Sequence record: OR757434.1
Origin: Escherichia phage vB-EcoP-XT18
Reading direction: 5' to 3' (one strand)
Length of the DNA stretch: 64,000 bases
Part shown: positions 1 through 64,000 of the stretch, piece by piece
How the letters are laid out: every line of letters begins with the position of its first letter
How positions within the stretch are numbered: the first letter of the stretch is position 1
Program-made: the position numbers and the translations under genes
The notes under the pieces: model-generated
Database searches by the model: none
Told to the model about the DNA's origin: nothing
The model's input: only the letters and a program-made list of their open reading frames with translations

Positions 1-885
1 GTGTTGCGGCTTCTGTTGAACATTAAGATTCCATATCCGTGGAAGACTCTGAATGAGATGACCTTCGGTATTCGATGGGGGGAGGTGGTAGCAATCGGTG
101 GTGGTGTAGGTAGTGGTAAAACACTAATTGCTCACGAACTGGTTGCTCATCTGTGCTTAGAGCATGGTTTTAATGGGGGTGGCTTCTTCTTGGAAGAGAA
201 GGTAGGCATGTCTGTTAAGAACATCGCTGGTAAGTCAGCATCAATTCCTTTCCACCGACCTGATGTTGAATATGACGAGGAAGATTTGCGTAATGAAGCA
301 CTTCGTTATGCAGACAAATTCTTCTTGTATGACAACTTTGGGCAGAACGAATGGGAAGACATTAAACAGTGTATCCGTTTCTGGGTAGTTGAAAACCAGT
401 GTAAGTTCATCATTCTTGATAACATTACCGCTCTGGTATCTCATTTAACACCTTCAGAGATTAACACTGAAATCAGTAAGATTGCTTCCGAGCTTGCTGG
501 TATGTGTAAAGAATTAGACTTTACCGCTTTCGTGCTATCTCACCTTAATGCTCCGGCAGGTGGTGCTCCTCACGAAGAAGGTGGACAGGTACGTGAAGTA
601 CAGTTCACTGGCTCTCGTTCTCTTATGCGTTGGTGTCAGTGTATCATTGGCTTTGAGCGTGATAAGCAAGCTGACGGCTTAGCTAAGAACCTCTCAGTCA
701 TTCGATTATTGAAAGAACGTAACTACGGTCAGACTGGTGTCTGTTATACTAAGTATATCAGTGAAACCGGTAGACTTGTAGAAAGGGAAGACTTTGAAGT
801 TGATGAAGATAATCCATTCGTTTTAACTAACGGAGAGGATGCAGCTTCTCTCGTCAACCAAGCAGATGGAGCTTCACCGTGGTAA
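1..885 (+). CDS. DNA primase/helicase, C-terminal DnaB-like helicase domain (5' end lies outside the window)
   Basis: Walker [10 protein letters not shown]; ORF open from base 1; layout like the helicase half of T7 gp4. Confidence 0.8.
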
Positions 886-1433
886 AGAAAAAGAAAGTGT
901 TTGCATTTGATATCGAAAGTAATGCACTATACGATGACATAACTAAAGTATGGTGTATTTACATTTTCGATGTTGAAACTGGTGAAAGGTGGGGCTATCG
1001 GCCTCACCAAATTGAAGATGGGATTCGTAAACTTACAGAAGCTGATGTGCTCGTTGGTCATAACATTATTGACTTTGACTTACCTGCTCTGAAAAAGATG
1101 TATCCCTCTTTGATTAAATATAATTTTAACGTCTTTGACACTTTATGTCTTAGTCGATATCTTAAACCTGACCGTATTGGTGACAGTCCTGAGTACCCGA
1201 AAGGTGACCCTAGACATGGCCCAAGAGGTCATGGCTTGAAGCAATGGGGTGAGTTCTTAGAGGAACTTAAAGGTGATTACGGTGAGCAAGAGGAAGCATG
1301 GGATGCTTTCACTGAAGATATGTTTACTTATTGTGAGCAGGACGTTAACTTAACCGTTAAGGTTTATAAATACTTGTGTGAACTCACAGGATTTGATCCT
1401 TACGACCCACCTTCATTATATTGGAAAATGTAA
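879..1433 (+). CDS. Family-A DNA polymerase, 3'-5' exonuclease domain only (part 1 of a split polymerase)
   Basis: [19 protein letters not shown] and YCEQDV resemble Exo I/II/III motifs and the T7 gp5 N-terminus; ORF stops at the exo/pol boundary. Confidence 0.8.
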
Positions 1434-1434
1434 A

Positions 1435-2796
1435 ATGATTGTTATCCCGATTAACCAAATTGAAGATAAGGTTGCTCAACAACCCGATATCACTGTTGGT
1501 CGTCATTTCATTGAACAGTTGATTAACAACAACTTGGTTCCAGACGGTATCTGTCCCATCATTACTGGTGGGGCTGTTCGTGATGCTGTTATTAATAATA
1601 CAGCTCCGCACGACATTGATATCTTTATCGTCAGAGGGCAAACACCAAGAACACAAAACACTTTCACTTCAGTGGGCCGTTGGCAAGCTCTTGGGAGTGA
1701 ACTTGAAAGCAATGTGAAAGAGTGGCTTGAGTCACAAGATATTGAGTATTCATCTCTTCTTGCTGAAGCTACAGATGAGCCATACGCAGGGACTTCTCGA
1801 TTAACATTCACTGATATCATTGAATTTCAGTGGCATGGAACGCGAATCCAATTCATGTTTAACTATCCCACCTCTATCGAAGAGGTTCTAGATAATTTTC
1901 CTATGATGTGTCGTGGTGCTATGACTCTTGATAAGCTATTCATGACCATTCATGGATATTTGGCTATGACTTCTCCAATTCCAGTGGTTGTGACTGATCG
2001 AGAGATTAAATATGTCCACAAGAAGTGGCCTAATTCACAGGTGCTAAGGTTCCAAACCCCGGGAGTTGCTTTTCATTATATGGCACATGCTCGGCAACAA
2101 CCCATACCTCAGATGGTCAGGGATCTGGTTAATAACCAAGGTCAAGTATATCTTATTGGCGACACAGCAAGTCCTCAATATTGTGTTGACCAAGACATGA
2201 GTCGATTCTTTGGAATCCCTTATGAAGAAATTCAGTTAATGTCAAGTGTTAATGGATCTAGTCGGATTAGTGCGTATTGGTCTGAAGGGTTGACAAACCT
2301 GACAACTAACACAGGAGGAGATCTCCTTGGTCGGGAAGAAGAACCTAACCGACACAATGCAATTGAAGGGGTTTTTGTAGCCCCTGCAATGCGCCGAGCA
2401 CAAGAGTCACGAAATCTAAGCTCTACTCGTAGAACATCTTTTGAAGAAACTCTTGGTGTTACTAGCGATTCATTTGAGCGGTGGTTGTCTAGACGTTCTA
2501 ATGGTCAATCAAATGGTTTGACTGTTAGCCGTCACCAGTTCTCTGGTCAGAGTTTAGCTGTTGGTGATAGCAACGCACCTGTTATGGCTGTGTGGACCGA
2601 TGAAGGTGTGGCCCAAGATGTGGTAAGTAGTCTTGATGTCCCTTCTCATGGTGAATTAGCTGAGACCGTCAGCCGCAATCTCGCTGATCGGTTTGTTGCT
2701 AACAACCCTGAAGTATTAGAGCCTCAAACCCGTACAGTTCGGTTTGCCGATGAAGCAGGTCGTGGAATCTCTTTTGACATGGAAACAAACAACTAA
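1435..2796 (+). CDS. Pol-beta superfamily nucleotidyltransferase, CCA-adding enzyme / poly(A) polymerase-like head domain
   Basis: GGAVRD followed by HDIDIF matches the class II tRNA nucleotidyltransferase signature; C-terminal half is S/T/R-rich and looks disordered; start ATG overlaps the exo-domain stop. Confidence 0.55.
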   Translation: MIVIPINQIEDKVAQQPDITVGRHFIEQLINNNLVPDGICPIITGGAVRDAVINNTAPHDIDIFIVRGQTPRTQNTFTSVGRWQALGSELESNVKEWLESQDIEYSSLLAEATDEPYAGTSRLTFTDIIEFQWHGTRIQFMFNYPTSIEEVLDNFPMMCRGAMTLDKLFMTIHGYLAMTSPIPVVVTDREIKYVHKKWPNSQVLRFQTPGVAFHYMAHARQQPIPQMVRDLVNNQGQVYLIGDTASPQYCVDQDMSRFFGIPYEEIQLMSSVNGSSRISAYWSEGLTNLTTNTGGDLLGREEEPNRHNAIEGVFVAPAMRRAQESRNLSSTRRTSFEETLGVTSDSFERWLSRRSNGQSNGLTVSRHQFSGQSLAVGDSNAPVMAVWTDEGVAQDVVSSLDVPSHGELAETVSRNLADRFVANNPEVLEPQTRTVRFADEAGRGISFDMETNN

Positions 2797-2805
2797 GGAA
2801 TAAGA

Positions 2806-3339
2806 ATGAGTTTACTAGGAAGTGTTGAACTGCATGATGTAATTGACAATGGCTATCTGGATGCGGAGCATAAGTATGTTAACGCTGCTAGTGTGGATAT
2901 CCGTATTGGTGATACTATCCTTGTTGAAGAACAGGCTGATGGCATCGTTGATATTGATGCGAAAGAGAATCTTCAGTGGAAGGAAGTAAAAATCCCTGAA
3001 GAGGGCTTGGTTATCACTCCGGGTCAGTTCTTCTTGGCTCACTCTATGGAGGAGTTTAATCTTCCAGATAACATCTCAAGTCTGTTTGTTCTGCGTTCGT
3101 CTATGGCTCGTTGTGGTTTGAACCACCTTCACGCCGGTTGGGCAGATGCAGGATTTAATAGCAGTAAGCTGACATTTGAATTCCATAACGTAACCAAGCA
3201 CCACAGTTTACGAGTTCGTGCTGGTATGCGTGTTGGTCAGATGGTGATGTTTGAGCACTCTCATGCAGGGGAACATTCCTATGCAGTGAAGGGGCGTTAT
3301 AATAACTCTGAAGGTGTAGTTGCATCTAAAGGTGTGTAA
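2806..3339 (+). CDS. dcd: dCTP deaminase
   Basis: ASVDIRIGDT, RSSMARCGL and YNNSEGVVASKG align by eye with E. coli Dcd motifs. Confidence 0.8.
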   Translation: MSLLGSVELHDVIDNGYLDAEHKYVNAASVDIRIGDTILVEEQADGIVDIDAKENLQWKEVKIPEEGLVITPGQFFLAHSMEEFNLPDNISSLFVLRSSMARCGLNHLHAGWADAGFNSSKLTFEFHNVTKHHSLRVRAGMRVGQMVMFEHSHAGEHSYAVKGRYNNSEGVVASKGV

Positions 3340-3546
3340 ATGACTGAAGAAGAGTTCCAAGAACTGAAAGGTTTGACTACCGAGGTTCAATTAAAAGCTA
3401 TGACATTTGGTCGAGCATGTCATCAATTTGATATATGCGTCGAAAGCAGTAAAGAAGCTTGTAAGAGCTATATGGATAAGAAGCACCTTGAATGGGGTAA
3501 AGCCTCTAACGATCTTTATAACTATATGAAGGGTTTAGTAAAATGA
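3340..3546 (+). CDS. hypothetical protein
   Basis: ORF in operon context. Confidence 0.4.
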   Translation: MTEEEFQELKGLTTEVQLKAMTFGRACHQFDICVESSKEACKSYMDKKHLEWGKASNDLYNYMKGLVK

Positions 3547-3740
3547 AAAAGTGGATTGTTCGTGTACATGATGATATGACTGGAGACTTGGTAGCTGTAG
3601 ATTTTATTAACACTCGAGAACACGCCCGTAGGGTCAAAAACCAATACAAGTCTACTTTTAGACTCAATAAGGTTACAATAGGAAAAGCTATTGTGAATAA
3701 CGAAGGTGCTCTTTTTGCCAACAGCAAGGTTTATTATTAA
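3543..3740 (+). CDS. small basic protein, paralog family A member 1
   Basis: shares W..V...TR.EAR..KK...VYY pattern with 3740-3949, 3959-4159 and 6501-6710. Confidence 0.45.
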   Translation: MKKWIVRVHDDMTGDLVAVDFINTREHARRVKNQYKSTFRLNKVTIGKAIVNNEGALFANSKVYY

Positions 3741-3949
3741 TGAGACCAATCACTATGAGACAGTTTTGGTTAGCAAAGATTAAGTGGGCATCAGGTGGTA
3801 TGACTATGACTGCACTTCCTACTCGTCAACAGGCTCGAGATTTTAAAAAGACTATGCTTACTGGTGACGTGGTCAATAGTATCAGTATCCATAAGGCCAA
3901 GGAGTATTCTTCTGGTCGTGTTTATATCAGCGGAAAGGTACATTACTAA
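3740..3949 (+). CDS. small basic protein, paralog family A member 2
   Basis: paralog pattern, ends VHY. Confidence 0.45.
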   Translation: MRPITMRQFWLAKIKWASGGMTMTALPTRQQARDFKKTMLTGDVVNSISIHKAKEYSSGRVYISGKVHY

Positions 3950-3958
3950 TGAAAAAAG

Positions 3959-4159
3959 ATGTGGGCGATTCGTGTTGTTTGGGATCTTGATCAACACACG
4001 AGAAAAGATAGCATCAAATTGTTTGACACTCGCAAAGAGGCTCGTATTGCTAAGAAACAGTTGAAGACTCTGGGCACAATAGTAAAAAGCGCTGATATAC
4101 ATCGCTGGTACGAAGACCCTAACTCGGGTTCTTTTATGTCTAAAGTAATTTATTACTGA
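3959..4159 (+). CDS. small basic protein, paralog family A member 3
   Basis: paralog pattern, ends VIYY. Confidence 0.45.
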   Translation: MWAIRVVWDLDQHTRKDSIKLFDTRKEARIAKKQLKTLGTIVKSADIHRWYEDPNSGSFMSKVIYY

Positions 4160-4183
4160 TTGGTAGTAGATATGGTAACTCTC

Positions 4184-4192
4184 AAATGTATA
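4184..4192 (+). promoter_or_regulatory. AAATGTATA, variant of the recurring TAATGTATA putative phage-sigma promoter motif
   Basis: motif about 40 nt upstream of the 4232 start. Confidence 0.3.
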
Positions 4193-4231
4193 TAGAGTAC
4201 AATAAGAATTTGTATTTTACAGGAGAGAGTT

Positions 4232-4558
4232 ATGTTAGATTTGAGTAAAGTGGCCCCGCCCACTGAAGAGATTACAAAATCCAAGGTGATGCAACAGTTT
4301 TATCATCGTGATATGCTTGGTCGCTTTATCAAGAATCGTGATGTTGTTGCTTGGTCTATTGGTAATCAAGGATATCTGTTGAAGGTTCTTCAGGTTACAG
4401 GTTCAACTGCTAAGCGAGTTAAGGTGTATGACCCTGAAATGGGGCGTTCTAAGTCAGTAGACCCGCAGAACTGCATCGTAATTACCCAGCAGGTGATAGC
4501 AAATCTAGAAAGAAATGTAGCAAACTCTACTGAGTTAGAAGGAGAAGACCCTAAGTGA
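4232..4558 (+). CDS. hypothetical protein
   Basis: ORF with GGAG-type RBS. Confidence 0.45.
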   Translation: MLDLSKVAPPTEEITKSKVMQQFYHRDMLGRFIKNRDVVAWSIGNQGYLLKVLQVTGSTAKRVKVYDPEMGRSKSVDPQNCIVITQQVIANLERNVANSTELEGEDPK

Positions 4559-5049
4559 TTCCAAAGGAATTGGAAGGGAAGATTGATGTAACAGAGGATG
4601 GTAGAGTATTTACTATAAAAAGTGGAAGGTTTTTAACCCTCCACACTAATGGTGCCTATTACAGAGTTACTATTTACTTTCCTGAAGGATTAAAGAATTT
4701 CTATGTCCACAGGCTGGTTGCTAGTAAGTACATACCGAACCCTGATAATCTTCCATGTGTCAACCATAAGGATGGCAATAAACTTAACAATCATAAAGAT
4801 AATCTTGAATGGTGTACCCACCGAGAAAACTCTCAACATGCATCATCATTAGGTCTGATGGTACAGAGGTTTGGAGAAGACAATCCGCAGTCTAAACTTA
4901 CTCTAGAAGATGTAGAGTACTGTAGGAGAGTTTATATCCCTCGAGATAAAGAGTTTGGAGGCTCTGCCCTTGCAAGACGTTTTGGTGTCTCTCAGCAAGT
5001 GATATCAAAAGTTCTACTTAATCAAACTTGGAGGGAATATAATGCATAA
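4555..5049 (+). CDS. HNH homing endonuclease with C-terminal HTH
   Basis: VNHKDGNKLNNHKDNLEWCTHRENSQH; paralog of 41312-41824. Confidence 0.8.
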   Translation: MIPKELEGKIDVTEDGRVFTIKSGRFLTLHTNGAYYRVTIYFPEGLKNFYVHRLVASKYIPNPDNLPCVNHKDGNKLNNHKDNLEWCTHRENSQHASSLGLMVQRFGEDNPQSKLTLEDVEYCRRVYIPRDKEFGGSALARRFGVSQQVISKVLLNQTWREYNA

Positions 5050-5605
5050 GAATGTTTTTGATTTACCTGAGATTGGTCGTGCCGAATATAATATGTTAGA
5101 CCGATCAGAGCTTTCAATCTCTCGCCTTGAAACAATGCAGGGTATGATTAGTGGAAACAGCCTAGAACACATCCTGAGCTGCTTACAAGCTAACATAGAA
5201 CTCTTGCATATCAAAGCTAAAAACTACCATTGGAACGTCTCTGGTGCAGGATTTCAGGGTGTTCATGGTATGTTTGATGAGCTGGAAGATTACGCACGAC
5301 AAGTAGGAGATCGTATTGCTGAACGTATGCGTTACCACTGTGTTAAAGTGGACGCCACAGCAGCCAATTATCTCTCCCATGCTTGGTTCTCAGAGGGTAA
5401 TGCTGACCTAGATATGGACGGTATGCTCTCTGATATGTGCATGACCTTGATGTGTATTATTGAGAAGATGGATGAGTTTGATGGTGATTTAGCCACTTAT
5501 CCAGTTGATCAGAGTATGCTTCAAGAAATTAATGAAGGTCTTGGCAAGTATTGCTACTTCGTCAAGAGCAACATGTCCCACTCAAGTGGCGATGTGTCTT
5601 ACTAA
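5042..5605 (+). CDS. Dps/ferritin-like protein
   Basis: KNYHWNVSGAGFQGVHGMFDELEDYARQVGDRIAER resembles the Dps core HWN..G..F..H..F.E....D.IAER. Confidence 0.6.
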   Translation: MHKNVFDLPEIGRAEYNMLDRSELSISRLETMQGMISGNSLEHILSCLQANIELLHIKAKNYHWNVSGAGFQGVHGMFDELEDYARQVGDRIAERMRYHCVKVDATAANYLSHAWFSEGNADLDMDGMLSDMCMTLMCIIEKMDEFDGDLATYPVDQSMLQEINEGLGKYCYFVKSNMSHSSGDVSY

Positions 5606-5666
5606 AAACCTCCGCCCTGTCTCCTAACCCGAGGTGGGGCGAACTTATTTATAAGGATATAGATAT

Positions 5667-5846
5667 ATGTTATCAGCAATCGTATGGGGTATTTGGGCTG
5701 TCTTTATTGGTGGTGGTATCTATTGGGCTTCTGGCAAGCTTATTGAAGAAACTCCTGACAAGAAAGGTGAGATTCAAACAGCATCAACCATCATGGTTGT
5801 CGTAGCTGTTGTTATCCCATTCCTGCTTCACCTCCTGACTGCATAA
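5667..5846 (+). CDS. small membrane protein (59 aa, below the ORF-track cutoff)
   Basis: ATG with AAGGA RBS; two hydrophobic segments; the overlapping track ORF 5551-5805 is in another frame and less plausible. Confidence 0.4.
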   Translation: MLSAIVWGIWAVFIGGGIYWASGKLIEETPDKKGEIQTASTIMVVVAVVIPFLLHLLTA

Positions 5847-5855
5847 GGGTTTGAT

Positions 5856-6041
5856 ATGATTTCACTGATTGTGTGGGCCGTGTGGTCGTTAATAGTTGGT
5901 ACTGTTATATATAAAGCTCGAAATTTAGCAATTAAAGAAAACCCAGCAGAAGAGGATGTTAAAGCTATCAAGCTAGGCAGTGTTGTTCTGGTACATTTTG
6001 CTATAACACTACCTCTTGTTATTATTCTTTGTATGCTATAA
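5856..6041 (+). CDS. small membrane protein
   Basis: two hydrophobic segments; similar to 5667-5846. Confidence 0.4.
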   Translation: MISLIVWAVWSLIVGTVIYKARNLAIKENPAEEDVKAIKLGSVVLVHFAITLPLVIILCML

Positions 6042-6231
6042 GGAAACCAAAGAGTGAAACTAAACCTACCTGAAGAATTACAAGCACATGCCATTATCGT
6101 TAGTGGCTGTGTGATGGGTCTTGGTCAAACAAAGAAGATTGCTCATGACTTAGCAAAAGGTCAGTATAAATCTTTTATTGTTGTTCCTGCTACCCAACGT
6201 CATATCAACCTGTTTATTAACAAGGAATAGA

Positions 6232-6504
6232 ATGTCTAAAGTGATTAAGTTTTATAGCGATCAGTGTGCTCCATGTAAAGCAATGGCTCCTACCTTTGAG
6301 AAGGTTGTTAAGGAGTTCGATGTAGAAGTAGAAGAGATTAACATCCTTGAAGGTGATGGTCGTGAACAAGCTGTTAAGTATGGTGTAAGAAGCATCCCTG
6401 CTTTCGTTGTACCTGACCGTAATAGTGGTGCACACTATAGTCTCTCTGGTATGCAGACCGAAGCAAACCTGAAAGCATTCTTAACTACTGCCCTAGGTGT
6501 TTGA
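6232..6504 (+). CDS. thioredoxin-like protein
   Basis: CAPC active-site motif in thioredoxin-fold context; ATG at 6232 has an RBS, track start 6178 is probably too far upstream. Confidence 0.65.
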   Translation: MSKVIKFYSDQCAPCKAMAPTFEKVVKEFDVEVEEINILEGDGREQAVKYGVRSIPAFVVPDRNSGAHYSLSGMQTEANLKAFLTTALGV

Positions 6505-6710
6505 TTATGAAAAAATATTGGACGGTGGTATATTACCTCTACCAAGACCCGGCTATACCTGTTACAGAGCACTTTGCTACTCGTAAAGATGCTCGCCGTT
6601 TTAAGAAGGCTCTTAAGATGTCTCCAAAGATTTATAGTAAAGTAAGCTTACATAAATCAACATTGTCAGAGAAGGGAACCTTAGTGGTTTGTTATGTAAA
6701 AGAATATTAA
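6501..6710 (+). CDS. small basic protein, paralog family A member 4
   Basis: TRKDARRFKKAL...VKEY pattern. Confidence 0.45.
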   Translation: MIMKKYWTVVYYLYQDPAIPVTEHFATRKDARRFKKALKMSPKIYSKVSLHKSTLSEKGTLVVCYVKEY

Positions 6711-6725
6711 TAAGGAAATTCACGG

Positions 6726-7217
6726 ATGAATGATATTGATCCATCAATAAAAGAAGCTCTTGATTATGACCCTTTGACTGGAGATTTCCGATGGGTTAAA
6801 ACTTATGGAAAAGGGCGCAAAGGGTCTATAGCTGGTTCTATAAATACCAACGGGTATTTGAGAATCGTTTATAAAGGTGTTAGGTATTATGCTCATCGAC
6901 TTGCTTACTGGTGGGACACTGGATTGCTTCCTGAAGAAGTGGACCATGTAGACCGCAACAGACTAAATAACAAAAGAGAGAACCTTAGAGGGACTACTAG
7001 GTCAGGGAATGGACTCAACAAAATAGCCCAAAGTAACAACTTATCAACCGGAGTGATTGGAGTAACTCTTCATAGAAGGAAAAGTGGCTCTATTGCTTAC
7101 CGGGCGGTATTCAAATCTAAGCACATAGGACTCTTCTCAACTATAGAAGAAGCCTCTAAAGCATATAATAAAGTCAAGGAGACTTATATAAATGACAATC
7201 AAAGCTTCACTAATTGA
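6726..7217 (+). CDS. HNH homing endonuclease
   Basis: VDHVDRNRLNNKRENLR HNH core. Confidence 0.75.
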   Translation: MNDIDPSIKEALDYDPLTGDFRWVKTYGKGRKGSIAGSINTNGYLRIVYKGVRYYAHRLAYWWDTGLLPEEVDHVDRNRLNNKRENLRGTTRSGNGLNKIAQSNNLSTGVIGVTLHRRKSGSIAYRAVFKSKHIGLFSTIEEASKAYNKVKETYINDNQSFTN

Positions 7218-7839
7218 TAACTTCGGTTCCGACCTTACTGTGGTCAATGCTGCTCGTGTGACTATGGGGGTAGAAAGAGAGGAGTTGAAAGAAAGTGATA
7301 CTCGGCTTATTAACTTCCTAGCTCGAGAGCGACACGTAAGCCCTTTTCGCCACCCACAAGCTAGCTTCAGATGCGAAGCCCCTATAGCAATTGCACGTCA
7401 GCTACAGAAGCATCAAGTTGGTTTTTCTTGGAATGAGATGAGTCGTAGATATAAAGATGGAGCAGTGGATATTTTTATACCTAAAGAAATCTTCTCTCGC
7501 CCCGATGATCTACATTCGGGTTCTGGAACACTCCTTGAAGGAGATGAAGAGGTAAAGGCTTTAGCTTTGTTTAACTCTGCATATGAGGCATCTCTTGCTA
7601 GTTATGATGAATTAATTAAGTTCGTAGCTCCTGAACAGGCTAGATTTGTTTTACCTCAAGGTATGGTAACTACTTGGTACTGGACTGGTTCTTTGTATGG
7701 CTGGTTTGAGTTGTGTCGTCAGCGACTATCCTCCCATGCTCAGTATGAAGTTCGAGTGTTTGCTCAATCTCTGGATGAAGAGATGGCTAAACTCTACCCA
7801 ATCTCGTGGGCAGCTCTGAAGAAAACTTTGGAGAGTTAA
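7192..7839 (+). CDS. thyX: FAD-dependent thymidylate synthase (ThyX-like) with variant active-site motif
   Basis: by-eye alignment to ThyX (VNAARVTMG, SHAQYE); canonical RHR-x7-S appears as KHQ-x8-S. Confidence 0.7.
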   Translation: MTIKASLIDNFGSDLTVVNAARVTMGVEREELKESDTRLINFLARERHVSPFRHPQASFRCEAPIAIARQLQKHQVGFSWNEMSRRYKDGAVDIFIPKEIFSRPDDLHSGSGTLLEGDEEVKALALFNSAYEASLASYDELIKFVAPEQARFVLPQGMVTTWYWTGSLYGWFELCRQRLSSHAQYEVRVFAQSLDEEMAKLYPISWAALKKTLES

Positions 7840-8024
7840 TGACACATAAAGTGTGTAGCTTCTGTAAGAAAGAGAAGACTATCATCAACTTCAAACCTAA
7901 TCCTGTAACTGGTCTGTCTCATGTTATGTGTCACTCTTGTAGGATATATCTTGAAACAAAGCACACCATTAACAGGTTGCATTATTATCACCCAACAACA
8001 TTCAAATTTAAGGTTGTTAAATGA
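7839..8024 (+). CDS. small zinc-ribbon protein
   Basis: CSFC...CHSC; ATG overlaps the thyX stop. Confidence 0.4.
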   Translation: MTHKVCSFCKKEKTIINFKPNPVTGLSHVMCHSCRIYLETKHTINRLHYYHPTTFKFKVVK

Positions 8025-8224
8025 AAACATTATGGACTCTTGACTGTCAAGATGATGACGGAGAGCGTTGGACTTGGAAATATTTCCTAGGGAAACCAAC
8101 ACCCGAGAACCCTGCTTTGGATTGTGCTTCATATGAAGATGCTAAGAAGCTGGTAAATGGAGAAAAGGTTTGGTCTCCGGATAATGAAGTTCAGTACTTT
8201 TTAACAGAACGGAAATTTTCATAA
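8021..8224 (+). CDS. hypothetical protein
   Basis: ORF, translationally coupled. Confidence 0.4.
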   Translation: MKTLWTLDCQDDDGERWTWKYFLGKPTPENPALDCASYEDAKKLVNGEKVWSPDNEVQYFLTERKFS

Positions 8225-8547
8225 TGATTGACGGTAATACATTTAGGACTTCAAATGGAAGTGAAATAAGTCCCGCTGAAGTGATTAATCGGCACAGAAG
8301 GCAATTGATCATCCATTCCTATTTGTATTACTGGTTGGATGACCCTATCTGGTCTGATGATAAATGGCAACAAGTTGCTAACGATTTGGTTGAGTTGCAA
8401 GCCTTGTATCCAGAGCCTACCGGAGTCTTTGACAATGAGTTCAAAGATTGGGATGGTTCTACAGGGATGCATCTCCCACATAACGAAGCTGTTGCTTGTA
8501 TGGCGACAGCTGTTTACAGACTTCATAAAGAGGTTAACTTCGCATGA
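8224..8547 (+). CDS. hypothetical protein
   Basis: ORF. Confidence 0.45.
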   Translation: MIDGNTFRTSNGSEISPAEVINRHRRQLIIHSYLYYWLDDPIWSDDKWQQVANDLVELQALYPEPTGVFDNEFKDWDGSTGMHLPHNEAVACMATAVYRLHKEVNFA

Positions 8548-8744
8548 GCGTAGTTTATGTTCTAGAAAGATATGCTGAAGATCACAACAGTATTGTTGCC
8601 ATATTTAAATATGCCCCAGATGTTGAGGATATTTTGAATGTGACTCACTTAACTAATGTTGATAAAATCAAAGACCTCATCAGGAATGACAATGCCCACA
8701 TAGGTGACTCTCTGTGGTCTCTTACCGAATGGACATTGTGGTGA
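8544..8744 (+). CDS. hypothetical protein
   Basis: ORF. Confidence 0.4.
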   Translation: MSVVYVLERYAEDHNSIVAIFKYAPDVEDILNVTHLTNVDKIKDLIRNDNAHIGDSLWSLTEWTLW

Positions 8745-8926
8745 AGTGCTCTAGGTGTGAAGGAACAAACCTTCATTTAAGTAACAAGGTTATCAGAGAG
8801 CTTGCCAAAGGCTCTCCAACCAAAGGGAAGAACAAACGATTTACTAACGTCAGGGTTTATACAGCAATCTGTAAAGACTGCTTAACTACTGAGTGTCATT
8901 ACGAAGAAATTGGAGAGCGTAAATGA
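8714..8926 (+). CDS. small Cys-rich protein
   Basis: CSRC...CKDC...ECH. Confidence 0.35.
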   Translation: MVSYRMDIVVKCSRCEGTNLHLSNKVIRELAKGSPTKGKNKRFTNVRVYTAICKDCLTTECHYEEIGERK

Positions 8927-9660
8927 GTCGTCGTCAATCACGGAAAGAATCACGGAAAGACCTTCGTCGGGAAGCACTTGTCACTCGTAAGGGTAAGCGC
9001 GAGTTTGAAGAGGTGGTTTTAGCAAAGCCTGTAGTCCCTCAGAACCAGTTCCAGTCTGAACTGCTCAATGCTATCAAGACTAAACAAGTTGTGTTCACAG
9101 ACGCTCCTGCGGGCTGCGGGAAGACCTTTGTAATCACTTCCACAGTTATTGATGCACTGAAGAGTGGTAAGATTCAGAAGATCATTCTGAGTCGCCCTTC
9201 TGTTGGCATGGGTAACTCACTTGGGTTGCTTCCGGGAGGAATGCGTGAGAAATTTGAACCATATCTGATGCCAATCATTGATGTTATTACTCAGAGATAT
9301 GGTAAGGGGTTCTATGAATGCCAGCTCGGTAATAGTAACATTGAGTTTGTACCTCTGGAGTATCTCCGTGGTCGTTCTTTCAATGATGCTATCGTTATCG
9401 TTGATGAGTTCCAGAACACCACTAAAGATGAAGCCTTCTCAATCATGACTCGATTGGGAGAAACCTCTCAGCTGTTCTGCATGGGTGATACAAACCAGCA
9501 TGATATGCGTGGTCGTGAGAGTGGTCTTACTTGGGCTACTAACTTTATTGATGAACATGATCTGTATGAGTTCGCTGAGATTGTAGACGGCGAATCAGAT
9601 GACATTGTTCGTTCTGGTTTCTGTAAAGCTATTGTTAAAGCAATGGAAAAGAAAGCTTAA
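8923..9660 (+). CDS. phoH: PhoH-like ATPase
   Basis: Walker A APAGCGKT, Walker B IVIVDEFQN. Confidence 0.8.
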   Translation: MSRRQSRKESRKDLRREALVTRKGKREFEEVVLAKPVVPQNQFQSELLNAIKTKQVVFTDAPAGCGKTFVITSTVIDALKSGKIQKIILSRPSVGMGNSLGLLPGGMREKFEPYLMPIIDVITQRYGKGFYECQLGNSNIEFVPLEYLRGRSFNDAIVIVDEFQNTTKDEAFSIMTRLGETSQLFCMGDTNQHDMRGRESGLTWATNFIDEHDLYEFAEIVDGESDDIVRSGFCKAIVKAMEKKA

Positions 9661-9671
9661 ACAGTAACTTA

Positions 9672-9680
9672 TAATGTATA
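9672..9680 (+). promoter_or_regulatory. TAATGTATA, putative phage-sigma-dependent promoter
   Basis: motif about 35 nt upstream of the 9717 ATG; same 9-mer recurs upstream of other genes on both strands. Confidence 0.45.
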
Positions 9681-9716
9681 CTCCTTAGTGTACACTGATA
9701 TATTAAGGAGTTTTAA

Positions 9717-10040
9717 ATGGCAGACCATGTAGGAAAGAGAGATTATGCACAAGAAAGACGTACCGCCATCGCAAGGGGTGAAACGGGAATTGGTAGCAAG
9801 AGCGGAGATGCTCAGCGCCACCGTGCACGTCGCATCGTTGAAAAGCGCGATGGAAAAGCTGCTGTCAGAGGTAAAGACGTTGGACACAAGCGAGCCATCA
9901 AGTCAGGAGGCTCTAATGCGTCAAGCAACTTACGTGTTGAAACAGTCAGCGGAAATCGTTCAGCTGGCGGCAAAAGTGGAGATCGAGCTGGGAAGGCAGC
10001 TGGCGCTGCTAAGCGAAAAGGAGCTTTAAGCTCCTCGTAA
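9717..10040 (+). CDS. basic Gly/Lys/Arg-rich protein, possibly nucleic-acid binding
   Basis: AAGGAG RBS 6 nt before the ATG; an alternative frame 9745-10029 is also open. Confidence 0.45.
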   Translation: MADHVGKRDYAQERRTAIARGETGIGSKSGDAQRHRARRIVEKRDGKAAVRGKDVGHKRAIKSGGSNASSNLRVETVSGNRSAGGKSGDRAGKAAGAAKRKGALSSS

Positions 10041-10044
10041 TATG

Positions 10045-10075
10045 AGGCTACCCAAATGGGTGGCCTTTTCTTTTA
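10045..10075 (+). terminator. rho-independent terminator
   Basis: 9-bp stem AGGCUACCC/GGGUGGCCU with one G-U, then UUUCUUUUAU. Confidence 0.6.
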
Positions 10076-10108
10076 TATAAACCGAATTAAACTTCTTAGG
10101 TAATAACT

Positions 10109-10357
10109 ATGTCTATTGTAAAAACTGTAACTATTATTGATGTAATGACTGTCCGTCTGGTTAAGTGGAAATTCACCAACAATCATGGCATTGCTAATCT
10201 CATTGCAAACCAGATTGGTCATAACCCAAAAACAGCTCGTACTAACGTAATCCTCCGTGGTGCTGATGGGAAGTTCATTTCTTATAAGAATAAAGATGTA
10301 GAGAAAGAATTCCGTGTTGCAGTAGAAAACCTCATCCCATTCCCTAAAGGAGTTTAA
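10109..10357 (+). CDS. hypothetical protein, tandem paralog 1
   Basis: shares KTART.V.LR...GKFISY....PFPKG with 10359-10634. Confidence 0.5.
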   Translation: MSIVKTVTIIDVMTVRLVKWKFTNNHGIANLIANQIGHNPKTARTNVILRGADGKFISYKNKDVEKEFRVAVENLIPFPKGV

Positions 10358-10358
10358 T

Positions 10359-10634
10359 ATGAATAAATTAGCTATGGTTCAGATTCGAGACATATACCCT
10401 AACCATCCGGAGAAAACTTGGTCTTATCTGTTGACTGAAAGCAAGACTATTGACACATATCTTGCAGGGGTTGACACTATCCCAACCAGTATCACATTGC
10501 TCCCTCACAAAACAGCCAGAACCCATGTGATGTTACGTGACAGCAAAGGTAAGTTTATCTCTTATCGAGATGCTCGAATCAATAGCGAAATTAAATCTGC
10601 TATGGAATCTTTAACGCCATTCCCAAAAGGTTGA
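10359..10634 (+). CDS. hypothetical protein, tandem paralog 2
   Basis: paralog of 10109-10357. Confidence 0.5.
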   Translation: MNKLAMVQIRDIYPNHPEKTWSYLLTESKTIDTYLAGVDTIPTSITLLPHKTARTHVMLRDSKGKFISYRDARINSEIKSAMESLTPFPKG

Positions 10635-10797
10635 GTGATGAAAGAATACATTTACGTAGGAAAGCGCTGGGTCGGTGATGAATGGGAAGGTGGATACAGC
10701 GTTGTGAAAGCTTTTAAGTCTGAAGAAGATGCTAAGGCGTGGGTCTTAAAAGATGACGTTGGTGAGAGAACTTACATTGAAGTAGAGGTGGAGTAGA

Positions 10798-11214
10798 ATG
10801 CCATTACCAGCTAGACATCAAAACAGATTCCTAGTTCTCAAGTGGGATGATATCGAAATGAATCTCACTGAACACGAACTTGATTTGTTCCATGAACTGT
10901 TGTCAGAGATTCGCTCTGGTATCCCTGATCGTCAGTATGTAGTTATCAGTGATAAGCACCCTCAAGAGTTTGAAGAAGTTTGGGGTATGAAGTTAGCTTA
11001 TATCCAGAGAGCTATTCGAGAAAGAGAAGAAGTCGCTAACCAAAGGGTTGTGGCCCATTTAGTACGAGAGCAACCTCGTGAAGCTGGGGCTAACCATGCA
11101 CCACCTCCTCCTCGTACAGTTATCAATGGGATGGTTAGGGCTTATAGTGACGAAGCTACCATGTTAGATGTGGTAGAAGATAACCAAGCATTTACAGATT
11201 TACTTTACCAATAA
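10798..11214 (+). CDS. hypothetical protein
   Basis: ORF immediately upstream of the polymerase-domain gene. Confidence 0.45.
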   Translation: MPLPARHQNRFLVLKWDDIEMNLTEHELDLFHELLSEIRSGIPDRQYVVISDKHPQEFEEVWGMKLAYIQRAIREREEVANQRVVAHLVREQPREAGANHAPPPPRTVINGMVRAYSDEATMLDVVEDNQAFTDLLYQ

Positions 11215-11230
11215 TTTAAAGGAGTATAAA

Positions 11231-13075
11231 GTGAGCAACCCGGACGCTCTCCCATTTTTGACAGAGATGACTGTCGCTGATATAATCTCTAAGCAAGCGA
11301 AGCACGGAGTGAGTTTCAACCGAAGAAATGCTCGGTGGTATGTTCACCTCCTTAAAGAGATTATTGTTAATATTGACAAAGAACTGATTCCTCTCTTACC
11401 TAAGATGCGATTAGATGGCTCTACTTACATGAAACCATTTAAGAAGTCTGGAGCTTTACAGAAATGGCCTCAAGCCTATTGTGATAGAGTTGGACTTAAG
11501 AGAGAAGACATTGGTGGAGCATTCACCTGTGTTGAATACGTAGACTTTGACCCATCGAAAGATGCACGAGTTAAAGAAGCCCTTATGGATGAGGGTTTTC
11601 TTCCTCCAGAGTTTAACGTATCAAAGAAACCTTGGAATACTTTTGAAATCAAGAAAGATATGCGAAAGTATGGAACATACCAAGCATGGTATTCAGCTTG
11701 GATGCGAGGTAATGCTAAACAGAAGCAGACAGCCGAGATGGTTGACGCTGATATTAGGAAGTTCTTAGAAAAGCATTTTAGGTTTAAGACTAAGAACTAT
11801 ATGAAGGCTTATGTATTTGGTTTAGGTTTAAATCCTAACCGACGTAGACCTATCACTTTTGACGAGATTAAGATAGCACTAGCTACCTCAAACAAGTGGC
11901 CTACAGCTCCTACAAACCTCGAGGAGACTCTTGAAGAAGGGTTAGGGGGTGAGTTAGGAAGTGTCGGAAGTTTGCTTAAGAGACGCGTTGTAGCGGCTCA
12001 CAGGCTAGGTCTTATCAGTGGACTAATAGCAAAGGAACGCGAAGATGGTAAACTTTCGGCAGAAGCTAACAGCTGCGCTACGCCGACTTTTCGATTCAAA
12101 CATCGTATCGTGGTTAATATTCCCTCCCGTGGTTTGTTTGGTCATGAGTGTCGCAGTTTGTTTGAGTCTGACTATAACTCAGATGATGATCACTCTCGTC
12201 CTTTCGTTATTACTAACGTTGTTCCTGATGGTTGTTATATACGAAAAGGTACTAACGTAATTTACGAGAAAGGTAAGCCGGGGAAGAAAGATAAGCCTGT
12301 AGGTGCTTACAAATATTACATACCCGCTGGTAAAGAAGTATTCTTAGGGTATGATGGTTCTGGGTTAGAGTTGCGTATGCTGGTACATTATCTAGTAAAA
12401 GAGTGCCTTGATATGATGGAGGAGGCTAAACTAGAAAATGACAAAGTTAAATATCTAAGAGCTGAGAAAGGCTTAGAAGCTGCCTATACATACAGAGATG
12501 TACTGCTGTCTGGTGATATTCATTCCCACAATCAGAAACTCGCTGGGCTTCCAACTCGTGACAATGCAAAAACCTTCATCTATGGATTCCTGTATGGAGC
12601 AGGAGCAGCTAAAATTGGGGAAATAGTTGGAGGGGGTGCTCAAGAAGGTGAAATTCTTAGAGAGCGATTCTTAGCGGAATGTCCTTGTATTCCTATCGTA
12701 CTGGAGAGAGTTCAGGCCCGAGCGGAATCAGGCACTTTGGAAGGTGTGGATGGTCGTAAGTTAACTATGAGACGAGATGCTACTGGTAAGGTTATGGTGC
12801 ATAAAGCACTGAATACTCTACTTCAGAGTGCAGGTGCCATTGTCATGAAGTACTCTATTCTGTTTACAAACAAATGGGTAGAGCAGCAGAATATTAGAGG
12901 AAACAAAGTGATCGATTATCATGATGAAGCACAGTGGTCTGTCAACCGTAACGACGTTGATAAAATGAAGAAGATAGCTGAGACTTGTGTTAAGAAGGCA
13001 GGTGAATATCTAAACATGCACTGTGAACTAGCTTCTGATTGTAAAATCGGATTGAATTGGATGCAAACTCACTAA
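11231..13075 (+). CDS. Family-A DNA polymerase, polymerase domain (part 2 of the split polymerase)
   Basis: GYDGSGLELRML, SGDIHSHNQKLAGLPTRDNAKTFIYGFLYGAG and DYHDEAQ correspond to T7 gp5 motifs A, B and C. Confidence 0.85.
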   Translation: MSNPDALPFLTEMTVADIISKQAKHGVSFNRRNARWYVHLLKEIIVNIDKELIPLLPKMRLDGSTYMKPFKKSGALQKWPQAYCDRVGLKREDIGGAFTCVEYVDFDPSKDARVKEALMDEGFLPPEFNVSKKPWNTFEIKKDMRKYGTYQAWYSAWMRGNAKQKQTAEMVDADIRKFLEKHFRFKTKNYMKAYVFGLGLNPNRRRPITFDEIKIALATSNKWPTAPTNLEETLEEGLGGELGSVGSLLKRRVVAAHRLGLISGLIAKEREDGKLSAEANSCATPTFRFKHRIVVNIPSRGLFGHECRSLFESDYNSDDDHSRPFVITNVVPDGCYIRKGTNVIYEKGKPGKKDKPVGAYKYYIPAGKEVFLGYDGSGLELRMLVHYLVKECLDMMEEAKLENDKVKYLRAEKGLEAAYTYRDVLLSGDIHSHNQKLAGLPTRDNAKTFIYGFLYGAGAAKIGEIVGGGAQEGEILRERFLAECPCIPIVLERVQARAESGTLEGVDGRKLTMRRDATGKVMVHKALNTLLQSAGAIVMKYSILFTNKWVEQQNIRGNKVIDYHDEAQWSVNRNDVDKMKKIAETCVKKAGEYLNMHCELASDCKIGLNWMQTH

Positions 13076-13451
13076 ATTCAGAACTGAAAGATTGGAATAC
13101 AAATGAACTAGTCTTATTGATTAGTTCATAACAAGGAGATTGAAGTGGAAGAGATGCAATCGGATTGGTGTTATCGTCAGAGCGCCATCTGTAATGAACA
13201 AGGACGTCCTGATGAAGCTGAGTTTTATTTAGAACTCGCTGAACTATGGAAAGAGAGAGAGGAAAAGAATGACTGCAACTGAATTGAAAGAAACCATGTC
13301 CACTGAAGAAGGTAAAGCTTTCTTCCTAACTCAAGTACACTCTATGGGTAAAGATGCCCTTCGCCAAGCAGTCGTTGAGCTTACTGGTGTAGTGATTGAC
13401 TTGAGTATTGAAAATGAAACACTTGAAGCTAAAGTAAAAAGTTAAATAAGA

Positions 13452-13476
13452 AGCTGCCTTAGGGCGGCTTTTCTTG
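13452..13476 (+). terminator. rho-independent terminator
   Basis: AGCUGCC-UUAG-GGCGGCU then UUUCUUG. Confidence 0.5.
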
Positions 13477-13491
13477 TCTAAAGGATTTGAC

Positions 13492-13884
13492 ATGAATATT
13501 GGTTTAGATTACGATGATACTTACACCTCAGATAAGAAGCTGTGGCGCTCTGTGGTGGCATTAATGCAAGCTAAAGGTTATGATGTACGTTTTGTAACTT
13601 ATCGCTTTGCAGAGCCTAATGGATATGATAATCACGACATTAAGATTGATGCAGAGTGTTTGCAAATTCCTATCATCTTTTGTAATGGTGTGCAGAAGGA
13701 TGAGGTTTGTCGACAGTTAGGTTTCTTTGTAGATATCTGGATTGACGATTTCCCTGTTGGAATCCCCAAAAAGGACCACCTAGATGGTATGCTGAAGGGT
13801 GTAAGACTTAATGACCTTAGGGCAGCACCTCCTGTAGAAATAGCCGCTCCTGTGTACTCTGAAGAGCCTCTGGTGATTCGATGA
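13492..13884 (+). CDS. HAD-like phosphatase or nucleotidase
   Basis: DYDDT fits HAD motif I (DxDxT); IWIDDFP fits the acidic motif; ATG at 13492 has an AAGGA RBS. Confidence 0.45.
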   Translation: MNIGLDYDDTYTSDKKLWRSVVALMQAKGYDVRFVTYRFAEPNGYDNHDIKIDAECLQIPIIFCNGVQKDEVCRQLGFFVDIWIDDFPVGIPKKDHLDGMLKGVRLNDLRAAPPVEIAAPVYSEEPLVIR

Positions 13885-14048
13885 AAAAGTATAGTGTATG
13901 GTTTAACGAGGTAGAAGAAGGTTTTGATGAAGTTGGTGGATGGGTTAATATCCTAAACACTGATGATATAGAAGAGGCCGAGAAGTGCGCCCTAAACTAT
14001 AACTCTGGATATTATGAAAGAAATTGGGAATACGAGGAAGAAGTATGA
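13881..14048 (+). CDS. small acidic hypothetical protein (55 aa)
   Basis: ATG overlaps the upstream stop (ATGA); below the track cutoff. Confidence 0.3.
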   Translation: MKKYSVWFNEVEEGFDEVGGWVNILNTDDIEEAEKCALNYNSGYYERNWEYEEEV

Positions 14049-14266
14049 TTTGGATTCACACTTATAGAATTGGAAAGAAAGGGCTTACTACTGTTCACAC
14101 ATCTGAAGACAGTGCTAAAGCATCTCAGGCTGTACTGAAAGGAAAGATCACACCTTATGTAGTCGCTGAAGAAAAGAAAAGTCCTCCGGTTCTAGAATAT
14201 CTAGGAACAGGTAAGGCTTACACAGCACTGGATGTTATTAACAACAAACAAGGAGATGTGGTGTAA
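14045..14266 (+). CDS. hypothetical protein
   Basis: ATGA coupling; ORF. Confidence 0.35.
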   Translation: MIWIHTYRIGKKGLTTVHTSEDSAKASQAVLKGKITPYVVAEEKKSPPVLEYLGTGKAYTALDVINNKQGDVV

Positions 14267-14483
14267 AATGGAATACATTGATAAATACTCAAGTGAAGAT
14301 TCAAAAGACGCTGAAGTTTTGTTCGTACTGAAAACAGACTGTTTAGAACATGGACAGCTTATCAACTTTATTGAATTGGCAAAACTTAAAGAAGAAATTG
14401 ATCAACTATACAGTGATGAGCAATCCAGATTACTTTCCTTGTCCCTGCTAGGTGACTTAACCTGTGATGGTTGCATGATATGA
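14232..14483 (+). CDS. hypothetical protein
   Basis: ORF. Confidence 0.3.
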   Translation: MLLTTNKEMWCKMEYIDKYSSEDSKDAEVLFVLKTDCLEHGQLINFIELAKLKEEIDQLYSDEQSRLLSLSLLGDLTCDGCMI

Positions 14484-14953
14484 TAGAAGATCTTCTGGAT
14501 GAGTTCTTTGTTTGTGATTTATCATCTGGGAAAGTGTTCTGGAGAATTCACAACGGAACAAAATGCAGGCGGGGTGACGAGGCAGGAACTTCAAAAAAGG
14601 ATGGAAGAGTGCTTATTCGATTGAAAGGAAGAGCCATTTACAGATACCACATCATTTGGTATTTTGCTAATGGTGTTTTACCTAAAGATCAAATAGATCA
14701 CATTGATCGAAACCCTTCCAACGATTCCATAGGCAACCTTAGAGAAGTTAACAACGAGAATAATTCTTGGAACAAGGGTTTGAACTCTAACAACACATCA
14801 GGAGCTAAGGGCGTATACCTCAATTCAAGAGGGAAGTACATAGCCAACATACATATTAGAGGTAAAACTAAATACCTAGGAACTTTCTCAACCCTAGAGG
14901 AAGCCGTCTCTGTTAGAAACAGAGCGGAGGAAGATCATAAATTAACTACCTAA
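14471..14953 (+). CDS. HNH homing endonuclease
   Basis: IDHIDRNPSNDSIGNLREV HNH core. Confidence 0.75.
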   Translation: MHDMIEDLLDEFFVCDLSSGKVFWRIHNGTKCRRGDEAGTSKKDGRVLIRLKGRAIYRYHIIWYFANGVLPKDQIDHIDRNPSNDSIGNLREVNNENNSWNKGLNSNNTSGAKGVYLNSRGKYIANIHIRGKTKYLGTFSTLEEAVSVRNRAEEDHKLTT

Positions 14954-14962
14954 GAGGTCTTT

Positions 14963-15601
14963 ATGGCTGAAGTTTATTTTGCAGGAGATGGTCACTTAGG
15001 CCATCGAAACATCTGTAGTTTTCGTAAGCAATTTAAAAACATCGAAGAACATGACAAAGCAATTCTGGCTGCTTTTGACCACGTAACCAAACGTGATAAA
15101 GTTTTCTTTACCGGTGATTGGGTGTTTGAAAAGTATGCCCTTGACATCATCGCTGAAGTTAGAGGAGAGAAGCATCTGGTCTTAGGAAATCATGACAGAT
15201 TAGAACTTCTCCCTGATATGATGAAAGTCTTCCGTAGAATCTCTGGTGACTTTAAATATAAAGAGTTTTGGGTAACTCATATTCCTATTCACTCTGATGA
15301 AATGAGAGGAAAGTATAATATCTATGCTCATACTCATAATTCTACTATCAGAGATTGGAGATACTTTTGTACTTCTATGGAACAGATTGATTACAGAGCT
15401 GTGTCTCTGCAAGAAATTCGTAAAGAGTTCGCTGCAAGAAAAAGCATTTTAGAAACTACATTATTTCCAGTGGGAGATAAAAGTAGAGAGCAATTGGATG
15501 AAATCCGAAAGAAGATTCAATTAGAATCTCAAGCAGAATCTAACTTACTTTTTCAGAGAACAGTAGAACAAACTAGTTTTAAAGGTCTTTTAGAATGGTA
15601 G
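14963..15601 (+). CDS. calcineurin-like metallophosphoesterase
   Basis: GDGHLGH, FTGDWV, LGNHD and HTH metal-ligand motifs. Confidence 0.6.
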   Translation: MAEVYFAGDGHLGHRNICSFRKQFKNIEEHDKAILAAFDHVTKRDKVFFTGDWVFEKYALDIIAEVRGEKHLVLGNHDRLELLPDMMKVFRRISGDFKYKEFWVTHIPIHSDEMRGKYNIYAHTHNSTIRDWRYFCTSMEQIDYRAVSLQEIRKEFAARKSILETTLFPVGDKSREQLDEIRKKIQLESQAESNLLFQRTVEQTSFKGLLEW

Positions 15602-15867
15602 AAGTTATTGTTTTAAGTTAAGTTTTCTTTTGATTTTAATAGAGAATCAAAGTCCTAGGAGTCCTCAACCTAAATCAAGGATTTCCTCAATTCTCTATTT
15701 TTATCTCGCAGGTGTCTCCTGCCCTTCGGTACTTGCAAGGGTTACGATGATTGCCCAATATACAAGCCTGCAATAGCTTTACTAGCTATACAATATATAC
15801 ATTACTAGTGTGTTATATCTACTACCAAAGATACTTATATTATATAGTACCCTTATCGGTATAAGCG

Positions 15868-15876
15868 TAATGTATA
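15868..15876 (+). promoter_or_regulatory. TAATGTATA, putative phage-sigma-dependent promoter
   Basis: in the 330-bp intergenic region upstream of 15935; an inverted copy lies at 15795-15803. Confidence 0.45.
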
Positions 15877-15934
15877 CTATACATAACCGCTCAAAGAGAG
15901 CAACAATCTTTCAAATTAAATAAGGAAATTAATA

Positions 15935-16681
15935 ATGAGCATGATCCCAACTATCGCAACTTCTTCTCGTAAATCCAACTACGATATTATCCCTGATGGT
16001 GAATATGAAGCACGTATCGTTCGTGTAGTAGGTTTGGGTGTTCACAATCGTGATCCTTGGGTTGACCCGAAGACCAAAGCAGTAACTCCTAAGAATCCAG
16101 CTTTCCGTATGGATTTGGCTTTCGAGCTGATTGGTGTTGATGCTACTGGTAAAGATTCCGATGGTAAGGCATTAGAACCACGTCCTGCTTGCCAGTTCAA
16201 GAGTTATGATGTAAACCCACGAGCTAAGAACTCTGGTATTCTTGATCTCTGCAAGATGATTGACCCAAGCATTCAAGCACTGAAAGGTGATCTGTCTTGG
16301 TTTAAGGATGTGTTGTTAGGTCAGCCTGTTAACATTCTGGTTAACTCCTACACTAACAAAGCTGGTGAAGTTAAAAACTCCATCAAGACCATTTCTCCAA
16401 TCCCAACCAAATATCGTGCAGCAGTTGGTGAAGCTCGCAGTCCTCTGGTATTCTTCGAACCGTATGCGGAAACCGATGAGAACGTAGCATCCTATCAACT
16501 GATGTTCCCGTTCCAGCGCAACCTGCTTACTCAAGCTAATGACGCTAAGAACATGCCTCTGGCTGGTCGTGAAATTACTCGTGCTTCTGAAACAGAGCAG
16601 AAAGAAGCTACTCCTTCAATCCCTACGATTGATAAAGAGCCTGCTTCTACTTATGAAGATGACAACGACAGCCCATTCTGA
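15935..16681 (+). CDS. hypothetical protein, possibly ssDNA-binding
   Basis: acidic C-terminal tail ending in Phe (YEDDNDSPF), as in T7 gp2.5; promoter-gene-terminator cassette. Confidence 0.3.
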   Translation: MSMIPTIATSSRKSNYDIIPDGEYEARIVRVVGLGVHNRDPWVDPKTKAVTPKNPAFRMDLAFELIGVDATGKDSDGKALEPRPACQFKSYDVNPRAKNSGILDLCKMIDPSIQALKGDLSWFKDVLLGQPVNILVNSYTNKAGEVKNSIKTISPIPTKYRAAVGEARSPLVFFEPYAETDENVASYQLMFPFQRNLLTQANDAKNMPLAGREITRASETEQKEATPSIPTIDKEPASTYEDDNDSPF

Positions 16682-16702
16682 TAACTCTCCTTGTTATAGC
16701 TT

Positions 16703-16726
16703 AGCCACCTTCGGGTGGCTTTTTTC
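16703..16726 (+). terminator. rho-independent terminator
   Basis: perfect stem AGCCACC-UUCG-GGUGGCU then UUUUUU. Confidence 0.75.
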
Positions 16727-16738
16727 GTTGGAGTCAAT

Positions 16739-17089
16739 ATGCAAAGCACTTTAAGTGATAATCTAGGATTTGTTATCTTCTCTGCTCTGGTGTTCTTTGG
16801 TGGTATGAAGTTTAATGAGTACAGAACAGACAGTAACAATCTGGATAAAGAAAAGCATCAACAAGAGTTAGAGATTGAAAGAAGTAAGGCAGCTGATGAA
16901 GTTGCTCAGAGAGTTCTTACCGGTTTATCCAACTGGAAGAAGAACACGGAAACCGTTTATAAAGAGATGCATTATGAGAAAACTAAACCAGTTTTTTATA
17001 ATGTCTGCGCTAGTGATGACTACATCCGCATGTTCAACGAGCGACAGCAGCAGGCAATCGATGCCCTTACCAACAAACCTAAAAGCTGA
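16739..17089 (+). CDS. i-spanin (Rz-like)
   Basis: N-terminal TMD LGFVIFSALVFFGG, periplasmic coiled coil, single Cys; overlapped by the next gene. Confidence 0.55.
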   Translation: MQSTLSDNLGFVIFSALVFFGGMKFNEYRTDSNNLDKEKHQQELEIERSKAADEVAQRVLTGLSNWKKNTETVYKEMHYEKTKPVFYNVCASDDYIRMFNERQQQAIDALTNKPKS

Positions 17090-17230
17090 ATGTAGGGTTG
17101 ACCTGCCTCTTTTAGAGAGTGCTCAAGGAAAGGCACTAGCCACTACGTTGGAGTGGTATCAGGACCAGTACACAGAATGTGCTGCTAATCACAATGGATT
17201 GTTAGAAGCTCTGAAAGAGCGTGGAGTAGA

Positions 17231-17234
<4 letters not shown>
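16974..17234 (+). CDS. o-spanin (Rz1-like lipoprotein), overlapped architecture
   Basis: starts inside the i-spanin gene in another frame; lipoprotein-like signal ending TSAC; Pro-rich with conserved Cys. Confidence 0.5.
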
Positions 17235-18720
<1,486 letters not shown>

Positions 18721-18730
<10 letters not shown>

Positions 18731-19335
18731 GTAATGAGCCTAAACCTTTAGTAGTAATTCTTAATGGGCCTCCGGGTTGTGGTAAGGATACGATAGCTGA
18801 GGAGTGGTTACTAAAATCCCACATTGCGTCTTATTCTCGTTATATTAAATCATTTAAAGAGCCTATGTACAAAGTCGCCTCCGCAGCATTAGGTTTGAAC
18901 TTGGAGGATTTTCTGGAGTTTTATAAAGATCGAAACTGGAAAGAAAAACCTAGGCCTGAATGGGGAGGTAGGTCTGTCAGAGATTTAATGATTTCCACAA
19001 GTGAAGATTACTTAAAACCTATGTTTGGTAAGAACTACATGGGAACCCAAGCAGTAAATAGTATCAAGTCAGAAGGAAGGAATCACAATGATGTTATCCT
19101 GTTTACTGATGGTGGGTTTGAAGCAGAGGTGAGAGAGCTAGAAAAGTCTTTCAATGTAGTAGTAGTTCAAGTTCACAGGAATGGTTGTGATTTTTCTGGA
19201 GATTCTAGGAATTATATTGAAGGGGAGCAGTTAGAAACTTGTACATTATCCAACAATCGAACTATTTCGGAAGCTCGGTACTACTTGGATTGGATTATAG
19301 CTGAAAATAGAGATAAAGTTTATGGAAGAAGTTAA
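18721..19335 (+). CDS. P-loop kinase, probably deoxynucleoside monophosphate kinase
   Basis: Walker A NGPPGCGKDT; resembles T4 gp1 dNMP kinase by eye. Confidence 0.55.
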
Positions 19336-20140
19336 GCTCCCTGAAGTAGCTATAGTGGATGCTGACGTTCTTCGATATGAAGTGGGTGCTCTTACTCAGG
19401 AGCATCCCTTCCTTGACACAGGACGTGTTCCAGTTGATTACAATTTCATGATTGAACGACTTCAGTACAAGATAGATACTATAATTGCTCGATCAGGTTG
19501 CAGTAAGGTTGTGTTCTACTTCAGCGAAGGTGGTAACTTCCGTTTCGATGTTGCTAAGCAGCAAGACTACAAAGCAAACAGACCTCCCGGAGAAAGACCT
19601 TTCCACTGGCAAAACGTTGGTGATTACATTAAAGGTAAGTATGAATACATAGATGTATTTGGGAGAGAGGCTGATGATGCACTAGCTGAAAGGCAACGTA
19701 GGGATAAGAACACTATCATCTGTACTAGAGACAAGGATTTGTTGATAACTCCCGGATGGCACTACCGTTGGGCTTGTGGAGAAAGACAGAAAGAAGTTCC
19801 TCCTCACTATGTATCTGATTTAGTTTCATGGCAAAACTTCTTCTATCAGATGCTGATTGGAGATGGTACAGATAATATCCCCGGATGTGGAGAACGTAAA
19901 GAAGTTATGTGGGGCGGTAAGCTTCAGCTTCGACGTCAAGGTGTTGGGAAGAAGGCAGCAGCTAATCTATTGGCTGGTGTTACAGATAAGTGGACCATGT
20001 ATCATATAGTACGAATGGAATATTATAAGAGATTTGACATTGAAGATGAAGAGAAGATGCTTGAAAATGCTCGTCTGCTCTTTGTTGGTCAGACTCCGGA
20101 AGACCTGTTCGACTGGACATGGTTAAACAAATCTTGGTAA
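19322..20140 (+). CDS. 5'-3' exonuclease / flap endonuclease
   Basis: VAIVDADVLRYEVG, YKANR, READD and TRDKDL match the FEN/T7 gp6 family. Confidence 0.7.
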   Translation: MEEVKLPEVAIVDADVLRYEVGALTQEHPFLDTGRVPVDYNFMIERLQYKIDTIIARSGCSKVVFYFSEGGNFRFDVAKQQDYKANRPPGERPFHWQNVGDYIKGKYEYIDVFGREADDALAERQRRDKNTIICTRDKDLLITPGWHYRWACGERQKEVPPHYVSDLVSWQNFFYQMLIGDGTDNIPGCGERKEVMWGGKLQLRRQGVGKKAAANLLAGVTDKWTMYHIVRMEYYKRFDIEDEEKMLENARLLFVGQTPEDLFDWTWLNKSW

Positions 20141-20153
20141 TAAGGATATTATA

Positions 20154-20345
20154 ATGGGTAAATTTGATTATCGTTCATATGATGAAAACTCCTCCAATCG
20201 TGAATCTCGTAAAGAGCAGCGTATTAAATACAGTCATGAATTAGGAAATCGCTATATTAAAGAAAAGCGTGAAAAAGTATCACATCGAGTAGATAAACGT
20301 GTATGGGAAGAAGATGATATGAGTATAGGTTATGGCGAAGGCTGA
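20154..20345 (+). CDS. hypothetical protein
   Basis: ORF. Confidence 0.35.
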   Translation: MGKFDYRSYDENSSNRESRKEQRIKYSHELGNRYIKEKREKVSHRVDKRVWEEDDMSIGYGEG

Positions 20346-20733
20346 GAAGACACGCTGTAGTGGAATGTGGACTGAAGCTCGTTACAACTCTTTCATCAAG
20401 TCAGGGATTCGTTCTCTGACTAGAAAGTGGAAGCCCATGTTCGATGCACTAGCAGACGCCAAGACAGAGCAGAAGGTTAATCCAAAGACAGGAAGACTGG
20501 CAATGCACTTTAAGTGTGCCATGTGTGGTTCTGACCACCCTGTAAAGGATATGGCTATTGACCACATAGAGCCTATAGTTCCTCTTGACCATGAAGCAAC
20601 TTGGGATGAAATCATCTCTCGTGCTCTGTGTGAGAAAGAAGGTTTTCAGGTTCTGTGTAAAGACCCTTGTCATAAGATTAAAACAAAAGAAGAGAATGAT
20701 GCAAGAAAACAATTCAAAAAAGGAAATGAGTGA
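20332..20733 (+). CDS. HNH-type endonuclease
   Basis: CAMCG...IDHIEPI...CKDPCHK. Confidence 0.55.
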   Translation: MAKAEKTRCSGMWTEARYNSFIKSGIRSLTRKWKPMFDALADAKTEQKVNPKTGRLAMHFKCAMCGSDHPVKDMAIDHIEPIVPLDHEATWDEIISRALCEKEGFQVLCKDPCHKIKTKEENDARKQFKKGNE

Positions 20734-20953
20734 TGATCAAAAATCTACGCAACAAGTGCTTCGCTTTCGCTATCGCAATTGGAGAGGCGAGGTTGCTGAC
20801 CGGTCCGTTATTCCACTCCGAACCTCCGTTGCTAGCTCCCGTTTTCATAACGGTGGCAAACCTTGTTGGATTATGACAGCGATAGATATAGAGAAAGATG
20901 AGATTCGAGAGTTCAAACTCTCTGACATTATTCAGTATTACGATTTAATCTAG
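20729..20953 (+). CDS. hypothetical protein
   Basis: ATG with AAAGGAA RBS inside track ORF 20585-20953. Confidence 0.35.
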   Translation, partial: SDDQKSTQQVLRFRYRNWRGEVADRSVIPLRTSVASSRFHNGGKPCWIMTAIDIEKDEIREFKLSDIIQYYDLI

Positions 20954-21390
20954 GAACTGACATGATCACACAAGCAGATAAAAATAAACTCTTCGACTTA
21001 ATCCACGATCTATTAGAAGCTCAGAGCTTTATTGATAATGTCGAGACTTGGGAGATGGAAGCAGCTGGAAAAGCTTTTGATGAAAGCGAAGAGAAACTTA
21101 CTAATTTTATAAACACAATCTAGGAGGGTGTATGAATGAAGGAGTTGTTATTCTTGGCAGTAAATCAGATTGGTTCTACGGAGGCATCTCAGGATGCTTT
21201 GAAGATGAACATCCAGACTTCTGAAGAGAATTGGGATGTATGACGAATTTGATGGTTTTTGAAAAGATAAAACAGAGCAAAATTGATATGATGAAAAAGT
21301 TCAAAGCGGCTTATGATAAAGCTGTTAAAGAAGGAACTATCACTTACAAGAAAATCTAGAAATAAATAAAGCCCCTTCCAAGGAGGATTA

Positions 21391-21756
21391 ATGGGAACAT
21401 GGAGGTTTAGAAAAACAGAGCCATCTAATGTTCGTGGTCTTTGTGTTTTGTGCAACAAGAACCCTCAGAAATCAAAGGGTGGTGGAAAGTTTGCACCCTT
21501 GTGCTCTCCTTGTAATAAAAGAGAGTATGAGAATATGGATGCACACAGAGAGCGTACTAGAAGGTATAAATCACCATATGTAGACTTTAAGAAAGAAGTG
21601 TGCGAGATGTGCGGTTTCATCCCTAAACACACTTGCCAATTAGATGTAGATCACATAAATGGTAACCACAAAGATAACAGAGAAGAAAACCTTCAAACAC
21701 TTTGTGCGAACTGTCACAGACTGAAAACGTTTACCAATAAAGATTGGGGACGTTAA
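21391..21756 (+). CDS. HNH endonuclease
   Basis: CEMCG...DVDHINGNHKDNREENLQTLCANCH. Confidence 0.75.
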   Translation: MGTWRFRKTEPSNVRGLCVLCNKNPQKSKGGGKFAPLCSPCNKREYENMDAHRERTRRYKSPYVDFKKEVCEMCGFIPKHTCQLDVDHINGNHKDNREENLQTLCANCHRLKTFTNKDWGR

Positions 21757-21762
21757 ATAATA

Positions 21763-21800
21763 AAGCCCTCTTGGATTTCTCCTTGAGGGCTTTTCTTTTA
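21763..21800. terminator. bidirectional terminator at the convergent junction of the plus and minus modules
   Basis: 8-bp stem AAGCCCUC/GAGGGCUU flanked by an A-run and a T-run. Confidence 0.5.
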
Positions 21801-24800
21801 TCACTCCTTAGGTCGAACTCTTACACGGAGTCTCGATTGACGCTTACTGCGTTCAAGCTTCTCTGACAATGAGCCACGTTTAATCTTCGGCTTCCCTTCG
21901 TCATTAAACTTCTCCAAGAACTGCAAGTACTCAGTACGATTCGTTGTCTTGTAAGAAGGAATCTTAACATCAGGGTTCTCTTCAATCACACGTCTCATCT
22001 TCGCTACATCATCCCTGCCAAGCAACTTACTCTTAGCCTGTTCAGCTGTAGAACCAAAGATCTTCTCCAGTGCTCTGGATTTGTTACCACCTGCGGAAGA
22101 AGCACCAAGTTTAGCAATAGCAGAATAATCATCAGCACTAAACCAAGCTACCGGATTATCGCCATACTTCTTCTTGTTTTCAGCAGCAGTCTGCAATGCA
22201 CGTACAAAGCGACGGTTGTTACCAGCCTTATCTGCACCATGAACCCTGTCTAAAACTTCAGCCACACTAGCTAACTCATCCAAGCTCTTCCCACTCAAGA
22301 AAGCTTTCTCTACTTTATCAGCAAAGACTTCTTCCTGCTGCTTAATACTTTCCAAGATATCAGAATTTGCTTGAGATTTTTCATCGTCAGGCAGAGCAGA
22401 ACGAATCTTCTCCATCTCCATCTCTTCCTCTTGCAGTTTCTTAATATCAGAGTCAACCTTCTGAGCTTCCTCAATAGCCTTCCTAGTATCCGAATCCAAA
22501 TTATCAATCTTACCTTCAGTATCTCCAGTAACCTTAACAATCTCTTTCTCGATAGGAGTCATTGATTCGTACTTCTTAGCAAACTTCTCAACATCAGCCT
22601 CGATACGAGAACGAGCATTCTGATGTTCAGTTGGAGTCATAGGCTTCTCAAGAAGTGCATAACGGTTATCCATGTAGGAACCAGCAAACGCTTCAGCATC
22701 CTCTCTAGATATGCCCTTATCTTCCATAGTACGCACCAGACGGCGATGAATGTCATCACGTTGACGTTGTACTGCCATAAGGTCATTCTCACGCTCTTGG
22801 GCCGCTTTAAGCTCTTCACTGCGCTTAACTCTCTTGTCCACATCAAACTTACGGTTCATCTCTTCCGCTTGCTCATACATCTTGTTCCACTTGGCCTGAC
22901 GAGCATCTTCCTCTGCATCAGTTAAACGACGCTGACGATCAAGGTAATCTGACTCGGCGTTGTGGATACGTTCAATGTAACTACGGAACTTCTCTGGAGG
23001 AACTGGAGAGTTCTTGTCATGGTGAGCAGCCAACTGTTTCAATGTACGAGATTCCTGAGCCTCACGAACAGGTTTAGGTAAACCTTCCATCATCTTCTCA
23101 ATCTCACTCTTCTGAGCTGCAATAGCCTCTAGAGTTTTACGTTCATTCTCAACAGCAGCCTTAGCATCTGAACGAGCCTGAGCTTTGTTTTTCAGAGTGG
23201 CAAGACGTTCTTCACGAGCCTGTAAATGCTTAGCAGCAGCTTCATACTGAGAGTTCTTGTTAGCTTTGTTGAAGGCATTCACTTCTCTGTTATAGGTGTT
23301 AATAAACCCATCCCAAACATCCTTCATCTGACCAACTTCCAAAGCCTCTTCTCTACCAGCCTTCTCTGAAGATTTAAACTTCCCATCTACATAATCATTC
23401 ATCAGCTTACGCATAGCATCTTTCTGAGCAGGACGTAAAGGTTCTGAATCAATCAAAGTGTCAATCTCAGACTGAAGCTCTTTCTTCTGGTCAACCAGTT
23501 TAGGAGCATCTTTCTTATCAAAAGCTTTGTTCTCTTCTAGAGCTTGTTGATACAGTCTATCAAACTCATCCTCACGCTGCTTCTGATACAATCTTTCAGC
23601 ACGACGTTTCAGACTATCCAAGTTAGTAACGTTCCCACCTAAACCTTTCTCTTCAGCACGTAATGCCTTAGTAGCAATATCTTCTGGCAGACCACGTTCC
23701 TTAACCCATTCAGCAAAATTAGTTCGTACAGTGTTGTTCTTAGCAGTAGCAATACCTTGCTGAGAAGACAACTGGTTACGAGCCATTTCTTCATGACGTT
23801 CAGTGTTGATAGCATTATCTTCCTGACGAATACGACGCATCAATTCCTTAGGATCACCTTTATAAGCCAAGAAGTTTTCAGCAGTAGCTTTAGCCTTAGC
23901 AGCCTTAGAGTACAGAGAACGAGCAAAGCGTTCTGCACGATCTTTAGTAGCCTGACGAGCAGCACTAGACATAGCAGCTAAACGTTCTACACCACTTGCC
24001 GGTTTAACGTCCTGTACAGCTTCCTTAGGAGCTTTAGGAGCACGGGCAGGTAATGGCTCAGCTTTGACTGTTGGTTCCTCTACGGTTGGTTCTGGAGCCT
24101 GTGCGGCCTCTTCTTGAGCACGTTGCTGTTCCATTGCACGACGTTCCTCTAAAGGGTTACGAGCAGGGAGAGGTTCAGCCTGTGGAGCTTGTTCGACCGG
24201 AGCTTCTTGAGCCTGTGCTGCCTCTTCTTCAGCGCGACGCTGTTCAGCCTGACGGATAGCACGTCTTTGCGCAACTAAATCACGAGCTGTAAGAGGGGTT
24301 TCTTGAGGAGCAGAAGAAGAAAGATTTTCTTCCGTCACAGTACTAGAAGAAGGCTCCCGAACCGGTTCGGTTTCTACGTCATTTTGCGTCTTAAATTTAA
24401 TGTCACCAACAACTGGTTCTTCTTCCATTTTAGCACGAGCTTCATCAGCAGTAGACTTAGCACGAGCAACTTCCAAATCACCACGAGCCAGAGAGCGGAT
24501 AGCTTCACTGTTAGATTCTTGTTGCTTAACACGTTGAGAGCGAGCACGCTGAGAAGAGAAGCGATTCAGAGCATACTTAGCAGCACCGAGTGTGTTCATA
24601 ACCAGACTAGGAGAAGAAGCCTCACGGAATCCATCATCAGTCAGGGACGTCCAACCACGGTCTTGGTTGCTCATGAACTTAGCTGTATTATTCAGAGTGT
24701 AAGCATCTTGAATAGGATTAAAACCTTCAGGCATACCTTTCAGTTTCTTCAACCCACCAATAGCTTTCTTCATCTCTGGAGAAACATTATCAGCCATCTT

Positions 24801-26222
24801 CTGTAGTTCAGCAGCTTTCTCTACAAAGTTATTAAAGTCTTCACCATCACGAGCTTTGAATCGATTTGCTTCATTGTAGAAAGTCTTGTAAGCATCAATG
24901 AAATCACGGTCAGCTTGTGTACGGTTCTTAATGTCAATCGGACTACCAGTAAAATCACCAGAAGCTCGGAGAGAAACTAACTCACGATCAAGATTATCCA
25001 GAACATCTGTAAGAGCTTTAGTGTTATCCTTTGTGTAATCAGCCATTGCATCTTTCATAGCAACAGCTTGCTTCTGGTTGTGCTCGTTATCAGCGAATGC
25101 TTTACCACGAACTTTAGAAGGAGAAGCCAAAGGATTGAGGCCAGGAATGTTAGAATGTTCTTTCTGAACAGAAGCAGCTTTCTCGGCACGAGCTTGGTCT
25201 GTATTAAGGATGCGCTGAGCAGCAGGAGAGTCTACAGCAACAGCATCTGTGATACGGAATCCGTTCTCATCCAGAAGGTTAAGGGCAGAAGCGGCGTTAG
25301 CAGTTTCAGCTTTAGAGTATGCTTCTTTCAGCTCATCAATGTTCTTAGCACTACGAATTAATTCATCATCAGCAGCAATGTCAGTCTTTGCATACTCTGG
25401 AGTATTCTTAAAGACAGCAGAATCTGGACGACTAATCAAACCATGGACACCACCAACTGCACCACCGAATGCAGCACCCATAGCGCCTTCTTCAATAGCA
25501 CCTTCTAAGACATTAGAAAAGGTTGTGTCATCACCATGTTTGTTCTGAGCTTCAGCAGCACCTACAAGAGCACCACCTTTAGCACCAGCCACTGCGTTAC
25601 TAGCAACGTTCTGACCAATACGACCAAGTGTAGACTCAGCTGTACCAACAGCACCCGGAAGGATTCTCTGAGCTGCATAGTTAGCACCACCAACTAGAGC
25701 GGCATCCAGAACAGACTTATCTTCTCCCTCTTCAGGAGTTTGGTCTGCATATGCACGACCTGTCTCACGACCTGCAATGATAGCAGCGGCAGCTAATGGG
25801 TTAGCAACAGTCAAACCAATATCACCAACAACGCCAGCATATTGCCCAGCAGTTTTACCAATCCCATCCTCAATCTTATCCATACGATCTTTCAGAAGGT
25901 TCTGAGAGTTCTCTTGGATACGCTTACCATAACTAGTTTGTGCTCCAGCTAGATTCTCACCAATCTCAACTAAACCACCAATACCTTTAGCAGCACTAGC
26001 TGCAATGTTTGCACCACCAGATTGAAGAGCATTTGACACACCTTGAGCAAACTCACCTATAGCACCACGTTCTTCTTGTTGTGGTTGTGCTACTGGTTGT
26101 TCCTCAGGAATAGAGCCACCTGCTGCCTTATATTGTTCTCTCATTTGAGCTTGACGCTCCGGAGAGGCATTCAGATACGCAGGAGCTTTGGAAGCTTCTT
26201 CCCACGGTTTAATGTTAGCCAT
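21801..26222 (-). CDS. large internal virion / DNA-ejection protein (about 1473 aa)
   Basis: long Ala/Gly-rich N-terminus then extended coiled coil; start reassigned to the ATG at 26220-26222 with AAGGAG RBS (track start 26267 lies inside the promoter motif). Confidence 0.5.
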   Translation of the reverse strand: MANIKPWEEASKAPAYLNASPERQAQMREQYKAAGGSIPEEQPVAQPQQEERGAIGEFAQGVSNALQSGGANIAASAAKGIGGLVEIGENLAGAQTSYGKRIQENSQNLLKDRMDKIEDGIGKTAGQYAGVVGDIGLTVANPLAAAAIIAGRETGRAYADQTPEEGEDKSVLDAALVGGANYAAQRILPGAVGTAESTLGRIGQNVASNAVAGAKGGALVGAAEAQNKHGDDTTFSNVLEGAIEEGAMGAAFGGAVGGVHGLISRPDSAVFKNTPEYAKTDIAADDELIRSAKNIDELKEAYSKAETANAASALNLLDENGFRITDAVAVDSPAAQRILNTDQARAEKAASVQKEHSNIPGLNPLASPSKVRGKAFADNEHNQKQAVAMKDAMADYTKDNTKALTDVLDNLDRELVSLRASGDFTGSPIDIKNRTQADRDFIDAYKTFYNEANRFKARDGEDFNNFVEKAAELQKMADNVSPEMKKAIGGLKKLKGMPEGFNPIQDAYTLNNTAKFMSNQDRGWTSLTDDGFREASSPSLVMNTLGAAKYALNRFSSQRARSQRVKQQESNSEAIRSLARGDLEVARAKSTADEARAKMEEEPVVGDIKFKTQNDVETEPVREPSSSTVTEENLSSSAPQETPLTARDLVAQRRAIRQAEQRRAEEEAAQAQEAPVEQAPQAEPLPARNPLEERRAMEQQRAQEEAAQAPEPTVEEPTVKAEPLPARAPKAPKEAVQDVKPASGVERLAAMSSAARQATKDRAERFARSLYSKAAKAKATAENFLAYKGDPKELMRRIRQEDNAINTERHEEMARNQLSSQQGIATAKNNTVRTNFAEWVKERGLPEDIATKALRAEEKGLGGNVTNLDSLKRRAERLYQKQREDEFDRLYQQALEENKAFDKKDAPKLVDQKKELQSEIDTLIDSEPLRPAQKDAMRKLMNDYVDGKFKSSEKAGREEALEVGQMKDVWDGFINTYNREVNAFNKANKNSQYEAAAKHLQAREERLATLKNKAQARSDAKAAVENERKTLEAIAAQKSEIEKMMEGLPKPVREAQESRTLKQLAAHHDKNSPVPPEKFRSYIERIHNAESDYLDRQRRLTDAEEDARQAKWNKMYEQAEEMNRKFDVDKRVKRSEELKAAQERENDLMAVQRQRDDIHRRLVRTMEDKGISREDAEAFAGSYMDNRYALLEKPMTPTEHQNARSRIEADVEKFAKKYESMTPIEKEIVKVTGDTEGKIDNLDSDTRKAIEEAQKVDSDIKKLQEEEMEMEKIRSALPDDEKSQANSDILESIKQQEEVFADKVEKAFLSGKSLDELASVAEVLDRVHGADKAGNNRRFVRALQTAAENKKKYGDNPVAWFSADDYSAIAKLGASSAGGNKSRALEKIFGSTAEQAKSKLLGRDDVAKMRRVIEENPDVKIPSYKTTNRTEYLQFLEKFNDEGKPKIKRGSLSEKLERSKRQSRLRVRVRPKE

Positions 26223-26260
26223 AACGTCTCCTTTTATAAATAAAAATGTCCTACCCCCTA

Positions 26261-26269
26261 TATACATTA
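26261..26269 (-). promoter_or_regulatory. TAATGTATA, putative phage-sigma-dependent late promoter
   Basis: minus strand reads CTATAATGTATATAG about 35 nt upstream of the 26222 ATG. Confidence 0.45.
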
Positions 26270-26289
26270 TAGAAGGCAGGACTTAGGTC

Positions 26290-27945
26290 TTATTGAGCGA
26301 ACCAGCTGGTGTCTTCAACAGCTGATAAAGCACCGTTTAGTTTAGGATTGGTTGCTGCACCACCAACTGCCTCTTCTGCCTGTTCAGAGAAAACACCGAG
26401 TGGGTCATAGAAACCACCAGAAGGAATTGCACGGTTAACCAATGCAGTAGCCCTCTTCTTATCCATACCTGAACCAATGTACGCTTCGATAGTAGCTCTC
26501 TTAGCATCAGCAACACCTTTCATTGCAGATGTATGACCAACATTAGCCTGCTTACGGGCATAAGAAAGAGCAGAGTCAGTAGGACGCCATCCTGACTTAA
26601 GAGCAAACTTGTTGCCAACACGAATGAAGATTGATGGGTCTTCTGCGAAGTGTCCCAAGTCTTCTTCGGTAAGGGAACGAGTAGCACCGATTTCAGCCCT
26701 TGCGGAGTTCATGATAGCCTGCATGTAAGCAGAACGAGCTGTCTGGTAGTCTTTATCTTTAACTGCTTTGTCAGCCAAATCCAAGTCTTTGTTGGACTGG
26801 TTAAACAGACCACCTTTCTCTGCCCACTGCTTAGCAACTGTACCTTCAGCTGTGTTCTGAGCAAGACGAACTTCTTTCGGGTTAAAGTTAAAACTCTGAG
26901 CAACTTGTTCAGCACGTTCAGCCTTAACTTTATCACGATAACCAATCAACTCTTTCTGACGTTCAAAGTTCATGTCAGTTCTCTTTTCAGCAGCACGACG
27001 AGTTTCCTCAGCACGTTCACGCATAGACTGCTCTTGAATCTGTTGACGTCTATCCCATTCAGCATTCTGACGTTCTTCACGAGCAGCATACAGAGCTTCC
27101 TGTTGAAGAGGGTCTTTAGCTTTCATCTTCAGAAGAGAAGGATCACCCTGAGCTATAGCAGCTGCAATTGAGTCTTGAGAGAAACCTTGTTCAATCAGAG
27201 CATCACGGTTAGCTTCCAGTTGCTTTTTAGTCTCATCTTGATTAGCCATCCCCTGACCAATCTGGAATGCTTCGATAGGAGATTTACCTGACATGATAGA
27301 AAGACCTACACCCATTAAACCTGTATAGAAACTAGAGTTCTGATAGAAAGGTTCTTTCTGTAACTTCTTCCAAGCTTCTGAAGGATCTTTAGCTTTTGCA
27401 ACTTGCAAGATATCATTGTTAACACGCTCTTGATCTTTAGTACGAGTAGCAGCAGCCATTCCGTCACCGGTGTCTTGTCCTTGAGCAAGAGTATTAACAA
27501 CACCTTGTGCTTGTTCAACCTGAGAAGGAGTAAACTCCATAGGACCAGTTTCTAGTGGCTTGGCAGGAGGTGTCACCGGAAGAGGGTCACTAGGCATAAG
27601 TCCAGCATCCTGCAAACCTTGATCAGTAGATAAATTAGGATTAGCTGCTACAGGGGCTGGTGCTCCAATGTCAATACCCTGAAGACTTGTTGGGGTTCCT
27701 TGATTCTGTTGTTCCATAAGACGTTGCTGGAATCCCGGATTCATCATAGCATTCTGATCTTCTTCTGCCTGAGAGACAAGACCTGCGAGAGATGAAGGTA
27801 CAGCAGGACGCTGGTACATAGAAACATCCGCTGTCTGAGTAGGTCTAGCCATATAAGGAGAGGCCGAAGCCGCTCCCGGATTAACACCGTAGAAAGTATT
27901 TCTCGGGTCACGACTTCTGACCTGAGCGTAAGTTGTCTGTTGCAT
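26290..27945 (-). CDS. internal virion protein
   Basis: 551-aa ORF in the late operon, coiled-coil rich. Confidence 0.4.
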   Translation of the reverse strand: MQQTTYAQVRSRDPRNTFYGVNPGAASASPYMARPTQTADVSMYQRPAVPSSLAGLVSQAEEDQNAMMNPGFQQRLMEQQNQGTPTSLQGIDIGAPAPVAANPNLSTDQGLQDAGLMPSDPLPVTPPAKPLETGPMEFTPSQVEQAQGVVNTLAQGQDTGDGMAAATRTKDQERVNNDILQVAKAKDPSEAWKKLQKEPFYQNSSFYTGLMGVGLSIMSGKSPIEAFQIGQGMANQDETKKQLEANRDALIEQGFSQDSIAAAIAQGDPSLLKMKAKDPLQQEALYAAREERQNAEWDRRQQIQEQSMRERAEETRRAAEKRTDMNFERQKELIGYRDKVKAERAEQVAQSFNFNPKEVRLAQNTAEGTVAKQWAEKGGLFNQSNKDLDLADKAVKDKDYQTARSAYMQAIMNSARAEIGATRSLTEEDLGHFAEDPSIFIRVGNKFALKSGWRPTDSALSYARKQANVGHTSAMKGVADAKRATIEAYIGSGMDKKRATALVNRAIPSGGFYDPLGVFSEQAEEAVGGAATNPKLNGALSAVEDTSWFAQ

Positions 27946-27958
27946 ATTTATCTCCTAA

Positions 27959-28927
27959 TTAAGAACTAGCCATCCCGCCAATCACCCCTCCAGCCAAGGC
28001 ACCCCAAGGACCAAAAGAAGAGCCAGCTGCTGCACCACTCATAGCTCCACCAAGGAAACCACCTTTGCCACCAGATGTTTTAGTAGTTGTAGTTTGTCCG
28101 AGAGCACCGTTAAGTACACCTGCTGCACCTAGTTGGTTGTTAATGTCCTGCCATCCCCAGTTAGCTGCGTTCTGAGCATTCTGGTAGGCATTATCATATT
28201 CATTCTGTTGTTGCTGTTGTTGCTGCAACCCTGCATTCCATTGATTCATCATTTGCTGTTGAGACAAATTAGCACCTTGCTGGCCTAAGTTAGAAAGATT
28301 AGAACCGATAGTAGAAAGACCTGAGAGAGCAGCTGCCTGATTCTGCCTATTACCAGAGAGGATGCTTTCAGCTTGACTAATAGCTGAGTTATAGGCGCTA
28401 TTGGTAATATCTGTTGCTTGTCCTTGCATCTGATTCAGAGCATCGCCTTGAGCGAAAGATTTAGCCATACGAGCACCTGAACCCTGCTGACCAGCATACT
28501 GTTGAGCTAACTGAGGCAAAGCATTACGTGCTAGGTTCTGTTGAACTTGTTCGTTATTAGCTGTAATAGCTGCTTGCACAGCATCGTCATCATACAATTG
28601 ACCAGCAAGAGCACCAATCTGTTCTCCAGTAACCCCACCTTGTCCAGAAAGGCTCTGGTAGCCTTTATAGGCATTATCTAGATAACCCAACCCTTGGCCT
28701 GCTGCATCCATGTATTGTTGTGAGAGAGTCCCTAGAGCACCAGATTGTGCCAAGTTGTTAAGAGCTTCTGTCTGGTTGTTATTAAACCCTACATTGTCAC
28801 GATAAACATAATCCCCTGAACTAGTATTACCAATCTGCTGGTTAAGCTGGTCAATATACTGTTGAATGTATTCAGGGCGAATCATTTGAGAAGTAGTCTT
28901 ACTACCCCCGCCTCCGAAAAGTCCCAT
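27959..28927 (-). CDS. Gln/Asn/Gly-rich virion protein
   Basis: low-complexity Q/N/G-rich ORF in the late operon. Confidence 0.4.
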   Translation of the reverse strand: MGLFGGGGSKTTSQMIRPEYIQQYIDQLNQQIGNTSSGDYVYRDNVGFNNNQTEALNNLAQSGALGTLSQQYMDAAGQGLGYLDNAYKGYQSLSGQGGVTGEQIGALAGQLYDDDAVQAAITANNEQVQQNLARNALPQLAQQYAGQQGSGARMAKSFAQGDALNQMQGQATDITNSAYNSAISQAESILSGNRQNQAAALSGLSTIGSNLSNLGQQGANLSQQQMMNQWNAGLQQQQQQQNEYDNAYQNAQNAANWGWQDINNQLGAAGVLNGALGQTTTTKTSGGKGGFLGGAMSGAAAGSSFGPWGALAGGVIGGMASS

Positions 28928-28939
28928 ATTAAATCTCCT

Positions 28940-29992
28940 TTAGTTTGCTCCGAATGCCCCTAAGACCCCACCTAAGATATTATTACCCGTTGTGGATAAC
29001 CAGTTAGACTGACCTTTCTGTTGAGAAAGATTAGAACCTCCAATCATAGGACCAGCCATTCCAGATTGCCCACCTGAGTTGTTATAGGAACTCCAAGCAT
29101 TCTGAGTCTGTTGGTTAGGAGAGAAAACTCCCATACGACCTGCAATACCCAAACCAGTGATACCAGCACCTAGGAGCTGTTGTCCAGTATTAATCCCCGG
29201 AGCAGCATTCTTAATCGTGTATCCAGCCATAGGACTTACACTATTTAGTACATTAAGCTGATTGTTAAGCTGATTCCATCCATACTGCTGAGAGCCGATA
29301 GCATTCTGCCAATTAATATCAGCCTGAGCTTGGGCTTGTTGCTGTTGCAGATTGCCAGCCATGAGTTGATTCTGAATGGCCTGTTGAGTTGCCTGAACAC
29401 CTTGAGCACCTAGGTTGAGGTTCTGTCCAGCTAGACCGGATTGAGCACCAAGTAACCCTCTCTGGAAGTTCTGATCTTGTTGCAAAGCACTTACACCCAT
29501 ATTCTTGCCACTGATAGTACGAGACAGGTTTGTATTAGCACCATTCAAAGCAGCCCCTTGAGCCGCAGCCCTACGGAGAGAACCAGAATCAGAGCCATTG
29601 CCAAGAGAGACATTAGAAGCTGCTTTGCTAGTAGCTTGTGCAAGAGCTGAGTTGTTTAGTCCTTTACTAAAGTTATTAACACCCTCAGCCGTAACTCCAC
29701 CACCATTGACAATATTCTGATACTGTTGAGCAAGAGAGTTGAGTTGGTCCAAACCTTGCTGTGTACGAGGTGTGTACATATCAGCTAATTGCTTTTGAGT
29801 TGTAGAAGCTGCTAAGTTATTCAGAGCACCTTGTTGGTTGCCATTAAACCCAGCCAGCTGTTGGGAAATAAATCCCTGATCGTTGTTCTGCATATTCTGA
29901 GCATTAGCAACAATCTGCTTCAGCAGGGCATCAACCTGAGAGGAAGGAGCCACTGTGGTTTTGCTAGAAGCTGATTTTCCAAATAAAGACAT
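28940..29992 (-). CDS. Gln/Asn/Gly-rich virion protein
   Basis: low-complexity Q/N/G-rich ORF in the late operon. Confidence 0.4.
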   Translation of the reverse strand: MSLFGKSASSKTTVAPSSQVDALLKQIVANAQNMQNNDQGFISQQLAGFNGNQQGALNNLAASTTQKQLADMYTPRTQQGLDQLNSLAQQYQNIVNGGGVTAEGVNNFSKGLNNSALAQATSKAASNVSLGNGSDSGSLRRAAAQGAALNGANTNLSRTISGKNMGVSALQQDQNFQRGLLGAQSGLAGQNLNLGAQGVQATQQAIQNQLMAGNLQQQQAQAQADINWQNAIGSQQYGWNQLNNQLNVLNSVSPMAGYTIKNAAPGINTGQQLLGAGITGLGIAGRMGVFSPNQQTQNAWSSYNNSGGQSGMAGPMIGGSNLSQQKGQSNWLSTTGNNILGGVLGAFGAN

Positions 29993-30011
29993 AAGTCCTC
30001 CTTAACGATTA

Positions 30012-30794
30012 TTACTTAACACCAATGCTAGCCAAACGTCTGAGCACTGCTTGTGTTTGTGGACTGTACTGAGAACCTGCTGCATGAGGTGTACTCACTC
30101 TCTGAACTGTTTGAGAAGTAGGAGGTTTACCAGCAAGCATAGCAGCTACTCCTAATACTGCATTACCAAAGTTCTGTTGAGGCTTCTGGTCTTCACCTTC
30201 CTGTACTTCATCAGAGTAAAACTCTACCGGATTACCACCTAAAGCACCTGTCTTAGAAGCAGAAATCTCTGCCTGAGTTGGAGCTTGTGCAGCCTTCTCT
30301 CTATTTAGATTTTCTGGATTAAACTGGTTGACCGGTTGGACAGCTTGCAAAGCTCCAATAGGGTTAGCAATCTGAGAAGCTGCATCACCATAGAAAGGGA
30401 GAAAATGTTTGTTGTTCATTGAATCAAGAGCCTGAGGGGTAAACCCTCTTTTACCAGCGAACATCTGCTTAGCACCACCTATACCTTCTGAATAACCAAC
30501 CATTGCTTTCTTAACATCACCATTAAAAGCCTTTAAGTTATCTCTAATATAACGAGCACCCATGTCAATATTTTTTGCTGGGTCCAGTCTATCTTCCAGC
30601 TTATATCCATAGTCTTTAGCCAACCCTTTACTGATCTGCATTAAACCTACAGGACCAGTTCCAGAGGCCACTTTAGGACGTCCACTAGACTCTCTTTGGA
30701 TTACAGCATGAATCAAAGCAGCTGGTATTCCATACTTCTTTGAAGCCTGTTGAACCATTGGGTCTAGTTCTTCAATACCCATTTTAATTGCCAT
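30012..30794 (-). CDS. virion-associated lytic transglycosylase (SLT domain)
   Basis: ESSGRP...GLMQI resembles the SLT catalytic motif. Confidence 0.65.
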   Translation of the reverse strand: MAIKMGIEELDPMVQQASKKYGIPAALIHAVIQRESSGRPKVASGTGPVGLMQISKGLAKDYGYKLEDRLDPAKNIDMGARYIRDNLKAFNGDVKKAMVGYSEGIGGAKQMFAGKRGFTPQALDSMNNKHFLPFYGDAASQIANPIGALQAVQPVNQFNPENLNREKAAQAPTQAEISASKTGALGGNPVEFYSDEVQEGEDQKPQQNFGNAVLGVAAMLAGKPPTSQTVQRVSTPHAAGSQYSPQTQAVLRRLASIGVK

Positions 30795-30806
30795 AATATC
30801 TCCTTG

Positions 30807-31838
30807 TTATAGTCCAGCAAAAACCTTAGCTGCATTCATTACAGGAACTGATAGATTAACTACAGTGTCAGCTCCTAGGTCGTAATTTTGATCCCACTGA
30901 AATAGGTATCTTCCATAGCCAGTTCCTATGCTAGAGCCGCTCATTGTGTGAGATCTCATTTGCTGATATCTCCATCCACTACCTTGGCCTTTTATTGCAC
31001 CTATTCCAGAAGTAAGAGGTATCATAGGATACGACATTCCAGTGTTACCACCACCTGAACCTATAAAAGTATCTACAGTGAAAGGTGTTCTGTTAGTAGA
31101 GAAGACGCACTGAGTGGTGCCCGGAGAGTAGATATTCAAACCCCCGTTATGCTCAGGAACGCCAGCTCCGTTGCAGAATACGGCAATCCTCACAAAGACG
31201 GACCCTCCTTCATTAGTGTTTCCGTTGACATAAGGCCTATTCTGATAGACTCGAATAATCCTGTCATCAGATGTGTAAGATAAACCAACCCCTCCATCAG
31301 ACCAATTAGCAAATACAACAGCATTGGTCATATTGAACCCACCAATATTTGGTATCTGAAGGGAGTTGTTTATGGTCCCCTGCCAAGCCCAAATACATTG
31401 ACCAACAACCCCACTATCCGATATTGAGAAGTAGTCTGCTGTATTGGAAAAGGTAATTCCATAATTCCTATCCGCTCTAGGCCATATTTGGTATACGTTG
31501 AACCCACAGTCGAACAGAGGGTTACTACCTGGGTTCTGATTCAGAGTGACTCTAAAAGAGGAGTTGTTTTCTACGTAGATATCATTCACACAATAAACAT
31601 CAGGAACTAGGTTAGGAGGGACTTCCCATTGCCAGCATAAAGAACCAGTAGGAACAATAACTATCTGACCACTGCCATCCCACCCACTAATAGGGAAAGA
31701 CCTCCCTGCCCCGTTAAAGTTAAAACTTCCTCTTATACTATTCTTGAACTGAGGGAAAGTACTTCCACTGTCTATGAAAAGAGGGGCTGGTGTAGCTGGT
31801 CCCGGCCCTACCGGTTGTGTCCAAATTCCATATGCCAT
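30807..31838 (-). CDS. structural protein
   Basis: ORF in the late operon. Confidence 0.4.
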   Translation of the reverse strand: MAYGIWTQPVGPGPATPAPLFIDSGSTFPQFKNSIRGSFNFNGAGRSFPISGWDGSGQIVIVPTGSLCWQWEVPPNLVPDVYCVNDIYVENNSSFRVTLNQNPGSNPLFDCGFNVYQIWPRADRNYGITFSNTADYFSISDSGVVGQCIWAWQGTINNSLQIPNIGGFNMTNAVVFANWSDGGVGLSYTSDDRIIRVYQNRPYVNGNTNEGGSVFVRIAVFCNGAGVPEHNGGLNIYSPGTTQCVFSTNRTPFTVDTFIGSGGGNTGMSYPMIPLTSGIGAIKGQGSGWRYQQMRSHTMSGSSIGTGYGRYLFQWDQNYDLGADTVVNLSVPVMNAAKVFAGL

Positions 31839-31839
31839 A

Positions 31840-32808
31840 TCACCAACTCCCTATCCTAATTCTCAGAGCACCACTTCCATCATAGAAGTCTATCCTGTTT
31901 CCATTCATCCATAATTGTGCCCCACCTGTGCCACCCATAACGAAATCACCTCCAACAGTAAACCTCCAGTTAGTACCTGACATTGTACCAGCAGTTATTT
32001 TATCAGCAGACAAACTTTGAATCTGAGCATTGGTGATTGATACGTTGGTAATCTGCCCCCACTCAATAGTAGCAGTTGCAATTTGAGCAGAGGTGATAAC
32101 TACGTTAGTGATATCAGCAAACTCCATAACAGCTCTACCGTTCTCAACTCTGAATGGGGTACTTCCTGACGTGCCATCAGATACCACAAACTTATCAGCT
32201 GTTACTTGGAACTGGCTTATAGTGCCATTGTTTGTTAGCTTTACCCCTGCTGTCTTGCCGTTTACTGTGGAATTAACACCCCAAGTAGCCTCATACTCGG
32301 TGAGCTTCATATACTGAGATGCACTTCCTGTGCCATTAGTGAGATCAGATTGAATAAGAGCTATCTCTTGTCCTTGGTCGTTAACAATCCCTTCGACAGT
32401 TTGGATAGATGCTGTATTTCCTTCTATAGACGTTTTGATACCGGACACAGTTGAATCCAGCTTGACAGGAGGACTAACAGAATTATCCCAAATGTCATCA
32501 GTGGATAGATTACCCATTTGTGTTATGATATCTGCAATGGCAGTCTCAATCTCTGTAGTAACACGGTTCTCTAGTTCATCGAATTGTAAATTCATAGCAT
32601 GAAGAGCTTTAATACGAACATCAATCTCCTCATGGATTTCATCTATAGCTTGGAACATTTGATTAGTTGCAGTACTGATATTCTGGAGTTCATCATATAT
32701 TGCAACGTTGTTAGTTTCTACACTCTCAGAGGTGTTTAGAAAACCCACACTATAAGGTTGTGTTGTGTTGTTTCTTCCGGTATTCTTACGAAAGCCACCA
32801 GCACCCAT
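31840..32808 (-). CDS. tail-fibre-like structural protein
   Basis: ORF in the late operon; C-terminal Thr/Gly-rich repeats. Confidence 0.4.
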   Translation of the reverse strand: MGAGGFRKNTGRNNTTQPYSVGFLNTSESVETNNVAIYDELQNISTATNQMFQAIDEIHEEIDVRIKALHAMNLQFDELENRVTTEIETAIADIITQMGNLSTDDIWDNSVSPPVKLDSTVSGIKTSIEGNTASIQTVEGIVNDQGQEIALIQSDLTNGTGSASQYMKLTEYEATWGVNSTVNGKTAGVKLTNNGTISQFQVTADKFVVSDGTSGSTPFRVENGRAVMEFADITNVVITSAQIATATIEWGQITNVSITNAQIQSLSADKITAGTMSGTNWRFTVGGDFVMGGTGGAQLWMNGNRIDFYDGSGALRIRIGSW

Positions 32809-32820
32809 ATAACCTCCTTC

Positions 32821-32852
32821 TTATAAACAAGAAAAGGGAGCACGAAGCTCCC
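32821..32852 (-). terminator. rho-independent terminator (minus strand)
   Basis: GGGAGC-UUCGU-GCUCCC then UUUUCUUGUUU on the minus strand. Confidence 0.55.
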
Positions 32853-32858
32853 TTAGTA

Positions 32859-35816
32859 TTATCTTCGCCCGCCAACAGCAAATTCAATAGTTAGGCCATT
32901 GATAGCTGCATTACTGTTAACATCATTATCTATAACATTATAGAATAGATACGGATGGTTCAGTCGGACACCTACATGTCTGTCCACACCAATCGTATAA
33001 GACTTTTCACTGTGAATATGTCTATCTTCCTGATCAGAATACTGACTACCGCCAGCTTGGAATATATAGGTACCTGACCCTGTTACTTGTGGACGGAATC
33101 GGTTTATGTGCTTCTGATTCCATTCGTTAGTTACATTGTCAAAATCTATACCAGTTCTTTCCAGTTTCATCTCTAAAGGCTTCCTGACAACAATATCATT
33201 CAACCTATCGAATGAGTAGTCATAAGGACCTACATCCACTTGGTAAAAGCCTTTCATCCAAGAACCTACTACAGTGACTCTCTGACGGAAGTTAGTAGAA
33301 TCCTTTCTCCACACAAGTTCACTGATTGAAGGGTCATCCCAAGTATACTCTTGGAAATCCACCCAAGTAGGACCTTTCTCTAGAGTTGGAGGATCAACTA
33401 AACCGATACAATGAGAGAATGGGATTGTACGGAAAGACCATGTATCAAACTCATAGTTCCATACAGCGGCTTTAGTACAAGCAAAACTCCCAGCAGGCTC
33501 TCCGGGTCCAACATAGAGAATCCACACTTCCTTCTTATCTTGATGTAAGTGAACCTTAGTGGCTAAAGGGTTTACTAAACAGATTTCGTTGATAAGCATG
33601 TTCTTGACCCTGTTGGATGCAATAGATTTCTTAGTTGCACCATTGTGTAGAATAACATCATTCTGAGTAACAACAAAGTGACTGCTCTCAACTTCAACCA
33701 CACACTCAGGAGCTAAGATTCCAGAATCGTTGAAGAGCTTCTTGAACATTAGTGGTTGATATGTGTTGTTAGTTGGGGATCCGATGTAAGTCTCAAACTC
33801 TGTGTAGATAAATAAGTAATCCTTAAGAGGAAGAATCTCAACTAAACTACCGTTTGAGTCAGCTAAATCTATATACCCAGCATATCCATTTTCCAGAGCC
33901 TCAGTCTGACCTACAACGTTTGCCGCTAAGTCTGAAGTCACATATCTATCGTAAGCAAAATCATCCCATAAAGTAGGTGCCTTATTCTCATTAGCGTAAT
34001 TAGACCAGCGAAGGCGAAGAGGATAGTGAGTGGTAACCCCTGATGCATTAGACTCTCGCATATTAAGAGCAAATAGGCGATTATTAAATGCACGAATCCT
34101 TTCGCACTTCCAGTTATATTTTACAACAGATGGGTTTCCGTTAGCATCAACTATCGTCTGCTCCCCCCACCCCGGAAGATCTGTGAAGTACTCAGAGGCA
34201 AACTCTTTTACTTGAGGGGTTTCGTAGTGAGTGGTGAATACTGCGCAGTTAGAAATAATCGTATTGTACCAAGGATATTCCTCAAACGCTTCATAGTCTC
34301 TACGAGCTACCTGACTAGCAGTACAGGTTATCTTCACTTTGCCAGTCTTAATAGCAGTTAAGGTAAAGGAAGGCCCAGTAGTGGAAGTAGAGGATACATA
34401 TCCCGGCTGATCTACCACCCAATTATAAAGATAGTCTCCTTCAGGGAATGCCGTTGCAGTTATTACTAATTCATCTCCAACATCAATTTCAGTATCCACA
34501 ATGTCAAGAGTTAAAGTTTCAAGTTGAGCTGACCTTGACATAACTGCATTTAAAGAATAGGCTTCGACTCCATCAACCATAGAATAGTCATAAAAAGGGT
34601 TGCCCTCTGACATAGCCGAAGTGTCGATACCTGAATCCGTAGAACTCGGTTCTTCAGGAGGAGCTGATGCAGCAGCAAAAAGGGTTCTACTTGACAGCTC
34701 AACTCTAACACTACAGGTAGCTGTCCTCTCACCTTCTTCCGTAGTTGCTGTTATAACTGTGAACCCAGCTGTGAGTCCAGAGATAGTACCTTGAAGACCT
34801 GTTCCAGAAACAGTAGCAATATTTGGATTAGAGGAGGTCCAAGTTATTTTCTGATTTGCAGCATTTGATGGGATTAAACTAGCATACAAGACATATGACG
34901 CCCCACGGTTAATTTGTAAATCTGTTTGACTCAAAGATATACTGTCAATTTGATTAATAACACTAACAGAACATTCTGAGGTCTTAGACCCATTGCTTGC
35001 AGTTATTAGTGCATTACCTACTCCTTGAGCGGATAAAACTGCTGTAGTAGTATCACCGTTAGGAGCTACAGAAATAATGGCTGGGTTAGAAGAAGTCCAT
35101 GTTAGAGGGGTCTTACTGGATGTTGCTGTAAGTGTGGTTGTTCCGCCTTTACGGAGTTGGACAGAGTCCCGGTTAAGGAAGATACCAGAATCAGAATCAA
35201 CAACCCTTACGGAGATGCTGGCAGTCACAGAATCATCTTCATTAGAGACAGTGACAGTAAAGCTGCCCTCATTAGATAAGACACTCAATGTAGCTTTCTT
35301 ACTATCATCAGGATCAACTAGTATTGAACCATAAGAAGGATTACTAACCTCCCACACAAGAGATGGTGTAGTAACACCCTCCGGAAGAAGAGATACCTCA
35401 AGAGTCTTGCTTTCATTAAAATTCATAATGACAGACGTTTCTTTAGGGATGATCTCCGTTAGTACAGGATTTATCTTAACATAAGACACAGCTTTTTTGG
35501 TGACTGTAGCCACTCTTCGACTAACATCAATCATAGATTCGTTGTTCAGTCTAAAAATACTCTTATCTGTACCTACCAGCAAGAAGCTATTGTTAGCGCT
35601 AAAGTAGTCAAAAGGCATTGAAGCGAATGATAATGGTTTTATTTCTTTATCACTCTCAACGTAAGAAAGAGGGGCAGAGCCCCCCGTTTTAAACACACGC
35701 TGTTCTACAAACCGAGCATTGATTGCATTAGTGAATGCATTAGGAGCCAGATCTGTAGGAGATTGGTCGGCAATAACACCAACCGCACCCAAAGATTTTA
35801 TTGGGTAGAGAGCCAT
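32859..35816 (-). CDS. large structural protein with three Big_2-like Ig domains
   Basis: repeats of the form ITWTSSNP..ATV......G...ITA typical of bacterial Ig-like group 2 domains. Confidence 0.5.
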   Translation of the reverse strand: MALYPIKSLGAVGVIADQSPTDLAPNAFTNAINARFVEQRVFKTGGSAPLSYVESDKEIKPLSFASMPFDYFSANNSFLLVGTDKSIFRLNNESMIDVSRRVATVTKKAVSYVKINPVLTEIIPKETSVIMNFNESKTLEVSLLPEGVTTPSLVWEVSNPSYGSILVDPDDSKKATLSVLSNEGSFTVTVSNEDDSVTASISVRVVDSDSGIFLNRDSVQLRKGGTTTLTATSSKTPLTWTSSNPAIISVAPNGDTTTAVLSAQGVGNALITASNGSKTSECSVSVINQIDSISLSQTDLQINRGASYVLYASLIPSNAANQKITWTSSNPNIATVSGTGLQGTISGLTAGFTVITATTEEGERTATCSVRVELSSRTLFAAASAPPEEPSSTDSGIDTSAMSEGNPFYDYSMVDGVEAYSLNAVMSRSAQLETLTLDIVDTEIDVGDELVITATAFPEGDYLYNWVVDQPGYVSSTSTTGPSFTLTAIKTGKVKITCTASQVARRDYEAFEEYPWYNTIISNCAVFTTHYETPQVKEFASEYFTDLPGWGEQTIVDANGNPSVVKYNWKCERIRAFNNRLFALNMRESNASGVTTHYPLRLRWSNYANENKAPTLWDDFAYDRYVTSDLAANVVGQTEALENGYAGYIDLADSNGSLVEILPLKDYLFIYTEFETYIGSPTNNTYQPLMFKKLFNDSGILAPECVVEVESSHFVVTQNDVILHNGATKKSIASNRVKNMLINEICLVNPLATKVHLHQDKKEVWILYVGPGEPAGSFACTKAAVWNYEFDTWSFRTIPFSHCIGLVDPPTLEKGPTWVDFQEYTWDDPSISELVWRKDSTNFRQRVTVVGSWMKGFYQVDVGPYDYSFDRLNDIVVRKPLEMKLERTGIDFDNVTNEWNQKHINRFRPQVTGSGTYIFQAGGSQYSDQEDRHIHSEKSYTIGVDRHVGVRLNHPYLFYNVIDNDVNSNAAINGLTIEFAVGGRR

Positions 35817-35825
35817 ACTTCCTCC

Positions 35826-36629
35826 TTAACTAATACGTCTCCAGATATATGCTGCACGGAAAGGTGGTAGCGTATTTATAGGTTGACGAGATACGTCATC
35901 ATAGCCAAATGTTGCATTGCCAGTGATAGAGTGGGTGTGGGTATCAGAACTTGTTACAGCAGAATATCCACTACCTGGACTGTACCAGTTAGGTGAGCTA
36001 TTATGACCACTTGCATCTCCACGTCCAAATGATGTAGTGTGTGAGTGTGTATAGTTAGAAAGAGAAAAACTTGAACCAGAGATTGTAGTCAATGGCAGGT
36101 TCTCTGTCTTAACTGTGTTGTAAACACGACCACCTGTAGCACCAGCAGTAAACTCCACACGCTGAGCATTAGGGACTGTCCCATCAGGGTTCACAACCCC
36201 AGCACCCATGATAACACCAGTAACTGCTGTCCAGATACCAAACCCTAAAGATGTAGAATCTCCAGGGTTAATATCTTCCTCAGTGATGTAATAAGACCCA
36301 ACCCTGTAAATCTTATTCTGCATCCAGTTGAGCATAAAAGATTCCATTTGAGCTTTGGTGGTAAAGTCGCTATTACCAGTACCTGCTGTACCGTTCTTAA
36401 TCATCAGACCACCAACATCCATATAGTCACCAGCAAAAGAGATCTTGTCAGAGATGGCGGCTAGTGTATCAGAATCTACTGTCATAGGCTCAGTTAAGTT
36501 GGGGAATGTGTTCTGTAATACTTGCTTAACTAGGCGCAGCTGGGCTGCACCTTCATAGATATAATCTCTATCACGAGGATAGAGAGGGTTTAAGTCGGTA
36601 ACTACTACCGCATTAGTTTCAATAGCCAA
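35826..36629 (-). CDS. tail-fibre-like structural protein
   Basis: ORF in the late operon; Gly/Ser/Thr-rich C-terminus. Confidence 0.4.
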   Translation of the reverse strand: MAIETNAVVVTDLNPLYPRDRDYIYEGAAQLRLVKQVLQNTFPNLTEPMTVDSDTLAAISDKISFAGDYMDVGGLMIKNGTAGTGNSDFTTKAQMESFMLNWMQNKIYRVGSYYITEEDINPGDSTSLGFGIWTAVTGVIMGAGVVNPDGTVPNAQRVEFTAGATGGRVYNTVKTENLPLTTISGSSFSLSNYTHSHTTSFGRGDASGHNSSPNWYSPGSGYSAVTSSDTHTHSITGNATFGYDDVSRQPINTLPPFRAAYIWRRIS

Positions 36630-36641
36630 GAGGCACCTCCA

Positions 36642-37133
36642 TTAATATTTACCTTCGGTATAAAGATCAGCTTCTGCAACCCTTCTGTTATGAAGACCCT
36701 GACTTCTCTGCTTCACTCCCTTGACCGTTATCTTATCCCAACGAAGAAATTCAGAATATACATCCCCTTTAACGTCTCCATTGATAACCTTCCTTAACTT
36801 AGATGTGCTCAAAGCCCCACTACCAACATTAAAGTTGAAAGAGGTGAGTGCATCAAACTCATGAACTAGCAAAGGAACCTTTATGTTCTTCTGAGTAGCA
36901 CGAACAGAGTCTTGTGTGTCTCTATCTAGCAGAGCTAGACAATCCTCTATAGAATACGTTAATCCTTGTCTAACCGGATAACCATTCATATCGCGCGTAG
37001 CCCCTACACATATCGTCCAGATACCTGCGGAATCTTTATAAGCCTTAGTTCTCATACCCTCATGCTTCATGATAAATTCAATTCCAGCTGGGCTTAAGTT
37101 TAATTGTACAGGTGGCAATGCGGCGTTATCCAT
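36642..37133 (-). CDS. lysozyme (T4 lysozyme-like, GH24)
   Basis: FIMKHEGMRTKAYKDSAGIWTICVG matches the GH24 catalytic region. Confidence 0.75.
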   Translation of the reverse strand: MDNAALPPVQLNLSPAGIEFIMKHEGMRTKAYKDSAGIWTICVGATRDMNGYPVRQGLTYSIEDCLALLDRDTQDSVRATQKNIKVPLLVHEFDALTSFNFNVGSGALSTSKLRKVINGDVKGDVYSEFLRWDKITVKGVKQRSQGLHNRRVAEADLYTEGKY

Positions 37134-37162
37134 TTCTAACCTCCTTTTGTAGTCCCTTTAGA

Positions 37163-37381
37163 TTAAGGTAATATCTTTCTCAGAGCGTTAGATTCAGCAT
37201 CAGGACAAATAACAACTAAGTTATTTTGAATTATTCTCTGCTTACATTGAGAACTAAGTTTCTCTACTGGAGCAGGGATATTTACTAATGGGTGAACTGC
37301 ACCTACAGGAACTGCGGTCGACACCACAACACCTGCACCTAAACACACCAAACCATATGCAGCTTGTTTCATCATTTTCAT
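37163..37381 (-). CDS. small membrane protein, possible holin
   Basis: single 23-aa hydrophobic segment; directly upstream of the lysozyme. Confidence 0.3.
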   Translation of the reverse strand: MKMMKQAAYGLVCLGAGVVVSTAVPVGAVHPLVNIPAPVEKLSSQCKQRIIQNNLVVICPDAESNALRKILP

Positions 37382-37496
37382 TTAAGTGTCTCCTATATAT
37401 TAACCTCTTGAGATATATTAGTTTCATTACCCATCAAGAAAAGGTACTGCTAAAAATTCTTGATGGGCTGTTCTTATCACATATAGAGTATCAAGA

Positions 37497-39569
37497 TCAT
37501 ATCAATCCATAGATGATGTTGTGAAGAACACACCCCCCAACTGCGCCACCTATGTTGAAATTAATTTCAGCCTTACTGGACCCTGGAGGAACTGAATCAA
37601 TAACAGCATAGAAACTGAACGAGTTGTTACTAGGTATGTAATATCCAATAGACTCAGAAACTGCATTACCTGCTGAATCTAGAAACCTAATAGATGCTAG
37701 TGTAGTGGTTGTATTCTTAGCCCAAAAACCAAACTGAAAGTATCTTCCGGGATGACACTCACTCACTGATTGGGTGAAGTTTGCCGAGCTAGTCGTATCT
37801 GGGACACCAAAAGAGAATGATGTGTTAAACATAGGAGACGAACTCGGAACATCATTGGGTTGAGAAACTGACACTACCCCTGATCCTGTTTGACTAAATG
37901 TCCAGTTAGATGTATTTAAGAATTGCCCGGAACCATTACTAAGACTATTAATGTAAGGGCTTACAATAGATCCAAGATCCCACCTACTTAAGACAAAACC
38001 AGCTCTAGGGTAACATCCGTTAGACACAACTCTCTTACTATCACCGCCGATGAGTTGGCGAGTAGGGAAACCAGTGGCTAGAGTATTGTTGCCATACAGA
38101 GGTAGAGAGCAGTTTGTCAGAGAAACAAAACCATCCCCATTACTTACTATAGGGACAGAACTAAAACCTACAGGGACCAAAATTGTCGAATCTTTTATGC
38201 TCAATCTCGAACTACCATTAACAGAAAAAGAAACAAAAGACTGATCCGGTTGATACTCAATGTTCCCATTAGAAAAAACAACTGTGGCGTTGTCTGTCAT
38301 TATAATGGTTGGGTCAAAATATCCAGACTTTTTCCCAGCAGGAAGTGAACACGTATCAAAGATGAATTGTCCATTCTCAAAAGTAAAAGGTCCTCCGTTA
38401 TCCACGCACCAGCAGTGATTGAACTTTATAACTTCTCCAGAGTTCGCTCTTGATTTAAAAACAACCGTGTCCGTAAAGCTTCTACTTATTGCACATTTGT
38501 CAAAAAGGATCCTATATGAATTATCAAGGAATTCAAGACCAGCTGTTGAGATAAAACCACAATTTTCTATCCGAACTTCCGACACCTCCCCACTATCAGT
38601 CCCTCCAATTACAACCTTTCTGGCACCTAGACCAACAAAGGACACTCCTGATATCTTAGCTGTTGAAGAAATCGAATCTCTAAGCCCATAATCTGTGTTT
38701 GAATTTATAATCTTCAAGAAATATTGACCTGTTGCTCCAGCCCCTTCCTGAAGCTTACAATTATTATAGCCTATCAAGGCTCCTTTAGAAACGTCAATAG
38801 CTATCTCAGATAATACGGATCCAGAAGTTGGAACTATACAATCGTAACCAGAGGAGTTCACTTTGTTGATATAAACAGCAATATCCCCGCTGCCAGTGTA
38901 GCCTGCATCAAACACAGAAGCTTCTCCAGAGAATAGCAACCTCTTCCATTTTACAGAAACTCCACTGAAAACCACCACCCCATCAGCTGTTTCTGAATTG
39001 TCTATTGCTACAAACACACCCCCTCCCATATTAGCCCCTTCGACATAAGATCTTACAAAGACTTTGTCACCTACAGAAGCTCCCTCTAAGGTCTGAAGTT
39101 GTTCAATAGAGGGGAGATCTCCAATAAGATTAAACCCTGTAGGCAGGCCTAGTTCTTGAGAGACCACATTAGATACCTGACCTAATGCCACTGCTTCGTC
39201 ACTCTCAACGGCGTTTGGTATACGTATAGGTTGAGAAAAAGTTACCTTATTTGTCATCGAAGTAATATCTGAGTTAGCCCCACTCTTAGCCGCAACCAGT
39301 GCGAGCCTTGCCGTGTCCGGAGAAGAGGCTCCTGTACCACCTTTCGAAATAGGAACAATATTTTCTACAGAAACATCACCTAATCCTAAATTAGATCTAG
39401 CAATAGTAGTATTAATTGCTCCTGTACCACCTTTCGAAATAGGAACAATATTTTCTACAGAAACATCACCTAATCCTAAATTAGATCTAGCAATAGTAGT
39501 ATTAATTGCTCCTGTACCACCTTTCGAAATAGGAACAGGCTCCTGTACCACCTTTCGAAATAGGAACAA
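37497..39569 (-). CDS. tail fibre, C-terminal portion (gene appears split by a frameshift in the repeat array)
   Basis: begins with identical 30-aa tail-fibre repeats (SKGGTGAINTTIARSNLGLG); overlaps the upstream ORF by 68 nt. Confidence 0.6.
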   Translation of the reverse strand: MFLFRKVVQEPVPISKGGTGAINTTIARSNLGLGDVSVENIVPISKGGTGAINTTIARSNLGLGDVSVENIVPISKGGTGASSPDTARLALVAAKSGANSDITSMTNKVTFSQPIRIPNAVESDEAVALGQVSNVVSQELGLPTGFNLIGDLPSIEQLQTLEGASVGDKVFVRSYVEGANMGGGVFVAIDNSETADGVVVFSGVSVKWKRLLFSGEASVFDAGYTGSGDIAVYINKVNSSGYDCIVPTSGSVLSEIAIDVSKGALIGYNNCKLQEGAGATGQYFLKIINSNTDYGLRDSISSTAKISGVSFVGLGARKVVIGGTDSGEVSEVRIENCGFISTAGLEFLDNSYRILFDKCAISRSFTDTVVFKSRANSGEVIKFNHCWCVDNGGPFTFENGQFIFDTCSLPAGKKSGYFDPTIIMTDNATVVFSNGNIEYQPDQSFVSFSVNGSSRLSIKDSTILVPVGFSSVPIVSNGDGFVSLTNCSLPLYGNNTLATGFPTRQLIGGDSKRVVSNGCYPRAGFVLSRWDLGSIVSPYINSLSNGSGQFLNTSNWTFSQTGSGVVSVSQPNDVPSSSPMFNTSFSFGVPDTTSSANFTQSVSECHPGRYFQFGFWAKNTTTTLASIRFLDSAGNAVSESIGYYIPSNNSFSFYAVIDSVPPGSSKAEINFNIGGAVGGCVLHNIIYGLI

Positions 39570-39701
39570 TATTTTCTACAGAAACATCACCTAATCCTAA
39601 ATTAGATCTAGCAATAGTAGTATTAATTGCTCCTGTACCACCTTTCGAAATAGGAACAATATTTTCTACAGAAACATCACCTAATCCTAAATTAGATCTA
39701 G
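39328..39701 (-). repeat. perfect 90-bp tandem repeat array (about 4 full units plus a 31-nt partial unit) inside the tail-fibre gene
   Basis: units at 39328, 39418, 39539 and 39629; truncated 30-nt unit plus one G at 39508-39538. Confidence 0.85.
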
Positions 39702-40563
39702 ACCCCTCTGCCGTGGAAGAACCCGTACCGCCTTGGAGCAGAGAGAGAGGTGTGGTTAGACCTGAGAGGGAGGTAATATCTGAGTTAGAGCCACTCTTAG
39801 CTGCACCGGTAATCTGCTCAACAGTATAGTCTCCGGCCTGCGGTGATACAACACCTGTCCGTGAGTTAAAACTGGAAACCACCTGTAAAGAAACTTCTCC
39901 TGTTTGAGCAACACCTCCATTAAGAGATACTGACCGAACAGAGGGGATTAGATTAGCAATGTCAACCATTGAGGTTCTATACAGCCCACCAGAGTCCTTA
40001 TCTACGAAAAAACCATAATCATCCGACACAGGAATACCAACAGGAGTTTCCCCAATGTCTGAAATTGTACCATCTGTTCCGTCACGACCCGGCTTCCCTT
40101 CTGGAATACCAAAAGAGAATACACCAGTTGTATTGTCATAGGAACCCGTTGCCAAACTACCTGGGGGTAGTAGCGTCGTCTGTACCGTCATATTAGAAAT
40201 AATATCAAGCTGTTCTAGGACTTGCTGCGTTGCTTCTCTTGAAAGATCTGTAGCTGCATTTGTATTGTCAATAGCCTGTCCCGTAGACTGAATAAGACCT
40301 AGAAGAGTCTGATTCTGTGCTTCAAAGTCTTCTTTAAGTTGCTTAATGTCAGACTCTAGCAGGAACCCTTGAGCGTATAGACGTTCTACCTCAGCAAGAA
40401 TCTCATCTACTGAAGAATATTTAGTCTGGGATAACAGCGCCCAATATTTAGCATCAGCTGCATACTCAGCCGCTGATTTATAAGCACCAATTGATCCTTC
40501 TGTAGCACCAAATTGGCCTACATTATTCACCGCTGTAGGTGCTGAATTGTTGTAACTGATCAT
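39502..40563 (-). CDS. tail fibre, N-terminal portion (ends 20 codons after the partial repeat)
   Basis: same 30-aa repeats at the C-terminus; reading frame leaves the repeat frame at 39538. Confidence 0.6.
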   Translation of the reverse strand: MISYNNSAPTAVNNVGQFGATEGSIGAYKSAAEYAADAKYWALLSQTKYSSVDEILAEVERLYAQGFLLESDIKQLKEDFEAQNQTLLGLIQSTGQAIDNTNAATDLSREATQQVLEQLDIISNMTVQTTLLPPGSLATGSYDNTTGVFSFGIPEGKPGRDGTDGTISDIGETPVGIPVSDDYGFFVDKDSGGLYRTSMVDIANLIPSVRSVSLNGGVAQTGEVSLQVVSSFNSRTGVVSPQAGDYTVEQITGAAKSGSNSDITSLSGLTTPLSLLQGGTGSSTAEGSRSNLGLGDVSVENIVPISKGGTGAINTTIARSNLGLGDVSVENIVPISKGGTGACSYFERWYRSN

Positions 40564-40572
40564 ATTATCTCC

Positions 40573-41349
40573 TTATACACGAGAAGTACGAATACCATAA
40601 ATATCAGGCAAGCTGCTCTGAAGCCGAGTCATGTTATTCGGAATTGCGATAGGTGAACCTGAGTACTCTTGTTTCTTATTCTGCTCTACCATTTCATCAA
40701 GGATAGCTTTTCCTAATGCTGACCATTTCTGAACTCCGTTGTCATCTTGAACAAACAAGCAAGCATGACGTAGAGTAAAGTACAGAAGAAGTTCTGGTGC
40801 GATAGTAAGAATAGCACTAGTGTCTGTGTCTTCATGGAATTCCGGTGGGTCTGCATAATAACTAAGAATTACTGAGTTTTCTGCTGGAATCAAAGGACTT
40901 CCATCATCAGGGTAATACGGAGTGTCTGCTTCGATGCTAGGATAGAAAATGAAACGACTACCGAAACGAGCAAAGTTAACAGGTTGATTGTTCCAATGAG
41001 ATGGGTTAATTGTTCCATGCTGTCTACGATAGCTAATCTCTTCAGGAGATGTTACTTGGAAGATTGTACCATCTTTGGCTCTCATCATCCATTGAGCTTC
41101 TAAGTAATCAGGAGGAATGTAAGCTACTCCATCTTTAATATCTAAATACACTTCTTTTTCCAGAGGAGGGATACGTAAATTACGATAAATCTCTTTCTCT
41201 GCAAAGTTAATAAAGTTTGGAATTTGATTAACAAATTCGTCATCGTCCCTATCTGCCCAGAGGGCCACGGCCTTCTTTAGCCACCCATAGGTATTGATGG
41301 GGTATTGAACGTCAGGCAACATAGGATACCTCCTTCCAGTTTGTGCCAT
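40573..41349 (-). CDS. structural protein, possible head-tail adaptor
   Basis: ORF between the capsid region and the tail fibre. Confidence 0.35.
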   Translation of the reverse strand: MAQTGRRYPMLPDVQYPINTYGWLKKAVALWADRDDDEFVNQIPNFINFAEKEIYRNLRIPPLEKEVYLDIKDGVAYIPPDYLEAQWMMRAKDGTIFQVTSPEEISYRRQHGTINPSHWNNQPVNFARFGSRFIFYPSIEADTPYYPDDGSPLIPAENSVILSYYADPPEFHEDTDTSAILTIAPELLLYFTLRHACLFVQDDNGVQKWSALGKAILDEMVEQNKKQEYSGSPIAIPNNMTRLQSSLPDIYGIRTSRV

Positions 41350-41824
41350 TGATTATCAGGCTTATTGTACTTGAAGAGACTCCAAACTTCCTAGCTAAAG
41401 CTCTAGCTCCGAACTGTCTGTCCCTCGGTTTATAGTTCTCTAAACAGAAAAGAACTTGTTCTTTAGTAAGTTTGGAATTAGGGTTATCCTCAAGATTTCT
41501 TGGTGTTGAGAGTTTTGTTTCATAAGCATGTACACAGTTTTCTTGTTGAGTACACCACTCTAGATTCTCAATCCTGTTATCATCTTTTATTCCATTCTTA
41601 TGGTTGACATAATCCTTCCCTTCTACTTTAGGAAGAAAGAGTTCAGCTATGACCCTGTGCTCTAGGTACGATTTCTTCTTGAAGGTTAGTACACGATATC
41701 CCTTATTATTAATACATCCAGCACGTTGCCCTTTCTGTTTATTGAATATGTTACTCATAGACCAGAAAAGATGCCCTGTATTTGGGTTATATGTAAAAGC
41801 TCCTCTGAAATCTGGCATTGCCAT
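41312..41824 (-). CDS. HNH homing endonuclease with C-terminal HTH, free-standing inside the late operon
   Basis: VNHKNGIKDDNRIENLEWCTQQEN; own promoter motif upstream. Confidence 0.75.
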   Translation of the reverse strand: MAMPDFRGAFTYNPNTGHLFWSMSNIFNKQKGQRAGCINNKGYRVLTFKKKSYLEHRVIAELFLPKVEGKDYVNHKNGIKDDNRIENLEWCTQQENCVHAYETKLSTPRNLEDNPNSKLTKEQVLFCLENYKPRDRQFGARALARKFGVSSSTISLIINGTNWKEVSYVA

Positions 41825-41857
41825 AGGTTGTCCTCCTTGTTATATGTAGACAAAGAA

Positions 41858-41866
41858 TATACATTA
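41858..41866 (-). promoter_or_regulatory. TAATGTATA, putative phage-sigma-dependent promoter
   Basis: minus strand reads GTGTAATGTATATTC about 35 nt upstream of the HNH start. Confidence 0.45.
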
Positions 41867-41889
41867 CACACTAGCTTGTATAGGTCTTA

Positions 41890-41920
41890 AAACGAAAAAA
41901 CCCCGCCCGAAGGCAGGGTC
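41890..41920 (-). terminator. rho-independent terminator (minus strand)
   Basis: CCCUGCC-UUCG-GGCGGGG then UUUUUUCGUUUU on the minus strand. Confidence 0.65.
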
Positions 41921-41925
41921 TAATT

Positions 41926-42474
41926 TTAAGCAGCAGGTGTTACACCTGTGAATTCACAAGTGGCTGTTACAAGAGGTTTAGTCTCGTGTGTAGCTGTAAC
42001 AGAGACTGCACCCGTAGCAGTATCAGCAAGAGTCAAAAGACCAGCTGCACTAACAGTGCCCGCTTCCGGAGGAGTTACCTCAAAAGTATAGTCACTTCCG
42101 GTAGAGTTTGTTGCTGTAAACATAGTAGAGAATGCGGTTGTTGATCCACCCACCTTCCCTGAAATCGGACCTCGGCTAACAAGGGTAGGTTCAGGGTCAG
42201 CAATAGCTGAGATCGTAGATGTACCGGATTTACCACCTTTAGTAGCTTTCACTGTAATCGGGGTTTCTTGCGACGCACTCGGTGCAGTATACAGTCCAGA
42301 AACAGAAATAGCCCCACCACCCTCAACGGACCAAACAAATCCAGTTGTTGATGTGGAGCTATCACTCATTTGTGCTGTAGCTGTAAACTGCTGAGTAGCC
42401 CCCGTCGGAAGGCTTGCAACCGACGAAGGACTAACAGTTATGGTATCTACTGTTACGCCGCCACTGCCTTTCCC
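41926..42474 (-). CDS. Ig-like (Big_2) C-terminal extension of the capsid protein, reached by -1 frameshift
   Basis: -1 frame is open from the slippery site to the stop at 41926; the Big_2-like sequence VTVDTITVSPSSVASLPTGATQQFTATA begins upstream of the first Met. Confidence 0.6.
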   Translation of the reverse strand, partial: GKGSGGVTVDTITVSPSSVASLPTGATQQFTATAQMSDSSTSTTGFVWSVEGGGAISVSGLYTAPSASQETPITVKATKGGKSGTSTISAIADPEPTLVSRGPISGKVGGSTTAFSTMFTATNSTGSDYTFEVTPPEAGTVSAAGLLTLADTATGAVSVTATHETKPLVTATCEFTGVTPAA

Positions 42475-43514
42475 GCAGCAGTGAACAGAACACCGGAAGC
42501 ATACGGGTTGCGGTGACGCAGACCAACTTCCATCTCAATCATCCATTTTTCGTAAGAACCATCTTTAGCCAGTTCAGTACGTTTCGGAGCACGCAGAACC
42601 ATCTGAGTCCAGTCAGCGCTACGGAAGAAGTAAACTGCATCGGTAGGCATCCAACGGTTAACGATGATTTTGTAGCTCTGGCCCAGCGGGTCAGTGATGC
42701 TGTTAACTTCGTAAATGAACTGCTTGGTGTTTTCAAAGATACGCTTACGTGAACCCTGAGTATTTTCTTGCAGACCAGCGAAGATCTTAGCATGAGCCGG
42801 GTTAATCATGATGATATCTGCTTCAGAACCAGCGGTGTACAGTTGCAGAGTCATATCAAAGATATCTGCTTCATCAAAGCCGATGTTAGTAGCCGGGTTA
42901 GAAGCGTTCTGTGCAACTTTAACAGTGATTGCACCAGTATCCGGGTCAGCAGGACCATTCTTGGTCTTGTCAACAACGCCGCCAGCCAGACCACCGTGAG
43001 CACACAGGAACTGGAATGCACCAGTCTTACGAGCTGCATGGGTGTCGTTCTTGCCAATCTGATCTGGGTCAGCGGCAGAGTTAGTCAGGTATTGGTCAGC
43101 CAGAACGTCGGTACGAGCCTGACCAGACAGAAGGATTTTCTCGAGGTCACGCTTGATCTCTTTACCTTTCTTCTCCAGCTGGTACATCAGTTCGCGACCA
43201 CGACCGTAGTTAGCGGTGGTGTTAGCAGTGTCAGAAACACGAACAACCTTACGCAGAATCTGAGTAACGTTAGACTTGATAACAGTCGGTTTCATTTCGC
43301 CGTCTTCAGCACGAGAGCCTTCGACGTGTGCGTTATTACCATCAACGCTTGCCAGTGCATCGGTCTGCCAGCTAAAGATAGTCTGGTTGATAGACTCTTT
43401 ACCGGTCATGGATACGAACGGGGTATCCTGAGGGGACAGAACAGAAATCCAGTTAGCAAAAGAAAGTTTTTTACCATTCTGGTCATACGATACAAATAAA
43501 GTTGGATTAGCCAT
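42453..43514 (-). CDS. major capsid protein
   Basis: 353-aa ORF directly after the scaffold gene; gene order and size. Confidence 0.7.
   Translation of the reverse strand: MANPTLFVSYDQNGKKLSFANWISVLSPQDTPFVSMTGKESINQTIFSWQTDALASVDGNNAHVEGSRAEDGEMKPTVIKSNVTQILRKVVRVSDTANTTANYGRGRELMYQLEKKGKEIKRDLEKILLSGQARTDVLADQYLTNSAADPDQIGKNDTHAARKTGAFQFLCAHGGLAGGVVDKTKNGPADPDTGAITVKVAQNASNPATNIGFDEADIFDMTLQLYTAGSEADIIMINPAHAKIFAGLQENTQGSRKRIFENTKQFIYEVNSITDPLGQSYKIIVNRWMPTDAVYFFRSADWTQMVLRAPKRTELAKDGSYEKWMIEMEVGLRHRNPYASGVLFTAAGKAVAA
42468..42474 (-). promoter_or_regulatory. -1 ribosomal frameshift slippery heptamer G_GGA_AAG
   Basis: GGGAAAG lies 5 codons before the capsid stop; same heptamer as the lambda G/GT frameshift site. 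Confidence 0.55.
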
Positions 43515-43555
43515 GTTATGTTAGCTCCTATACTATTAAATAATTAATTTGTCGA

Positions 43556-44641
43556 TTAATCTACGAGGAATTTGAATGCGTCTTCGTGACTAACGCGACC
43601 CTCTGCGAATGCCTTGGCAACCTTAGCGTTGTCTGGCTTATTGGAAGTACGAGACTTTGCAGCATCAGACTTCACAACCTTGCGTGGAGCACCGGGACGT
43701 TTAATCTTAGCCATCACCTGCTGCTTACCTTTATCAAATTGGTATGCTTTATGGAGAGCTAGGAAAATAGACGGACGGTTTTCCTTCAATACTTCTTCTT
43801 CAGTAGCACCTAAGTCAATTGCATATTGCATTAAGTTTTGATATAAGTTTTCATCCCAATTTGGAATCTCACGTTTCAGAATATTAACGCACTCAATACT
43901 TTTGGCTTGGAAAGCTTCCTGTTCTTTAGCTGCTGCTTCCTGCTTAACACGCATCTGAGCCTGTTCAAGCTGGTTACGACGAGCTGTGTACTTCTCTAGG
44001 AAACGTTTGTTTTCAACATATGCTTGAGGATCTTCTACTGCAAGCTTGTCCCAATCAAATCCGTTGTAATCTTCAATTACTCGGTCTGCTTCTAAAGACG
44101 CTAATTCTAATACATCCTTCAAACCTACTACACGTTCCTCAAATGCTTCCATGTGACGCTGAAGAGTTGATTCTCGTTCGGTCATGTCAGCACCAGTAAG
44201 ATAGCCATTGGAGAGTTCTTCAATAGTCATCTCACGTCCATCAGGAAGGGTGATAACGGTTTCGTAGTCTACATCAAAGACCTCACCATCACCGTCAGCA
44301 GAATCATCTTCATACCCTGCATCGCTTGAGTCTTCCTCTTCTGCTTCAGTGTTTTCATCACCTTCATCAGAGTCATCCCCATCTTCTTCGACTTCGCCTT
44401 CCTCATCATGATCTTCCCAACCATCTTCATCTTCGAACTTAAGCTCATCGCTTTCACCGAGAAGGTCGGTATCAAAGTCGAAATTGTCACCGGTATCTTC
44501 CGGGAACTCATCGTCAATGTCCACTTCTGGTTCTTGTTCAGATTCTAATCGACCAAGTTCTTCTTTAAAAGAACCTTTCAGGTCATCCAGTTGGAGGAAA
44601 GATTTAAAATCGTTCGGGTCAATATAATTATCTTGTGGCAT
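43556..44641 (-). CDS. scaffolding protein
   Basis: highly acidic Asp/Glu-rich N-terminal half, helical C-terminus, between portal and capsid. Confidence 0.6.
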   Translation of the reverse strand: MPQDNYIDPNDFKSFLQLDDLKGSFKEELGRLESEQEPEVDIDDEFPEDTGDNFDFDTDLLGESDELKFEDEDGWEDHDEEGEVEEDGDDSDEGDENTEAEEEDSSDAGYEDDSADGDGEVFDVDYETVITLPDGREMTIEELSNGYLTGADMTERESTLQRHMEAFEERVVGLKDVLELASLEADRVIEDYNGFDWDKLAVEDPQAYVENKRFLEKYTARRNQLEQAQMRVKQEAAAKEQEAFQAKSIECVNILKREIPNWDENLYQNLMQYAIDLGATEEEVLKENRPSIFLALHKAYQFDKGKQQVMAKIKRPGAPRKVVKSDAAKSRTSNKPDNAKVAKAFAEGRVSHEDAFKFLVD

Positions 44642-44877
44642 TATGAAACATCTCCTGCACTATTGATAGCAGCTTTTATGACCTCTTTTAAGCTACCCAC
44701 CATTTTATACTTTTGATAACAATCTTCGCGTTTCTTATTCTCATGAGGTTCAGTTTGAACTATCTCTGTCATGAGTCTTTCTTTCAATGCCTCTAATGCT
44801 GCGTCAAGACTGCCGTTAAGATTGAGAGCCGCCAAAGCGGCGGCGTGCTCTTTATTGAATTGATGCCTAATGTTCAT
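44641..44877 (-). CDS. hypothetical protein
   Basis: small ORF between portal and scaffold. Confidence 0.35.
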   Translation of the reverse strand: MNIRHQFNKEHAAALAALNLNGSLDAALEALKERLMTEIVQTEPHENKKREDCYQKYKMVGSLKEVIKAAINSAGDVS

Positions 44878-44886
44878 TCGACGTCC

Positions 44887-47130
44887 TTACTTTTTACTTC
44901 CAAGACGTTTGCCTGGAATCCGTGAATCTTTGAGAGAAGCTTGTTGCTCTTTCTTAGTTACATTTGCTTCTTTCTTCTGGAGTTCCAAAGTTTTATCCTG
45001 AACACGAGATTGCTGAACAATCTTCTCTTGGTCAACCTGATGTTCCATAACCATCTGCAATTCTTTCAGTACAGACTCATACTGACGGACCTGCTGTTGC
45101 ATAAGAGCTAACTTGTGCTTAGCTTGTTCCAGAGTTGCATTGTTATCTTCTTTACGGTTTTCCAGAGTCATAGCATCTGCTGCATTTTCTTGCTTGAACT
45201 GCAACTCTTCCTGACGCAGACTTAATTCATCCGCAGCTTTCTGCTGTTCGAATGTAGTACGTTCACGCTGGTCGAATGCATCAGCAATCATCTTCTGAGA
45301 AGAAGCCTGTACGTTCTCAACCTGTGCTTTAGTCATCTCGAGCTGGAGGATTTCCATCGGAGACGGCTCAGGAGGCTGATACTGTTCCAGAGGCAGTAGG
45401 TATTTGTGAGTGTCTTTAATACCCATCAACTCAAAGATCTGTGCAGTCATGTAACGGTCTTGCTCCAAACCGAAGAGAGGTGCTAACTGTGCATCTGCTG
45501 CAATCAGCTGCTTCAAGCTAATCAGTTTCTGTGCACGTTCTGCTTTTTCATTAGGAGAGATAGCTACAACAACTTGAAGATTGTGACGAGCTGGTAATTG
45601 TTTCGGATTTACCTGAACCATACCACGAGGGGTTTGTACCTCAATAGGAACTTCACCATTTTCTCTGATAAGGCTATAAATACCACGCATCAATTCAACC
45701 ATACCATTGTGAGCAATGTTACGACATACCATACGGAGACGGTTCTGTGCAGCATTCATCATCAAGCCTACGGTTGCATAAGCGTTATCGTTCTTAAACA
45801 CATCAGGGTTGATACCCATGCCAAGTTTAGTTACACCAGTACGTGTCTCTTTAAGCTCCTCAGACATACCTAGGAGGCCATCAATACCTTGAGGTAGGTT
45901 ATGGTATGGGAACAGGTCGATAGCGTCCTGACGTTCCATTTCAACCACTCCACCGGGACGGTTATCAAGCAGAGAGCGACGATCGTATGCACCAACAAGA
46001 GCTTTGTATCGACCATAGTTAGCATTGTTGACGTTATCAATATAACCACGAACTAACGCGGTACGTAAATCCTGAATATCTTTCGTAATGTCATAGACTG
46101 ACTGACCATAGAAGGAACCCGGAATCGGATACGGACAGAAGGTTACAAACGGAATGTGAGTTACTTCTTCAGTGTGAAGGATATGCTCACCAGCTTGAAT
46201 AACCTGATAGAGTTTAGATTCTTTATTCTTATCTAGAACACCAGTACGGATGTAGTGCTCATAAACCCAAACCATAGTAGCGATATCTTCAGTATCTGTG
46301 CCAATGTCAGCATCAATGTCCTGACGCCAGTCAGTACGAGACCAAGCAACTGTAGATTGAGTGGTATCCATCGTGTCTGTCCAGTCATTAAATGCTTCAA
46401 TCTCATCTTTAGGGAAGCCCATAGCAACCAGATCTTCTTTAGAACGACGTACACGATGACAGAAATATTGTGCATCTGCAAAAGAGGTAGCATGTTCATC
46501 AACAAAGATTTGCTCTGAAGGAACATATTCAACTTTCACACGTTTAACAGTTTGTTCATAAGTAACTTTAACATCTACTGTACCGTCTTCATTTTCTTCA
46601 GTGAAGATTTCCAGATTCTTGAGTCCACCAGCTTCTAATCCCTGAACATATGCAGCCAACGCTTCCGGTGGTACACCTTCAGCTTCTTCAGTTTGAGTAG
46701 AAGTGTGCTCATCCCAATAATACTTGATAAAAGAGTTACGAGTAACTAGACATTCTTGTGCAGCAGAGGAGATAATATTGTATCCCGGATTGTCACGCAG
46801 AAGAATTTGGTTAACTAGTTTAGTTGCTACATCAGCAGCATCAGAGTCCTGTTGGTTATCAGCTACAAAAGTAACTGCTTCATCACCAGAACAGAATACG
46901 TTAATAATATCTTGCAATGTACCGTTAACGGATTCCCAAACAGTACGATCTACCCAACTAGAGCTGCCAGCAGTTACTGGTGCAGGTAAGTTACCATAGA
47001 AATATTCCCAAGCTTCACGAGCATAGCCCTTAACAGCCATGTCAACGTAACCTTGAGCGTAATTAAAACGACGTTGAAGGTCAACACGTAACTCGTCCAA
47101 CACCTCTTCACTATATTTTTGCTTAGCCAT
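44887..47130 (-). CDS. portal protein
   Basis: 747-aa ORF after the terminase; long C-terminal coiled coil as in the P22 portal barrel. Confidence 0.7.
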   Translation of the reverse strand: MAKQKYSEEVLDELRVDLQRRFNYAQGYVDMAVKGYAREAWEYFYGNLPAPVTAGSSSWVDRTVWESVNGTLQDIINVFCSGDEAVTFVADNQQDSDAADVATKLVNQILLRDNPGYNIISSAAQECLVTRNSFIKYYWDEHTSTQTEEAEGVPPEALAAYVQGLEAGGLKNLEIFTEENEDGTVDVKVTYEQTVKRVKVEYVPSEQIFVDEHATSFADAQYFCHRVRRSKEDLVAMGFPKDEIEAFNDWTDTMDTTQSTVAWSRTDWRQDIDADIGTDTEDIATMVWVYEHYIRTGVLDKNKESKLYQVIQAGEHILHTEEVTHIPFVTFCPYPIPGSFYGQSVYDITKDIQDLRTALVRGYIDNVNNANYGRYKALVGAYDRRSLLDNRPGGVVEMERQDAIDLFPYHNLPQGIDGLLGMSEELKETRTGVTKLGMGINPDVFKNDNAYATVGLMMNAAQNRLRMVCRNIAHNGMVELMRGIYSLIRENGEVPIEVQTPRGMVQVNPKQLPARHNLQVVVAISPNEKAERAQKLISLKQLIAADAQLAPLFGLEQDRYMTAQIFELMGIKDTHKYLLPLEQYQPPEPSPMEILQLEMTKAQVENVQASSQKMIADAFDQRERTTFEQQKAADELSLRQEELQFKQENAADAMTLENRKEDNNATLEQAKHKLALMQQQVRQYESVLKELQMVMEHQVDQEKIVQQSRVQDKTLELQKKEANVTKKEQQASLKDSRIPGKRLGSKK

Positions 47131-47164
47131 CTATTCTCTCCCTCGGTTGATAGCTTAAATAAAA

Positions 47165-47200
47165 GAAGGGAGGACAAACCTCCCCTCTTGTTTTTCTTTC
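47165..47200. terminator. hairpin terminator between terminase and portal genes
   Basis: GGGAGG-ACAAA-CCUCCC with U-rich flanks on both strands. Confidence 0.45.
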
Positions 47201-47356
47201 TAGCTGCACTTAAGGTAGCAAATCACCTGAATTTCTTAACCATAAGACTAAAAGGGAGGTCGTAGCCTACTCTCCCCAACAAGCCGCCAGAATGCTTGTC
47301 CCCTACACTAGAAAGACCAATTTCTGGCCTAAGTCTCTCTAGAAACTCTTAGGATT

Positions 47357-48898
47357 TTAGTAGCTCTGATTCCATCTGCTTACGTTTGCCTCATACAAAG
47401 AAGCGCTTCCGTAGCTAACATCATGCTTAGAGCGACCACGATGTGTAACAGAGCACGCTGAATAGCGCATTGCATCCATTAAGTCATCATGTTCTTTAAT
47501 AATCTTACCAACCTTACGGTGATATCTAGCTTTCTCTTCGAATAGCTTAGCGTTAGCGGCTGTGTTAAAGACTTTAAAGCGTCCACTCATCATTCTTTCT
47601 CGGATATCTGTGATTCCCGGTTCTACAAAGAAGTTCTTTTTACCATCCATTCCAATTTTGTTGTAGAAGGTCTCACTCTGTACGTTAACTCCTGCATTCT
47701 TATAGAATTGAGCAACAGATGAGCCACTACCTTTCTCAGTATTGTCCGCATCATGCGGTAGGATGACAGGAATCCACTGACCACGACCATTAATAGCTGG
47801 AGCATGATACACTGGAGTAAAGCCACCTTCTTTATATGAGTCGTAAACATAGATAGTATCCGTGTTTGCATCGTAAGCTGTCCAAACAGCAGCAGTTGGG
47901 TGATCAATACCAATATCAATTGCACAGACACGTTTCCACGTATCAGGAATTTCGAATGGTTCACATTTAATTGTGTCATCCGATACATCATATATCAAAC
48001 CACTTCCTAACAATGGCATACCTTTTGAACGCATCTCTAACTGCCACGCTGGAATACCTTCAGTCATATCTTTTATATCTTGGTCAGTGATGTGTCCACC
48101 TAGGTCTGCATGAGCATCCCACCAAGAAGCATTCTGGAAATACAGAGAACCTGTGTTCTCATCTCCTTCACCTTTCATAAATTTATCTACCAGTTCAGTT
48201 AAACCGTTCTCTGGTGTAGCTGTAATTGTAACTAGACCTTTAGTTGTGAGTGTACGTGTGACGCACTGTGCGAATATAGCCATAGACTCGTATGGATCTT
48301 CTTCGTCTAACCAAATGTAGTCAACTGTTGCACCCATCAATGTGTGTTCACCCTGTTGGGTTGAACGGAATTCTAATGTACTTAAACCGTCAAACTCTCC
48401 TCTCTCATTTTGATGTTTGATTTGTACGATTTGAAGTTTGTTACCATCTCGTTCTATCGTATCAATGACGATAGCATCACGAGGAATGACACCTGTCCCT
48501 AATAAATTTGTATCCTTTCCGATAGGTGTACCAAACAATTCCTTTTGCAATACTTTCCTTGTGGAATCCCCTGTAATACCAACTGCCCATGCTAAGATAG
48601 GTCTTTTAAATTTATATCCTGTCCACCAAGTTGGGTAGCGACCTGTGACATGACAAGCAAACTCGTATGCCTCGCTATAAGATTTACCAACACGGTTCGC
48701 TGCACACAAGAATCTAAAGCGATGCTTCAATCCTGCTGCATAAAATTTCTTTTGGAAGTCATACGCCTTGAAAGACAAAATCTTATTATACTTCCTCCAT
48801 TGGTCACGCTCTTTCAACATATTCAATAGTGCTTTCTTTTCGTCTACACTAAGGTTGTTACCAGTTAGAGCTTCATAAATTTGTTTATCTAATGACAT
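47357..48898 (-). CDS. terminase large subunit
   Basis: Walker A-like AANRVGKS; size and position upstream of the portal. Confidence 0.75.
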   Translation of the reverse strand: MSLDKQIYEALTGNNLSVDEKKALLNMLKERDQWRKYNKILSFKAYDFQKKFYAAGLKHRFRFLCAANRVGKSYSEAYEFACHVTGRYPTWWTGYKFKRPILAWAVGITGDSTRKVLQKELFGTPIGKDTNLLGTGVIPRDAIVIDTIERDGNKLQIVQIKHQNERGEFDGLSTLEFRSTQQGEHTLMGATVDYIWLDEEDPYESMAIFAQCVTRTLTTKGLVTITATPENGLTELVDKFMKGEGDENTGSLYFQNASWWDAHADLGGHITDQDIKDMTEGIPAWQLEMRSKGMPLLGSGLIYDVSDDTIKCEPFEIPDTWKRVCAIDIGIDHPTAAVWTAYDANTDTIYVYDSYKEGGFTPVYHAPAINGRGQWIPVILPHDADNTEKGSGSSVAQFYKNAGVNVQSETFYNKIGMDGKKNFFVEPGITDIRERMMSGRFKVFNTAANAKLFEEKARYHRKVGKIIKEHDDLMDAMRYSACSVTHRGRSKHDVSYGSASLYEANVSRWNQSY

Positions 48899-49059
48899 AC
48901 TTCCTCCAGTTTAAAAATAGAAAAGGGAAAGTCCCTTCGTCAAAGAACCTCCCCTCTCCACTACAAGGGTACACTGCAAAAGAACATCGTGGCAATAAAA
49001 CTATAACAACCCTTAGATTGCTAATCAGATGATCTTCGACAGCTCCCTGTTTCCTTTAA

Positions 49060-49533
49060 TTAACTCTCGTCCGCTTCCTCCCCCTTTTCAGCGTCCTCAG
49101 AGTTGTCTTCTTCTGGAGGCATAACGTCGATACCAAGTGCTCCAGTCAAGAAGTCCTTGATTTGTGCATTCAATGATTCTTCGTTAATTACATTCTCTTC
49201 CTCAATCTTAACTTCAACAGAGGCCGCCTTAGGATATACCAGATCTGCAACTTTTGATGCAGCCTTGAATCTAAGATCAGGTGGAATATTAGGATCTTCG
49301 TAAATTTGAATTAACACTTCATCAGGAGACAAATGACTTGCAGCAACACGGTCCAACATTAATTGTGTCAGTTTACCTCTACTACCTCTGGGTCGTCCGA
49401 ATTTATTTCCCTTTTGAAACTTCCCATTGCTTGGGTTCATACCACGGCCTTCAAGTTCTTCCGTTACTCCGGGTAATCTTCCTGTAATCTCAGCTACCTG
49501 TGCAGGTGTGAGTTCTCCGTTTTCTCCAAACAT
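49060..49533 (-). CDS. putative terminase small subunit
   Basis: directly upstream of the large subunit; basic GNKFGRPRGSRGK segment and acidic C-terminus. Confidence 0.4.
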   Translation of the reverse strand: MFGENGELTPAQVAEITGRLPGVTEELEGRGMNPSNGKFQKGNKFGRPRGSRGKLTQLMLDRVAASHLSPDEVLIQIYEDPNIPPDLRFKAASKVADLVYPKAASVEVKIEEENVINEESLNAQIKDFLTGALGIDVMPPEEDNSEDAEKGEEADES

Positions 49534-49555
49534 TTTATACTCCTTCTACATTATC

Positions 49556-49585
49556 AACAACACAAAAAGCCTCCCAAGGGAGGCA
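49556..49585 (-). terminator. rho-independent terminator (minus strand)
   Basis: GCCUCC-CUUG-GGAGGC then UUUUUGUG on the minus strand. Confidence 0.55.
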
Positions 49586-49589
49586 AACA

Positions 49590-50222
49590 TTACTTACAAT
49601 CACCAACGGACAGGTTAAACATCTTACCTAAAGTAACTATCTCACCCTCCCACGGAAGTTCTACACCCTTCTCTTCCTCTAAAAGAATAGAGCCGTCGAC
49701 CAAAAATTTTTCGTAGTCTCGCAGTGCGTCGTCTACTAACTCACTCTTGTGAATCCACGTAATTGTTTCTGTACCATCTTCTTCGATTCGAACATCACGA
49801 TGCCATTCATCTTTAGAGGTAATGTAATCATGGAGCATTTCATATTCAGCTTCTTCAATCATCTCAATCATTGCACGAGCATAGTCAGGAAGGTGATCAT
49901 GTTTAGTAGATTCATATTCAACTACTTCCAGAGTAGATGGTTGTGTTTTAGTTTTAGAGTTAGGGCGAGTAGTATGAATCAAATCTAACATGTTTTTGTT
50001 CTCCGTAATATTTGGTTTAAGAATACTTCCACTATACAAATCTTGTACAGCCAGTCCTGAGATGTTTCCCATAGTTTCTAAATGTTGTAAGCTACAACCA
50101 GAGCGACATAGCTGTGAATTATACTCGTTAAGGTCCATCGCTTGGGTGTGGAAAGGAGAGCCAGAAGGGAAACTACCTCCATAAATACCTTCCATGTTAC
50201 GTGCGATTATTTGATTATTCAT
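49590..50222 (-). CDS. hypothetical protein
   Basis: ORF at the head of the late operon. Confidence 0.45.
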   Translation of the reverse strand: MNNQIIARNMEGIYGGSFPSGSPFHTQAMDLNEYNSQLCRSGCSLQHLETMGNISGLAVQDLYSGSILKPNITENKNMLDLIHTTRPNSKTKTQPSTLEVVEYESTKHDHLPDYARAMIEMIEEAEYEMLHDYITSKDEWHRDVRIEEDGTETITWIHKSELVDDALRDYEKFLVDGSILLEEEKGVELPWEGEIVTLGKMFNLSVGDCK

Positions 50223-50469
50223 CTGTCTCTCCCTTGCTGTAATCTTTATACGTTTCTACTTTGTAAGTGCAGAATGCTCTAAAGAAGAGCCAACCTAAGC
50301 TACTCACATCAATGGTAATATCGAAATCTGTTTCATCATCTAGGTCAACAAGACGACCTAAGCATGTAGCTTCCATCCCATCTTCAGAGTCACTATTGAC
50401 TACGAAAGCGTATGTCTCCGTTCTGAACCGAGGCACTATCTCTGATAAAAAGTCTAATACTAAATTCAT
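50215..50469 (-). CDS. hypothetical acidic protein
   Basis: first ORF of the minus-strand operon, with AGGAG RBS. Confidence 0.45.
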   Translation of the reverse strand: MNLVLDFLSEIVPRFRTETYAFVVNSDSEDGMEATCLGRLVDLDDETDFDITIDVSSLGWLFFRAFCTYKVETYKDYSKGETDE

Positions 50470-50495
50470 AACTCTTCTCCTCTGAATAAGAGTAT

Positions 50496-50622
50496 AAAGG
50501 GCTAGTCATATCTAACCCGTAAAGGCCACGTCATCAAAGATGACTACCTCATACTAACAACCCGTGTACTCTGAAGTAAAGGGCATGTCATAAAGGCACC
50601 CTCATGTTAAGGCCATGTCATT
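50496..50622. repeat. four iteron-like direct repeats, AAAGGSCAYGTCAT
   Basis: copies at about 50496, 50521, 50578 and 50608, just upstream of the late operon. Confidence 0.6.
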
Positions 50623-51009
50623 AGTCATACTTGATACATCTTGCTATAGAGAAGCAGATGAATAAACAGAAGACTATTACTAACCAAAAGATTATTTCCA
50701 TTAAGACCTATCCACCCACGTACTGAATCTCAACTTACCACATTCCTTACACTTCCATGTTGATAGGTAGAGACCGTGTATTCTTTCATCCCCGTAAGCT
50801 TTACGAAGAAGGTAGTAATTGTGCTTACACTTCATCCGTCTAAATACTTTAATTAGATTCATTAAGTTCTCTCTTAAGCTTATATATAACAGTTCAAAAT
50901 TCTGATTTGACCGAGTGGGGCTAGGCCCTCTGCGGCGAATTGTTAAAAAGGGGGAGTCCTCAAATAAAAAATGGTTATTGGCAATGCCTTTACACCTTCT
51001 TCCACGTTC

Positions 51010-51450
51010 CAACCTTTCCCCGTGCCTACTCCCCGTAATTATTCCCCCGTGTATACTACCCAATACATTACCTACCCGTTTATTTAGTTCCCCTTTACTG
51101 AATGGATGAAAGGCTAGCACTGTATAGGCCAACTGATTAGTCTGCTAATAATGCCATTAATGATGGTCACCACTCCCCATAGTTTGAGTGTAAATAGTTT
51201 CAATAGTGATTGTTATGAGTGCAATAATGATGTATGTATTAATTAAGTGGATGATTGTGTTTCTTTTAATAATTTCTTTTAATTACTTTCTTTTTCAGCG
51301 TGCATGAGCGTAGCGAATGGTCTTTGATGTTTGAGTTATACAATTATTTAAGTGGTATATTATTACCGCACTATCTGGCAATGTTCCCCCGTGGTCTGTC
51401 CTGCGGTTGTATGTTCCCCGTCCTATAGAGATAGTAGAAATATTTTACCC
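51010..51450. repeat. dispersed YCCCCGT short repeats in an ORF-poor AT-rich region
   Basis: at least seven copies (51014, 51028, 51041, 51070, 51393, 51415, 51443). Confidence 0.45.
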
Positions 51451-51725
51451 GTAGGACTTGCTTTCTTTATTAAGAAGTAGTAAATTGTATTCATCGAAGC
51501 GAAGCAGTGATGCAAAGTAGCTAGATGGTAGTAAGCTCCATGAAGGATAATCGTCCTAAGTAGTGGAGAATGTTTAAAGATAAGGACTCTGCGATTGACT
51601 GGTGAAAGCTGGAACACTATCGAGTCAGTGAAGAGGCCAACTGAGCAATGGCCCTACGTATAAAAGAGAAATACGTGCTATCTTGTGAAACATGAAACCA
51701 AATACACATCAATGAGGATTCACAA

Positions 51726-52217
51726 ATGGCTAAGGTAATGCAGGTAGTTAATCTGGCAAGCTATGTACTGGTTGCCGCGATCGGTGTTAGTGCACTGGTA
51801 ACATCTCTTTCTGATAAGGCTATCGCTAGTCCAGCTCCTGCAACTAATGCCGCTGATGTTTTCGCTAGTTCCATTAATAAAGGTTGGATGATTTGCAACG
51901 GTGCGGATAGTGACGGCAATACCATCGCGTTAAAGATGAAATTTAGTAACGTAACAAATGAAGGCGTTCTCTTTCAATCTAAGACGTTGGACGGTCAGCC
52001 TAACAGTGATCTGGTACTCAAGCGTGCTGATAATGATGCGGATATGGTGACGTTCGGCACTGTACAACGTTATGAAGACGTTAAAGCTGTTACCAATCTT
52101 GTGAGCTACGGTCCGGTCAATGAGTCGATGATTGCTACCACTGTTTACAATAACGCTGATAATGCTGTTTACACTGTTCACGTTAATCTAGCCAACTGCA
52201 TCAAGGCCAGTAAATAA
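51726..52217 (+). CDS. secreted protein with signal peptide
   Basis: hydrophobic N-terminus followed by an A-x-A-like cleavage context. Confidence 0.45.
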   Translation: MAKVMQVVNLASYVLVAAIGVSALVTSLSDKAIASPAPATNAADVFASSINKGWMICNGADSDGNTIALKMKFSNVTNEGVLFQSKTLDGQPNSDLVLKRADNDADMVTFGTVQRYEDVKAVTNLVSYGPVNESMIATTVYNNADNAVYTVHVNLANCIKASK

Positions 52218-52243
52218 ATAACCTATTCTTGGGAGTGTAAAAC

Positions 52244-52495
52244 ATGGCTATCAAAGAAGTTAAATTATCTAGCGGGTTTTCTTGTTTTGTTTGTGATACT
52301 TTTATTGCGTTCAGCTTGAAAGAAGATGATGTGATAATCCCTGCCGTTGCTTTTTGTTCCATGAGTTTTAACGAGGCCAAAAAATGGCTTCAATTGGTGC
52401 GCATTGATATTAATCGCGATGACTTCCGATCAATCTATGTTGACGGTGATTTGTCGCTTTCTGGTCTTCTTGAGATTGATTTGCCTAAATGGTGA
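52244..52495 (+). CDS. hypothetical protein
   Basis: ORF. Confidence 0.35.
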   Translation: MAIKEVKLSSGFSCFVCDTFIAFSLKEDDVIIPAVAFCSMSFNEAKKWLQLVRIDINRDDFRSIYVDGDLSLSGLLEIDLPKW

Positions 52496-52506
52496 GGGAT
52501 TGATTC

Positions 52507-52716
52507 ATGGTCAATGGCGTTGTTGTTAATGATAGCGTAACTATCTTTGATAATGTTGTGTCAGTTGCAAGTAGTCGCGGTGAAAGTCGTGTACCGCTTG
52601 CCATATTGTGCAACCTTTCGGAATTTAGCGCACGAATTACGGTTGCTTATTTAGGCGGCACTTTATCCGGCCCTGAATATGTATCTATGCTCAAATACAA
52701 TAAGGAGTGGTCTTAA
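52507..52716 (+). CDS. hypothetical protein
   Basis: ORF. Confidence 0.35.
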   Translation: MVNGVVVNDSVTIFDNVVSVASSRGESRVPLAILCNLSEFSARITVAYLGGTLSGPEYVSMLKYNKEWS

Positions 52717-52979
52717 TGGCTAAAGAGTACAGCTTTACCATCCCGACTCATAACTATGGTGAGATTGATTTCTCATACACTGATAACTCTGACATGTGTT
52801 TAATCCTGTTTACTAGTGGCGATAAGACTAATGCGGTTGAATTTCCTGCCGTTGCTCTAATCATGGATGACGTTATAGCAGGTCAGTATCTGGCGCAACG
52901 TGGGATTCTCCTTTCTCTGGAAGAGATCGAACTACTTAGCGTAGCAGTTTTTGGTGAGGGTAACAGTGATGATTCATGA
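52707..52979 (+). CDS. hypothetical protein
   Basis: ORF. Confidence 0.35.
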   Translation: MVLMAKEYSFTIPTHNYGEIDFSYTDNSDMCLILFTSGDKTNAVEFPAVALIMDDVIAGQYLAQRGILLSLEEIELLSVAVFGEGNSDDS

Positions 52980-53159
52980 CTATTTTTGGCGGTGCTTATT
53001 CGTTGTTACAGTGGCGTCATTCGTCGCTGATATGCTTTATTCTTACATCCTTTGAGGTCCGGTTGTGTTATTTCTGTTTTTGTTTGTCGTTGGCTTCATT
53101 TCTTTAAACTATTTATTGATTGTTGCCGCTTTCGATATTCTTAAACTTATTATTGAAGG

Positions 53160-53534
53160 TTGATTACTATGTGGTTTATTAAATTCGTCGTTAAAACGGT
53201 TGTAGGCTTTTTTCTGGTTGTTCTTCTGTTGGGTGTCCTGCTATCAGCTATGGGTAGCGTTAAGGCTGCAACATTTTCCCCTGCTACGGTTGACGGCTTG
53301 CAATGTACCTACCTTGTAGAAAACTATTCGACTGGTAAAAAGTCACCTAAGGTTATTATTTTACATGTAAATGATTTCGAGCATGTACAATCATACGCTA
53401 AGACTATTCAGCTAGTGAATGAAACCACTGGCAAACAAATCACGGTCGATCACTTGATGCGCTCGTCGTTGACGCTCTTTGACGAGTCTATGAATGAAGT
53501 AGAATCCGGTAACGGTCAGTGTGTAAATCCTTAA
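53160..53534 (+). CDS. membrane-anchored or secreted protein
   Basis: N-terminal hydrophobic segment. Confidence 0.4.
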   Translation: MITMWFIKFVVKTVVGFFLVVLLLGVLLSAMGSVKAATFSPATVDGLQCTYLVENYSTGKKSPKVIILHVNDFEHVQSYAKTIQLVNETTGKQITVDHLMRSSLTLFDESMNEVESGNGQCVNP

Positions 53535-53613
53535 TCCTTGTGGGCCTGTTCTTTTTGACCATTGTCGGTGCAATGGGCCTTTTCTATGCTGTCATAATGT
53601 TAGGAGTTTAAAA

Positions 53614-53937
53614 ATGAAGAAGTTAATCGTTGGCTTGGCTGTTGGTTTGTCTTTGTTTGCTGGTAGTGCTAGCGCATACATGAAATGCGGAAGCATTGGA
53701 GTGGTCACAGCCTCTAATGGTGCTAAAAATCTCACCGCTTTAGGTAAGACTTGGTCCGCTACTGAGGTTATCACTTTAGAAAATGGCTTAAAGGCTGTAA
53801 TCTATGATAACCGGAAAGATGGTTCAATTCTTCGGGTTGTTCCTACGGAAGATGGGAAAACGGTTGCCATTATCTATTATCGAGATGCGGAATCTAATCT
53901 TAATGGTAATCCTGTGCTTTCCGGTATGTGCCGATAG
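53614..53937 (+). CDS. secreted protein with signal peptide
   Basis: MKKLIVGLAVGLSLFAGSASA signal peptide. Confidence 0.45.
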   Translation: MKKLIVGLAVGLSLFAGSASAYMKCGSIGVVTASNGAKNLTALGKTWSATEVITLENGLKAVIYDNRKDGSILRVVPTEDGKTVAIIYYRDAESNLNGNPVLSGMCR

Positions 53938-53965
53938 TCTATCTGATGCTCTAAATCCTTCCTAT

Positions 53966-53990
53966 AAGCCTCCTAGTGAGGCTTTTCTCA
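53966..53990 (+). terminator. rho-independent terminator
   Basis: AAGCCUC-CUAGU-GAGGCUU then UUCUCAUUU. Confidence 0.55.
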
Positions 53991-54149
53991 TTTCTAAGGT
54001 GATTGTATTCCTTACCCTCCTTTAGCTCATTGTGATGCGTCTGAGAGCGTCAAATAGTGCTTTACAAGCCTGTTTTAGTATGTTATTCGCGTGCGCGTTC
54101 CTTTACCTACTCCTCTACGAAAAAGTTTAAAATAATTTGCTTTGCCCTA

Positions 54150-54177
54150 TTGCATTACTCACTGGTTGGCGTATACT
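54150..54177 (+). promoter_or_regulatory. sigma70-type early promoter (TTGCAT-16-TATACT)
   Basis: -35 at 54150-54155, -10 at 54172-54177; boxA-like element about 50 nt downstream. Confidence 0.45.
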
Positions 54178-54224
54178 TCAATTCATCGGGTACGATGAAA
54201 AACATACAAGGCAAGAAATTGCCC

Positions 54225-54234
54225 CGCTCTTTAA
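54225..54234 (+). promoter_or_regulatory. boxA-like element CGCTCTTTAA
   Basis: identical to the core of rrn and lambdoid nut boxA. Confidence 0.5.
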
Positions 54235-54273
54235 AAATCAGGCTAGAAAGTGAAAAAATACTTGAAAAAGTAT

Positions 54274-54301
54274 TTGACAACTGGAAAGCCTAACCTATAA
54301 T
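54274..54301 (+). promoter_or_regulatory. strong sigma70-type early promoter (TTGACA-16-TATAAT)
   Basis: consensus -35 at 54274-54279 and -10 at 54296-54301; A/T-rich upstream region. Confidence 0.7.
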
Positions 54302-54333
54302 GAGCATAAGTCAGCGATGACGTGAAACATCCC

Positions 54334-54343
54334 CGCTCTTTAA
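54334..54343 (+). promoter_or_regulatory. boxA-like element CGCTCTTTAA
   Basis: about 35 nt downstream of the promoter. Confidence 0.5.
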
Positions 54344-54420
54344 AAACTTATCATCTTGCCCTTTCGCATAGATTCAAGCGAGATAAGGGAAAAGAATAAA
54401 AGAAGATGATAAAAAAGAGG

Positions 54421-54449
54421 TTGCAAACGTGGTTAAGGTAGTTCATACT
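54421..54449 (+). promoter_or_regulatory. sigma70-type promoter candidate (TTGCAA-17-CATACT)
   Basis: -35 and -10 hexamers with 17-nt spacer. Confidence 0.35.
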
Positions 54450-54610
54450 AACCACAAGTTAACAAAACAACGTTAACTAGTTCCCAAGTCAACGTATCGC
54501 GGGAAAGGTGGCACATAGTGCAGCGAGTAGTTCGGGAGTAGGCGCCCCGTTAATGAATAAGTAAGCCTTTAATGATGCAGTGATTAGCAGACACTATAAA
54601 AGGCTAAAAA

Positions 54611-54620
54611 CGCTCTTTAA
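54611..54620 (+). promoter_or_regulatory. boxA-like element CGCTCTTTAA (full context ACGCTCTTTAACAA)
   Basis: closest of the four copies to the rrn boxA sequence. Confidence 0.55.
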
Positions 54621-54726
54621 CAATATGGATCATAAGTTTAAGCCTTATCGCTTAATCTTCAATCAAATAAAGCTGGTTGATATATCCTCCCAATAGCGGG
54701 AACGACGAAAAAGATTAAAAAAGCGG

Positions 54727-54755
54727 TTGACAGCAAAAACATCATGGTCCATAAT
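54727..54755 (+). promoter_or_regulatory. strong sigma70-type early promoter (TTGACA-17-CATAAT)
   Basis: -35 at 54727-54732 and -10 at 54750-54755; A-rich upstream region. Confidence 0.65.
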
Positions 54756-54847
54756 GAGCGTACTCACTAGGCAAATCACCGCTTCAGTGAAAAGCGAAAC
54801 AACGGCTTACAGTTGCGTAGCGTGAGAAAGCACGCTGACAGATTTAC

Positions 54848-54857
54848 CGCTCTTTAA
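54848..54857 (+). promoter_or_regulatory. boxA-like element CGCTCTTTAA
   Basis: about 95 nt downstream of the promoter. Confidence 0.5.
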
Positions 54858-55530
54858 TAATTTAAACGTCCCCATATATCGGTTAAATATGCTGGAAGAT
54901 AATAACCATCGGAAAGCATACCAGATAAAACGGCGTAAAACTCCCTAAACCATCAGGGTAAACAGTTTTACAATCCCTTAACTGGAAACGTCACCACTGA
55001 TAAGCGGATTCATTGAGTACACGCAACGGTTTAAGCTAATCGCCCACGGTTAAGGGTAGCGGCGGCCATCGCTAACACGGTGCTACAGTGAAATAAGTTA
55101 ATCAGGGCAGACAAGTCCGACGAAATAACGCTCAATTGAGAGCGGCGGGGGATGGTTAAAGGGTAGCAAATTGCTATTTAACAATAAGGTTTAGTGTGAA
55201 CGTTTACGATGCGAACGGCTTGAGATTCGTCTTATGATGAAAGTACATAGTCGGTTTATGTAGTAAACTCGCCGAAAGATATAAAACGCCGGAATAATAG
55301 GCGGTTAGTGACTCTTTCGCAATAGTATCCCATAGTGGGCGATGACTAGCGAAAGAGAGCTGATATAAAAGGATAGGCGGGAGCGAAAGCAAAGTAAACG
55401 ATATTGCCGACGGTTACATCAATGTAACTAATTAGAGTCGGACGCACTGCCTTATTGTGGTGATTGATCATCGCTATCAGGTCGGCTTGGTTTATAGCGA
55501 CTAATTAAAGATACCAGTTGAAACACCACG

Positions 55531-55578
55531 GATAAGGGGGCGGCAAGGTTAACTCCTGACAAGACCGCCCCCCTTATC
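55531..55578 (+). other. long GC-rich hairpin (13-14 bp stem, 21-nt loop) in the early leader, possible RNA processing site
   Basis: GATAAGGGGGCGG ... CCGCCCCCCTTATC inverted repeat. Confidence 0.4.
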
Positions 55579-55679
55579 AATAATTACTTAACAATGAGTG
55601 ATTATCGATAAGTCAATGGCGACTTAAAAAGCTCATAGAGAGCGGGGCATAGTGCCCTTACAATTGAAAGGTGAATATC

Positions 55680-56579
55680 ATGGCTAAAATTTTTAATCTG
55701 GTTAAAGAATCTGGTTTTAACGCACTGGCTAACAACATTCGCAGCAATAACGCGGCGATCAAACAAGATGTTTCTAATTTTCTGTTAGGGCACTTGCAGC
55801 ACTTCCGTAGCAATGGTAAAAAGCTGGACGTATTGCAGGCGGCGGTCGATTTTCTGTTAACCGAACGTTTCCGCGATATGGATGTGATTGCCACTGCAAT
55901 TACTTTCCTGACTCCGATCAAGTTTAACACCGATGCGGCAAATGGGCGTAAGAAGTGGATTAATCTGGAAGGTGAAGCGAAAGCGAAAGAAGATGCGAAA
56001 GAAGCGCAAATTAAGGCCAAAATGGAACAAAACCGAGCTCGCTGGTCAAATGCTTTCGAAAATTTTGCCCTCGGTCGTGAAATTGAAGTCGATAATCCTA
56101 ACTTTTACAAAGGTTGCAATGACAACGTGGCGGCCCACCTTCAAATCCCGGCGAAAAATAAGGAAGATTTTAACCAAGATATTTACGCCTTAGTTGAACG
56201 CTTGAATGCAATCCGTATTGAAGCCAAATTGCTGGCTGATGAGCGCAACGGCGCTACCAGTGATAATACTATTGCCTTGAGTGAAGAAGTGGGGAAAGTT
56301 AAAAAGTCCTTTGATTCACTCATCAAGAAAGTCACGGCTTCAACGGTAGCGATCTCTGACGACTATCTGATGAACGCATCAAGCAAGGAGCTGGAATCAC
56401 TTGATTCATATGCCGATGAAATGGAATCAACCATCGCAAAAATGCAGGAAAAATTGGATAATCTGCGCGGTCGTATCTCTTCAACAGTTGCAATCCGTAC
56501 CGAACAAGCTGCGAAAGAAGAAGAGGAAGAAGTATTGCGTAAAGCGGCTGAGATTATGGCGGCACGTCAGGCGGCATAA
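55680..56579 (+). CDS. first early protein, helical, unknown function
   Basis: ATG at 55680 with AAAGG RBS; E. coli-like codon usage; terminator follows. Confidence 0.5.
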   Translation: MAKIFNLVKESGFNALANNIRSNNAAIKQDVSNFLLGHLQHFRSNGKKLDVLQAAVDFLLTERFRDMDVIATAITFLTPIKFNTDAANGRKKWINLEGEAKAKEDAKEAQIKAKMEQNRARWSNAFENFALGREIEVDNPNFYKGCNDNVAAHLQIPAKNKEDFNQDIYALVERLNAIRIEAKLLADERNGATSDNTIALSEEVGKVKKSFDSLIKKVTASTVAISDDYLMNASSKELESLDSYADEMESTIAKMQEKLDNLRGRISSTVAIRTEQAAKEEEEEVLRKAAEIMAARQAA

Positions 56580-56601
56580 GTAAGACAATCTAAATAAACA
56601 T

Positions 56602-56636
56602 AAGGCGCTATCTTAACGGGTAGCGCCTTTTCTTTT
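56602..56636 (+). terminator. rho-independent terminator
   Basis: 9-bp stem AAGGCGCUA/UAGCGCCUU then UUCUUUUAU. Confidence 0.6.
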
Positions 56637-56681
56637 ATCAGTGCATTGATTCAGTGCATTAATCAAAGAATCTAATCAAAG

Positions 56682-56909
56682 GTGATGATCATGTTAATTA
56701 CGCATACCACGATTTATAGGAATCTTGTCAACGGTCAACATTACCGCCTATCTAAAAAGTATGGCGTTGAATGTAAATGTGTTATTACCGGTGAATGGTA
56801 TCCGTCGCCAATGAAGATTGAAACGTTGGAACGTGACGCTGTTAGTTATGTTATCACGCAAGAAACAACGTTAGGCCGTATCTTAAGAAAGCTGGGATTA
56901 AGAAAATGA
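56682..56909 (+). CDS. hypothetical early protein
   Basis: ORF. Confidence 0.4.
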   Translation: MMIMLITHTTIYRNLVNGQHYRLSKKYGVECKCVITGEWYPSPMKIETLERDAVSYVITQETTLGRILRKLGLRK

Positions 56910-57130
56910 TATTCAGTAGCAATTTTGGCAAGTGTCCTATTTGTGAGAAACATCGCAGCACGGGAAATCATCGAAAATGTAGTAAGATATTACAGCGTCA
57001 ACGTGATAACAATCATTGGGATACTGTACACACTAATCAGCGTAAAGAAGAAGTTAGAAAAATGGCTGTTAAAGCATCATTTGCTCAATCCACCCGTATT
57101 GAACACATTCAAAGGTATCAAGCATTATGA
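56906..57130 (+). CDS. small Cys/His-rich early protein
   Basis: CPICEKH...H..C; overlapping frame 56925-57137 is less likely. Confidence 0.35.
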   Translation: MIFSSNFGKCPICEKHRSTGNHRKCSKILQRQRDNNHWDTVHTNQRKEEVRKMAVKASFAQSTRIEHIQRYQAL

Positions 57131-57336
57131 TCACTAACATTTCAGAATTTAAGAAAGCACCTTCCCGCTTGTTAGGCCGTCGTGTAGTATATCTTTATAG
57201 CAACAAAGGTAAATGTACAACCGGAAGAATTACAACGGTGAGTAGTGCCAATAAGAAACTACTAAAATTATGTGTAGCTATGGATGACGGTACAATCCTG
57301 CTACGCAGTTGGAAGTCATTTAGTTTACTCGATTAA
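57127..57336 (+). CDS. hypothetical early protein
   Basis: ORF. Confidence 0.4.
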   Translation: MITNISEFKKAPSRLLGRRVVYLYSNKGKCTTGRITTVSSANKKLLKLCVAMDDGTILLRSWKSFSLLD

Positions 57337-57405
57337 GTTATTTGTTCAAGCCTATCGACTTGATGGGCTTGCCCGATATAACTTATCACTGAAAGGAATA
57401 AGATT

Positions 57406-57849
57406 GTGGCTAAATCTAAAATCAGCATGAAGGGCGGGCGTTGTTTTTCTATCTCTGAACTGGAGAAAGAGAAGCCGAAGGCAACCAATCACGTCAGTAA
57501 GCGCAGTTTAAAACGTCGTGCTGCAAAGGCTGAAGCTGAATCTCATATCCCTTCTAGTGTGGCAAAACGTGTAGGCCATCGCGTCCATCGTGCTGATGCG
57601 TTATTGTTAGCCGATCACAAACGTTCTTTATTACAGAGCGGGGGAGCTAAAACAGAAGAGGAGAAGAAGTTAGAAATCTTCTGTAATGGTCGCACCCGTG
57701 GTAAACAGAAATTTAAAGGTAGCACGAAAGACCCGCAGGCTTTTCCTAAGACAAGTCAGTGTGCACCTGATGTATTCTACGCAGATAGCAAACACAAATG
57801 GGGAGTTGAAAAATACATTGACCCCATCAAAGAGGCAAGGGTTAAGTAG
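57406..57849 (+). CDS. basic early protein
   Basis: Lys/Arg-rich ORF with RBS. Confidence 0.45.
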   Translation: MAKSKISMKGGRCFSISELEKEKPKATNHVSKRSLKRRAAKAEAESHIPSSVAKRVGHRVHRADALLLADHKRSLLQSGGAKTEEEKKLEIFCNGRTRGKQKFKGSTKDPQAFPKTSQCAPDVFYADSKHKWGVEKYIDPIKEARVK

Positions 57850-57929
57850 TAGGAATATAGTCCCCTCTTTTAGTACTATGACGCTCTTTCTATCGCGTCG
57901 TGCCTTCTCCCCATTTGAAGCTTCCGCAT

Positions 57930-57955
57930 AGCCGCCTTTGAGCGGCTTTTGTCGT
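57930..57955 (+). terminator. rho-independent terminator
   Basis: AGCCGC-CUUUGA-GCGGCU then UUUGUCG. Confidence 0.5.
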
Positions 57956-58014
57956 TGCCGTAAGCGCATTTACGAGTGTTTTTACTGCAATAGTCATGTA
58001 TTGCTTTCAGGTTT

Positions 58015-58042
58015 GCCCCGGCTACGGCTGGGGCTTTTTTAT
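58015..58042 (+). terminator. strong rho-independent terminator
   Basis: 8-bp stem GCCCCGGC/GCUGGGGC then UUUUUUA. Confidence 0.7.
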
Positions 58043-58089
58043 GCCCGTAAAACAGGAGGTAGCAAGTTCTGATAACAACGGCCCAGCTA

Positions 58090-58479
58090 ATGTTGACATT
58101 GACTATTTATTATGAGGCAGGGGACCAGCCAACCGCATGTAAAGCTATGGTTGCGGATACCGTGATAAATAGAATGGCTCAACGAAAACTGACCGCTGAA
58201 CAGGTGATAAGACAAAAGAACCAGTTTGAGTGGATTCCGGTACTATTAAAACAGGAGAAACCTTATAAACGTTATGTAAAGCTGGTTCGTGATAAAAATC
58301 CGATGACTAGGCAAACCATTGGAGAAAGCGAGCGACTTGCTAAACGTGCCCTTAAGAAGAATTATGTTCCTCTGTATAGTGGGACTTACTTTCAGAGTAA
58401 GAGCGAAGGGGTGCCAAAATGGTATGCCAATCCTATGTATTGTGGTGATTTAGTGTTCGATAATAGCTCTAGGGAATAA
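58090..58479 (+). CDS. SleB/CwlJ-like cell-wall hydrolase domain protein
   Basis: YYEAGDQPTACKAMVADTVINRM ... QFEW resembles the Hydrolase_2 signature. Confidence 0.45.
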   Translation: MLTLTIYYEAGDQPTACKAMVADTVINRMAQRKLTAEQVIRQKNQFEWIPVLLKQEKPYKRYVKLVRDKNPMTRQTIGESERLAKRALKKNYVPLYSGTYFQSKSEGVPKWYANPMYCGDLVFDNSSRE

Positions 58480-58678
58480 TCACTAGTGCCAGATTTGACA
58501 AACTAAATTCCTTTATAAACCAACCACTTAGTAAATTTATTGAAAAAGATGGTAGTATTCTGGGACTATGGGTAATGCTCTGTATATAGACCCTTTGAAA
58601 ATTTCTTAGAAAATAAGTTTACTAAATATAACTTACTTAAATAATATTACTTTTAATCTCTGATAAAGGGTAAATAAT

Positions 58679-58975
58679 ATGACTTTAGAAGTATATAAAT
58701 TCCTTTTTGTAAGCTGTTTAACTATCAGCGTTATAGGATTTATTGTTCTCAGAAACAAAGCAGCAAGCTGGGAGAGAATGTATAGATCTCTAGTCCGAGT
58801 GGATGAGATGTATAATGAGAAAGTTAAAGCAACGCTTAATGATCTTATTATGCAAGTAGAGGACAGAAACAAGCGTCTTCAGAATCTCAACCATGAAGTA
58901 TTGCGCCTTGCTCGTGCTAATGAAGACTTGCGAGTAGCTATTGCTAAACAGCAGGAGATTAACAGTGAAAGTTAA
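58679..58975 (+). CDS. membrane-anchored coiled-coil protein
   Basis: N-terminal TMD then heptad-rich segment. Confidence 0.4.
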   Translation: MTLEVYKFLFVSCLTISVIGFIVLRNKAASWERMYRSLVRVDEMYNEKVKATLNDLIMQVEDRNKRLQNLNHEVLRLARANEDLRVAIAKQQEINSES

Positions 58976-59198
58976 TATTAAGCCTGATCATACTACACTT
59001 CGTTTAAATAACATGAGGCCGGGTGCTCTGTTTCATTTTAAAGGTTCTCTCTATATCAGAACCGGATTAACAACTGACTATCACGTCAATTGTGTTAACG
59101 TGGTTTCTGGAGAGCTTATTGTTATCAGCAAAAACGAAGTCTGCCAAGTGCGCAATGATCTCCACATAACTAACATCGAGGCTAAAGATGAAGATTGA
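58941..59198 (+). CDS. small early protein, paralog family B
   Basis: shares L..G(D/S)(V/L)F core with 59188, 59446, 60419 and 62457 ORFs. Confidence 0.4.
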   Translation: MLNSRRLTVKVNIKPDHTTLRLNNMRPGALFHFKGSLYIRTGLTTDYHVNCVNVVSGELIVISKNEVCQVRNDLHITNIEAKDED

Positions 59199-59445
59199 TC
59201 TTGAATTAAAAGACCCAGACCTTACAGTGGGTGATTTAAAGCTTGGAGATGTGTTCCAAGTTAAAGCTACACGCGTCGATCATTATTTGGTTGTTAGTTT
59301 ATTCACTCCACACGTAACCGAGTCGAACAGGAAAGATTCTGGAACAGTTGTGCTTGGTTTAAGAACTAATCAGGTTATGAAGCTCAATTCAAAACTTCCT
59401 GTAATCCTTATCCCAGATGCAGTAATTACTAATAAAGGTAAGTGA
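59188..59445 (+). CDS. small early protein, paralog family B
   Basis: DLKLGDVFQVK. Confidence 0.45.
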   Translation: MKIDLELKDPDLTVGDLKLGDVFQVKATRVDHYLVVSLFTPHVTESNRKDSGTVVLGLRTNQVMKLNSKLPVILIPDAVITNKGK

Positions 59446-59664
59446 ATGGAAATTAAAGTGGTTGATTATCCTAAATATGCAAATGCAGAAGACGTTAAGG
59501 GTGGTGATGTTTTCTCTTACGATAAACGTTTCTGGCTGATGCTAGAAGATAAAACCCTTGATGGTTTGTGTAAGGCTGCTAACTTGAGCAGTGGTTATGT
59601 TGAAGTCTTCGGTCTATCAACCACTATTATGCCACGTCCTGATCTGTGTTTATCCCAAAAGTAA
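59446..59664 (+). CDS. small early protein, paralog family B
   Basis: DVKGGDVFSYD. Confidence 0.45.
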   Translation: MEIKVVDYPKYANAEDVKGGDVFSYDKRFWLMLEDKTLDGLCKAANLSSGYVEVFGLSTTIMPRPDLCLSQK

Positions 59665-60171
59665 CACCGACTTATAGCCCTTGTGTTTACCAGAGGGCTA
59701 TGTGAGGGTGTTCCTCATTAACTTATTAATTCAGGCATATGCCACACCGCTAGGGAGAGCTTGCTCAAACATCCGGTGCTAGACTAAAACCTGTTAATTT
59801 TCGAAAGACTTTCCGGTATGTAGGGGTACGTATTGGTTTGGGATTCAGGAGACTTCCTAGGGGTAGGGAGTCTTCACCAGTTGGAATAAGAGATAGCTCT
59901 AGAACCTGAACTCTTAGGCAGAGAAGGTCGGCAATGAGTACGCGGTCAGGATTAGTCTACTGACTAGGGCTATCCCTTATATCAACTGGCAATAATGCCT
60001 CCACTAACAAAGAGAGATAGGTATGAAAGTATCAACCAAACGTATGAACCGCCCTGAGCGTATGGATGCAGTAGCTAACGGTGCTCTGAAACTGGAAGGC
60101 TTCTGGGTTCATGCAATGTCGGCTATTCGTAACAAGCAAGGTAATTGGACATATAACAGTTAATAAATAAA

Positions 60172-60200
60172 AGGCTGCCTTCGGGCGGCCTTTGTTGTTT
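60172..60200 (+). terminator. rho-independent terminator
   Basis: AGGCUGCC-UUCG-GGCGGCCU then UUGUUGUUUU. Confidence 0.65.
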
Positions 60201-60245
60201 TAATTAAGGGACAACTCTTACTTAAACTAACAAGAGGAAGCTCAA

Positions 60246-60419
60246 ATGTCTAAGCAAACAATCAAGAATACACAAGCTGGTTACTCTTATGTTAACTCTC
60301 CTTGCTGTGGTGCTCGTGTTAATCTGGTTAAGGAAGAGGTTCGTATCGTTCAGCGTGGCGCTACTGTTGTTCGTTCATGCTGTGTCTGTGGTAATGATAT
60401 TTTTATCAAAGGTAAAGTA
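60246..60419 (+). CDS. small zinc-ribbon protein (57 aa, below the track cutoff)
   Basis: CCGA...CCVCG; RBS present. Confidence 0.35.
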
Positions 60420-60643
60420 TGATTATCGTCCACTCTGAACCTAAAGATAATACTTTTGGTAGTCTACGTAATGGTGATGTATTCTCTCTAGAAATAGACG
60501 GGGATACAAAACCTCCTTTATACATGAAGGTTATGCACAGACATGCTATCTGTATAAAGAATCCTGAAACAAGATTCACCTTTGATAGAACTTGCCCTGT
60601 CAAATACTATCAAGCTACCCTAAATGTTAGGAGAGTAGGATGA
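60419..60643 (+). CDS. small early protein, paralog family B
   Basis: SLRNGDVFSLE. Confidence 0.45.
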   Translation: MIIVHSEPKDNTFGSLRNGDVFSLEIDGDTKPPLYMKVMHRHAICIKNPETRFTFDRTCPVKYYQATLNVRRVG

Positions 60644-60891
60644 AAAACTTCCAAGCTGCACCAATAACTAAAGCGATCGCAGTTAGTGATGTGATGATGA
60701 CTGTTCCTCTGAACACTCGTTACATTGCAATTGACAAGATGGGTTATGTATGGGCTTGGAAGATTAAGCCTAGCTATAACGCATTGTTTGACGAGTTTGT
60801 TTGTACTGGTACTTACAGTCCTACATTCTTGGGTTTATTTGGAGAGTTTGAAGGTCAGTATAAAATCATTACTCTCCCTGCTTGTGTTTGA
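60640..60891 (+). CDS. hypothetical protein
   Basis: ORF. Confidence 0.4.
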   Translation: MKNFQAAPITKAIAVSDVMMTVPLNTRYIAIDKMGYVWAWKIKPSYNALFDEFVCTGTYSPTFLGLFGEFEGQYKIITLPACV

Positions 60892-60896
60892 GGTTC

Positions 60897-61132
60897 TGGT
60901 GAAGACTAAAGAGGTTAAATATTTTGGTGAAGTTATTAAAATAGGTAACTCTATAAGATATTTAGCAACTGATAGCAACGGCGAAGTGTATGGGTTTACT
61001 CATAAGCCAGAAATTCGTGGGTATGCTTGGGCACTCCCTTATGGAACTCCATTCGAGACTGGAGGGGCTGTTTATCTTAATGATAATGGACCTCTGTTTG
61101 GGTGGAAAACATCTCTCGTTGAGGTGGTATAA
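60897..61132 (+). CDS. hypothetical protein
   Basis: likely GTG start within track ORF 60725-61132. Confidence 0.35.
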
Positions 61133-61307
61133 TTATGTTCAAGTGGTTTAAATATCTCTTCCATCTCCATGAGTGGGAGACAATCAAAGCGGTTAGTTTA
61201 AATACATACAATGAGTTTGGTAAACTGGAAAGTACCGGAACTCGTTACATACTTCGATGTAAAACATGTGGTCATATCACTAAGCGGGATATGATCTAAG
61301 AGGTGTT

Positions 61308-61517
61308 ATGTTCTTTCGTAAGAAAAAGCCCGAAGATTCTGGATGTAAACATGAGTGGGTGATCACTGAAAACTTACATATCACTCACGCTAAAGACACT
61401 CCAGTTGAAGCGAAAGAGTCTCGTGTATCTCGTGTCTGTAAACGCTGTTTGAAAATAGAACAGCATAAAGTCCCCGGTCATATAGGTCATGATGTGGCCT
61501 TGCGTATCTTCAGTTAA
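61308..61517 (+). CDS. hypothetical protein
   Basis: ORF. Confidence 0.4.
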   Translation: MFFRKKKPEDSGCKHEWVITENLHITHAKDTPVEAKESRVSRVCKRCLKIEQHKVPGHIGHDVALRIFS

Positions 61518-61535
61518 ACAAATTCAGAGGTTAAT

Positions 61536-61844
61536 GTGAAACAAAAGCATTTTATCATCTCAACCTTACTACTAATGACAACCATTGGTATCATCTCTGT
61601 TAATAGTGCAGAGATTGGGGTTAAGTATCAGAGTGTTCAGCAATGCACTCTTAAAGAGCATAGCTTAACTGGTATCAAAGAATCTCATGGTATGGTAAGA
61701 GATGGGCTTCTGTTTGTAGAAACAACTTCTGGTAATCGTGTCATGGCTACTGATGGCAAAGAAACAAAGTATGCCTACTTCCCTGATACAACAGGCTACT
61801 ACACTTTTGAAGAGAAGGATTGTAAGAAGTCTTTCTCTTTATAA
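61536..61844 (+). CDS. secreted or membrane-anchored protein
   Basis: N-terminal hydrophobic signal-like segment. Confidence 0.45.
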   Translation: MKQKHFIISTLLLMTTIGIISVNSAEIGVKYQSVQQCTLKEHSLTGIKESHGMVRDGLLFVETTSGNRVMATDGKETKYAYFPDTTGYYTFEEKDCKKSFSL

Positions 61845-61853
61845 ATAAATCAA

Positions 61854-61928
61854 GTCCCTATAGTTAAAAGGATATAACAGATTTCTTCTAAAAATCCATT
61901 CTAGGTTCGAGTCCTAGTGGGGACGCCA
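61854..61928 (+). tRNA. tRNA-Arg (anticodon UCU) with encoded CCA
   Basis: hand-folded cloverleaf: 7-bp acceptor stem with one G-U, D arm GTTA/TAAC, anticodon stem GATTT/AAATC with loop CTTCTAA, T arm CTAGG-TTCGAGT-CCTAG, discriminator G. Confidence 0.8.
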
Positions 61929-61948
61929 AATCAAATAGGAGGTGTGTT

Positions 61949-62248
61949 ATGAGTTGGGGTGGTGTAATATCCTTAATCTGTATCTTCCTTGTCTGTGTGG
62001 CCCTTACAGGCTGCGTACAGAGCCGTCCTGATAGATGGTGTGCAGTAGCAGTGGATGGTATTTGTGTATCTCGCTGGCATAAAGGTGAGAAGGTTCCTTC
62101 TGGTGAAATTGATATGCGCTGGAACGGAGCAACCTGCTCTAATGCTAACCCTTCTATCAACGAAGAGAAGTCTACGCCAGACAATGTTGTGATTGATACA
62201 GCGTTGTGGTGTGGTGGCTCTACGACTACAACCGGTAAGGAGTGGTGA
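61949..62248 (+). CDS. lipoprotein, candidate superinfection-exclusion protein
   Basis: signal peptide ending in lipobox LTGC. Confidence 0.45.
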   Translation: MSWGGVISLICIFLVCVALTGCVQSRPDRWCAVAVDGICVSRWHKGEKVPSGEIDMRWNGATCSNANPSINEEKSTPDNVVIDTALWCGGSTTTTGKEW

Positions 62249-62249
62249 T

Positions 62250-62447
62250 ATGAATTACACGTCTACAAAGGTGTTAATTGATTCGATTAATAACACCTCA
62301 GAAGCTGTACAGGAGCGTTTAATACAAGATGTAAGCAATGATATTAAGTTCTTTGTTAAACGCCGCCTGTTAGGTTCTAAGGCTTATTACAGAGCTAAAG
62401 CTGAGTTAACTAAGAGAGTGTTTCTCTTACACGGCTTGGTGTATTAA
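62250..62447 (+). CDS. hypothetical protein
   Basis: ORF (track 62193-62447, first plausible ATG at 62250). Confidence 0.35.
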   Translation: MNYTSTKVLIDSINNTSEAVQERLIQDVSNDIKFFVKRRLLGSKAYYRAKAELTKRVFLLHGLVY

Positions 62448-62456
62448 GGAACTCGT

Positions 62457-62678
62457 ATGAAATTAGATTCTAAACAATCCCTTAAAACTGTTGAACTGTC
62501 CACACTGCCAAACGGAAGTATTTTTGGTCATGATAAACACTTCTGGATTAAAACAGACTACTTGAACGATGGGTATATTACCTGCGTCAACCTTTGGAAT
62601 GGTTCAGTGGATGGCTATCGCCCTAGTGCAAAAGTAGTCCCTCAGCCTGATGCAAAGGCTATAGGTTTAGTTTATTAA
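62457..62678 (+). CDS. small early protein, paralog family B
   Basis: TLPNGSIFGHD. Confidence 0.45.
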   Translation: MKLDSKQSLKTVELSTLPNGSIFGHDKHFWIKTDYLNDGYITCVNLWNGSVDGYRPSAKVVPQPDAKAIGLVY

Positions 62679-63213
62679 GGAGTTTATATGAGCTGTTTTG
62701 GTGGTGGTGAAATAGATGACGATTATGACATGGAATCCAACGGTACATGTCCTGATTGTGGGTGTGAAACATTTGATGGAGTGTCAGTATATCCTGCCTG
62801 TAGTTATTCACCAGTAGTTTGTAAAACATGTGGAGATCAACCTTGTGATCAGTCCTGTTAAGAGGTTTTATGACTGAAGAATTTTTAAAGTGGTTTGGAA
62901 ATACCTTCAAAGAATATCTATTCTCTCCAGAAGACTTTGAAGAGCTGAAAACCTACACTTGGTTGGCTTGGAGAGATAGCCGACGAGAGATGAATAAGTA
63001 ATATCGTGAAGGATTCTTACGAGAGTCCTTTGAGATAGGACTTCAGATCTCCTATCAAACTAACATTCACGTAACTAGCCCATAAGGGCGTTACCCTTTA
63101 ATAACCCAGCCCACTAAGGGGGCGGGAGTTTAGTGCTGGATTTAGCATAACGCTTATTCCTACAAAGGCATCCGATTGTTAGATCTTACATGCAATATTA
63201 ATTAATAGGATAA

Positions 63214-63240
63214 GGGAGGATTCGTCCCCTCCCCCTATTT
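63214..63240 (+). terminator. weak hairpin terminator
   Basis: GGGAGG ... CCUCCC then CUAUUUAU. Confidence 0.3.
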
Positions 63241-63650
63241 ATAAATTATCAGGAGGGTGCATTAGCTGATTAGCTGTAGAAGGGAGGCTGATATCTACAG
63301 CGTGGCCCAGAGTTAGTGTACTCTCCTGATGAGTAGATACCTCATCACGGTAAGCTGTGGAATAATCTTTACAGAAGTTACTTAAAGTAGCCTGTACGGC
63401 CCTCAGCAAAGAGTCCGGACGATATCTGAGTGACTTTAAAAACAGATGGAGCCAGGTGGAATCCCTGGCAATCAATTACAGGTATAGCTTATGAGGCTAA
63501 TTAATGCAGAGCCTATGGTAAAGCAGTCGCCCGTGGTCAAATGACCGTATGCCCATTGGGTGCATCCCTTTGGTGATGGCTAGGGAGTCCGAGCGTAGGT
63601 CCGAACCCTACACCTGTAACCAAATCAAACAATATCTAATTGGAGGATGT

Positions 63651-63962
63651 ATGAAAGCTCGAAGAACTATATGGACTCCGATGCAGATTGAAAATCTTCG
63701 GAGACTAATCAAAGAGTACTCTGTTCAAGAGGTTGCTCAGATTATGAATGTAACGGAGAATGCAGTTAATACAGCTTGCACTAAGTTTGGTATATCAAGA
63801 GCTGCAATCCGAGTCAAGTGGTCTAAAGAAGAAGACCAGTTCCTTATCCGTAATGCTGGGTTCATGTCTATTCAGAGAATGGCTGACATGCTCGGTAGAA
63901 GCTATGCTGCTGTACAGAACAGGGCATGTATGCACCTTAACATTAGCCTTAAACTTAAATAG
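63651..63962 (+). CDS. Myb/SANT-like double-HTH DNA-binding protein
   Basis: two W...EE/Q..L.......Q.MA..LGRS..AVQNRA-type repeats; ATG at 63651 with GGAGG RBS inside track ORF 63549-63962. Confidence 0.45.
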   Translation: MKARRTIWTPMQIENLRRLIKEYSVQEVAQIMNVTENAVNTACTKFGISRAAIRVKWSKEEDQFLIRNAGFMSIQRMADMLGRSYAAVQNRACMHLNISLKLK

Positions 63963-64000
63963 GAATCAATATGAAAGTTAACGAGTTAAATAGAACTACC

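Follow-up and report, generated by a model that had tools for sequence, protein, structure and literature searches.

A T7-type family A DNA polymerase encoded as separate exonuclease and polymerase genes in a phiEco32-like coliphage

It is documented in sequence records and in the literature that several groups of phages carry a DNA polymerase and its proofreading exonuclease as two genes. The GenBank record of phiEco32 (2008) lists phi32_74 as a 'type I DNA polymerase; contains 3'-5' exonuclease domain' and phi32_53 as a 'DNA polymerase-like protein; lacks 5'-3' and 3'-5' exonuclease domains', and the records of its relatives already annotate the same split. Separate polymerase and 3' exonuclease genes were stated for the LUZ24 group and phiEco32 in 2012 (PMC3517423) and for all Kuravirus-like phages in 2023 (PMC9965538). 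In the LUZ24-like Pseudomonas phages (LUZ24, PaP3, tf, UFV-P2, and PSP30) the genes are named 'DNA polymerase part I' and 'part II', and the record of phage Privateer describes a 'DNA polymerase exonuclease subunit', citing matches to EXO74_BPE32 and DPOL_BPE32.

In this study, we analyzed a stretch of 64,000 nucleotides from Escherichia phage vB-EcoP-XT18 (OR757434.1), hereafter the window, which is 97.5% identical to phage XT73 and belongs to a Kuravirus (phiEco32-like coliphage). The window shares with phiEco32 the split itself, the gene order (phi32_75, phi32_74, phi32_53) and the overlap between the exonuclease and primase/helicase genes; it differs in that the gap between the two halves is 9.8 kb rather than 8.0 kb, with two extra HNH genes and several small indels. 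The split is genuine and ancient, but for Kuravirus it has been on record since 2008, and the novelty implied by the original prediction, made from the letters of the window alone, is not sustained given the phiEco32 record and the two papers cited above. As a further isolate of a well-sequenced genus with a standard gene layout, the window matters little as such. What we add is the common break point, the single polymerase clade with its preserved gene order, the range of gap sizes and the purifying selection on both genes.

Two complementary parts of a gp5-type polymerase

The following features define the locus:

1-885, plus strand: 3' part of a T7 gp4-like primase/helicase gene, truncated at the window edge; PF03796 DnaB_C, E = 6e-11
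879-1433, plus strand: stand-alone ORF of 184 aa, predicted T7 gp5-type 3'-5' proofreading exonuclease; PF01612
11231-13075, plus strand: T7 gp5-type family A polymerase of 614 aa with thumb, palm and fingers and without exonuclease domain; PF00476

The exonuclease ORF matches PF01612 (DNA_pol_A_exo1) with 37.9 bits against a cutoff of 23.6 (E = 2e-9, Pfam), and a sequence search of the PDB returned only T7 gp5, over residues 3-182 (E = 1e-11). Its AF2 model (pLDDT 93.1) retrieved T7 gp5 as the top 27 Foldseek matches, with a best E of 1e-11 and the next family at 5e-6. Residues D11/E13 (Exo I, DxE), N62/D67 (Exo II, Nx3-4D) and Y151/D155 (Exo III, Yx3D) are invariant in 54 stand-alone exonuclease homologues (54 of the 55 found were aligned), and the DEDDy catalytic set is complete. 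The original prediction had named an unrelated DnaQ-like exonuclease as the finding that would overturn it; judged by sequence and by the predicted fold, the protein belongs to the gp5 type and not to the DnaQ type. All 55 homologues are short (105-212 aa) and without a polymerase domain, and the C-terminal GFD..PP, which is the linker tail, is conserved in at least 80% of the aligned homologues. The gene is the orthologue of phi32_74 (96% amino acid identity).

The polymerase ORF matches PF00476 (DNA_pol_A) at 74.5 bits (Pfam; cutoff 34.3, E = 1e-20) and T7 gp5 with an E of 9e-37. It has motif A (DGSGLELR), motif B (RDNAKTFIYGFLYGAG) and motif C (HDE), as originally claimed, and residues D375/E380, R443/K447/Y451/Y455 and H564/D565/E566 are invariant across 52 sequences. 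The AF2 model (pLDDT 91.5) again gave T7 gp5 as all of the top 27 Foldseek matches in the PDB (best E = 8e-26). Neither Pfam nor the alignment with intact polymerases revealed an exonuclease domain or exonuclease motifs in this ORF. The best 73 polymerase homologue clusters (35-98% identity) are likewise all without an exonuclease domain (73/73), exonuclease-bearing homologues beginning at rank 74. The ORF, the orthologue of phi32_53 at 87% amino acid identity, is thus a family A DNA polymerase of the T7 gp5 type as far as sequence and model can tell, and it is predicted to synthesize DNA. The active sites of both products are intact on the evidence of their sequences, and both proteins are predicted to be active.

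With respect to T7 gp5, the exonuclease ORF corresponds to residues about 1-204 (matched 3-182) and the polymerase ORF to residues from about 205 to 704, without overlap. In the alignment with intact polymerases, polymerase residue 1 falls at about T7 residue 205, placing the break in the interdomain linker near residue 204/205. The two ORFs are complementary halves of one T7 gp5-type polymerase, with matches far beyond chance; the claims that they lie about 9.8 kb apart, that the first ends at the exo/pol boundary and that the two are complementary and non-overlapping were all confirmed.

Each half has its own start signals. The exonuclease starts at GTG 879, with a GGAG Shine-Dalgarno sequence upstream at 868-871, and its start codon overlaps the stop of the primase/helicase gene (GTGGTAA, 879-885), which the records of XT73, IMEP8 and phiEco32 call DNA primase/helicase. 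It stops at TAA 1431-1433, and the ATG of the next gene lies one base further on. The polymerase start, GTG 11231, is preceded by AAGGAG at 11220-11225.

The block between the halves

The halves are separated by a block of 27 ORFs (1435-11214, all on the plus strand), containing nucleotide-metabolism and accessory genes, two mobile HNH genes and many small ORFs according to Pfam and the ORF list. The features named in it are:

2806-3339, plus strand: dCTP deaminase (Pfam)
4555-5049, plus strand: free-standing HNH homing-endonuclease gene; PF13392 (HNH_3), E = 7e-9
5042-5605, plus strand: ferritin/Dps-like protein (Pfam)
6178-6504, plus strand: thioredoxin (Pfam)
6726-7217, plus strand: second HNH gene, inserted in the 5' end of thyX; PF13392 (HNH_3), E = 1e-10
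7192-7839, plus strand: ThyX (Pfam)
8224-8547, plus strand: ligase Ia-domain protein (Pfam)
8923-9660, plus strand: PhoH (Pfam)

The original prediction had put the number of intervening genes at about 25. Its two HNH endonucleases, Dps, thioredoxin, ThyX and PhoH are all found by Pfam; its nucleotidyltransferase amounts to a sub-threshold PolyA_pol match (E = 0.006). A frameshift fusion of the exonuclease with this nucleotidyltransferase through the +1 ORF from 1378 was considered and rejected: relatives place the start at the ATG of position 1435, and Privateer, the 7-11-like phage and the LUZ24-like phage have no nucleotidyltransferase gene there.

Compared with XT73, IMEP8 and phiEco32, the block is a mosaic of indels. 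The first HNH gene is present in XT73 and forms a precise insertion with respect to phiEco32 and IMEP8, whose blastn alignments jump over window positions 4555-5040. The second HNH gene is missing in XT73, where 91 nt correspond to 548 nt of the window (6734-7281).

Further downstream lies a third nuclease/polymerase piece of the replication module:

19322-20140, plus strand: putative separate 5'-3' (FEN-type) exonuclease, from weak Pfam matches and position

Its matches to 5_3_exonuc_N (E = 7e-6) and 5_3_exonuc are sub-threshold, and its relative position equals that of phi32_33, annotated '5'-3' exonuclease'. The functional counterpart of this predicted enzyme in T7 is gene 6.

Proposed fission and inheritance of the two genes

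The comparison with related phages that the original prediction had called for found the polymerase split in Kuravirus, Privateer, 7-11-like and LUZ24-like phages and intact in T7, JSF37 and CHOED. The break position is common to all split lineages tested (these four and the metagenomic sequences), and the exonuclease ends of seven split lineages fall within 13 alignment columns of each other. The order primase/helicase, exonuclease, a variable number of genes, polymerase is found in phiEco32, IMEP8, XT73, Privateer, the 7-11-like phage, the LUZ24-like PSP30 and a metagenomic contig, and the intact relatives T7, JSF37 and CHOED have the primase/helicase gene followed by the polymerase gene. 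The gap is smallest in LUZ24-like phages (1.7 kb) and largest in the window (9.8 kb). The split polymerases form one bipartition in 100/100 neighbor-joining bootstraps. The exonuclease domain is too short to resolve a phylogeny of its own: a first exonuclease-only tree of 9 taxa did not recover the split clade, and a tree of 20 taxa and 147 columns did show the split lineages as monophyletic, though in only 15/100 bootstraps. The argument that fission happened once therefore leans chiefly on the polymerase tree, together with the common break point and synteny. Taken together, the one clade, the common break point and the preserved gene order suggest a single ancient fission.

Both genes were found in every split-lineage genome or contig examined, and the trees of the exonuclease and the polymerase have almost identical inner topologies; the two genes are co-inherited. 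Both are under strong purifying selection (dN/dS 0.07 for the exonuclease and 0.13-0.18 for the polymerase). Two sequences were set aside in this survey. The 'DNA polymerase, part I' of phage alia is an intact gene of 859 aa with a transferred name, and the annotation of Ralstonia phage 10RS306A was too poor to use.

This arrangement probably arose as follows. An ancestral T7-type gene 5, lying directly downstream of the primase/helicase gene, would have been split in the exonuclease-polymerase linker. The exonuclease half would have kept its place beside the primase/helicase gene, its start overlapping the stop of that gene, and the polymerase half would have gained a ribosome-binding site and a GTG start codon of its own. 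The stretch separating the halves would then have turned into an accumulation site for accessory genes. The clade is large (Kuravirus-like, Privateer, 7-11-like and LUZ24-like phages and many metagenomic sequences) and has long replicated with its proofreading domain as a separate protein. It offers a natural system for studying how family A proofreading works in trans and how a fission site grows into a 10-kb landing zone of accessory genes.

Proposed joint action of the products and comparison with known systems

Most likely, the window encodes the normal replicase of a phiEco32-like phage, a T7-type gene 5 split in the linker whose products act as a two-subunit enzyme. In this enzyme the 70-kDa polymerase would hold the 21-kDa proofreading subunit by non-covalent contacts across what was once an intramolecular interface, and the docked exonuclease would edit the primer end as it does within intact gp5. 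We infer that both proteins are produced and associate, and that proofreading takes place inside their complex. We found no biochemical study of a split family A enzyme in the literature searched.

A different reading, which we consider unlikely, is that the exonuclease is an independent 3'-5' DNase, serving for example host DNA breakdown, recombination or end processing, and not bound to the polymerase, which would then lack intrinsic proofreading. The 9.8 kb between the genes would fit such independence, as would the predicted separate expression signals that lie between them, among which is:

9672-9680, plus strand: putative promoter, an exact match to the phiEco32 gp36 (phage sigma) middle/late consensus TAATGTATA

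This consensus (PMC8948821) occurs five times in the window against 0.75 expected, and the copy at 9672 is intergenic, downstream of PhoH and 1.55 kb upstream of the polymerase gene. Terminator-like hairpins are present between the halves at 5613 and 10044, and a conserved perfect sigma-70 promoter consensus lies within the first 20 polymerase codons (11258-11286). Because the promoter consensus and the hairpins lie between the two genes, expression of the exonuclease and the polymerase may differ. Moreover, the overlap of its start codon pairs the exonuclease with the primase/helicase gene rather than with the polymerase gene. However, an independent nuclease is at odds with the retention of the gp5-type fold and of the linker tail in most homologues, with the congruent trees and the constant co-occurrence of the genes, and with purifying selection that constrains the exonuclease more tightly than the polymerase; a 75-kb genome with a replicase devoid of proofreading would also be unusual.

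The same signals allow a further reading, quite improbable in our estimate, in which the proofreading subunit is a regulated or exchangeable part of the replisome, co-translated with and perhaps tethered to the primase/helicase, with the polymerase also driven from the promoter at 9672. The ratio of exonuclease to polymerase could then shift during infection, and with it the fidelity of replication could change too.

It is very unlikely that the primase/helicase, more than the polymerase, holds the exonuclease in the replisome, so that proofreading would come from a helicase-associated subunit. In every split lineage examined, the exonuclease gene does lie beside the primase/helicase gene or close to it, and the two genes overlap in Kuravirus and in PSP30. 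Nevertheless, inherited order is the simpler explanation, since gene 5 follows gene 4 in T7, JSF37 and CHOED as well, and in the 7-11-like phage an endonuclease VII gene intervenes between the two.

That the split is unreal at the protein level, being a sequencing or assembly artefact, a pseudogene, or a gene rejoined by an intron, a split intein, trans-splicing or frameshifting, is extremely improbable: although some authors term the LUZ24-type gene pair 'exons' (PMC3890496), LUZ24 has a group I intron within its polymerase half, some relatives carry an interrupted polymerase half, and an open +1 frame (1378-2796) overlaps the 3' end of the exonuclease by 56 nt, the same layout recurs in about 100 Kuravirus records and many others, 6 of the 27 intervening ORFs have Pfam domain matches above the curated cutoff, separate Shine-Dalgarno sequences and start codons serve the two halves, both dN/dS values are far below 1, and the LUZ24 intron sits inside the polymerase half, not between the halves. 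The hidden intron or intein that the original prediction had entertained is likewise not seen. The gap is filled with ORFs, an Rfam scan of positions 1-14000 found no family and hence no ribozyme, scans of the whole window and the 7-11-like locus found no intron family (the sole match was a tRNA at 61854), and no intein remnants are present at the junction, where the gp5 linker accounts for every residue in the alignment and leaves no room for intein halves.

The proposed two-subunit replicase can be set beside several known systems. The LUZ24-like phages resemble the window in the break point and in the order primase/helicase, overlapping exonuclease, polymerase; their polymerase can be aligned from end to end (38% identity), shares clade-specific insertions and falls in the same tree clade. 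They differ in that the gap is about 1.7 kb with 5 small genes and that the polymerase has 545 aa, without the insertion after motif A; in LUZ24 itself, a group I intron lies inside part II. Both halves share with T7 gp5 the fold and the catalytic residues, motif B being identical including the Tyr526 position, and T7 gene 5 too lies downstream of the primase/helicase gene. In contrast to the window, T7 has a single polypeptide that uses host thioredoxin; the window phage carries its own thioredoxin gene (6178-6504), and its polymerase has in the thumb a loop of about 40 residues at the position of the 76-aa thioredoxin-binding loop of T7 gp5. Thioredoxin binding has been proposed for Privateer (PMC7881722). 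Relative to T7 gp5, the window polymerase also has insertions of about 90, 40 and 25 aa.

In the bacterial Pol III core, the alpha polymerase and the epsilon 3'-5' proofreading exonuclease are separate polypeptides acting together. By analogy, the same working principle would apply to the split phage replicase, whereas Pol III is of family C and not A, its exonuclease is of the DnaQ type and its subunits do not come from the fission of a single gene. The DNAP-N and DNAP-C proteins of PhiKZ are likewise a phage replicase made from two genes, of family B, with another split site and in an unrelated phage group; they reassemble as a stable 1:1 complex, which provides a precedent for a split polymerase working as two associated proteins (PMC13648687).

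The two halves of the polymerase

We show that this phage carries a family-A DNA polymerase divided between two ORFs, both present as the original prediction had claimed:

879-1433, exonuclease ORF, 184 aa
11231-13075, polymerase ORF, 614 aa

The exonuclease ORF has a Pfam match to PF01612 (DNA_pol_A_exo1) above the curated cutoff and retains the catalytic residues of Exo I (D11, E13), Exo II (N62, D67) and Exo III (Y151, D155). All six are invariant in 54/54 stand-alone homologues (35-98% identity), and the C-terminal tail GFD..PP, equivalent to the gp5 linker, is kept in at least 80% of these. Its sole PDB-sequence match is T7 gp5, residues 3-182 (E 1e-11). Moreover, T7 gp5 fills the 27 best PDB matches of its AlphaFold model (pLDDT 93.1; E 1e-11 to 2e-9), with the next family at 5e-6; the domain is therefore gp5-type, and not the unrelated DnaQ-like exonuclease that had been raised as an objection. 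The homologues found (55/55) are all small (105-212 aa), and none has a polymerase domain. For its part, the polymerase ORF has an above-cutoff match to PF00476 (DNA_pol_A) and contains motifs A (DGSGLELR), B (RDNAKTFIYGFLYGAG, core identical to T7) and C (HDE). T7 gp5 is its best PDB-sequence match (E 9e-37), Klenow being far behind, and also the best match of its model (pLDDT 91.5; E 8e-26). Since PF00476 is the only Pfam match and the model has no exonuclease part, the concern that this ORF might carry exonuclease motifs of its own can be set aside.

Alignment of virtual exonuclease+polymerase concatenates with the intact polymerases of T7 and the Vibrio phages JSF37 and CHOED puts the end of the exonuclease at about T7 residue 204 and the beginning of the polymerase at about residue 205, so that the halves are complementary and cover T7 gp5 with zero overlap and zero missing segment, as predicted. 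The break point is in the linker past the Exo III helix, ahead of the first polymerase helix, and the ends of the AlphaFold models agree with it: a short tail after helix 146-170 closes the exonuclease, and the polymerase opens with a 5-residue coil followed by helix 6-25. Each ORF has separate translation signals. The exonuclease GTG at 879 has GGAG 7 nt upstream and overlaps the primase/helicase stop (GTGGTAA); the polymerase GTG at 11231 has AAGGAG 5 nt upstream. Relative to phiEco32 and IMEP8, the exonuclease has a dN/dS of 0.07 and the polymerase one of 0.13-0.18, and these low values, with the conserved exonuclease catalytic residues, indicate that both genes are functional.

The evidence best supports a T7-type replicase of two subunits, in which the exonuclease (21 kDa) would dock onto the polymerase (70 kDa) via the former intramolecular interface. 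Such docking, as against the main rival of an exonuclease that works alone, is favoured by the gp5-type fold, the conservation of the linker tail, the joint inheritance of the two genes and the selection on them, and the split family-B polymerase of PhiKZ, which forms a stable 1:1 complex (PMC13648687), provides a precedent. As a minor alternative, the primase/helicase, whose gene overlaps the exonuclease gene, may hold the exonuclease. A hidden intron or intein joining the ORFs is implausible, because an Rfam scan of the region returned nothing, the alignment with intact polymerases leaves no spare residues for an intein at the junction, and the gap is full of ORFs.

The intervening block and its putative expression signals

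The block of genes between the halves is real, though it comprises 27 ORFs and not about 25; Pfam domain matches above the curated cutoff were obtained for 6/27. Pfam bears out the two HNH genes, Dps (a Dps-like ferritin-fold protein), thioredoxin, ThyX and PhoH, and adds a dCTP deaminase and a lone ligase Ia domain.

Genes and paralogue pairs of the block, and a related HNH gene
1435-2796, 453-aa protein, starting with one base between it and the exonuclease stop (ATGTAAAATG)
4555-5049, HNH_3 gene, precisely inserted between homologues of phiEco32 phi32_68 and phi32_67 (Dps)
6726-7217, HNH gene in the thyX 5' end, missing in XT73
8224-8547, lone NAD-dependent DNA ligase Ia domain, 107 aa (PF22745, E 3e-35)
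3959-4159 / 6501-6710, small paralogous proteins, 36% identity, E 1e-3
5667-5846 / 5856-6041, small paralogous proteins, 33% identity, E 1e-8
10109-10357 / 10359-10634, small paralogous proteins, 56% identity, E 3e-15
14471-14953, HNH_3 gene, paralogue of the thyX-associated HNH, 33% identity, E 1e-18

The supposed nucleotidyltransferase is the 453-aa protein, whose sole match, to a poly(A) polymerase / CCA-adding head domain, is sub-threshold (E 0.006). It takes up this place next to the exonuclease in Kuravirus, whereas Privateer, the 7-11-like phage and the LUZ24-like phage do not have it there. The ligase Ia protein, without adenylation or OB domains, is a further case of a replication-enzyme domain on its own, and a homologue also lies inside the exonuclease-polymerase gap of a metagenomic contig (L013).

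XT73 shares the HNH gene at 4555-5049; phiEco32 and IMEP8 lack it. At thyX (6726-7281), 548 nt replace 91 nt of XT73; the HNH ORF begins where XT73 has its annotated thyX ATG, and the ThyX ORF here (7192-7839) starts inside the inserted DNA, sharing 26 nt with the 3' end of the HNH gene. A free-standing endonuclease gene seems to have homed here and replaced the N-terminus of its target. Several further gap segments vary between close relatives, and the tandem or nearby paralogue pairs suggest local duplication as one route of gap growth.

Putative expression signals and a tRNA gene
9672-9680, +, exact match to TAATGTATA, between the exonuclease and polymerase genes
15868-15876, +, exact match to TAATGTATA
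15796-15804, -, exact match to TAATGTATA
26261-26269, -, exact match to TAATGTATA
41858-41866, -, exact match to TAATGTATA
5613 and 10044, terminator-like hairpins, both between the two genes
11258-11286, +, perfect extended -10 sigma-70 consensus (TTGACA-N14-TGnTATAAT), codons 10-19 of the polymerase ORF
61854-61928, +, tRNA-Arg (anticodon TCT), single gene

TAATGTATA is the consensus of phiEco32 gp36 (phage-sigma) promoters (PMC8948821), and its five exact matches in the window (0.75 expected by chance) are probably where this genome has its phage-sigma middle and late promoters. In phiEco32 the polymerase and nucleotide-metabolism genes fall into the middle class of expression (PMC8948821). 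With a match and hairpins between them, exonuclease and polymerase may not be strictly coupled in expression.

The sigma-70 consensus is the only match with at most one mismatch in the 64-kb window (0.01 expected), and XT73, IMEP8 and phiEco32 carry it unchanged and at a matching offset; the polymerases of the latter two are just 87-88% identical to the one here. A transcript from it would lack the polymerase start codon. Its -10 element consists of codons GAT ATA ATC, and ATA is a rare Ile codon in E. coli. This candidate may be an internal promoter, an origin-type promoter or a by-product of coding constraint.

Comparison with related phages

Megablast of positions 1-14000 against phage records matched 99, nearly all of them E. 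coli phages of Kuravirus (phiEco32-like, subfamily Gordonclarkvirinae), with vB-EcoP-XT73 at the top (97.5% identity, 96% of query); the window is therefore from a well-sampled group. The split is already known, and our results confirm it and support its structural interpretation. The GenBank record of phiEco32 describes phi32_74, the exonuclease orthologue, as 'type I DNA polymerase; contains 3'-5' exonuclease domain' and phi32_53, the polymerase orthologue, as 'DNA polymerase-like protein; lacks 5'-3' and 3'-5' exonuclease domains'; in IMEP8 and XT73 both genes are annotated 'DNA polymerase'. All LUZ24-group phages have separate proofreading exonuclease and polymerase genes, an organization noted as previously reported for phiEco32 (phage tf paper, PMC3517423), and two separate genes are described for all Kuravirus-like phages, with the split noted in 7-11, Privateer, Vp_R1 and BUCT695 as well (PMC9965538). 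In the Privateer record the small protein is called 'DNA polymerase exonuclease subunit', and matches to EXO74_BPE32 and DPOL_BPE32 are cited. What remains of interest is how this split family-A replicase works; literature searches returned no biochemistry of such an enzyme.

The polymerase half is in turn broken up near motif B in many relatives, the products being ~450 aa and ~125 aa long and encoded ~700 nt apart. Examples are Salmonella phage PKM.Hi.22.6 (locus L007, 22446-24901), KBNP1711, BUCT695, homologue clusters P0068, P0070-72 and P0105, and others. No group I intron was found in L007 at Rfam gathering thresholds, and the interruption may be an undetected intron, as experimentally shown for LUZ24, or a second fission.

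Every split lineage examined has the order primase/helicase, exonuclease (usually adjoining), variable block, polymerase.

Exonuclease-polymerase gaps
LUZ24-like PSP30, 1.7 kb
Metagenomic contig L013, 3.2 kb
Privateer, 5.6 kb
7-11-like phage PKM.Hi.22.6, 6.0 kb
phiEco32, 8.0 kb
IMEP8, 8.9 kb
The window, 9.8 kb

Among the best 120 polymerase homologue clusters in a 5.8-billion-protein set, those at ranks 1-73 lack an exonuclease domain and carriers start at rank 74. In 20-taxon neighbour-joining trees, the split polymerases form one bipartition (100/100 bootstraps); the split exonucleases are monophyletic in the point tree, at a support of only 15/100 over 147 columns, with an inner topology almost the same as that of the polymerases. 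Exonuclease ends fall within 13 alignment columns in seven split lineages. The polymerase tree, break point and synteny, with which the exonuclease tree is compatible, suggest a single old fission followed by co-inheritance of both genes; in the simplest history, gene 5 would have broken internally and the gap then grown. LUZ24-like polymerases align with that of the window over its full length (38% identity, E 1e-115), whereas alignment of T7-like polymerases is limited to its C-terminal 56%, and the split-lineage polymerases have common insertions that intact ones lack. The intact relatives T7, JSF37 and CHOED have a whole polymerase gene at the place of the split one, downstream of primase/helicase.

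Follow-up and report, generated by a model that had tools for sequence, protein, structure and literature searches.

A remote relative of Gad2-type nucleotidyltransferases in the DNA replication block of Escherichia phage vB-EcoP-XT18

Class II tRNA nucleotidyltransferases and poly(A) polymerase I (PF01743; PDB 3aql, 1miv, 4wby, 3h37, 1ou5) carry, besides motif A of the head domain, the nucleotide-selection motifs B (RRD) and D (EDxxR), together with body and tail domains. The RRD motif in these enzymes reads the ribose 2'-OH. Among phages, a predicted nucleotidyltransferase has been implicated in counter-defence: Gad2, the anti-Gabija protein of Bacillus phage SPbetaL7 (PF26128; PHROG 18122), is genetically required for Gabija evasion (bioRxiv 10.1101/2023.05.01.538930). 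Phages of the Autographiviridae encode the proteins of PHROG 1614, e.g. gp16 of Pseudomonas phage LKD16 (199 aa). A third set, the gp73-like proteins of phiEco32 and its relatives, includes members already annotated as class II CCA enzymes in the GenBank records of NJ01 and in the SU10 paper (PMC4281155). A literature search returned no functional study of gp73-like proteins, of PHROG 1614 proteins or of the Gad2 mechanism. Here we describe the gp73-like gene of a 64,000-nucleotide stretch of Escherichia phage vB-EcoP-XT18 (OR757434.1), hereafter the window.

The gene, its catalytic head and its tail

The open reading frame, which a sequence-only reading had singled out, proved to be a real gene encoding 453 aa plus a stop codon (Table 1). 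Its product matched PHROG 12715 ("nucleotidyltransferase") from end to end, residues 1–453 aligning with profile positions 1–457 of 457 (E 1.2e-241). It is the orthologue of gp73, annotated 'nucleotidyltransferase' in phiEco32, and orthologues 74–89% identical occur in about 69 Kuravirus records. The gene is expressed and under purifying selection: mass spectrometric proteomics of SU10 recovered one peptide of the orthologue (PMC4281155), and dN/dS across the head is 0.08–0.13. The exonuclease gene ends with a TAA at 1431–1433 and the ATG of the nucleotidyltransferase gene, at 1435, follows one base later, placing the gene directly behind the polymerase exonuclease domain, as had been reported. 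The ATG was preferred as the start over an upstream in-frame GTG at 1378 because M-I-x-I-P opens all homologues. An alternative frame or hidden gene beneath the tail was rejected, there being no competing long plus-strand reading frame and the orthologue indels being in frame. Also rejected was the idea that the protein is the polymerase subunit lacking from the split family A enzyme, since relatives carry a separate DNA_pol_A gene (about 611–614 aa) some 8 kb downstream.

The core elements are, in order, an N-terminal strand and helices, motif A, an acid-bearing strand, an IQxM strand, an [FM]P motif and a helix with the pattern R-[DE]-x-x-Y-x-x-K-K-x-P. GGAVRD and HDIDIF lie where the sequence-only reading had placed them, and G45, G46, R49, D50, D60, D62 and F64 are invariant both in 25 sequences that are each just 20–33% identical to the window protein and in an alignment of 56 sequences. 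All 25 diverse members carry D or E at position 127, while E130 varies (E/Q/D/N/S); from the order of the strands, D127 is probably equivalent to E79 of the Bacillus stearothermophilus CCA enzyme. Careful alignment had been proposed as a check for loss of the catalytic aspartates, and it revealed none: the predicted catalytic carboxylates, D60, D62 and the D or E of position 127, are intact throughout.

An AF2 model was generated from the 56-sequence alignment, a version from nine sequences being poor (pLDDT 52.6). As modelled, aa 1–290 have a nucleotidyltransferase fold of the class II type, that of CCA-adding enzymes and poly(A) polymerase, with a helical insert at aa 80–100. The N-terminal extension of 55 aa claimed earlier did not hold up: 44 residues precede the GG, and they form a confidently modelled strand and two helices. 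Because these residues are conserved across the family, and a stretch N-terminal to the GG motif is present in Gad2 and the B. stearothermophilus CCA enzyme as well, they are part of the domain. The segment of aa 206–290 was modelled with helices at 209–220, 247–259 and 263–270, and is poorly conserved between clades (dN/dS 0.26–0.37).

The tail had been described as rich in S, T and R, and these residues are indeed enriched (S 11%, R 9.8%, T 7.4%), but E and V are equally so, Lys is entirely missing and the net charge is -8, so that the tail is not basic. Composition thus rules out a basic RNA-binding tail, and the protein is acidic as a whole. Disorder is predicted from a pLDDT below 50 over aa 291–408. 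Tail dN/dS is 0.36–0.40, and across the family the length of the post-core region ranges from 66 to 287 aa, with in-frame indels.

Table 1. Features of the nucleotidyltransferase gene and its two neighbours in the window.
Feature	Coordinates	Strand	Evidence
Nucleotidyltransferase gene, phiEco32 gp73 orthologue	1435..2796	+	ORF, PHROG 12715 match, orthologues
Conserved catalytic core, aa 1-205	1435..2049	+	
GGAVRD, aa 45-50, first half of motif A	1567..1584	+	Sequence; aligns to class II GGAVRD
HDIDIF, aa 59-64, with putative metal-binding carboxylates D60, D62	1609..1626	+	
D127, candidate third catalytic carboxylate	1813..1815	+	Family D/E conservation, modelled strand 125-133
Folded helical segment, aa 206-290, lineage-specific	2050..2304	+	Model, pLDDT 76-94
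Disordered C-terminal tail, aa 291-453, S/R/E/V-rich, Lys-free, acidic	2305..2793	+	
Neighbour: split family A DNA polymerase, 3'-5' exonuclease subunit	879..1433	+	DNA_pol_A_exo1 (Pfam) E 2e-9; PHROG 'DNA polymerase exonuclease subunit'
Neighbour: dCTP deaminase-like gene, directly 3' of the nucleotidyltransferase gene	2806..3339	+	Pfam DCD E 3.5e-34

Comparison with class II enzymes, Gad2 and PHROG 1614 proteins

The assignment of the head to the class II/PcnB type stood in part. Motif A (GGxVRD, then DxD at aa 60–62) and the head-domain fold are present, but the class II profile alignment covers motif A only (probability 89%, 24 columns) and the Pfam PolyA_pol match (PF01743) of 17.4 bits falls below the gathering threshold of 23, as do those of relatives (20.7–21.9 bits). 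Searches of NCBIfam gave zero matches even at E 10, and the PDB yielded none by sequence or by profile. In the family alignment motif B is absent, the site reading x-[FM]-P with no conserved Arg, and an alignment bridged through Gad2 sets FP/FDF opposite RRDF. Motif D is likewise absent across the family, and R-[DE]-x-x-Y-x-x-K-K-x-P is conserved instead; the bridged alignments delete the ED pair and leave the register of this helix uncertain. Mapping EDxxR by hand onto E190/Y193 was abandoned since profile alignments place the helix differently, and our claim is limited to the absence of ED-x-x-R. Also missing are the body and tail domains with which class II enzymes bind the acceptor and T-arm of tRNA, and so are the class II neck and body and the basic C-terminal RNA-binding region of the PcnB type. 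Compared with class II enzymes, the window protein is in addition acidic, has the insert at aa 80–100 and the disordered tail, and is encoded in a block of DNA-replication genes.

These features bear on the proposal that the enzyme repairs or matures tRNA 3' ends, rebuilding the CCA of host or phage tRNAs damaged by host nucleases, or else polyadenylates RNA; neither activity found support. The tRNA-Arg(TCT) gene at 61854–61928, to which the proposal appealed, was confirmed, but its CCA is already encoded, and the nucleotidyltransferase gene lies in the replication and dNTP block, not beside the tRNA or early genes. We consider tRNA repair improbable because the parts that read the base and hold the tRNA are lost, the C-terminal part being disordered and acidic, because the protein has remote kinship with Gad2 and because of its location among DNA-replication genes. 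An exhaustive profile search among 1.84 billion representatives pointed the same way, retrieving 31 clusters of the family and not one canonical CCA enzyme. PcnB-like tailing, in which untemplated A or other tails on host or phage RNAs would alter their stability, we regard as rather improbable. By their defining features, the labels 'class II CCA-adding enzyme' and 'tRNA nucleotidyltransferase' are unjustified for this and similar small phage proteins.

The absence of motifs B and D might also be read as a sign that the protein is catalytically dead or purely structural. That absence is the only observation in favour, and such a state is highly improbable, given that no metal-binding or glycine-loop residue varies even among deeply diverged members and that dN/dS of the head is about 0.1. 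A different nucleotidyltransferase clade, for example the cGAS/DncV-like one, had been named as a further check. CD-NTases share the Pol-beta-type catalytic core with the window protein, but were neither its best structural nor its best sequence match, and no CBASS association was found. The remote kinship with Gad2 and PHROG 1614 had been missed by the sequence-only reading.

Precomputed Pfam matches to PF26128, labelled 'Gad2 (weak)', were present in 30 of 44 Kuravirus proteins and in none of the SU7 clade. Comparison by hhalign with a 52-sequence alignment of the Gad2 N-terminal domain gave a probability of 91.6% and E 8.1e-7 over 135 columns; as controls, a reversed alignment scored 26.8 and 20 column shuffles at most 16.5. 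A Gad2 HMM built here reached only E 0.021 against the window's reading frames. PHROG 1614 was matched by the window protein (3.6e-7), by Gad2 (8.2e-6) and by LKD16 gp16. By these profile comparisons the window protein is remotely related to the group of phage nucleotidyltransferases formed by Gad2 and PHROG 1614; for Gad2 this is distant homology and not close kinship.

Both Gad2 and the window protein are phage-encoded, and their N-terminal domains present the same elements in the same order: a helix comes first, then a GGA loop, [ND]-D-x-D-I-[FY]-F, a strand reading [IL]Q[LM][IM], and F-[DP] with C/M-x-G-A after it. Both have lost the RR and ED of class II enzymes. Gad2 differs in reading GGAITS where the gp73-like family reads GGAVRD, and its folded C-terminal half (about 200 aa; aa about 200–400) has no counterpart in the window protein, the alignments stopping at about Gad2 residue 170–200. 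Gad2 is moreover an accessory gene in an anti-defence locus, whereas the gene described here is a core gene of the replication block. By tblastn, no canonical Gad2 gene was found within the window. One Gad2 match, in the 77-kb 'Escherichia phage 19-1-2', was set aside, as it lies on a Vequintavirinae scaffold and not in a kuravirus.

PHROG 1614 proteins such as LKD16 gp16 resemble the window protein in having GGAxRD followed by PxDID, an N-terminal helix and a head-only architecture, and the LKD16 gene directly follows the replicative helicase gene in a replication block. They differ in their size of about 200 aa without a long tail, and in their neighbours, a ligase in LKD16 as against the exonuclease and dCTP deaminase here; the profile alignment covers only the motif A region (27–40 columns).

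Replication context and possible roles

The family is very small and confined to phiEco32-like phages; a homologue search with a diverse profile mostly returned the same kuravirus proteins again. The order helicase–exonuclease–nucleotidyltransferase–dCTP deaminase was found in 15 of 15 distinct phiEco32-like contexts, including members with just 22–30% nucleotidyltransferase identity, and of the seven lineages in which the gap between the exonuclease and nucleotidyltransferase genes was measured, six have 0–4 nt and one has 23 nt. Between distant genomes, the helicase retains 81–85% identity, the deaminase 75–80%, the exonuclease 56–59% and the nucleotidyltransferase 26–33%; synonymous divergence of the nucleotidyltransferase head is 2–7 times that of neighbouring genes. 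Related small nucleotidyltransferases also occur in replication or recombination blocks, in the orders helicase–nucleotidyltransferase–ligase (LKD16), nuclease–nucleotidyltransferase–SSB (a Streptococcus thermophilus phage) and repair protein–nucleotidyltransferase–exonuclease (a Sulfitobacter phage).

Such a context would suit a housekeeping accessory of the replisome with no role in defence, one that processes the 3' ends of primers or DNA, or genome termini, while tethered by its tail to a T7-like replisome. The gene belongs to the core set, its place is fixed and it closely abuts that of the exonuclease subunit. The replisome itself is T7-like: its polymerase is a split family A enzyme, it includes a phage thioredoxin, and the acidic tail of its primase-helicase ends in SPW or SPF. 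Many tails of the nucleotidyltransferase family have aromatic residues at or near their ends (EYDF, WDW, WQW, GGWTF, SPWFGTR). These tail motifs are, however, loosely defined, and in the window protein they are not terminal. The very fast divergence and the mosaic pattern of synonymous rates are unusual for a core replication enzyme and, to our knowledge, T7 itself needs no such enzyme; we hold a purely housekeeping role to be unlikely.

A link with restriction has been suggested as well. The Gordonclarkvirinae are unusually restriction-resistant by no known mechanism, with no known modification or inhibitor to account for the strength of the resistance, and the BASEL authors singled out exactly the nucleotidyltransferase and the dCTP deaminase (PMC11990801). 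The window has 28 EcoRV and 8 EcoRI sites, so resistance to these enzymes cannot be put down to site avoidance alone. According to those authors' suggestion, the two products would form a DNA modification pathway in which a base or precursor is nucleotidylated or activated, so that virion DNA resists restriction. The two genes were adjacent in every phiEco32-like genome checked, and in L016 a more distant nucleotidyltransferase, closer to PHROG 1614 than to PHROG 12715, adjoins a cluster of glutamine amidotransferase, amidoligase and ATP-grasp genes. Against such a pathway, no class II-type nucleotidyltransferase is known to modify bases, and the annotations show neither a hydroxymethylase nor a glycosyltransferase nor any other enzyme of known modification pathways. 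The phage also encodes ThyX and a dNMP kinase, which gives the deaminase an ordinary part in dTTP supply, and many six-base palindromes are depleted in the window anyway (688 observed, 1083 expected). DNA modification by this pair seems unlikely to us.

We tentatively favour, at somewhat less than even odds, a replication-linked, Gad2-like enzyme whose most likely role would be counter-defence, protecting the replicating phage DNA. By two-metal chemistry, such an enzyme would pass a nucleotide from either an NTP or a dNTP to a hydroxyl acceptor, most likely a nucleic-acid 3'-OH arising during phage DNA replication; use of dNTPs would be compatible with the loss of the RRD motif. The variable tail may tether the enzyme to a partner protein, and replicating DNA might be shielded, in the manner of Gad2, from host nucleases (Gabija, OLD-type systems) or from restriction enzymes. 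In favour of this reading we count the invariant catalytic residues, the small family without any canonical CCA enzyme, the constant gene order, the fast divergence, the profile links to Gad2 and PHROG 1614, the replication or recombination settings of related small nucleotidyltransferases and the restriction resistance of the Gordonclarkvirinae. Several observations weigh against this counter-defence role. The kinship with Gad2 is remote and limited to the N-terminal nucleotidyltransferase domain, and likeness to Gad2 predicts little as to mechanism. Anti-defence genes are usually accessory, whereas this one belongs to the core genes and keeps its position, as would suit a housekeeping role in replication just as well. 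All of the closest solved structures work on RNA 3' ends, the acidic protein offers no positive support for nucleic-acid binding, and PADLOC gave no match for it.

In a more specific form of the favoured counter-defence reading, which we think doubtful, the Gad2-related nucleotidyltransferase would be a fixed member of the T7-like replisome module, perhaps anchored through its disordered tail, and would blind end- or nick-sensing nucleases (Gabija, OLD-family, restriction enzymes) at DNA 3' ends or nicks made by replication, possibly using dNTPs. If true, this would account for the broad restriction resistance of the Gordonclarkvirinae and offer a first way into the mechanism of Gad2-type enzymes.

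Kuraviruses are common E. coli phages that are used therapeutically. If the replication-linked, Gad2-like reading is true, the nucleotidyltransferase would be a candidate source of the near-immunity of kuraviruses to restriction systems, and the K-12-infecting BASEL isolates would provide a tractable model for a widespread class of phage nucleotidyltransferases that includes Gad2, PHROG 1614 and PHROG 4400.

Fold and active site of the nucleotidyltransferase

The nucleotidyltransferase (NTase) gene encodes a 453-aa protein orthologous to phiEco32 gp73 (annotation 'nucleotidyltransferase'), matching PHROG 12715 end to end (E 1e-241), with 74–89% identical orthologues in ~69 phage records. The ORF, starting with ATG at 1435, and its motifs GGAVRD and HDIDIF were confirmed; from these a sequence-only reading had proposed a CCA/PcnB-like enzyme for tRNA repair or polyadenylation. 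An AlphaFold model based on a 56-sequence alignment gave pLDDT > 85 for nearly all of residues 1–290, and < 50 for residues 291–408. The best 36 Foldseek matches in the PDB were class II enzymes only (tRNA CCA-adding enzymes and the poly(A) polymerase PcnB), and in structure comparison two further class II entries scored 7.7 and 7.6, the best matches outside class II being TENT5C (7.4), TENT5B (7.1) and a CdnE CD-NTase (7.0). These fold matches therefore bear out the class II assignment of the head domain; the best match was not a CD-NTase, and the catalytic Asp residues are retained. The supposed 55-aa N-terminal extension did not hold up, since 44 residues precede GG, and these are conserved, modelled with confidence and belong to the domain itself. 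The tail (aa 291–453), described as S/T/R-rich, does show enrichment of S, R and T, though E and V are enriched to the same degree; its net charge is −8, and it is predicted to be disordered. Arg accounts for 16 of its 163 residues and Lys for none, in a genome of 41% GC, and the same strong Arg-over-Lys excess is seen in tails across the family. A [WY]-[ST]-x-G-[LR] motif, loosely conserved and represented by W282 in the window protein, recurs in distant members, as do aromatic residues at or near the C-terminus.

When sequence profiles of class II enzymes and the NTase were compared, only motif A aligned (24 columns, probability 89%). The Pfam PolyA_pol score was 17.4 bits (threshold 23), and NCBIfam gave no match. 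The RRD position of class II enzymes reads x-[FM]-P in the NTase family, lacking the conserved arginine; ED-x-x-R is absent, the conserved element of that region being R-[DE]-x-x-Y-x-x-K-K-x-P. Whereas class II enzymes hold tRNA with body and tail domains, the window protein has a short lineage-specific helical segment and the disordered acidic tail. The protein shows none of the features that make CCA enzymes specific for C, A and tRNA and is most probably not a CCA enzyme. The phage tRNA-Arg(TCT) ends with discriminator G and a genome-encoded CCA, and therefore CCA synthesis is not needed for its maturation; a tRNA repair role is quite improbable.

A HMMER profile of the N-terminal 269 residues, searched against 1.84 billion representative proteins, retrieved only 31 proteins at E ≤ 0.001, with no canonical CCA enzyme or PcnB among them. 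Members are 274–490 aa long (SU7 orthologue included), and 25 diverse ones are 20–33% identical to the window protein. G45, G46, R49, D50, D60, D62, F64, Y117, I128, Q139, P156, Y193 and K197 are invariant and position 127 holds D or E throughout; E130 is not conserved. The conserved core comprises ~205 residues, and the remainder varies in length (66–287 aa) and sequence. These data show a predicted class II-fold nucleotidyltransferase that is catalytically intact, and an inactive protein is extremely improbable.

Positions of the features discussed (window unless another phage or contig is named)
Feature	Position	Strand	Remark
Primase/helicase, C-terminal part	1-885
Primase/helicase acidic end	811-885	+
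3'-5' exonuclease subunit of split family A DNA polymerase	879-1433
NTase gene	1435-2796	+
GGAVRD	1567-1584	+
HDIDIF	1609-1626	+
NTase disordered tail	2305-2793	+
dCTP deaminase-like gene	2806-3339
164-aa ORF	4555-5049	+
Dps-like gene	5042-5605
tRNA-Arg(TCT)	61854-61928	+
Pseudomonas phage LKD16 NTase (L018)	9703-10302		between helicase and ligase
S. thermophilus phage SW22 NTase (L037)	970-1476		between nuclease and SSB
Sulfitobacter phage NYA-2014a NTase (L039)	361-1332		between repair protein and exonuclease
Amidotransferase/amidoligase cluster (L006)	1-7352
Amidotransferase/amidoligase cluster (L020)	1-5212
Amidotransferase/amidoligase cluster (L016)	76-4881

Synteny and divergence in the replication block

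The first 6 kb of the window share 97% identity with Escherichia phage vB-EcoP-XT73 and 91–96% with many other phiEco32-like podoviruses (genus Kuravirus, subfamily Gordonclarkvirinae); megablast aligned them to relatives in 2–4 pieces (86–91% covered). Helicase, exonuclease, NTase and dCTP deaminase genes follow one another in this order in 15 distinct phiEco32-like contexts, including metagenomic contigs with only 22–30% NTase identity, and the exonuclease stop lies 0–4 nt from the NTase start in six of seven lineages measured. The NTase gene belongs to the core of a T7-like replication module and is specific to this lineage. In every lineage examined (the window and the contigs L002, L003, L006, L007, L019 and L020), the primase/helicase has an acidic C-terminal tail whose last residues are SPW, SPF or LPF. 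T7 gp4 has a similar tail, also acidic and with an aromatic residue at its end, which docks on T7 polymerase. Combined with the phage thioredoxin gene and the split family A polymerase, this resemblance suggests a T7-like replisome. The NTase itself was rejected as the replicase because another gene, ~8 kb downstream, encodes the polymerase subunit proper.

The window has a 164-aa ORF between the gp68-like and Dps-like genes, whereas in phiEco32 these two genes overlap with no intervening gene, and HNH homing endonucleases are annotated elsewhere in the same block of Bas89 and SU7. Just upstream of the block, outside the window, phiEco32-like contigs (L006, L020) carry a cluster of glutamine amidotransferase, Amidoligase_2, COOH-NH2 ligase/ATP-grasp-like and gamma-glutamyl cyclotransferase-like genes; in the more distant contig L016 this cluster immediately precedes the NTase-like gene.

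Identity to the window in distant genomes was 81–85% for helicase, 75–80% for deaminase and 56–59% for exonuclease, and only 26–33% for the NTase. Within Kuravirus, dN/dS was 0.08–0.13 for the head, 0.26–0.37 for residues 206–290 and 0.36–0.40 for the tail, compared with 0–0.12 for neighbouring genes. The catalytic core is therefore under purifying selection, yet no other gene of the replication block comes close to the NTase in variability. Synonymous divergence between kuraviruses was 0.65–0.74 for the head and 0.65–0.87 for head plus middle (1435-2304), several-fold that of the flanking helicase, exonuclease and deaminase genes (1-1433 and 2806-3339; 0.10–0.33), suggesting recombinational exchange of divergent NTase alleles; the tail gave 0.17–0.24.

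Remote kinship with Gad2 and PHROG 1614 enzymes

Of the 44 closest homologues, 30 carry the precomputed Pfam annotation PF26128, a family that a context look-up identifies as 'Gad2', flagging the match as weak. Bacillus phage SPbetaL7 encodes Gad2, a 400-aa anti-Gabija protein whose deletion renders the phage Gabija-sensitive and in which AlphaFold predicts a nucleotidyltransferase domain; its mechanism was not determined in that study (bioRxiv 10.1101/2023.05.01.538930), and our literature search found no later one. We built a 52-sequence non-redundant alignment from 80 loci with homologues of the Gad2 N-terminal domain, and profile–profile comparison matched it to residues 41–212 of the window protein (probability 91.6%, E 8e-7, 135 columns). 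The score was 52.8, compared with 26.8 over 12 columns for a reversed alignment and at most 16.5 for 20 column shuffles. A helix precedes the GG loop in both families, which also share [ND]-D-x-D-I-[FY]-F, an [IL]-Q-[LM]-[IM] strand, F-[DP] with C/M-x-G-A after it, and an aromatic-Pro pair. Gad2 aligned weakly with class II enzymes (~138 columns); in this alignment FDFT faces RRDFT, and the ED pair of motif D falls in a deletion.

PHROG 1614 ('nucleotidyltransferase', a type found in Autographiviridae) matched the window protein (3.6e-7), Gad2 (8.2e-6), LKD16 gp16 (9.5e-40), the Sulfitobacter phage protein (6.6e-11) and the more distant NTase of L016 (2.1e-9), and BFVD structure matches recovered the same small podovirus proteins. 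In LKD16, the S. thermophilus phage and the Sulfitobacter phage, the three unrelated phages whose annotation was read, the gene lies in a replication or recombination block. Several databases label these small Gad2-like or PHROG 1614-like NTases 'tRNA nucleotidyltransferase'. Collectively, these comparisons show the window NTase to be remote kin of Gad2 and PHROG 1614 enzymes, the relation to Gad2 being confined to the catalytic domain and showing kinship, not shared function.

Restriction resistance and a candidate counter-defence role

A remarkable resistance to restriction systems, for which no modification or inhibitor is known, has been reported for Gordonclarkvirinae, and the authors of that report themselves single out the NTase and the deaminase in this connection (PMC11990801). 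With 28 EcoRV and 8 EcoRI sites in the window, site avoidance does not explain resistance to these two enzymes; neither EcoRV nor HindIII sites (26) fall short of what base composition predicts. Depletion was seen for CCWGG (9 observed, ~70–80 expected), PstI CTGCAG (0; 10–19) and six-base palindromes overall (688; 1083), and GATC occurs 131 times (~240–280 expected).

The enzyme would transfer a nucleotide onto a hydroxyl acceptor, most likely a nucleic-acid 3' end arising from phage DNA replication; loss of RRD, the ribose-reading motif, could permit dNTP use, and the variable tail may serve as a tether. Its biological role may be counter-defence, an idea based on the Gad2 kinship, the fast and mosaic evolution of the NTase, the reported restriction resistance and the EcoRV and EcoRI sites. 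We tentatively favour this combined reading, a replication-linked NTase with a counter-defence role, as possible rather than probable. A replisome accessory independent of defence would fit the strict synteny; it is unlikely. A DNA-modification enzyme would suit the resistance of a group in which no modification is known, and is distinctly unlikely. An RNA tailing enzyme is improbable.

The nucleotidyltransferase annotation, and in some records a class II CCA-type domain, were already known. What is new is the absence of the features defining CCA enzymes and PcnB, the narrow distribution and strict synteny of the family, the unusual evolutionary rate of the gene and its link to Gad2-type phage enzymes. 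In a phage group that has become amenable to experiment, the NTase gene offers a specific candidate, open to testing, for an unanswered question.

Follow-up and report, generated by a model that had tools for sequence, protein, structure and literature searches.

The gene at positions 5042–5605 of the analysed window, the whole 64,000-nucleotide stretch from Escherichia phage vB-EcoP-XT18 (OR757434.1), is, as judged by its sequence and a predicted structure, a genuine member of the Dps family with a putative ferroxidase site of the Dps type. Its product is probably a true Dps mini-ferritin that would sequester iron with peroxide during phage replication. The source of the window is a phiEco32-like Kuravirus, and the Dps-family identification, although correct, is not new: the orthologue in phiEco32 has been annotated in this way since 2008 and at least two phage genome papers mention the protein, so that naming the family adds nothing to the record. 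The gene and its ribosome-binding site are as follows.

5042..5605, forward strand: dps-family mini-ferritin gene (ATG start, stop codon included; 187 aa, 21.2 kDa, pI 4.7)
5030..5034, forward strand: Shine-Dalgarno sequence GGAGG, 7 nt before the dps ATG, read from the sequence

Family assignment of the phage protein

The product of 5042..5605 scored 30.7 bits against PF00210 (Ferritin), compared with a gathering cut-off of 24.5 (E 3.5e-7), in an alignment that spans residues 55–109 only, and every one of its homologues carries a precomputed PF00210 domain. The Dps family of mini-ferritins is catalogued as PF00210 in Pfam and as IPR002177 in InterPro. It matched phrog_3636 (4e-55) over residues 35–180. 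With phmmer, the PDB yielded 61 matches at E values up to 10, of which 60 belong to the Dps family (best E 2e-9), with alignments covering residues 51–176, and a profile search collected 3351 Dps-type proteins at E <= 1e-3. P0124 (1156 aa), which gave 20 partial profile matches, was rejected as a low-complexity repeat artefact with spurious Pfam hits. The sequence-only reading had proposed a phage-encoded Dps/ferritin-like protein and named a profile search against the Dps/ferritin family as a check; that search gave the significant Dps matches listed above (PF00210 and PDB), and the proposal was borne out at the levels of sequence, profile and fold. Profile match and gene position together place the protein in the PHROG 3636 clade of C3 prolate podophages.

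The relationship to the host protein is distant. E. coli Dps chains were among the weakest PDB matches (phmmer E ~0.09), and the score against the NCBIfam Dps equivalog NF006975 was 35 bits, far under its cut-off of 114, indicating that the phage protein is no orthologue of host Dps. Recent capture of a host dps gene was rejected on these two results and on the big bit-score gap between the phage clade and cellular Dps; the low identity to cellular Dps and the equivalog score instead point to an old gene of the phage lineage. A classical ferritin or bacterioferritin was likewise rejected. These 24-mer maxi-ferritins share the four-helix-bundle superfamily and PF00210 with phage Dps, but their intrasubunit di-iron site, composed of a Glu and two ExxH motifs, is absent from the phage protein, whose single ExxH (E53-H56) is on helix A, helices B and D being devoid of the motif, and the 50 best fold matches listed were all Dps-family. 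A degenerate or pseudo-enzyme was dismissed as well, since the ferroxidase ligands are invariant and dN/dS is 0.03–0.08 against phiEco32 and SU7; the gene is under purifying selection.

Predicted fold and ferroxidase centre

The AlphaFold2 model (pLDDT 88.8) places helices at residues 41–65 (A), 71–98 (B), 107–112 (BC), 125–146 (C) and 154–176 (D). This four-helix bundle, with a short BC helix in the long B–C loop, has the Dps topology, as the structure prediction suggested in the earlier reading was intended to check. The 50 best Foldseek matches listed from the PDB were all Dps or Dps-like proteins, with rmsd values of 1.1–1.6 Å over ~135 residues and target-normalised TM scores up to 0.92 against Dps structures. 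M. smegmatis Dps2 (2z90/4m35), B. anthracis Dlp-2 (1jig), S. aureus Dps (2d5k) and E. coli Dps (1dps/6gcm) show the same bundle and short BC helix at 1.1–1.6 Å; cellular and phage Dps are only 20–27% identical. The putative active site lies in one contiguous segment.

5228..5326, forward strand: ferroxidase-centre segment, residues 63–95, containing H63, W64, H75, D79, D90, E94 and R95

The core motif of this segment reads HWNVSGAGFQGVHGMFDELEDYARQVGDRIAER. In a gapless alignment, H63/W64/H75/D79/D90/E94/R95 have the same spacing as H51/W52/H63/D67/D78/E82/R83 of E. coli Dps, and six of these residues (H63, W64, H75, D90, E94 and R95) do not vary among 56 Dps sequences from phages and cells. 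H63 falls on helix A, H75 and D79 near the start of helix B, and D90 and E94 further along helix B. The inter-subunit ligand set and its spacing equal those of cellular Dps, and both have a Trp beside the first His and an Arg following the Glu. The sequence-only reading had described the core as HWN..G..F..H..F.E....D.IAER; every residue that it named is present, but its dot spacing was approximate, with two residues between F71 and H75 where there are three and four between E80 and D90 where there are nine. Proper alignment retained the metal-ligand residues (H63, H75, D90 and E94). R95 (E. coli R83) and the arrangement of ligands at the two-fold interface are conserved, and by analogy with cellular Dps the ferroxidase site would form between subunits at that interface, within a presumed hollow dodecamer of 23 symmetry, for which these two conserved features give indirect support.

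The acidic positions in the pore region of E. coli Dps are not conserved in the phage protein. Residues D141–143 and D146 of E. coli Dps, which we take to line the iron-entry pore region, align with Y153, P154, V155 and S158, while D144, E145, D147, D149 and D156 of the phage protein lie in the same loop and helix start. With the pore positions differing and other acids nearby, iron entry may differ from that in E. coli Dps. The composition also differs, with 5 Cys and 14 Met in phage Dps and 0 Cys and 4 Met in E. coli Dps.

Distribution among phages

The gene had been regarded as an unusual cargo, a view that the distribution refutes: among the C3 prolate podophages sequenced, dps belongs to the conserved core of middle genes, and its conservation there and its Dps annotation since 2008 mean that it is no odd cargo. 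Full-length matches (>=80% of the protein) were found in 97 phage records, all from phages of E. coli or Shigella that are of the Gordonclarkvirinae type; the lineages of Salmonella 7-11, Proteus Privateer, Cronobacter GAP52/009 and Aeromonas LAh have diverged copies. phiEco32 gp67 (ABY52868.1 / YP_001671812.1) and SU10 CDS67 are orthologues, 97–98% identical over all 187 residues (phiEco32 gp67 97%). The phiEco32 gene occupies the same genome position and is followed by the same downstream hairpin, and its product differs from the window protein at five amino acids, four of which lie within the N-terminal extension. The GenBank note on gp67 has read "member of the Dps family" since 2008; database entries label Kuravirus Dps 'DNA-binding protein'. 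The protein is discussed in the SU10 and Privateer papers, and the former reports that CDS67 has a DPS domain and was found in all five C3 phages then sequenced.

The Dps proteins of the non-Kuravirus C3 phages (Privateer QIN94861, 7-11, pSal-SNUABM-01, GAP52/009 and LAh) belong to the same phage clade at 32–45% identity and score 140–150 bits against the profile, compared with <=82 bits for cellular Dps. They share the ligands, the dNTP-cluster context and the gp68-like upstream partner with the window, but are 146–156 aa long, the long N-terminal extension being absent; in three of the four, the short N-terminus is net positive. Dps-like proteins also occur in other phages, namely Lactobacillus plantarum myophages/LP65, the gut 'Gratiaviridae' and 'Flandersviridae', Bacillus phage G (gp346) and Synechococcus S-SRM01. 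These have likewise been proposed as protectants against oxidative or iron damage, and the Lactobacillus phage gene adjoins DNA-metabolism genes, as in the window, yet they are distant (13–27% identity) and represent independent acquisitions in unrelated phage groups.

Gene neighbourhood and transcription

The dps gene lies between primase/helicase, exonuclease and dCTP deaminase genes on one side and thioredoxin, ThyX, ligase, PhoH and DNA polymerase genes on the other; by these flanking genes, the location inside a replication module given in the sequence-only reading holds. The immediate surroundings contain the following elements.

4184..4194, forward strand: promoter-motif match AAATGTATATA, one mismatch to the phiEco32/SU10 phage-sigma motif tAATGTATAtA
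4232..4558, forward strand: gp68-like small protein, 108 aa (phrog_10984, 1.8e-62), conserved upstream partner of dps
4555..5049, forward strand: HNH homing endonuclease, 164 aa (phrog_59, 1.2e-46; PF13392, 7.1e-9)
5613..5641, forward strand: G+C-rich hairpin, then a T-rich tract, immediately downstream of the dps stop codon

The gp68-like protein gave no Pfam or NCBIfam match. Its homologues (33–72% identity) are encoded directly upstream of dps in phiEco32, SU7, Privateer, LAh_6 and the metagenomic contigs L008–L010, and in all of these the two genes overlap at start and stop. Judging from the overlaps, dps is translationally coupled to the gp68-like gene in most of the related lineages examined, which is a new detail. 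In the window, the HNH gene is inserted between the two and overlaps each by a few bases. Such an insertion at this junction is rare, being present in only two of the 81 related phage records (XT73 and ManiMatter_Bas94) and absent in phiEco32, from which the window, XT73 and Bas94 differ in having dps separated from gp68.

The motif at 4184..4194 precedes the gp68-like start by 38 nt. It is likely a middle promoter driving the gp68-like, HNH and dps genes; the SU10 paper places a sigma70 promoter and the tAATGTATAtA motif upstream of CDS68. Across the window, the phage-sigma motif was found 30 times against 27.8 expected, not above chance, so its position alone supports the promoter assignment. 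A sigma70 promoter scan of 2500–8500 yielded fewer matches than shuffled sequence and was therefore uninformative. The hairpin at 5613..5641 has an 11 bp stem with 7 G-C pairs (-15.5 kcal/mol, z = -2.3), its sequence is identical in phiEco32, and it resembles a terminator- or attenuator-like element.

Wherever dps was found in these phages, it lies among dNTP-synthesis genes (dCTP deaminase, thioredoxin and ThyX, with NrdD in some lineages), a further new detail. This constant position could be read as a sign that the protein is an iron reservoir or chaperone for nucleotide-metabolism enzymes and not a detoxifier. It would then buffer iron for dNTP synthesis, for example for the Fe-S activase of anaerobic ribonucleotide reductase, with regulation possibly exerted through neighbouring ATP-cone proteins. 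In Aeromonas LAh_6, nrdD and nrdG are no more than 2.5 kb from dps, and in contigs L008 and L009 nrdD is ~2.6 kb away; a stand-alone ATP-cone protein is encoded directly downstream of dps in Privateer, 7-11 and L010, and an ATP-cone-annotated gene follows dps in LAh_6. The window, in contrast to Privateer, 7-11 and LAh_6, has no ATP-cone gene there, and NrdD, NrdG and ATP-cone proteins were not seen in the annotated early and middle regions of phiEco32 or beside dps in the window. No iron enzyme was identified among the dps neighbours, ThyX being a flavoenzyme, and we know of no established function of Dps in releasing iron to client enzymes. We regard the reservoir role as quite improbable and prefer peroxide-driven iron sequestration.

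Proposed function

In the sequestration model, dps would be transcribed early in the middle operon with the gp68-like gene, inside the dNTP-synthesis and replication cluster, and its product, by homology, would form a hollow cage of 12 subunits. At each two-fold interface, a ferroxidase site is predicted to arise where H63 and H75 of one subunit meet D90 and E94 of its neighbour. This site would oxidise Fe2+, preferably with H2O2, and deposit Fe3+ within the cage, so that one reaction would remove both Fenton reagents while the phage DNA replicates. General Dps chemistry has been reviewed (PMC8999374).

Phages of the phiEco32 type are expected to silence sigma70 transcription in the host; according to the SU10 paper, a phiEco32 protein inhibits the sigma70 holoenzyme. 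Under such a shut-off, the infected cell could not induce its own peroxide response (dps, thioredoxin/glutaredoxin and catalase), and it is therefore likely that the phage supplies Dps and thioredoxin itself, from promoters of its own. In a different enterobacterium, lytic infection leads to strong induction of the host's dps, catalase and peroxiredoxin (PMC7354516). Mass spectrometry in the SU10 study recovered six peptides of CDS67, the most among the middle proteins. The ferroxidase activity, its physiological benefit and its link to host shut-off are what we infer for the window protein; the Privateer authors call the function of their Dps unverified, and the literature searched contained no shown function for a phage Dps, whether of the C3 clade or any other.

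N-terminal extension and DNA binding

The main departure of the window protein from its cellular relatives is at the N-terminus.

5042..5173, forward strand: N-terminal extension, residues 1–44, clade-specific to Gordonclarkvirinae

Conserved MHxNxFDLP and SxxRLExM motifs flank a variable middle, and a helix is predicted with low confidence at residues 19–37. The extension evolves faster than the core (dN 0.057 against 0.003 in comparison with phiEco32), and Privateer, 7-11, LAh_6 and pSal-SNUABM-01 have a Dps without it. It holds 1 Lys, 3 Arg and 7 acidic residues, for a net charge of -3, whereas cellular Dps has a Lys-rich tail at this place; the N-terminal 21 residues of E. coli Dps, for comparison, carry a net +3. 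As read from the sequence, the replacement of a lysine-rich DNA-binding tail by an acidic 44-residue extension in Gordonclarkvirinae is another new detail. A start at M18, as in shorter phage homologues, was judged unlikely, since the Shine-Dalgarno sequence precedes M1 and the first nine residues are conserved in the clade; mass spectrometry of SU10 detected the full 21.2 kDa CDS67 product, which also counts against it. The conserved 44-residue extension and the coupled gp68-like partner find no explanation in a simple ferroxidase model.

Flexible Lys/Arg-rich tails are the device by which Dps contacts DNA (PMC8999374), and the phage protein lacks the Lys/Arg-rich tail of the DNA-binding subgroup, which is typified by E. 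coli Dps and M. smegmatis Dps1/Dps2. Its overall net charge is -15 (pI 4.7), and the C-terminal tail, NMSHSSGDVSY, contains zero basic residues. With an acidic N-terminus and no basic C-tail, both known Dps DNA-binding devices are missing, and canonical tail-mediated DNA binding is unlikely in the Gordonclarkvirinae clade. Nucleoid compaction or DNA binding, one of the functions offered by the earlier reading, is thus the one least favoured by the sequence.

A role in coating DNA nevertheless has to be weighed. The cage, perhaps together with the gp68-like protein, would bind or condense phage or host DNA, shielding phage DNA from nucleases and restriction while still allowing transcription, or compacting the host nucleoid. 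Condensates of E. coli Dps and DNA keep out restriction endonucleases and admit RNA polymerase (reviewed in PMC8999374), and Gordonclarkvirinae are reported to show a remarkable resistance to restriction-modification systems, with no known mechanism (PMC11990801). The BASEL authors, however, ascribe this resistance to possible base modification by dCTP deaminase and a nucleotidyltransferase, not to Dps (PMC11990801). The Dps proteins of Privateer, 7-11 and pSal-SNUABM-01 have short Arg/Lys-rich N-termini with net charges of +2 to +3, whereas the window protein is strongly acidic in total, its extension has a single Lys and its C-terminal tail is devoid of basic residues. The gp68-like protein is predicted, with low confidence, to be an SH3/Tudor-like beta-barrel, a fold that often binds nucleic acids, but its AlphaFold model is poor (pLDDT 55.6) and the Foldseek matches, all SH3/Tudor-like, were not significant (best E 7e-3). 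DNA coating is accordingly an unlikely explanation for the window protein, though the least unlikely of the alternatives to iron sequestration.

Virion association

A further proposal, very improbable in our estimate, is that Dps is packaged in or bound to the prolate capsid, where it would shield the packaged DNA or accompany the genome on delivery. Mass spectrometry of CsCl-purified Privateer virions detected about ten proteins, the Dps homologue among them, a finding that a purely cytoplasmic role does not predict; a dense 250-kDa cage could co-purify, and an iron-loaded one would be dense enough to co-band with virions in CsCl. The Privateer supplementary files contain no Dps spectral counts. 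For SU10, the orthologue was seen in a preparation of concentrated phage, but 17 proteins that are clearly not structural, such as DNA polymerase, sigma factor, PhoH and thioredoxin, came from the same sample, which is therefore no clean virion proteome. The cryo-EM and proteomic study of SU10 assigns gp20–24 as head-internal ejection proteins and leaves Dps unmentioned. In BFVD, three uncultured-phage 'prohead protease' proteins (333, 432 and 763 aa) contain a Dps-like fold, suggesting that in some phages a Dps domain is directed to the inside of the capsid. In the window, by contrast, dps is a middle gene in the replication cluster, outside the late structural module, and the tail channel could not let through a folded 12-mer cage of ~9 nm.

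Combining the last two ideas, Dps and its coupled gp68-like partner might constitute a phage-specific nanocage, DNA-shielding or capsid-associated and not simply an antioxidant, to which we give a similarly slight probability. If so, the nanocage would coat incoming or replicating phage DNA or travel with the virion, keeping restriction enzymes out and letting RNA polymerase in, and would contribute to the unexplained broad restriction resistance of Gordonclarkvirinae. The acidic extension would then be a docking peptide for the gp68-like protein, the capsid or a replisome component, and not a DNA-binding tail.

Significance

Conserved across several prolate podophage families, dps is one of few middle genes of which this can be said, which implies a real fitness role. 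Such phages are often considered for phage therapy, and their resistance to host restriction is unusually high. The intact catalytic site, the acidic extension and the coupled partner gene offer concrete handles for a first functional study of the putative iron-sequestering protein. Many GenBank records mislabel the protein described here as 'integrase', and this label could wrongly flag these strictly lytic therapeutic phages as temperate.

Identity and fold of the phage Dps protein

The ORF at 5042..5605 on the + strand, located exactly by the sequence-only reading, starts with ATG, comprises 187 codons plus a stop and is preceded by GGAGG at 5030-5034, 7 nt 5' of the start codon. Its assignment as a Dps/ferritin-like protein was upheld by profile search, ligand alignment and fold prediction. 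The product exceeded the gathering cut-off of the Pfam Ferritin-like family PF00210 (30.7 versus 24.5 bits) and matched PHROG 3636 over nearly its full length (4e-55). A phmmer search against all PDB sequences returned 61 matches at E <= 10, all but one from the Dps family, the best being M. smegmatis Dps2, B. subtilis MrgA and B. anthracis Dlp-2 (E 2e-9 to 2.5e-8). Judged from sequence comparison, the resemblance to Dps is beyond chance, and membership of the family is virtually certain. This identification is correct, yet it was already on record, since the 2008 GenBank entry of phiEco32 describes gene 67 (ABY52868.1), an orthologue with 97.3% identity, as 'DNA-binding protein; member of the Dps family', SU10 CDS67 was reported to 'contain a DPS domain' (PMC4281155), and the Privateer paper noted Dps homologues in Kuravirus phages and called their function unverified (PMC7881722).

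The motif core quoted earlier lies at residues 63-95 (HWNVSGAGFQGVHGMFDELEDYARQVGDRIAER) with all its named residues present, although the spacing given by its dots was only approximate. Proper alignment of the product with 55 homologues, which span close relatives in phages and cellular Dps of 22-30% identity, retained the metal-ligand residues, with H63, W64, H75, D90, E94 and R95 invariant. Against E. coli Dps (167 aa), H63/W64/H75/D79/D90/E94/R95 correspond without gaps to H51/W52/H63/D67/D78/E82/R83, the residues in and around the inter-subunit ferroxidase centre. The acidic residues found in E. coli Dps around the iron-entry pore are not kept position by position, and other acidic residues lie nearby.

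The AlphaFold2 model from the 56-sequence alignment (mean pLDDT 88.8) displays the Dps topology, with helices A (41-65), B (71-98), a short BC (107-112), C (125-146) and D (154-176). The best 50 Foldseek matches listed against the PDB were all Dps or Dps-like proteins, the closest superposing with rmsd of 1.1-1.6 Å across ~135 residues. A classical ferritin was rejected, as the product lacks the two ExxH motifs. Because the product reached only 35 of the 114 bits set as the cut-off of the NCBIfam enterobacterial Dps equivalog and E. coli Dps was among its weakest PDB matches by phmmer, these scores mark it as a Dps-family member rather than a copied host gene.

Distribution and selection among C3 podophages

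In DNA sequence the window is 93-99.8% identical to E. coli podophages of the phiEco32 type, and its relatives belong to Kuravirus, subfamily Gordonclarkvirinae, with prolate C3 heads; the closest, vB-EcoP-XT73 and XT32, encode a 100% identical Dps protein. CDS67 was one of only eight middle genes that the five C3 phages sequenced by then all had in common (PMC4281155). By tblastn of sequenced phages, dps was found in 138 records. Full-length copies come from 97 records, of E. coli and Shigella phages of the Gordonclarkvirinae type; the gene is diverged in Salmonella 7-11/SE131, Proteus Privateer, Cronobacter GAP52/009 and Aeromonas LAh phages, and matches in Streptomyces and Synechococcus phages are weak.

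Profile search of 1.84 billion proteins yielded only seven 50%-identity representatives at E <= 1e-30. The top tier was a tight clade of 170-196 aa on phage-sized contigs (>220 bits), followed by a second tier of 144-172 aa (125-160 bits) including Salmonella phage pSal-SNUABM-01, and scores fell sharply for cellular Dps (<= 82 bits). The dN/dS of dps was 0.077 versus phiEco32 and 0.029 versus SU7, the N-terminal 44 residues being far less constrained than the core. On such sequence evidence, phage dps is a distinct clade under selection. The literature searched yielded no demonstrated function for Dps of this clade or of any other phage.

GenBank labels the orthologue of Escherichia phage IME267 (P0005) 'integrase', and many other Kuravirus records place a feature of that name where the Dps match falls (H1, H2, H11-H16, H20 and others). 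This naming is apparently a propagated annotation error, which could falsely mark lytic therapy-candidate phages as temperate.

Gene organization and expression signals

Features around dps in the window
2806..3339, + strand: dCTP deaminase gene
3543..3740, 3740..3949, 3959..4159 and 6501..6710, all + strand: four paralogous small ORFs, 65-69 aa
4184-4194, + strand: candidate promoter, phiEco32/SU10 promoter motif with one mismatch, 38 nt 5' of the gp68-like start
4232..4558, + strand: gp68-like gene, phrog_10984
4555..5049, + strand: HNH endonuclease gene, exactly between gp68-like and dps
5613-5641, + strand: hairpin, 11-bp G+C-rich stem and then a T-rich tract, directly after the dps stop
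5667..5846 and 5856..6041, + strand: tandem pair of hydrophobic paralogues, 59 and 61 aa, each assigned to phrog_9296
6726..7217, + strand: second HNH homing endonuclease gene, between thioredoxin and ThyX

Genes in relatives
Privateer (L004): gp68-like 3139-3423; ATP-cone 3898-4194
Salmonella 7-11 (L005): gp68-like 1897-2163; ATP-cone 3911-4210
Aeromonas LAh_6 (L006): gp68-like 3109-3462; ATP-cone 3929-4201 (annotation only)
Metagenomic contig L008: gp68-like 3681-4001
Metagenomic contig L010: gp68-like 3720-4001; ATP-cone 4469-4765

The gp68-like gene (phiEco32 gp68, 90-117 aa) lies directly 5' of dps in relatives. In phiEco32, SU7, Privateer, Aeromonas LAh_6 and three metagenomic contigs its stop codon overlaps or adjoins the start of dps; Salmonella 7-11 is the exception, with the two genes apart. 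The upstream proteins checked in these lineages are homologous to each other, with a conserved core (YHRDML.R.IK..D.V.W) and C-terminal part (IVIT.Q..AN.E.NV), and have no Pfam or NCBIfam match. The poor AlphaFold model (pLDDT 55.6) hints at an SH3/Tudor-like barrel of five strands with a helix after it, its fold matches being SH3/Tudor-like only and all non-significant. The gene is conserved in all C3 podophage lineages examined and usually translationally coupled to dps. The HNH insertion between the two is shared by 2/81 related records (XT73 and ManiMatter_Bas94), and the two HNH homing endonuclease genes break up the conserved middle-gene cluster in the window.

At the position equivalent to the candidate promoter, the SU10 authors described a good sigma70 promoter and a phage-sigma motif (PMC4281155). 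The hairpin (-15.5 kcal/mol, z = -2.3) is identical in phiEco32. With the promoter motif 5' of gp68-like and the hairpin 3' of dps, these genes probably head the middle transcription unit, in which partial termination after dps may occur. Mass spectrometry detected the SU10 orthologue at its full-length mass with six peptides, the most of any middle protein.

N-terminal extension and DNA binding

Gordonclarkvirinae-type Dps carry a 44-residue N-terminal extension, conserved at its ends (MHxNxFDLP and SxxRLExM) and variable in the middle, predicted by AlphaFold2 with low confidence to be partly helical. Lys/Arg-rich tails mediate DNA binding in Dps of E. coli and mycobacteria (PMC8999374). Such tails are absent at both termini of the window protein, since the acidic extension (net -3) contains a single Lys, basic residues are missing from the C-terminal tail and the whole product has a net charge of -15 (pI 4.7). 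In contrast, Dps of Privateer, 7-11 and pSal-SNUABM-01 are shorter, with Arg/Lys-rich N-terminal stretches (net +2 to +3). The database label 'DNA-binding protein' is a homology transfer that the sequence of the window protein does not support.

DNA coating or anti-restriction by Dps is unlikely. E. coli Dps condensates shut out restriction enzymes and not RNA polymerase (PMC8999374), and Gordonclarkvirinae resist the restriction-modification systems that the BASEL authors tested, by a mechanism left unexplained (PMC11990801), but the product is devoid of any basic tail and its sole candidate helper, the gp68-like protein, was not reliably modelled. The same authors suspect DNA modification by the dCTP deaminase and a nucleotidyltransferase encoded just upstream of the dps locus (PMC11990801). 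Residual interest resides in the non-canonical acidic extension and the conserved coupled partner gene.

Proposed role in infection

Peroxide-driven iron sequestration by a Dps cage during infection is the best explanation and, on our analysis, a probable one. Dps in general oxidise Fe2+ with H2O2 and store Fe3+ (PMC8999374). By homology, the product would form a 12-subunit cage with ferroxidase sites at the two-fold interfaces, which would oxidise Fe2+ preferentially with H2O2 and deposit Fe3+ inside, removing both Fenton reagents. Lytically infected cells of a related enterobacterium strongly induce dps, catalase and peroxiredoxin (PMC7354516), indicating peroxide stress in infection, and because phages of the phiEco32 type inhibit the sigma70 holoenzyme of the host (PMC4281155), the infected cell would be unable to mount that response. 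Next to its dNTP enzymes the phage encodes both Dps and thioredoxin. The NADPH-oxidase side activity of flavin-dependent ThyX yields H2O2, which would add a local peroxide source.

The dps neighbours are constant in the lineages examined (primase/helicase, exonuclease, dCTP deaminase, thioredoxin and ThyX), and in some an anaerobic ribonucleotide reductase or stand-alone ATP-cone protein adjoins dps too. These nrdD/nrdG and ATP-cone neighbours would suit an iron reservoir for nucleotide enzymes; however, none was seen in the annotated early and middle regions of phiEco32 or beside dps in the window, including directly 3' of the gene, and this role is very unlikely.

A virion-associated Dps is the least probable role weighed, and a highly improbable one. 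The Privateer homologue is among ~10 proteins found in CsCl-purified virions (PMC7881722), and 'prohead protease' proteins of uncultured phages in BFVD have a Dps-like fold (A0A6J7XDU5, 333 aa; A0A6J7WIS1, 432 aa; A0A6J7WPK9, 763 aa). Together with long multidomain proteins bearing Dps domains (P0215, 406 aa, Ferritin + DUF6321; P0183, 777 aa), they hint at the delivery of a Dps domain into the capsid by certain phages. Yet a dense iron-loaded cage could co-band with virions, the SU10 mass-spectrometry sample was full of non-structural proteins, and the SU10 cryo-EM study gives gp20-24 as internal proteins with no mention of Dps.

Small neighbouring genes

In non-Kuravirus C3 phages, a stand-alone ATP-cone protein of ~98 aa is encoded directly 3' of dps; that of Privateer (PF03477, 2e-20) is annotated 'ribonucleotide reductase'. 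The phrog_9296 pair, probably small membrane proteins, sits 3' of the terminator-like hairpin in the window, whereas phiEco32 has one annotated ORF (gp66) in that interval. The 65-69-aa paralogues, with 25-29% identity to the first (3543..3740), have in common a Trp close to the N-terminus, the motif TR..AR..K and a C-terminal Tyr; three stand in tandem just 5' of the gp68-like promoter and one after thioredoxin.

Follow-up and report, generated by a model that had tools for sequence, protein, structure and literature searches.

The location of a thioredoxin gene between the exonuclease and polymerase genes of a split T7-type DNA polymerase raises the question of whether a phage may supply its own polymerase cofactor, a part played in phage T7 by the thioredoxin of the host, or whether the protein serves another function. 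We examined this locus in Escherichia phage vB-EcoP-XT18 (OR757434.1), for which a stretch of 64,000 nucleotides (hereafter, the window) was analyzed. The window is a Kuravirus genome, i.e., that of a phiEco32-like E. coli podophage of the C3 morphotype. An initial annotation had described the gene product as a CAPC thioredoxin-fold protein and had interpreted it as a phage-supplied cofactor of the polymerase. The description was borne out by the location of the CAPC codons, the Pfam assignment, and the structure predictions, and the interpretation is partly supported and unproven.

Both the gene and the processivity hypothesis are already in the literature, and the novelty of the locus is low for this reason. 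For the Proteus phage Privateer, the thioredoxin was proposed to couple to the T7-like polymerase and thereby raise its processivity (Corban and Ramsey, 2021; PMC7881722). What is added here is a precise map of a shortened insert in the polymerase thumb, together with a control provided by LUZ24-like phages, and these make the question directly testable. The coordinates of the relevant features are provided in Table 1.

Table 1. Features of the thioredoxin locus and the split polymerase, with positions in the window.
Feature	Position (nt)	Strand	Remarks
3'-5' exonuclease half of the split polymerase	879..1433	+	T7 gp5 residues 5-196, 33% identity, E = 9e-18
dCTP deaminase	2806..3339	+	Directly adjoins the thioredoxin gene in GAP52 and Privateer
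108-aa conserved protein	4232..4558	+	No Pfam match; travels with Dps and thioredoxin
Dps-like ferritin	5042..5605	+	Linked to the thioredoxin gene across C3-type phages
Ribosome-binding site AAGGA	6222..6226	+	5 nt before the ATG; read from sequence
Thioredoxin gene	6232..6504	+	ATG at 6232 to TGA at 6504, 90 aa; annotated as thioredoxin in related phages
Active-site codons C12-A13-P14-C15	6265..6276	+	Codons 12-15; C12, P14, and C15 invariant in the family
P56 codon (cis-Pro76 of E. coli Trx)	6397..6399	+	Invariant in the family alignment
ThyX, flavin-dependent thymidylate synthase	7192..7839	+	Same block as the thioredoxin
Polymerase half of the split T7-type family A DNA polymerase	11231..13075	+	614 aa; sequence and fold matches to T7 gp5
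Thumb insert, polymerase residues 58-105	11402..11545	+	Between helix H (31-55) and helix H1 (111-120)
Segment REDIGGAFTCVEY, polymerase residues 91-103	11501..11539	+	Homologous to T7 R318-H331 (E319, T327, V329, E330)

Identity and Predicted Fold of the Thioredoxin

The protein starts with MSKVIKFYSDQCAPCK and has QCAPC at its active site, and the flanking genes are packed tightly against its ORF. It matches the Pfam thioredoxin family (PF00085; E = 2.5e-13, 50.3 bits versus a cut-off of 23.5), and thioredoxin is also the top-ranked assignment in NCBIfam. The score against the equivalog model TIGR01068 (49 bits) is below the cut-off of 96.8, so the sequence indicates a member of the thioredoxin superfamily at the domain-family level rather than a standard TrxA equivalog. 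The top sequence matches in PDB are classical thioredoxins, including residues 24-105 of E. coli Trx1.

The AlphaFold2 model, which was built from an alignment of 15 family members, has a pLDDT of 93 and a beta-alpha-beta-alpha-beta-beta-alpha core with four strands and three helices. The five strands and four helices of the classical fold are not all present; beta1-alpha1 of E. coli Trx is missing, and the phage protein starts at the equivalent of Trx residue 24. In a Foldseek search against PDB, the best 50 matches are all thioredoxins, among them the thioredoxin from the complex with T7 polymerase, and the comparison with E. coli Trx gives a TM score of 0.82 and an rmsd of 1.6-1.9 Å.

A grouping with the glutaredoxin/NrdH families, which the initial annotation had regarded as evidence against its proposal, was not found, and sequence and structure both place the protein in the classical thioredoxin class. 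We rejected a glutaredoxin or NrdH identity because Pfam and NCBIfam give no match to Glutaredoxin (PF00462) or NrdH and the 50 best structural matches are thioredoxins; the sole glutaredoxin-type match is a marginal one to the YruB family (NCBIfam, E = 0.04). The CAPC active site also differs from the CPYC or C[VM]QC motif of these redoxins. The T4 NrdC/NrdH-type redoxins are similar in having ~80-90 aa, four strands, and three helices, and in being encoded by phages or nrd operons. However, they serve ribonucleotide reductases (RNRs), whereas the Kuravirus protein is thioredoxin-like and its genome has no RNR. The gene product is therefore predicted, from sequence and from the structural model, to be a divergent, minimal thioredoxin. 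A recent capture from the host was also rejected, since the protein and E. coli TrxA are just 31% identical.

Distribution and Conserved Residues

Positions 5000-13100 of the window are 99.9% identical to vB-EcoP-XT32, and the thioredoxin is 100% identical in phages NJ01, 172-1, and XT73; many of the available records already annotate a thioredoxin. Based on tblastn, the gene is present in 126 phage records, nearly all of which are enterobacterial phages of the Kuravirus lineage. The thioredoxins of Privateer and the C3-type phages belong to the same family (44% identical over residues 1-59; PMC7881722, PMC4281155). In the study of SU10, thioredoxin was among the few genes common to all C3 phages sequenced at that time, and its product was detected by mass spectrometry with 52.8% coverage (PMC4281155). 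A pseudogene or chance ORF was rejected in light of this proteomic detection and the conservation of the family.

Thioredoxin genes are uncommon among phages in general; of 50,697 phage records, just 279 have a match to E. coli TrxA. A scan of IMG/VR for thioredoxin loci returned 16 loci only, mostly known Kuravirus. Among 80 IMG/VR loci with T7-family polymerases, most of them on short contigs, a thioredoxin was found within 10 kb in a single case (a close relative) and in none of the nine that have an RNR nearby.

Nine residues (C12, P14, C15, P20, N37, G51, R53, P56, and G73) are invariant down to ~50% identity, in line with their general conservation among thioredoxins. The CxxC motif and the cis-proline are still present in relatives at ~40% identity. 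By correspondence to E. coli Trx, P56 is cis-Pro76, G73 is G92, R53 is R73, and I55 is I75. Both the CxxC motif and the cis-proline loop are present in the protein studied here, with the W and G of WCGPC changed to Q and A. Across the family, D26 of E. coli Trx is replaced by K6, W31 by Q, S, or T, G33 by A or S, and G74 by S, and the same residue signature is seen again in Privateer, 7-11, and GAP52. Judging from the alignment, the buried D26-K57 pair of E. coli Trx looks to have been swapped to K6-E35, a swap that is absent from more distant family members.

The Split Polymerase and Its Thumb Insert

The initial annotation had placed the thioredoxin gene between the two polymerase halves, and the exonuclease and polymerase genes indeed lie on either side of it (Table 1). 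However, this position says little because the two halves are separated by ~9.8 kb and ~30 other genes besides the thioredoxin. The exonuclease and the polymerase are likewise split in LUZ24, LAh_9, Privateer, 7-11, GAP52, and TacPo2. The gap observed here is far wider than the adjacent fission reported as the first in S-SBP1-like phages (PMC10201439).

The polymerase half belongs to the T7 subfamily of family A polymerases. Its closest solved relative is T7 gp5 (phmmer against PDB, E = 9e-37), and the AlphaFold2 model (pLDDT 92.8) has its best Foldseek match in the same protein (E = 1.4e-25, versus ~6e-16 for Pol I). In a MAFFT alignment that includes E. coli Pol I, helix H is followed directly by helix H1 in Pol I, and an insert separates the two helices in T7 and in the Kuravirus clade. 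A comparison with T7 gp5 for a thioredoxin-binding insertion, as the initial annotation had suggested, thus yielded an insert of 46 aa. It occupies the place that the thioredoxin-binding domain has in T7, with a shorter length and only partial homology to that domain. Insert length was defined as the spacing between two conserved anchors minus the Pol I spacing; the anchors are 34 aa apart in Pol I, 80 aa in the Kuravirus polymerase, and 103 aa in T7, which corresponds to inserts of ~46 and ~69 aa, respectively. This spacing is 80-84 aa in 61 of the 70 measurable relatives.

The homology to the T7 domain extends from the C-terminal portion of the insert through helix H1, where polymerase residues 72-145 align with T7 gp5 residues 293-373 (BLASTP, E = 3e-5; HMMER agrees). 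In a molecular dynamics study based on the crystal structure, the contacts between T7 gp5 and thioredoxin are E319-K90, E330-R73, T327-I75, V329-R73, P325-A93, and Y265-I72 (PMC5984650). The equivalents of E319, T327, V329, and E330 are identical in the Kuravirus polymerase (E92, T99, V101, and E102), and R53 and I55 of the phage thioredoxin preserve the partner residues R73 and I75. The residue equivalent to E330 is W in Privateer, 7-11, GAP52, and LAh_9. Based on the MAFFT alignment, the counterpart of T7 residues ~266-290 is missing from the insert. This segment includes the basic residues K281, K285, and R288, which touch DNA in simulation once thioredoxin is bound (PMC5984650), and the basic DNA-contact loop is accordingly absent here. 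Other basic residues are found in the short insert (K58, R60, K68, K71, K72, K78, R86, K90, and R91). In the AlphaFold2 model, the insert forms an ordered small domain by itself (pLDDT ~90).

Compared with T7 gp5 in complex with E. coli thioredoxin (PDB 1T7P), the Kuravirus pair is alike in the polymerase subfamily, in the insert between helices H and H1, in a strand of the pattern R-E-x-[IV]-x-G-x-x-[FY]-T-x-V-E, and in the thioredoxin residues R73, I75, cis-Pro76, and G92. The differences are that the T7 partner is host-encoded and has WCGPC, whereas the thioredoxin here is phage-encoded, 18 aa shorter, 31% identical to E. coli Trx, and has QCAPC; that the 46-aa insert stands against one of 69 aa and has no counterpart of T7 ~266-290; and that exonuclease and polymerase are separate genes 9.8 kb apart.

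Two further features of the thumb were observed. Polymerase residue C100 (11528-11530) follows the T327 equivalent (FTCVEY) and is an alanine in most aligned relatives and a proline in T7. By analogy with the T7 complex, it is conceivable, as pure speculation, that C100 would lie near the active-site cysteine of thioredoxin and form a mixed disulfide. In addition, a second thumb insert of ~90-100 aa is found after H1 (~11612-11950, polymerase residues ~128-240). It is mostly helical, has no counterpart in T7 gp5, and is located at the same position as an insert in phiKMV-like polymerases.

Candidate Partners of the Insert

One explanation for these patterns is that the phage thioredoxin is a processivity subunit, whose active-site surface docks on polymerase residues ~91-105 of the thumb insert. 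We regard such docking as possible but on balance doubtful. The accompanying steps are equally tentative: on docking, the insert may become rigid and cover the duplex like a lid, as happens when E. coli Trx binds T7 gp5, and the phage might thereby be freed from the dispensable host gene trxA. The T7-subfamily polymerase, the placement of the 46-aa insert (69 aa in T7) exactly at the H/H1 site, and the four contact residues that are identical to those of T7, with their R53 and I55 partners kept, are all consistent with this explanation. Moreover, the thioredoxin is kept in two groups without RNR, namely, Kuravirus and TacPo2, and always between exonuclease and polymerase. The numbers of thioredoxin and polymerase-thumb matches in enterobacterial phages are also near equal (92/95, 8/8, 7/7, 6/6, and 3/3), and the loss of W31, D26, and beta1-alpha1 suggests specialization.

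However, several observations argue against a processivity subunit. Homologs of the thumb region (polymerase residues 1-140; 38-40% identity) were found in ~107 records of LUZ24-like Pseudomonas phages and also in phages of Aeromonas and Vibrio. All ORFs of LUZ24 were scanned with HMMs and none matched thioredoxin, which indicates that the insert exists without a phage thioredoxin. The DNA-contacting segment of T7 (~266-290, with K281, K285, and R288) is absent, the E330 equivalent is not maintained in the four phages that have W, and AlphaFold2 gives a well-ordered fold for the insert alone. R73, I75, and the cis-proline are near-universal in thioredoxins, such that a host thioredoxin would fit equally, and the contact motif therefore does not tell which thioredoxin, if any, binds. 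None of the listed relatives (120 of the polymerase, 79 of the thioredoxin) is a fusion of the two proteins, and CxPC and the cis-proline are invariant. The surroundings of the gene, with its nucleotide-metabolism and Dps neighbors, likewise speak against this explanation. The precedent of cyanophage Syn5, whose thioredoxin is the only one from a phage that was studied in the literature found, also points away from binding; Syn5 likewise combines its own thioredoxin with a T7-type polymerase, and both candidate roles were weighed there too, as AlphaFold3 predicted that host thioredoxins bind the Syn5 polymerase and that the phage one does not (bioRxiv 10.1101/2025.10.05.680603). The presence of the insert and the class of the thioredoxin are necessary, but not sufficient, for a processivity role.

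Alternatively, the insert may recruit host thioredoxin as in T7, or need none, with the phage thioredoxin being unrelated to the polymerase. We consider this rather unlikely. In its favor, the clade in which the insert is ancestral also contains the thioredoxin-less LUZ24-like phages, the length of the insert is fixed (anchor spacing of 80-84 aa in 61 of 70 measurable relatives), and the prediction shows it as well folded. The second helical insert could also contribute to processivity on its own. However, binding in T7 is specific, since T7 cannot efficiently use a thioredoxin that is 57% identical to that of E. coli, and a shared motif is thus no guarantee of an interaction. Among T7-like polymerases, a thioredoxin-binding domain of at least 50 aa is present in only ~29% (Czernecki et al., 2023). 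The same study described S-SBP1-like phages with split exonuclease and polymerase genes and a binding domain that is 32 aa shorter, for which AlphaFold2 predicted no complex between the polymerase and host thioredoxins (Czernecki et al., 2023). We found no report in the literature on the trxA dependence of Kuravirus or LUZ24.

A covariation between thioredoxin position 54 (G74 in E. coli) and the E330 equivalent of the polymerase was noted, in which S occurs with E, and A, G, or Q occurs with W. This was set aside because only ~7 lineages are involved and the pattern is confounded by relatedness.

Gene Context and Ribonucleotide Reductase

Among the phages compared, the presence of the thioredoxin gene follows that of the dCTP-deaminase/Dps/ThyX block more closely than that of the polymerase. 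The gene order in GAP52 and Privateer is dCTP deaminase, thioredoxin, a small protein, and Dps. In phage 7-11, it is dCTP deaminase, PhoH, and thioredoxin, with ThyX and Dps further along, and the P0141 contig (a 94-kb metagenomic relative) has a 106-aa protein, Dps, thioredoxin, and ThyX. TacPo2 has a dUTPase, MazG, and a CGPC thioredoxin, all located between exonuclease and polymerase. The genes for dCTP deaminase, the 108-aa protein, Dps, and thioredoxin co-occur in C3-type phages, and all four are absent from LUZ24-like phages. The 108-aa protein, the Dps-like ferritin, and the thioredoxin may represent a functional trio, as they were found together in all C3-type relatives examined. The Dps-like ferritin (5042-5605) has an intact ferroxidase-type motif (HW..G..F...H....D..AER), as read by eye.

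No RNR is annotated in a complete Kuravirus genome, and tblastn searches for class I and class III RNRs gave no match in the window, the complete Kuravirus genome, LUZ24, or the complete TacPo2 genome. Since RNR is the usual partner of phage thioredoxins, this absence favors either a role unrelated to RNR or the use of a host RNR. Class I RNR is encoded by Privateer and LAh_9. Privateer shares the split polymerase and the same gene block with Kuravirus but differs in encoding NrdA and NrdB. Aeromonas phage LAh_9, which has a Kuravirus-type polymerase with the thumb insert, encodes a 76-aa thioredoxin-like homolog with WCVNC (35947-36177; family HMM, E = 8.7e-9), and this gene adjoins the class I RNR genes and a DUF4326 gene.

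Several other genes were observed around the locus. Small paralogs of ~65-69 aa with the motif W...TR[KQE][ED]AR..KK (phrog_4939) are located at 3543-3740, 3740-3949, 3959-4159, and 6507-6710, the last of which directly follows the thioredoxin gene; weaker paralogs of this type are found at 8021-8224 and 10635-10796. Two tandem paralogs (10109-10357 and 10359-10634) share 56% identity across their C-terminal 41 aa (KTART.V.LR...GKFISY...PFPKG), and a similar C-terminal motif is also present in TacPo2 (13657-13950). Based on motifs and the annotation of relatives, three ORFs in the replication block are putative HNH-type homing-endonuclease-like genes. These are located between the 108-aa protein and Dps (4555-5049), between ThyX and the small protein that follows the thioredoxin (6726-7217), and upstream of a phosphoesterase gene (14471-14953). 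Phages WFI101126 and Paul have none of the three at the corresponding sites.

Proposed Function

Taken together, we consider a redox-active thioredoxin within a block for DNA-precursor supply and DNA protection to be the best reading of the locus, held with slightly less than even confidence. It is the most likely of three roles considered for the protein, followed by the polymerase processivity subunit and lastly a dual role. As a disulfide reductase, the protein would attack a substrate disulfide through Cys12, and the resulting mixed disulfide would be resolved by Cys15. The phage thioredoxin would then be reduced again by the thioredoxin reductase of the host at the expense of NADPH. The auxiliary block (dCTP deaminase or dUTPase, thioredoxin, the 108-aa protein, the Dps-like ferritin, and ThyX) may sustain the supply of DNA precursors and also protect DNA during infection. 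The likeliest clients would be the class Ia RNR of the host, given that the phage lacks an RNR of its own, or thiol and peroxide repair in concert with Dps, or both.

The redox reading is supported by the gene order beside dCTP deaminase, dUTPase/MazG, and Dps/ThyX in relatives, and by the LUZ24-like phages, which do not have the four genes and yet keep the same polymerase and insert. It is also supported by the LAh_9 homolog that adjoins class I RNR genes and by the precedent of Syn5, whose thioredoxin is redox-active and boosts phage DNA replication (bioRxiv 10.1101/2025.10.05.680603); Syn5 differs from Kuravirus in having its own RNR (bioRxiv 10.1101/2025.10.05.680603). Furthermore, T7 processivity is independent of the redox activity of thioredoxin (PMC5984650; bioRxiv 10.1101/2025.10.05.680603), and the strict retention of CxPC and the cis-proline thus fits catalysis better than it fits a processivity role.

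Other observations speak against the redox reading. The Kuravirus genome has no RNR, W31, G33, and D26 are replaced, beta1-alpha1 is missing, and the equivalog cut-off is not reached. In TacPo2, the thioredoxin is found between exonuclease and polymerase without Dps, the 108-aa protein, or RNR. The host provides abundant Trx1 and Grx1 for its own RNR, which makes the gain from an extra reductant uncertain. A dual role, in which one protein would act as a reductase and also as a subunit of the polymerase, just as E. coli Trx works with both RNR and T7 gp5, would be compatible with the retention of both catalytic and docking-surface residues, and we regard it as improbable.

Implications for Kuravirus and Phage Thioredoxins

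Kuravirus provides a clean test case for the role of a phage thioredoxin. It has a T7-type polymerase with the insert and no RNR, and it grows on E. coli K-12 (phage KM01). The LUZ24-like phages provide a natural control without thioredoxin. The protein might, with odds well below even, be a dedicated processivity subunit, i.e., a stripped-down thioredoxin co-adapted to the 46-aa insert of a split exonuclease/polymerase. If so, replication would be independent of host trxA, and we know of no earlier case in which a thioredoxin encoded by a virus has been shown to serve as a polymerase clamp. Such a role would mean that a virus took over a host cofactor as its own gene, and it could give a compact pair of polymerase and cofactor for biotechnology. 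If the processivity role is false, the Kuravirus locus would extend the conclusion from Syn5 that phage thioredoxins are metabolic genes.
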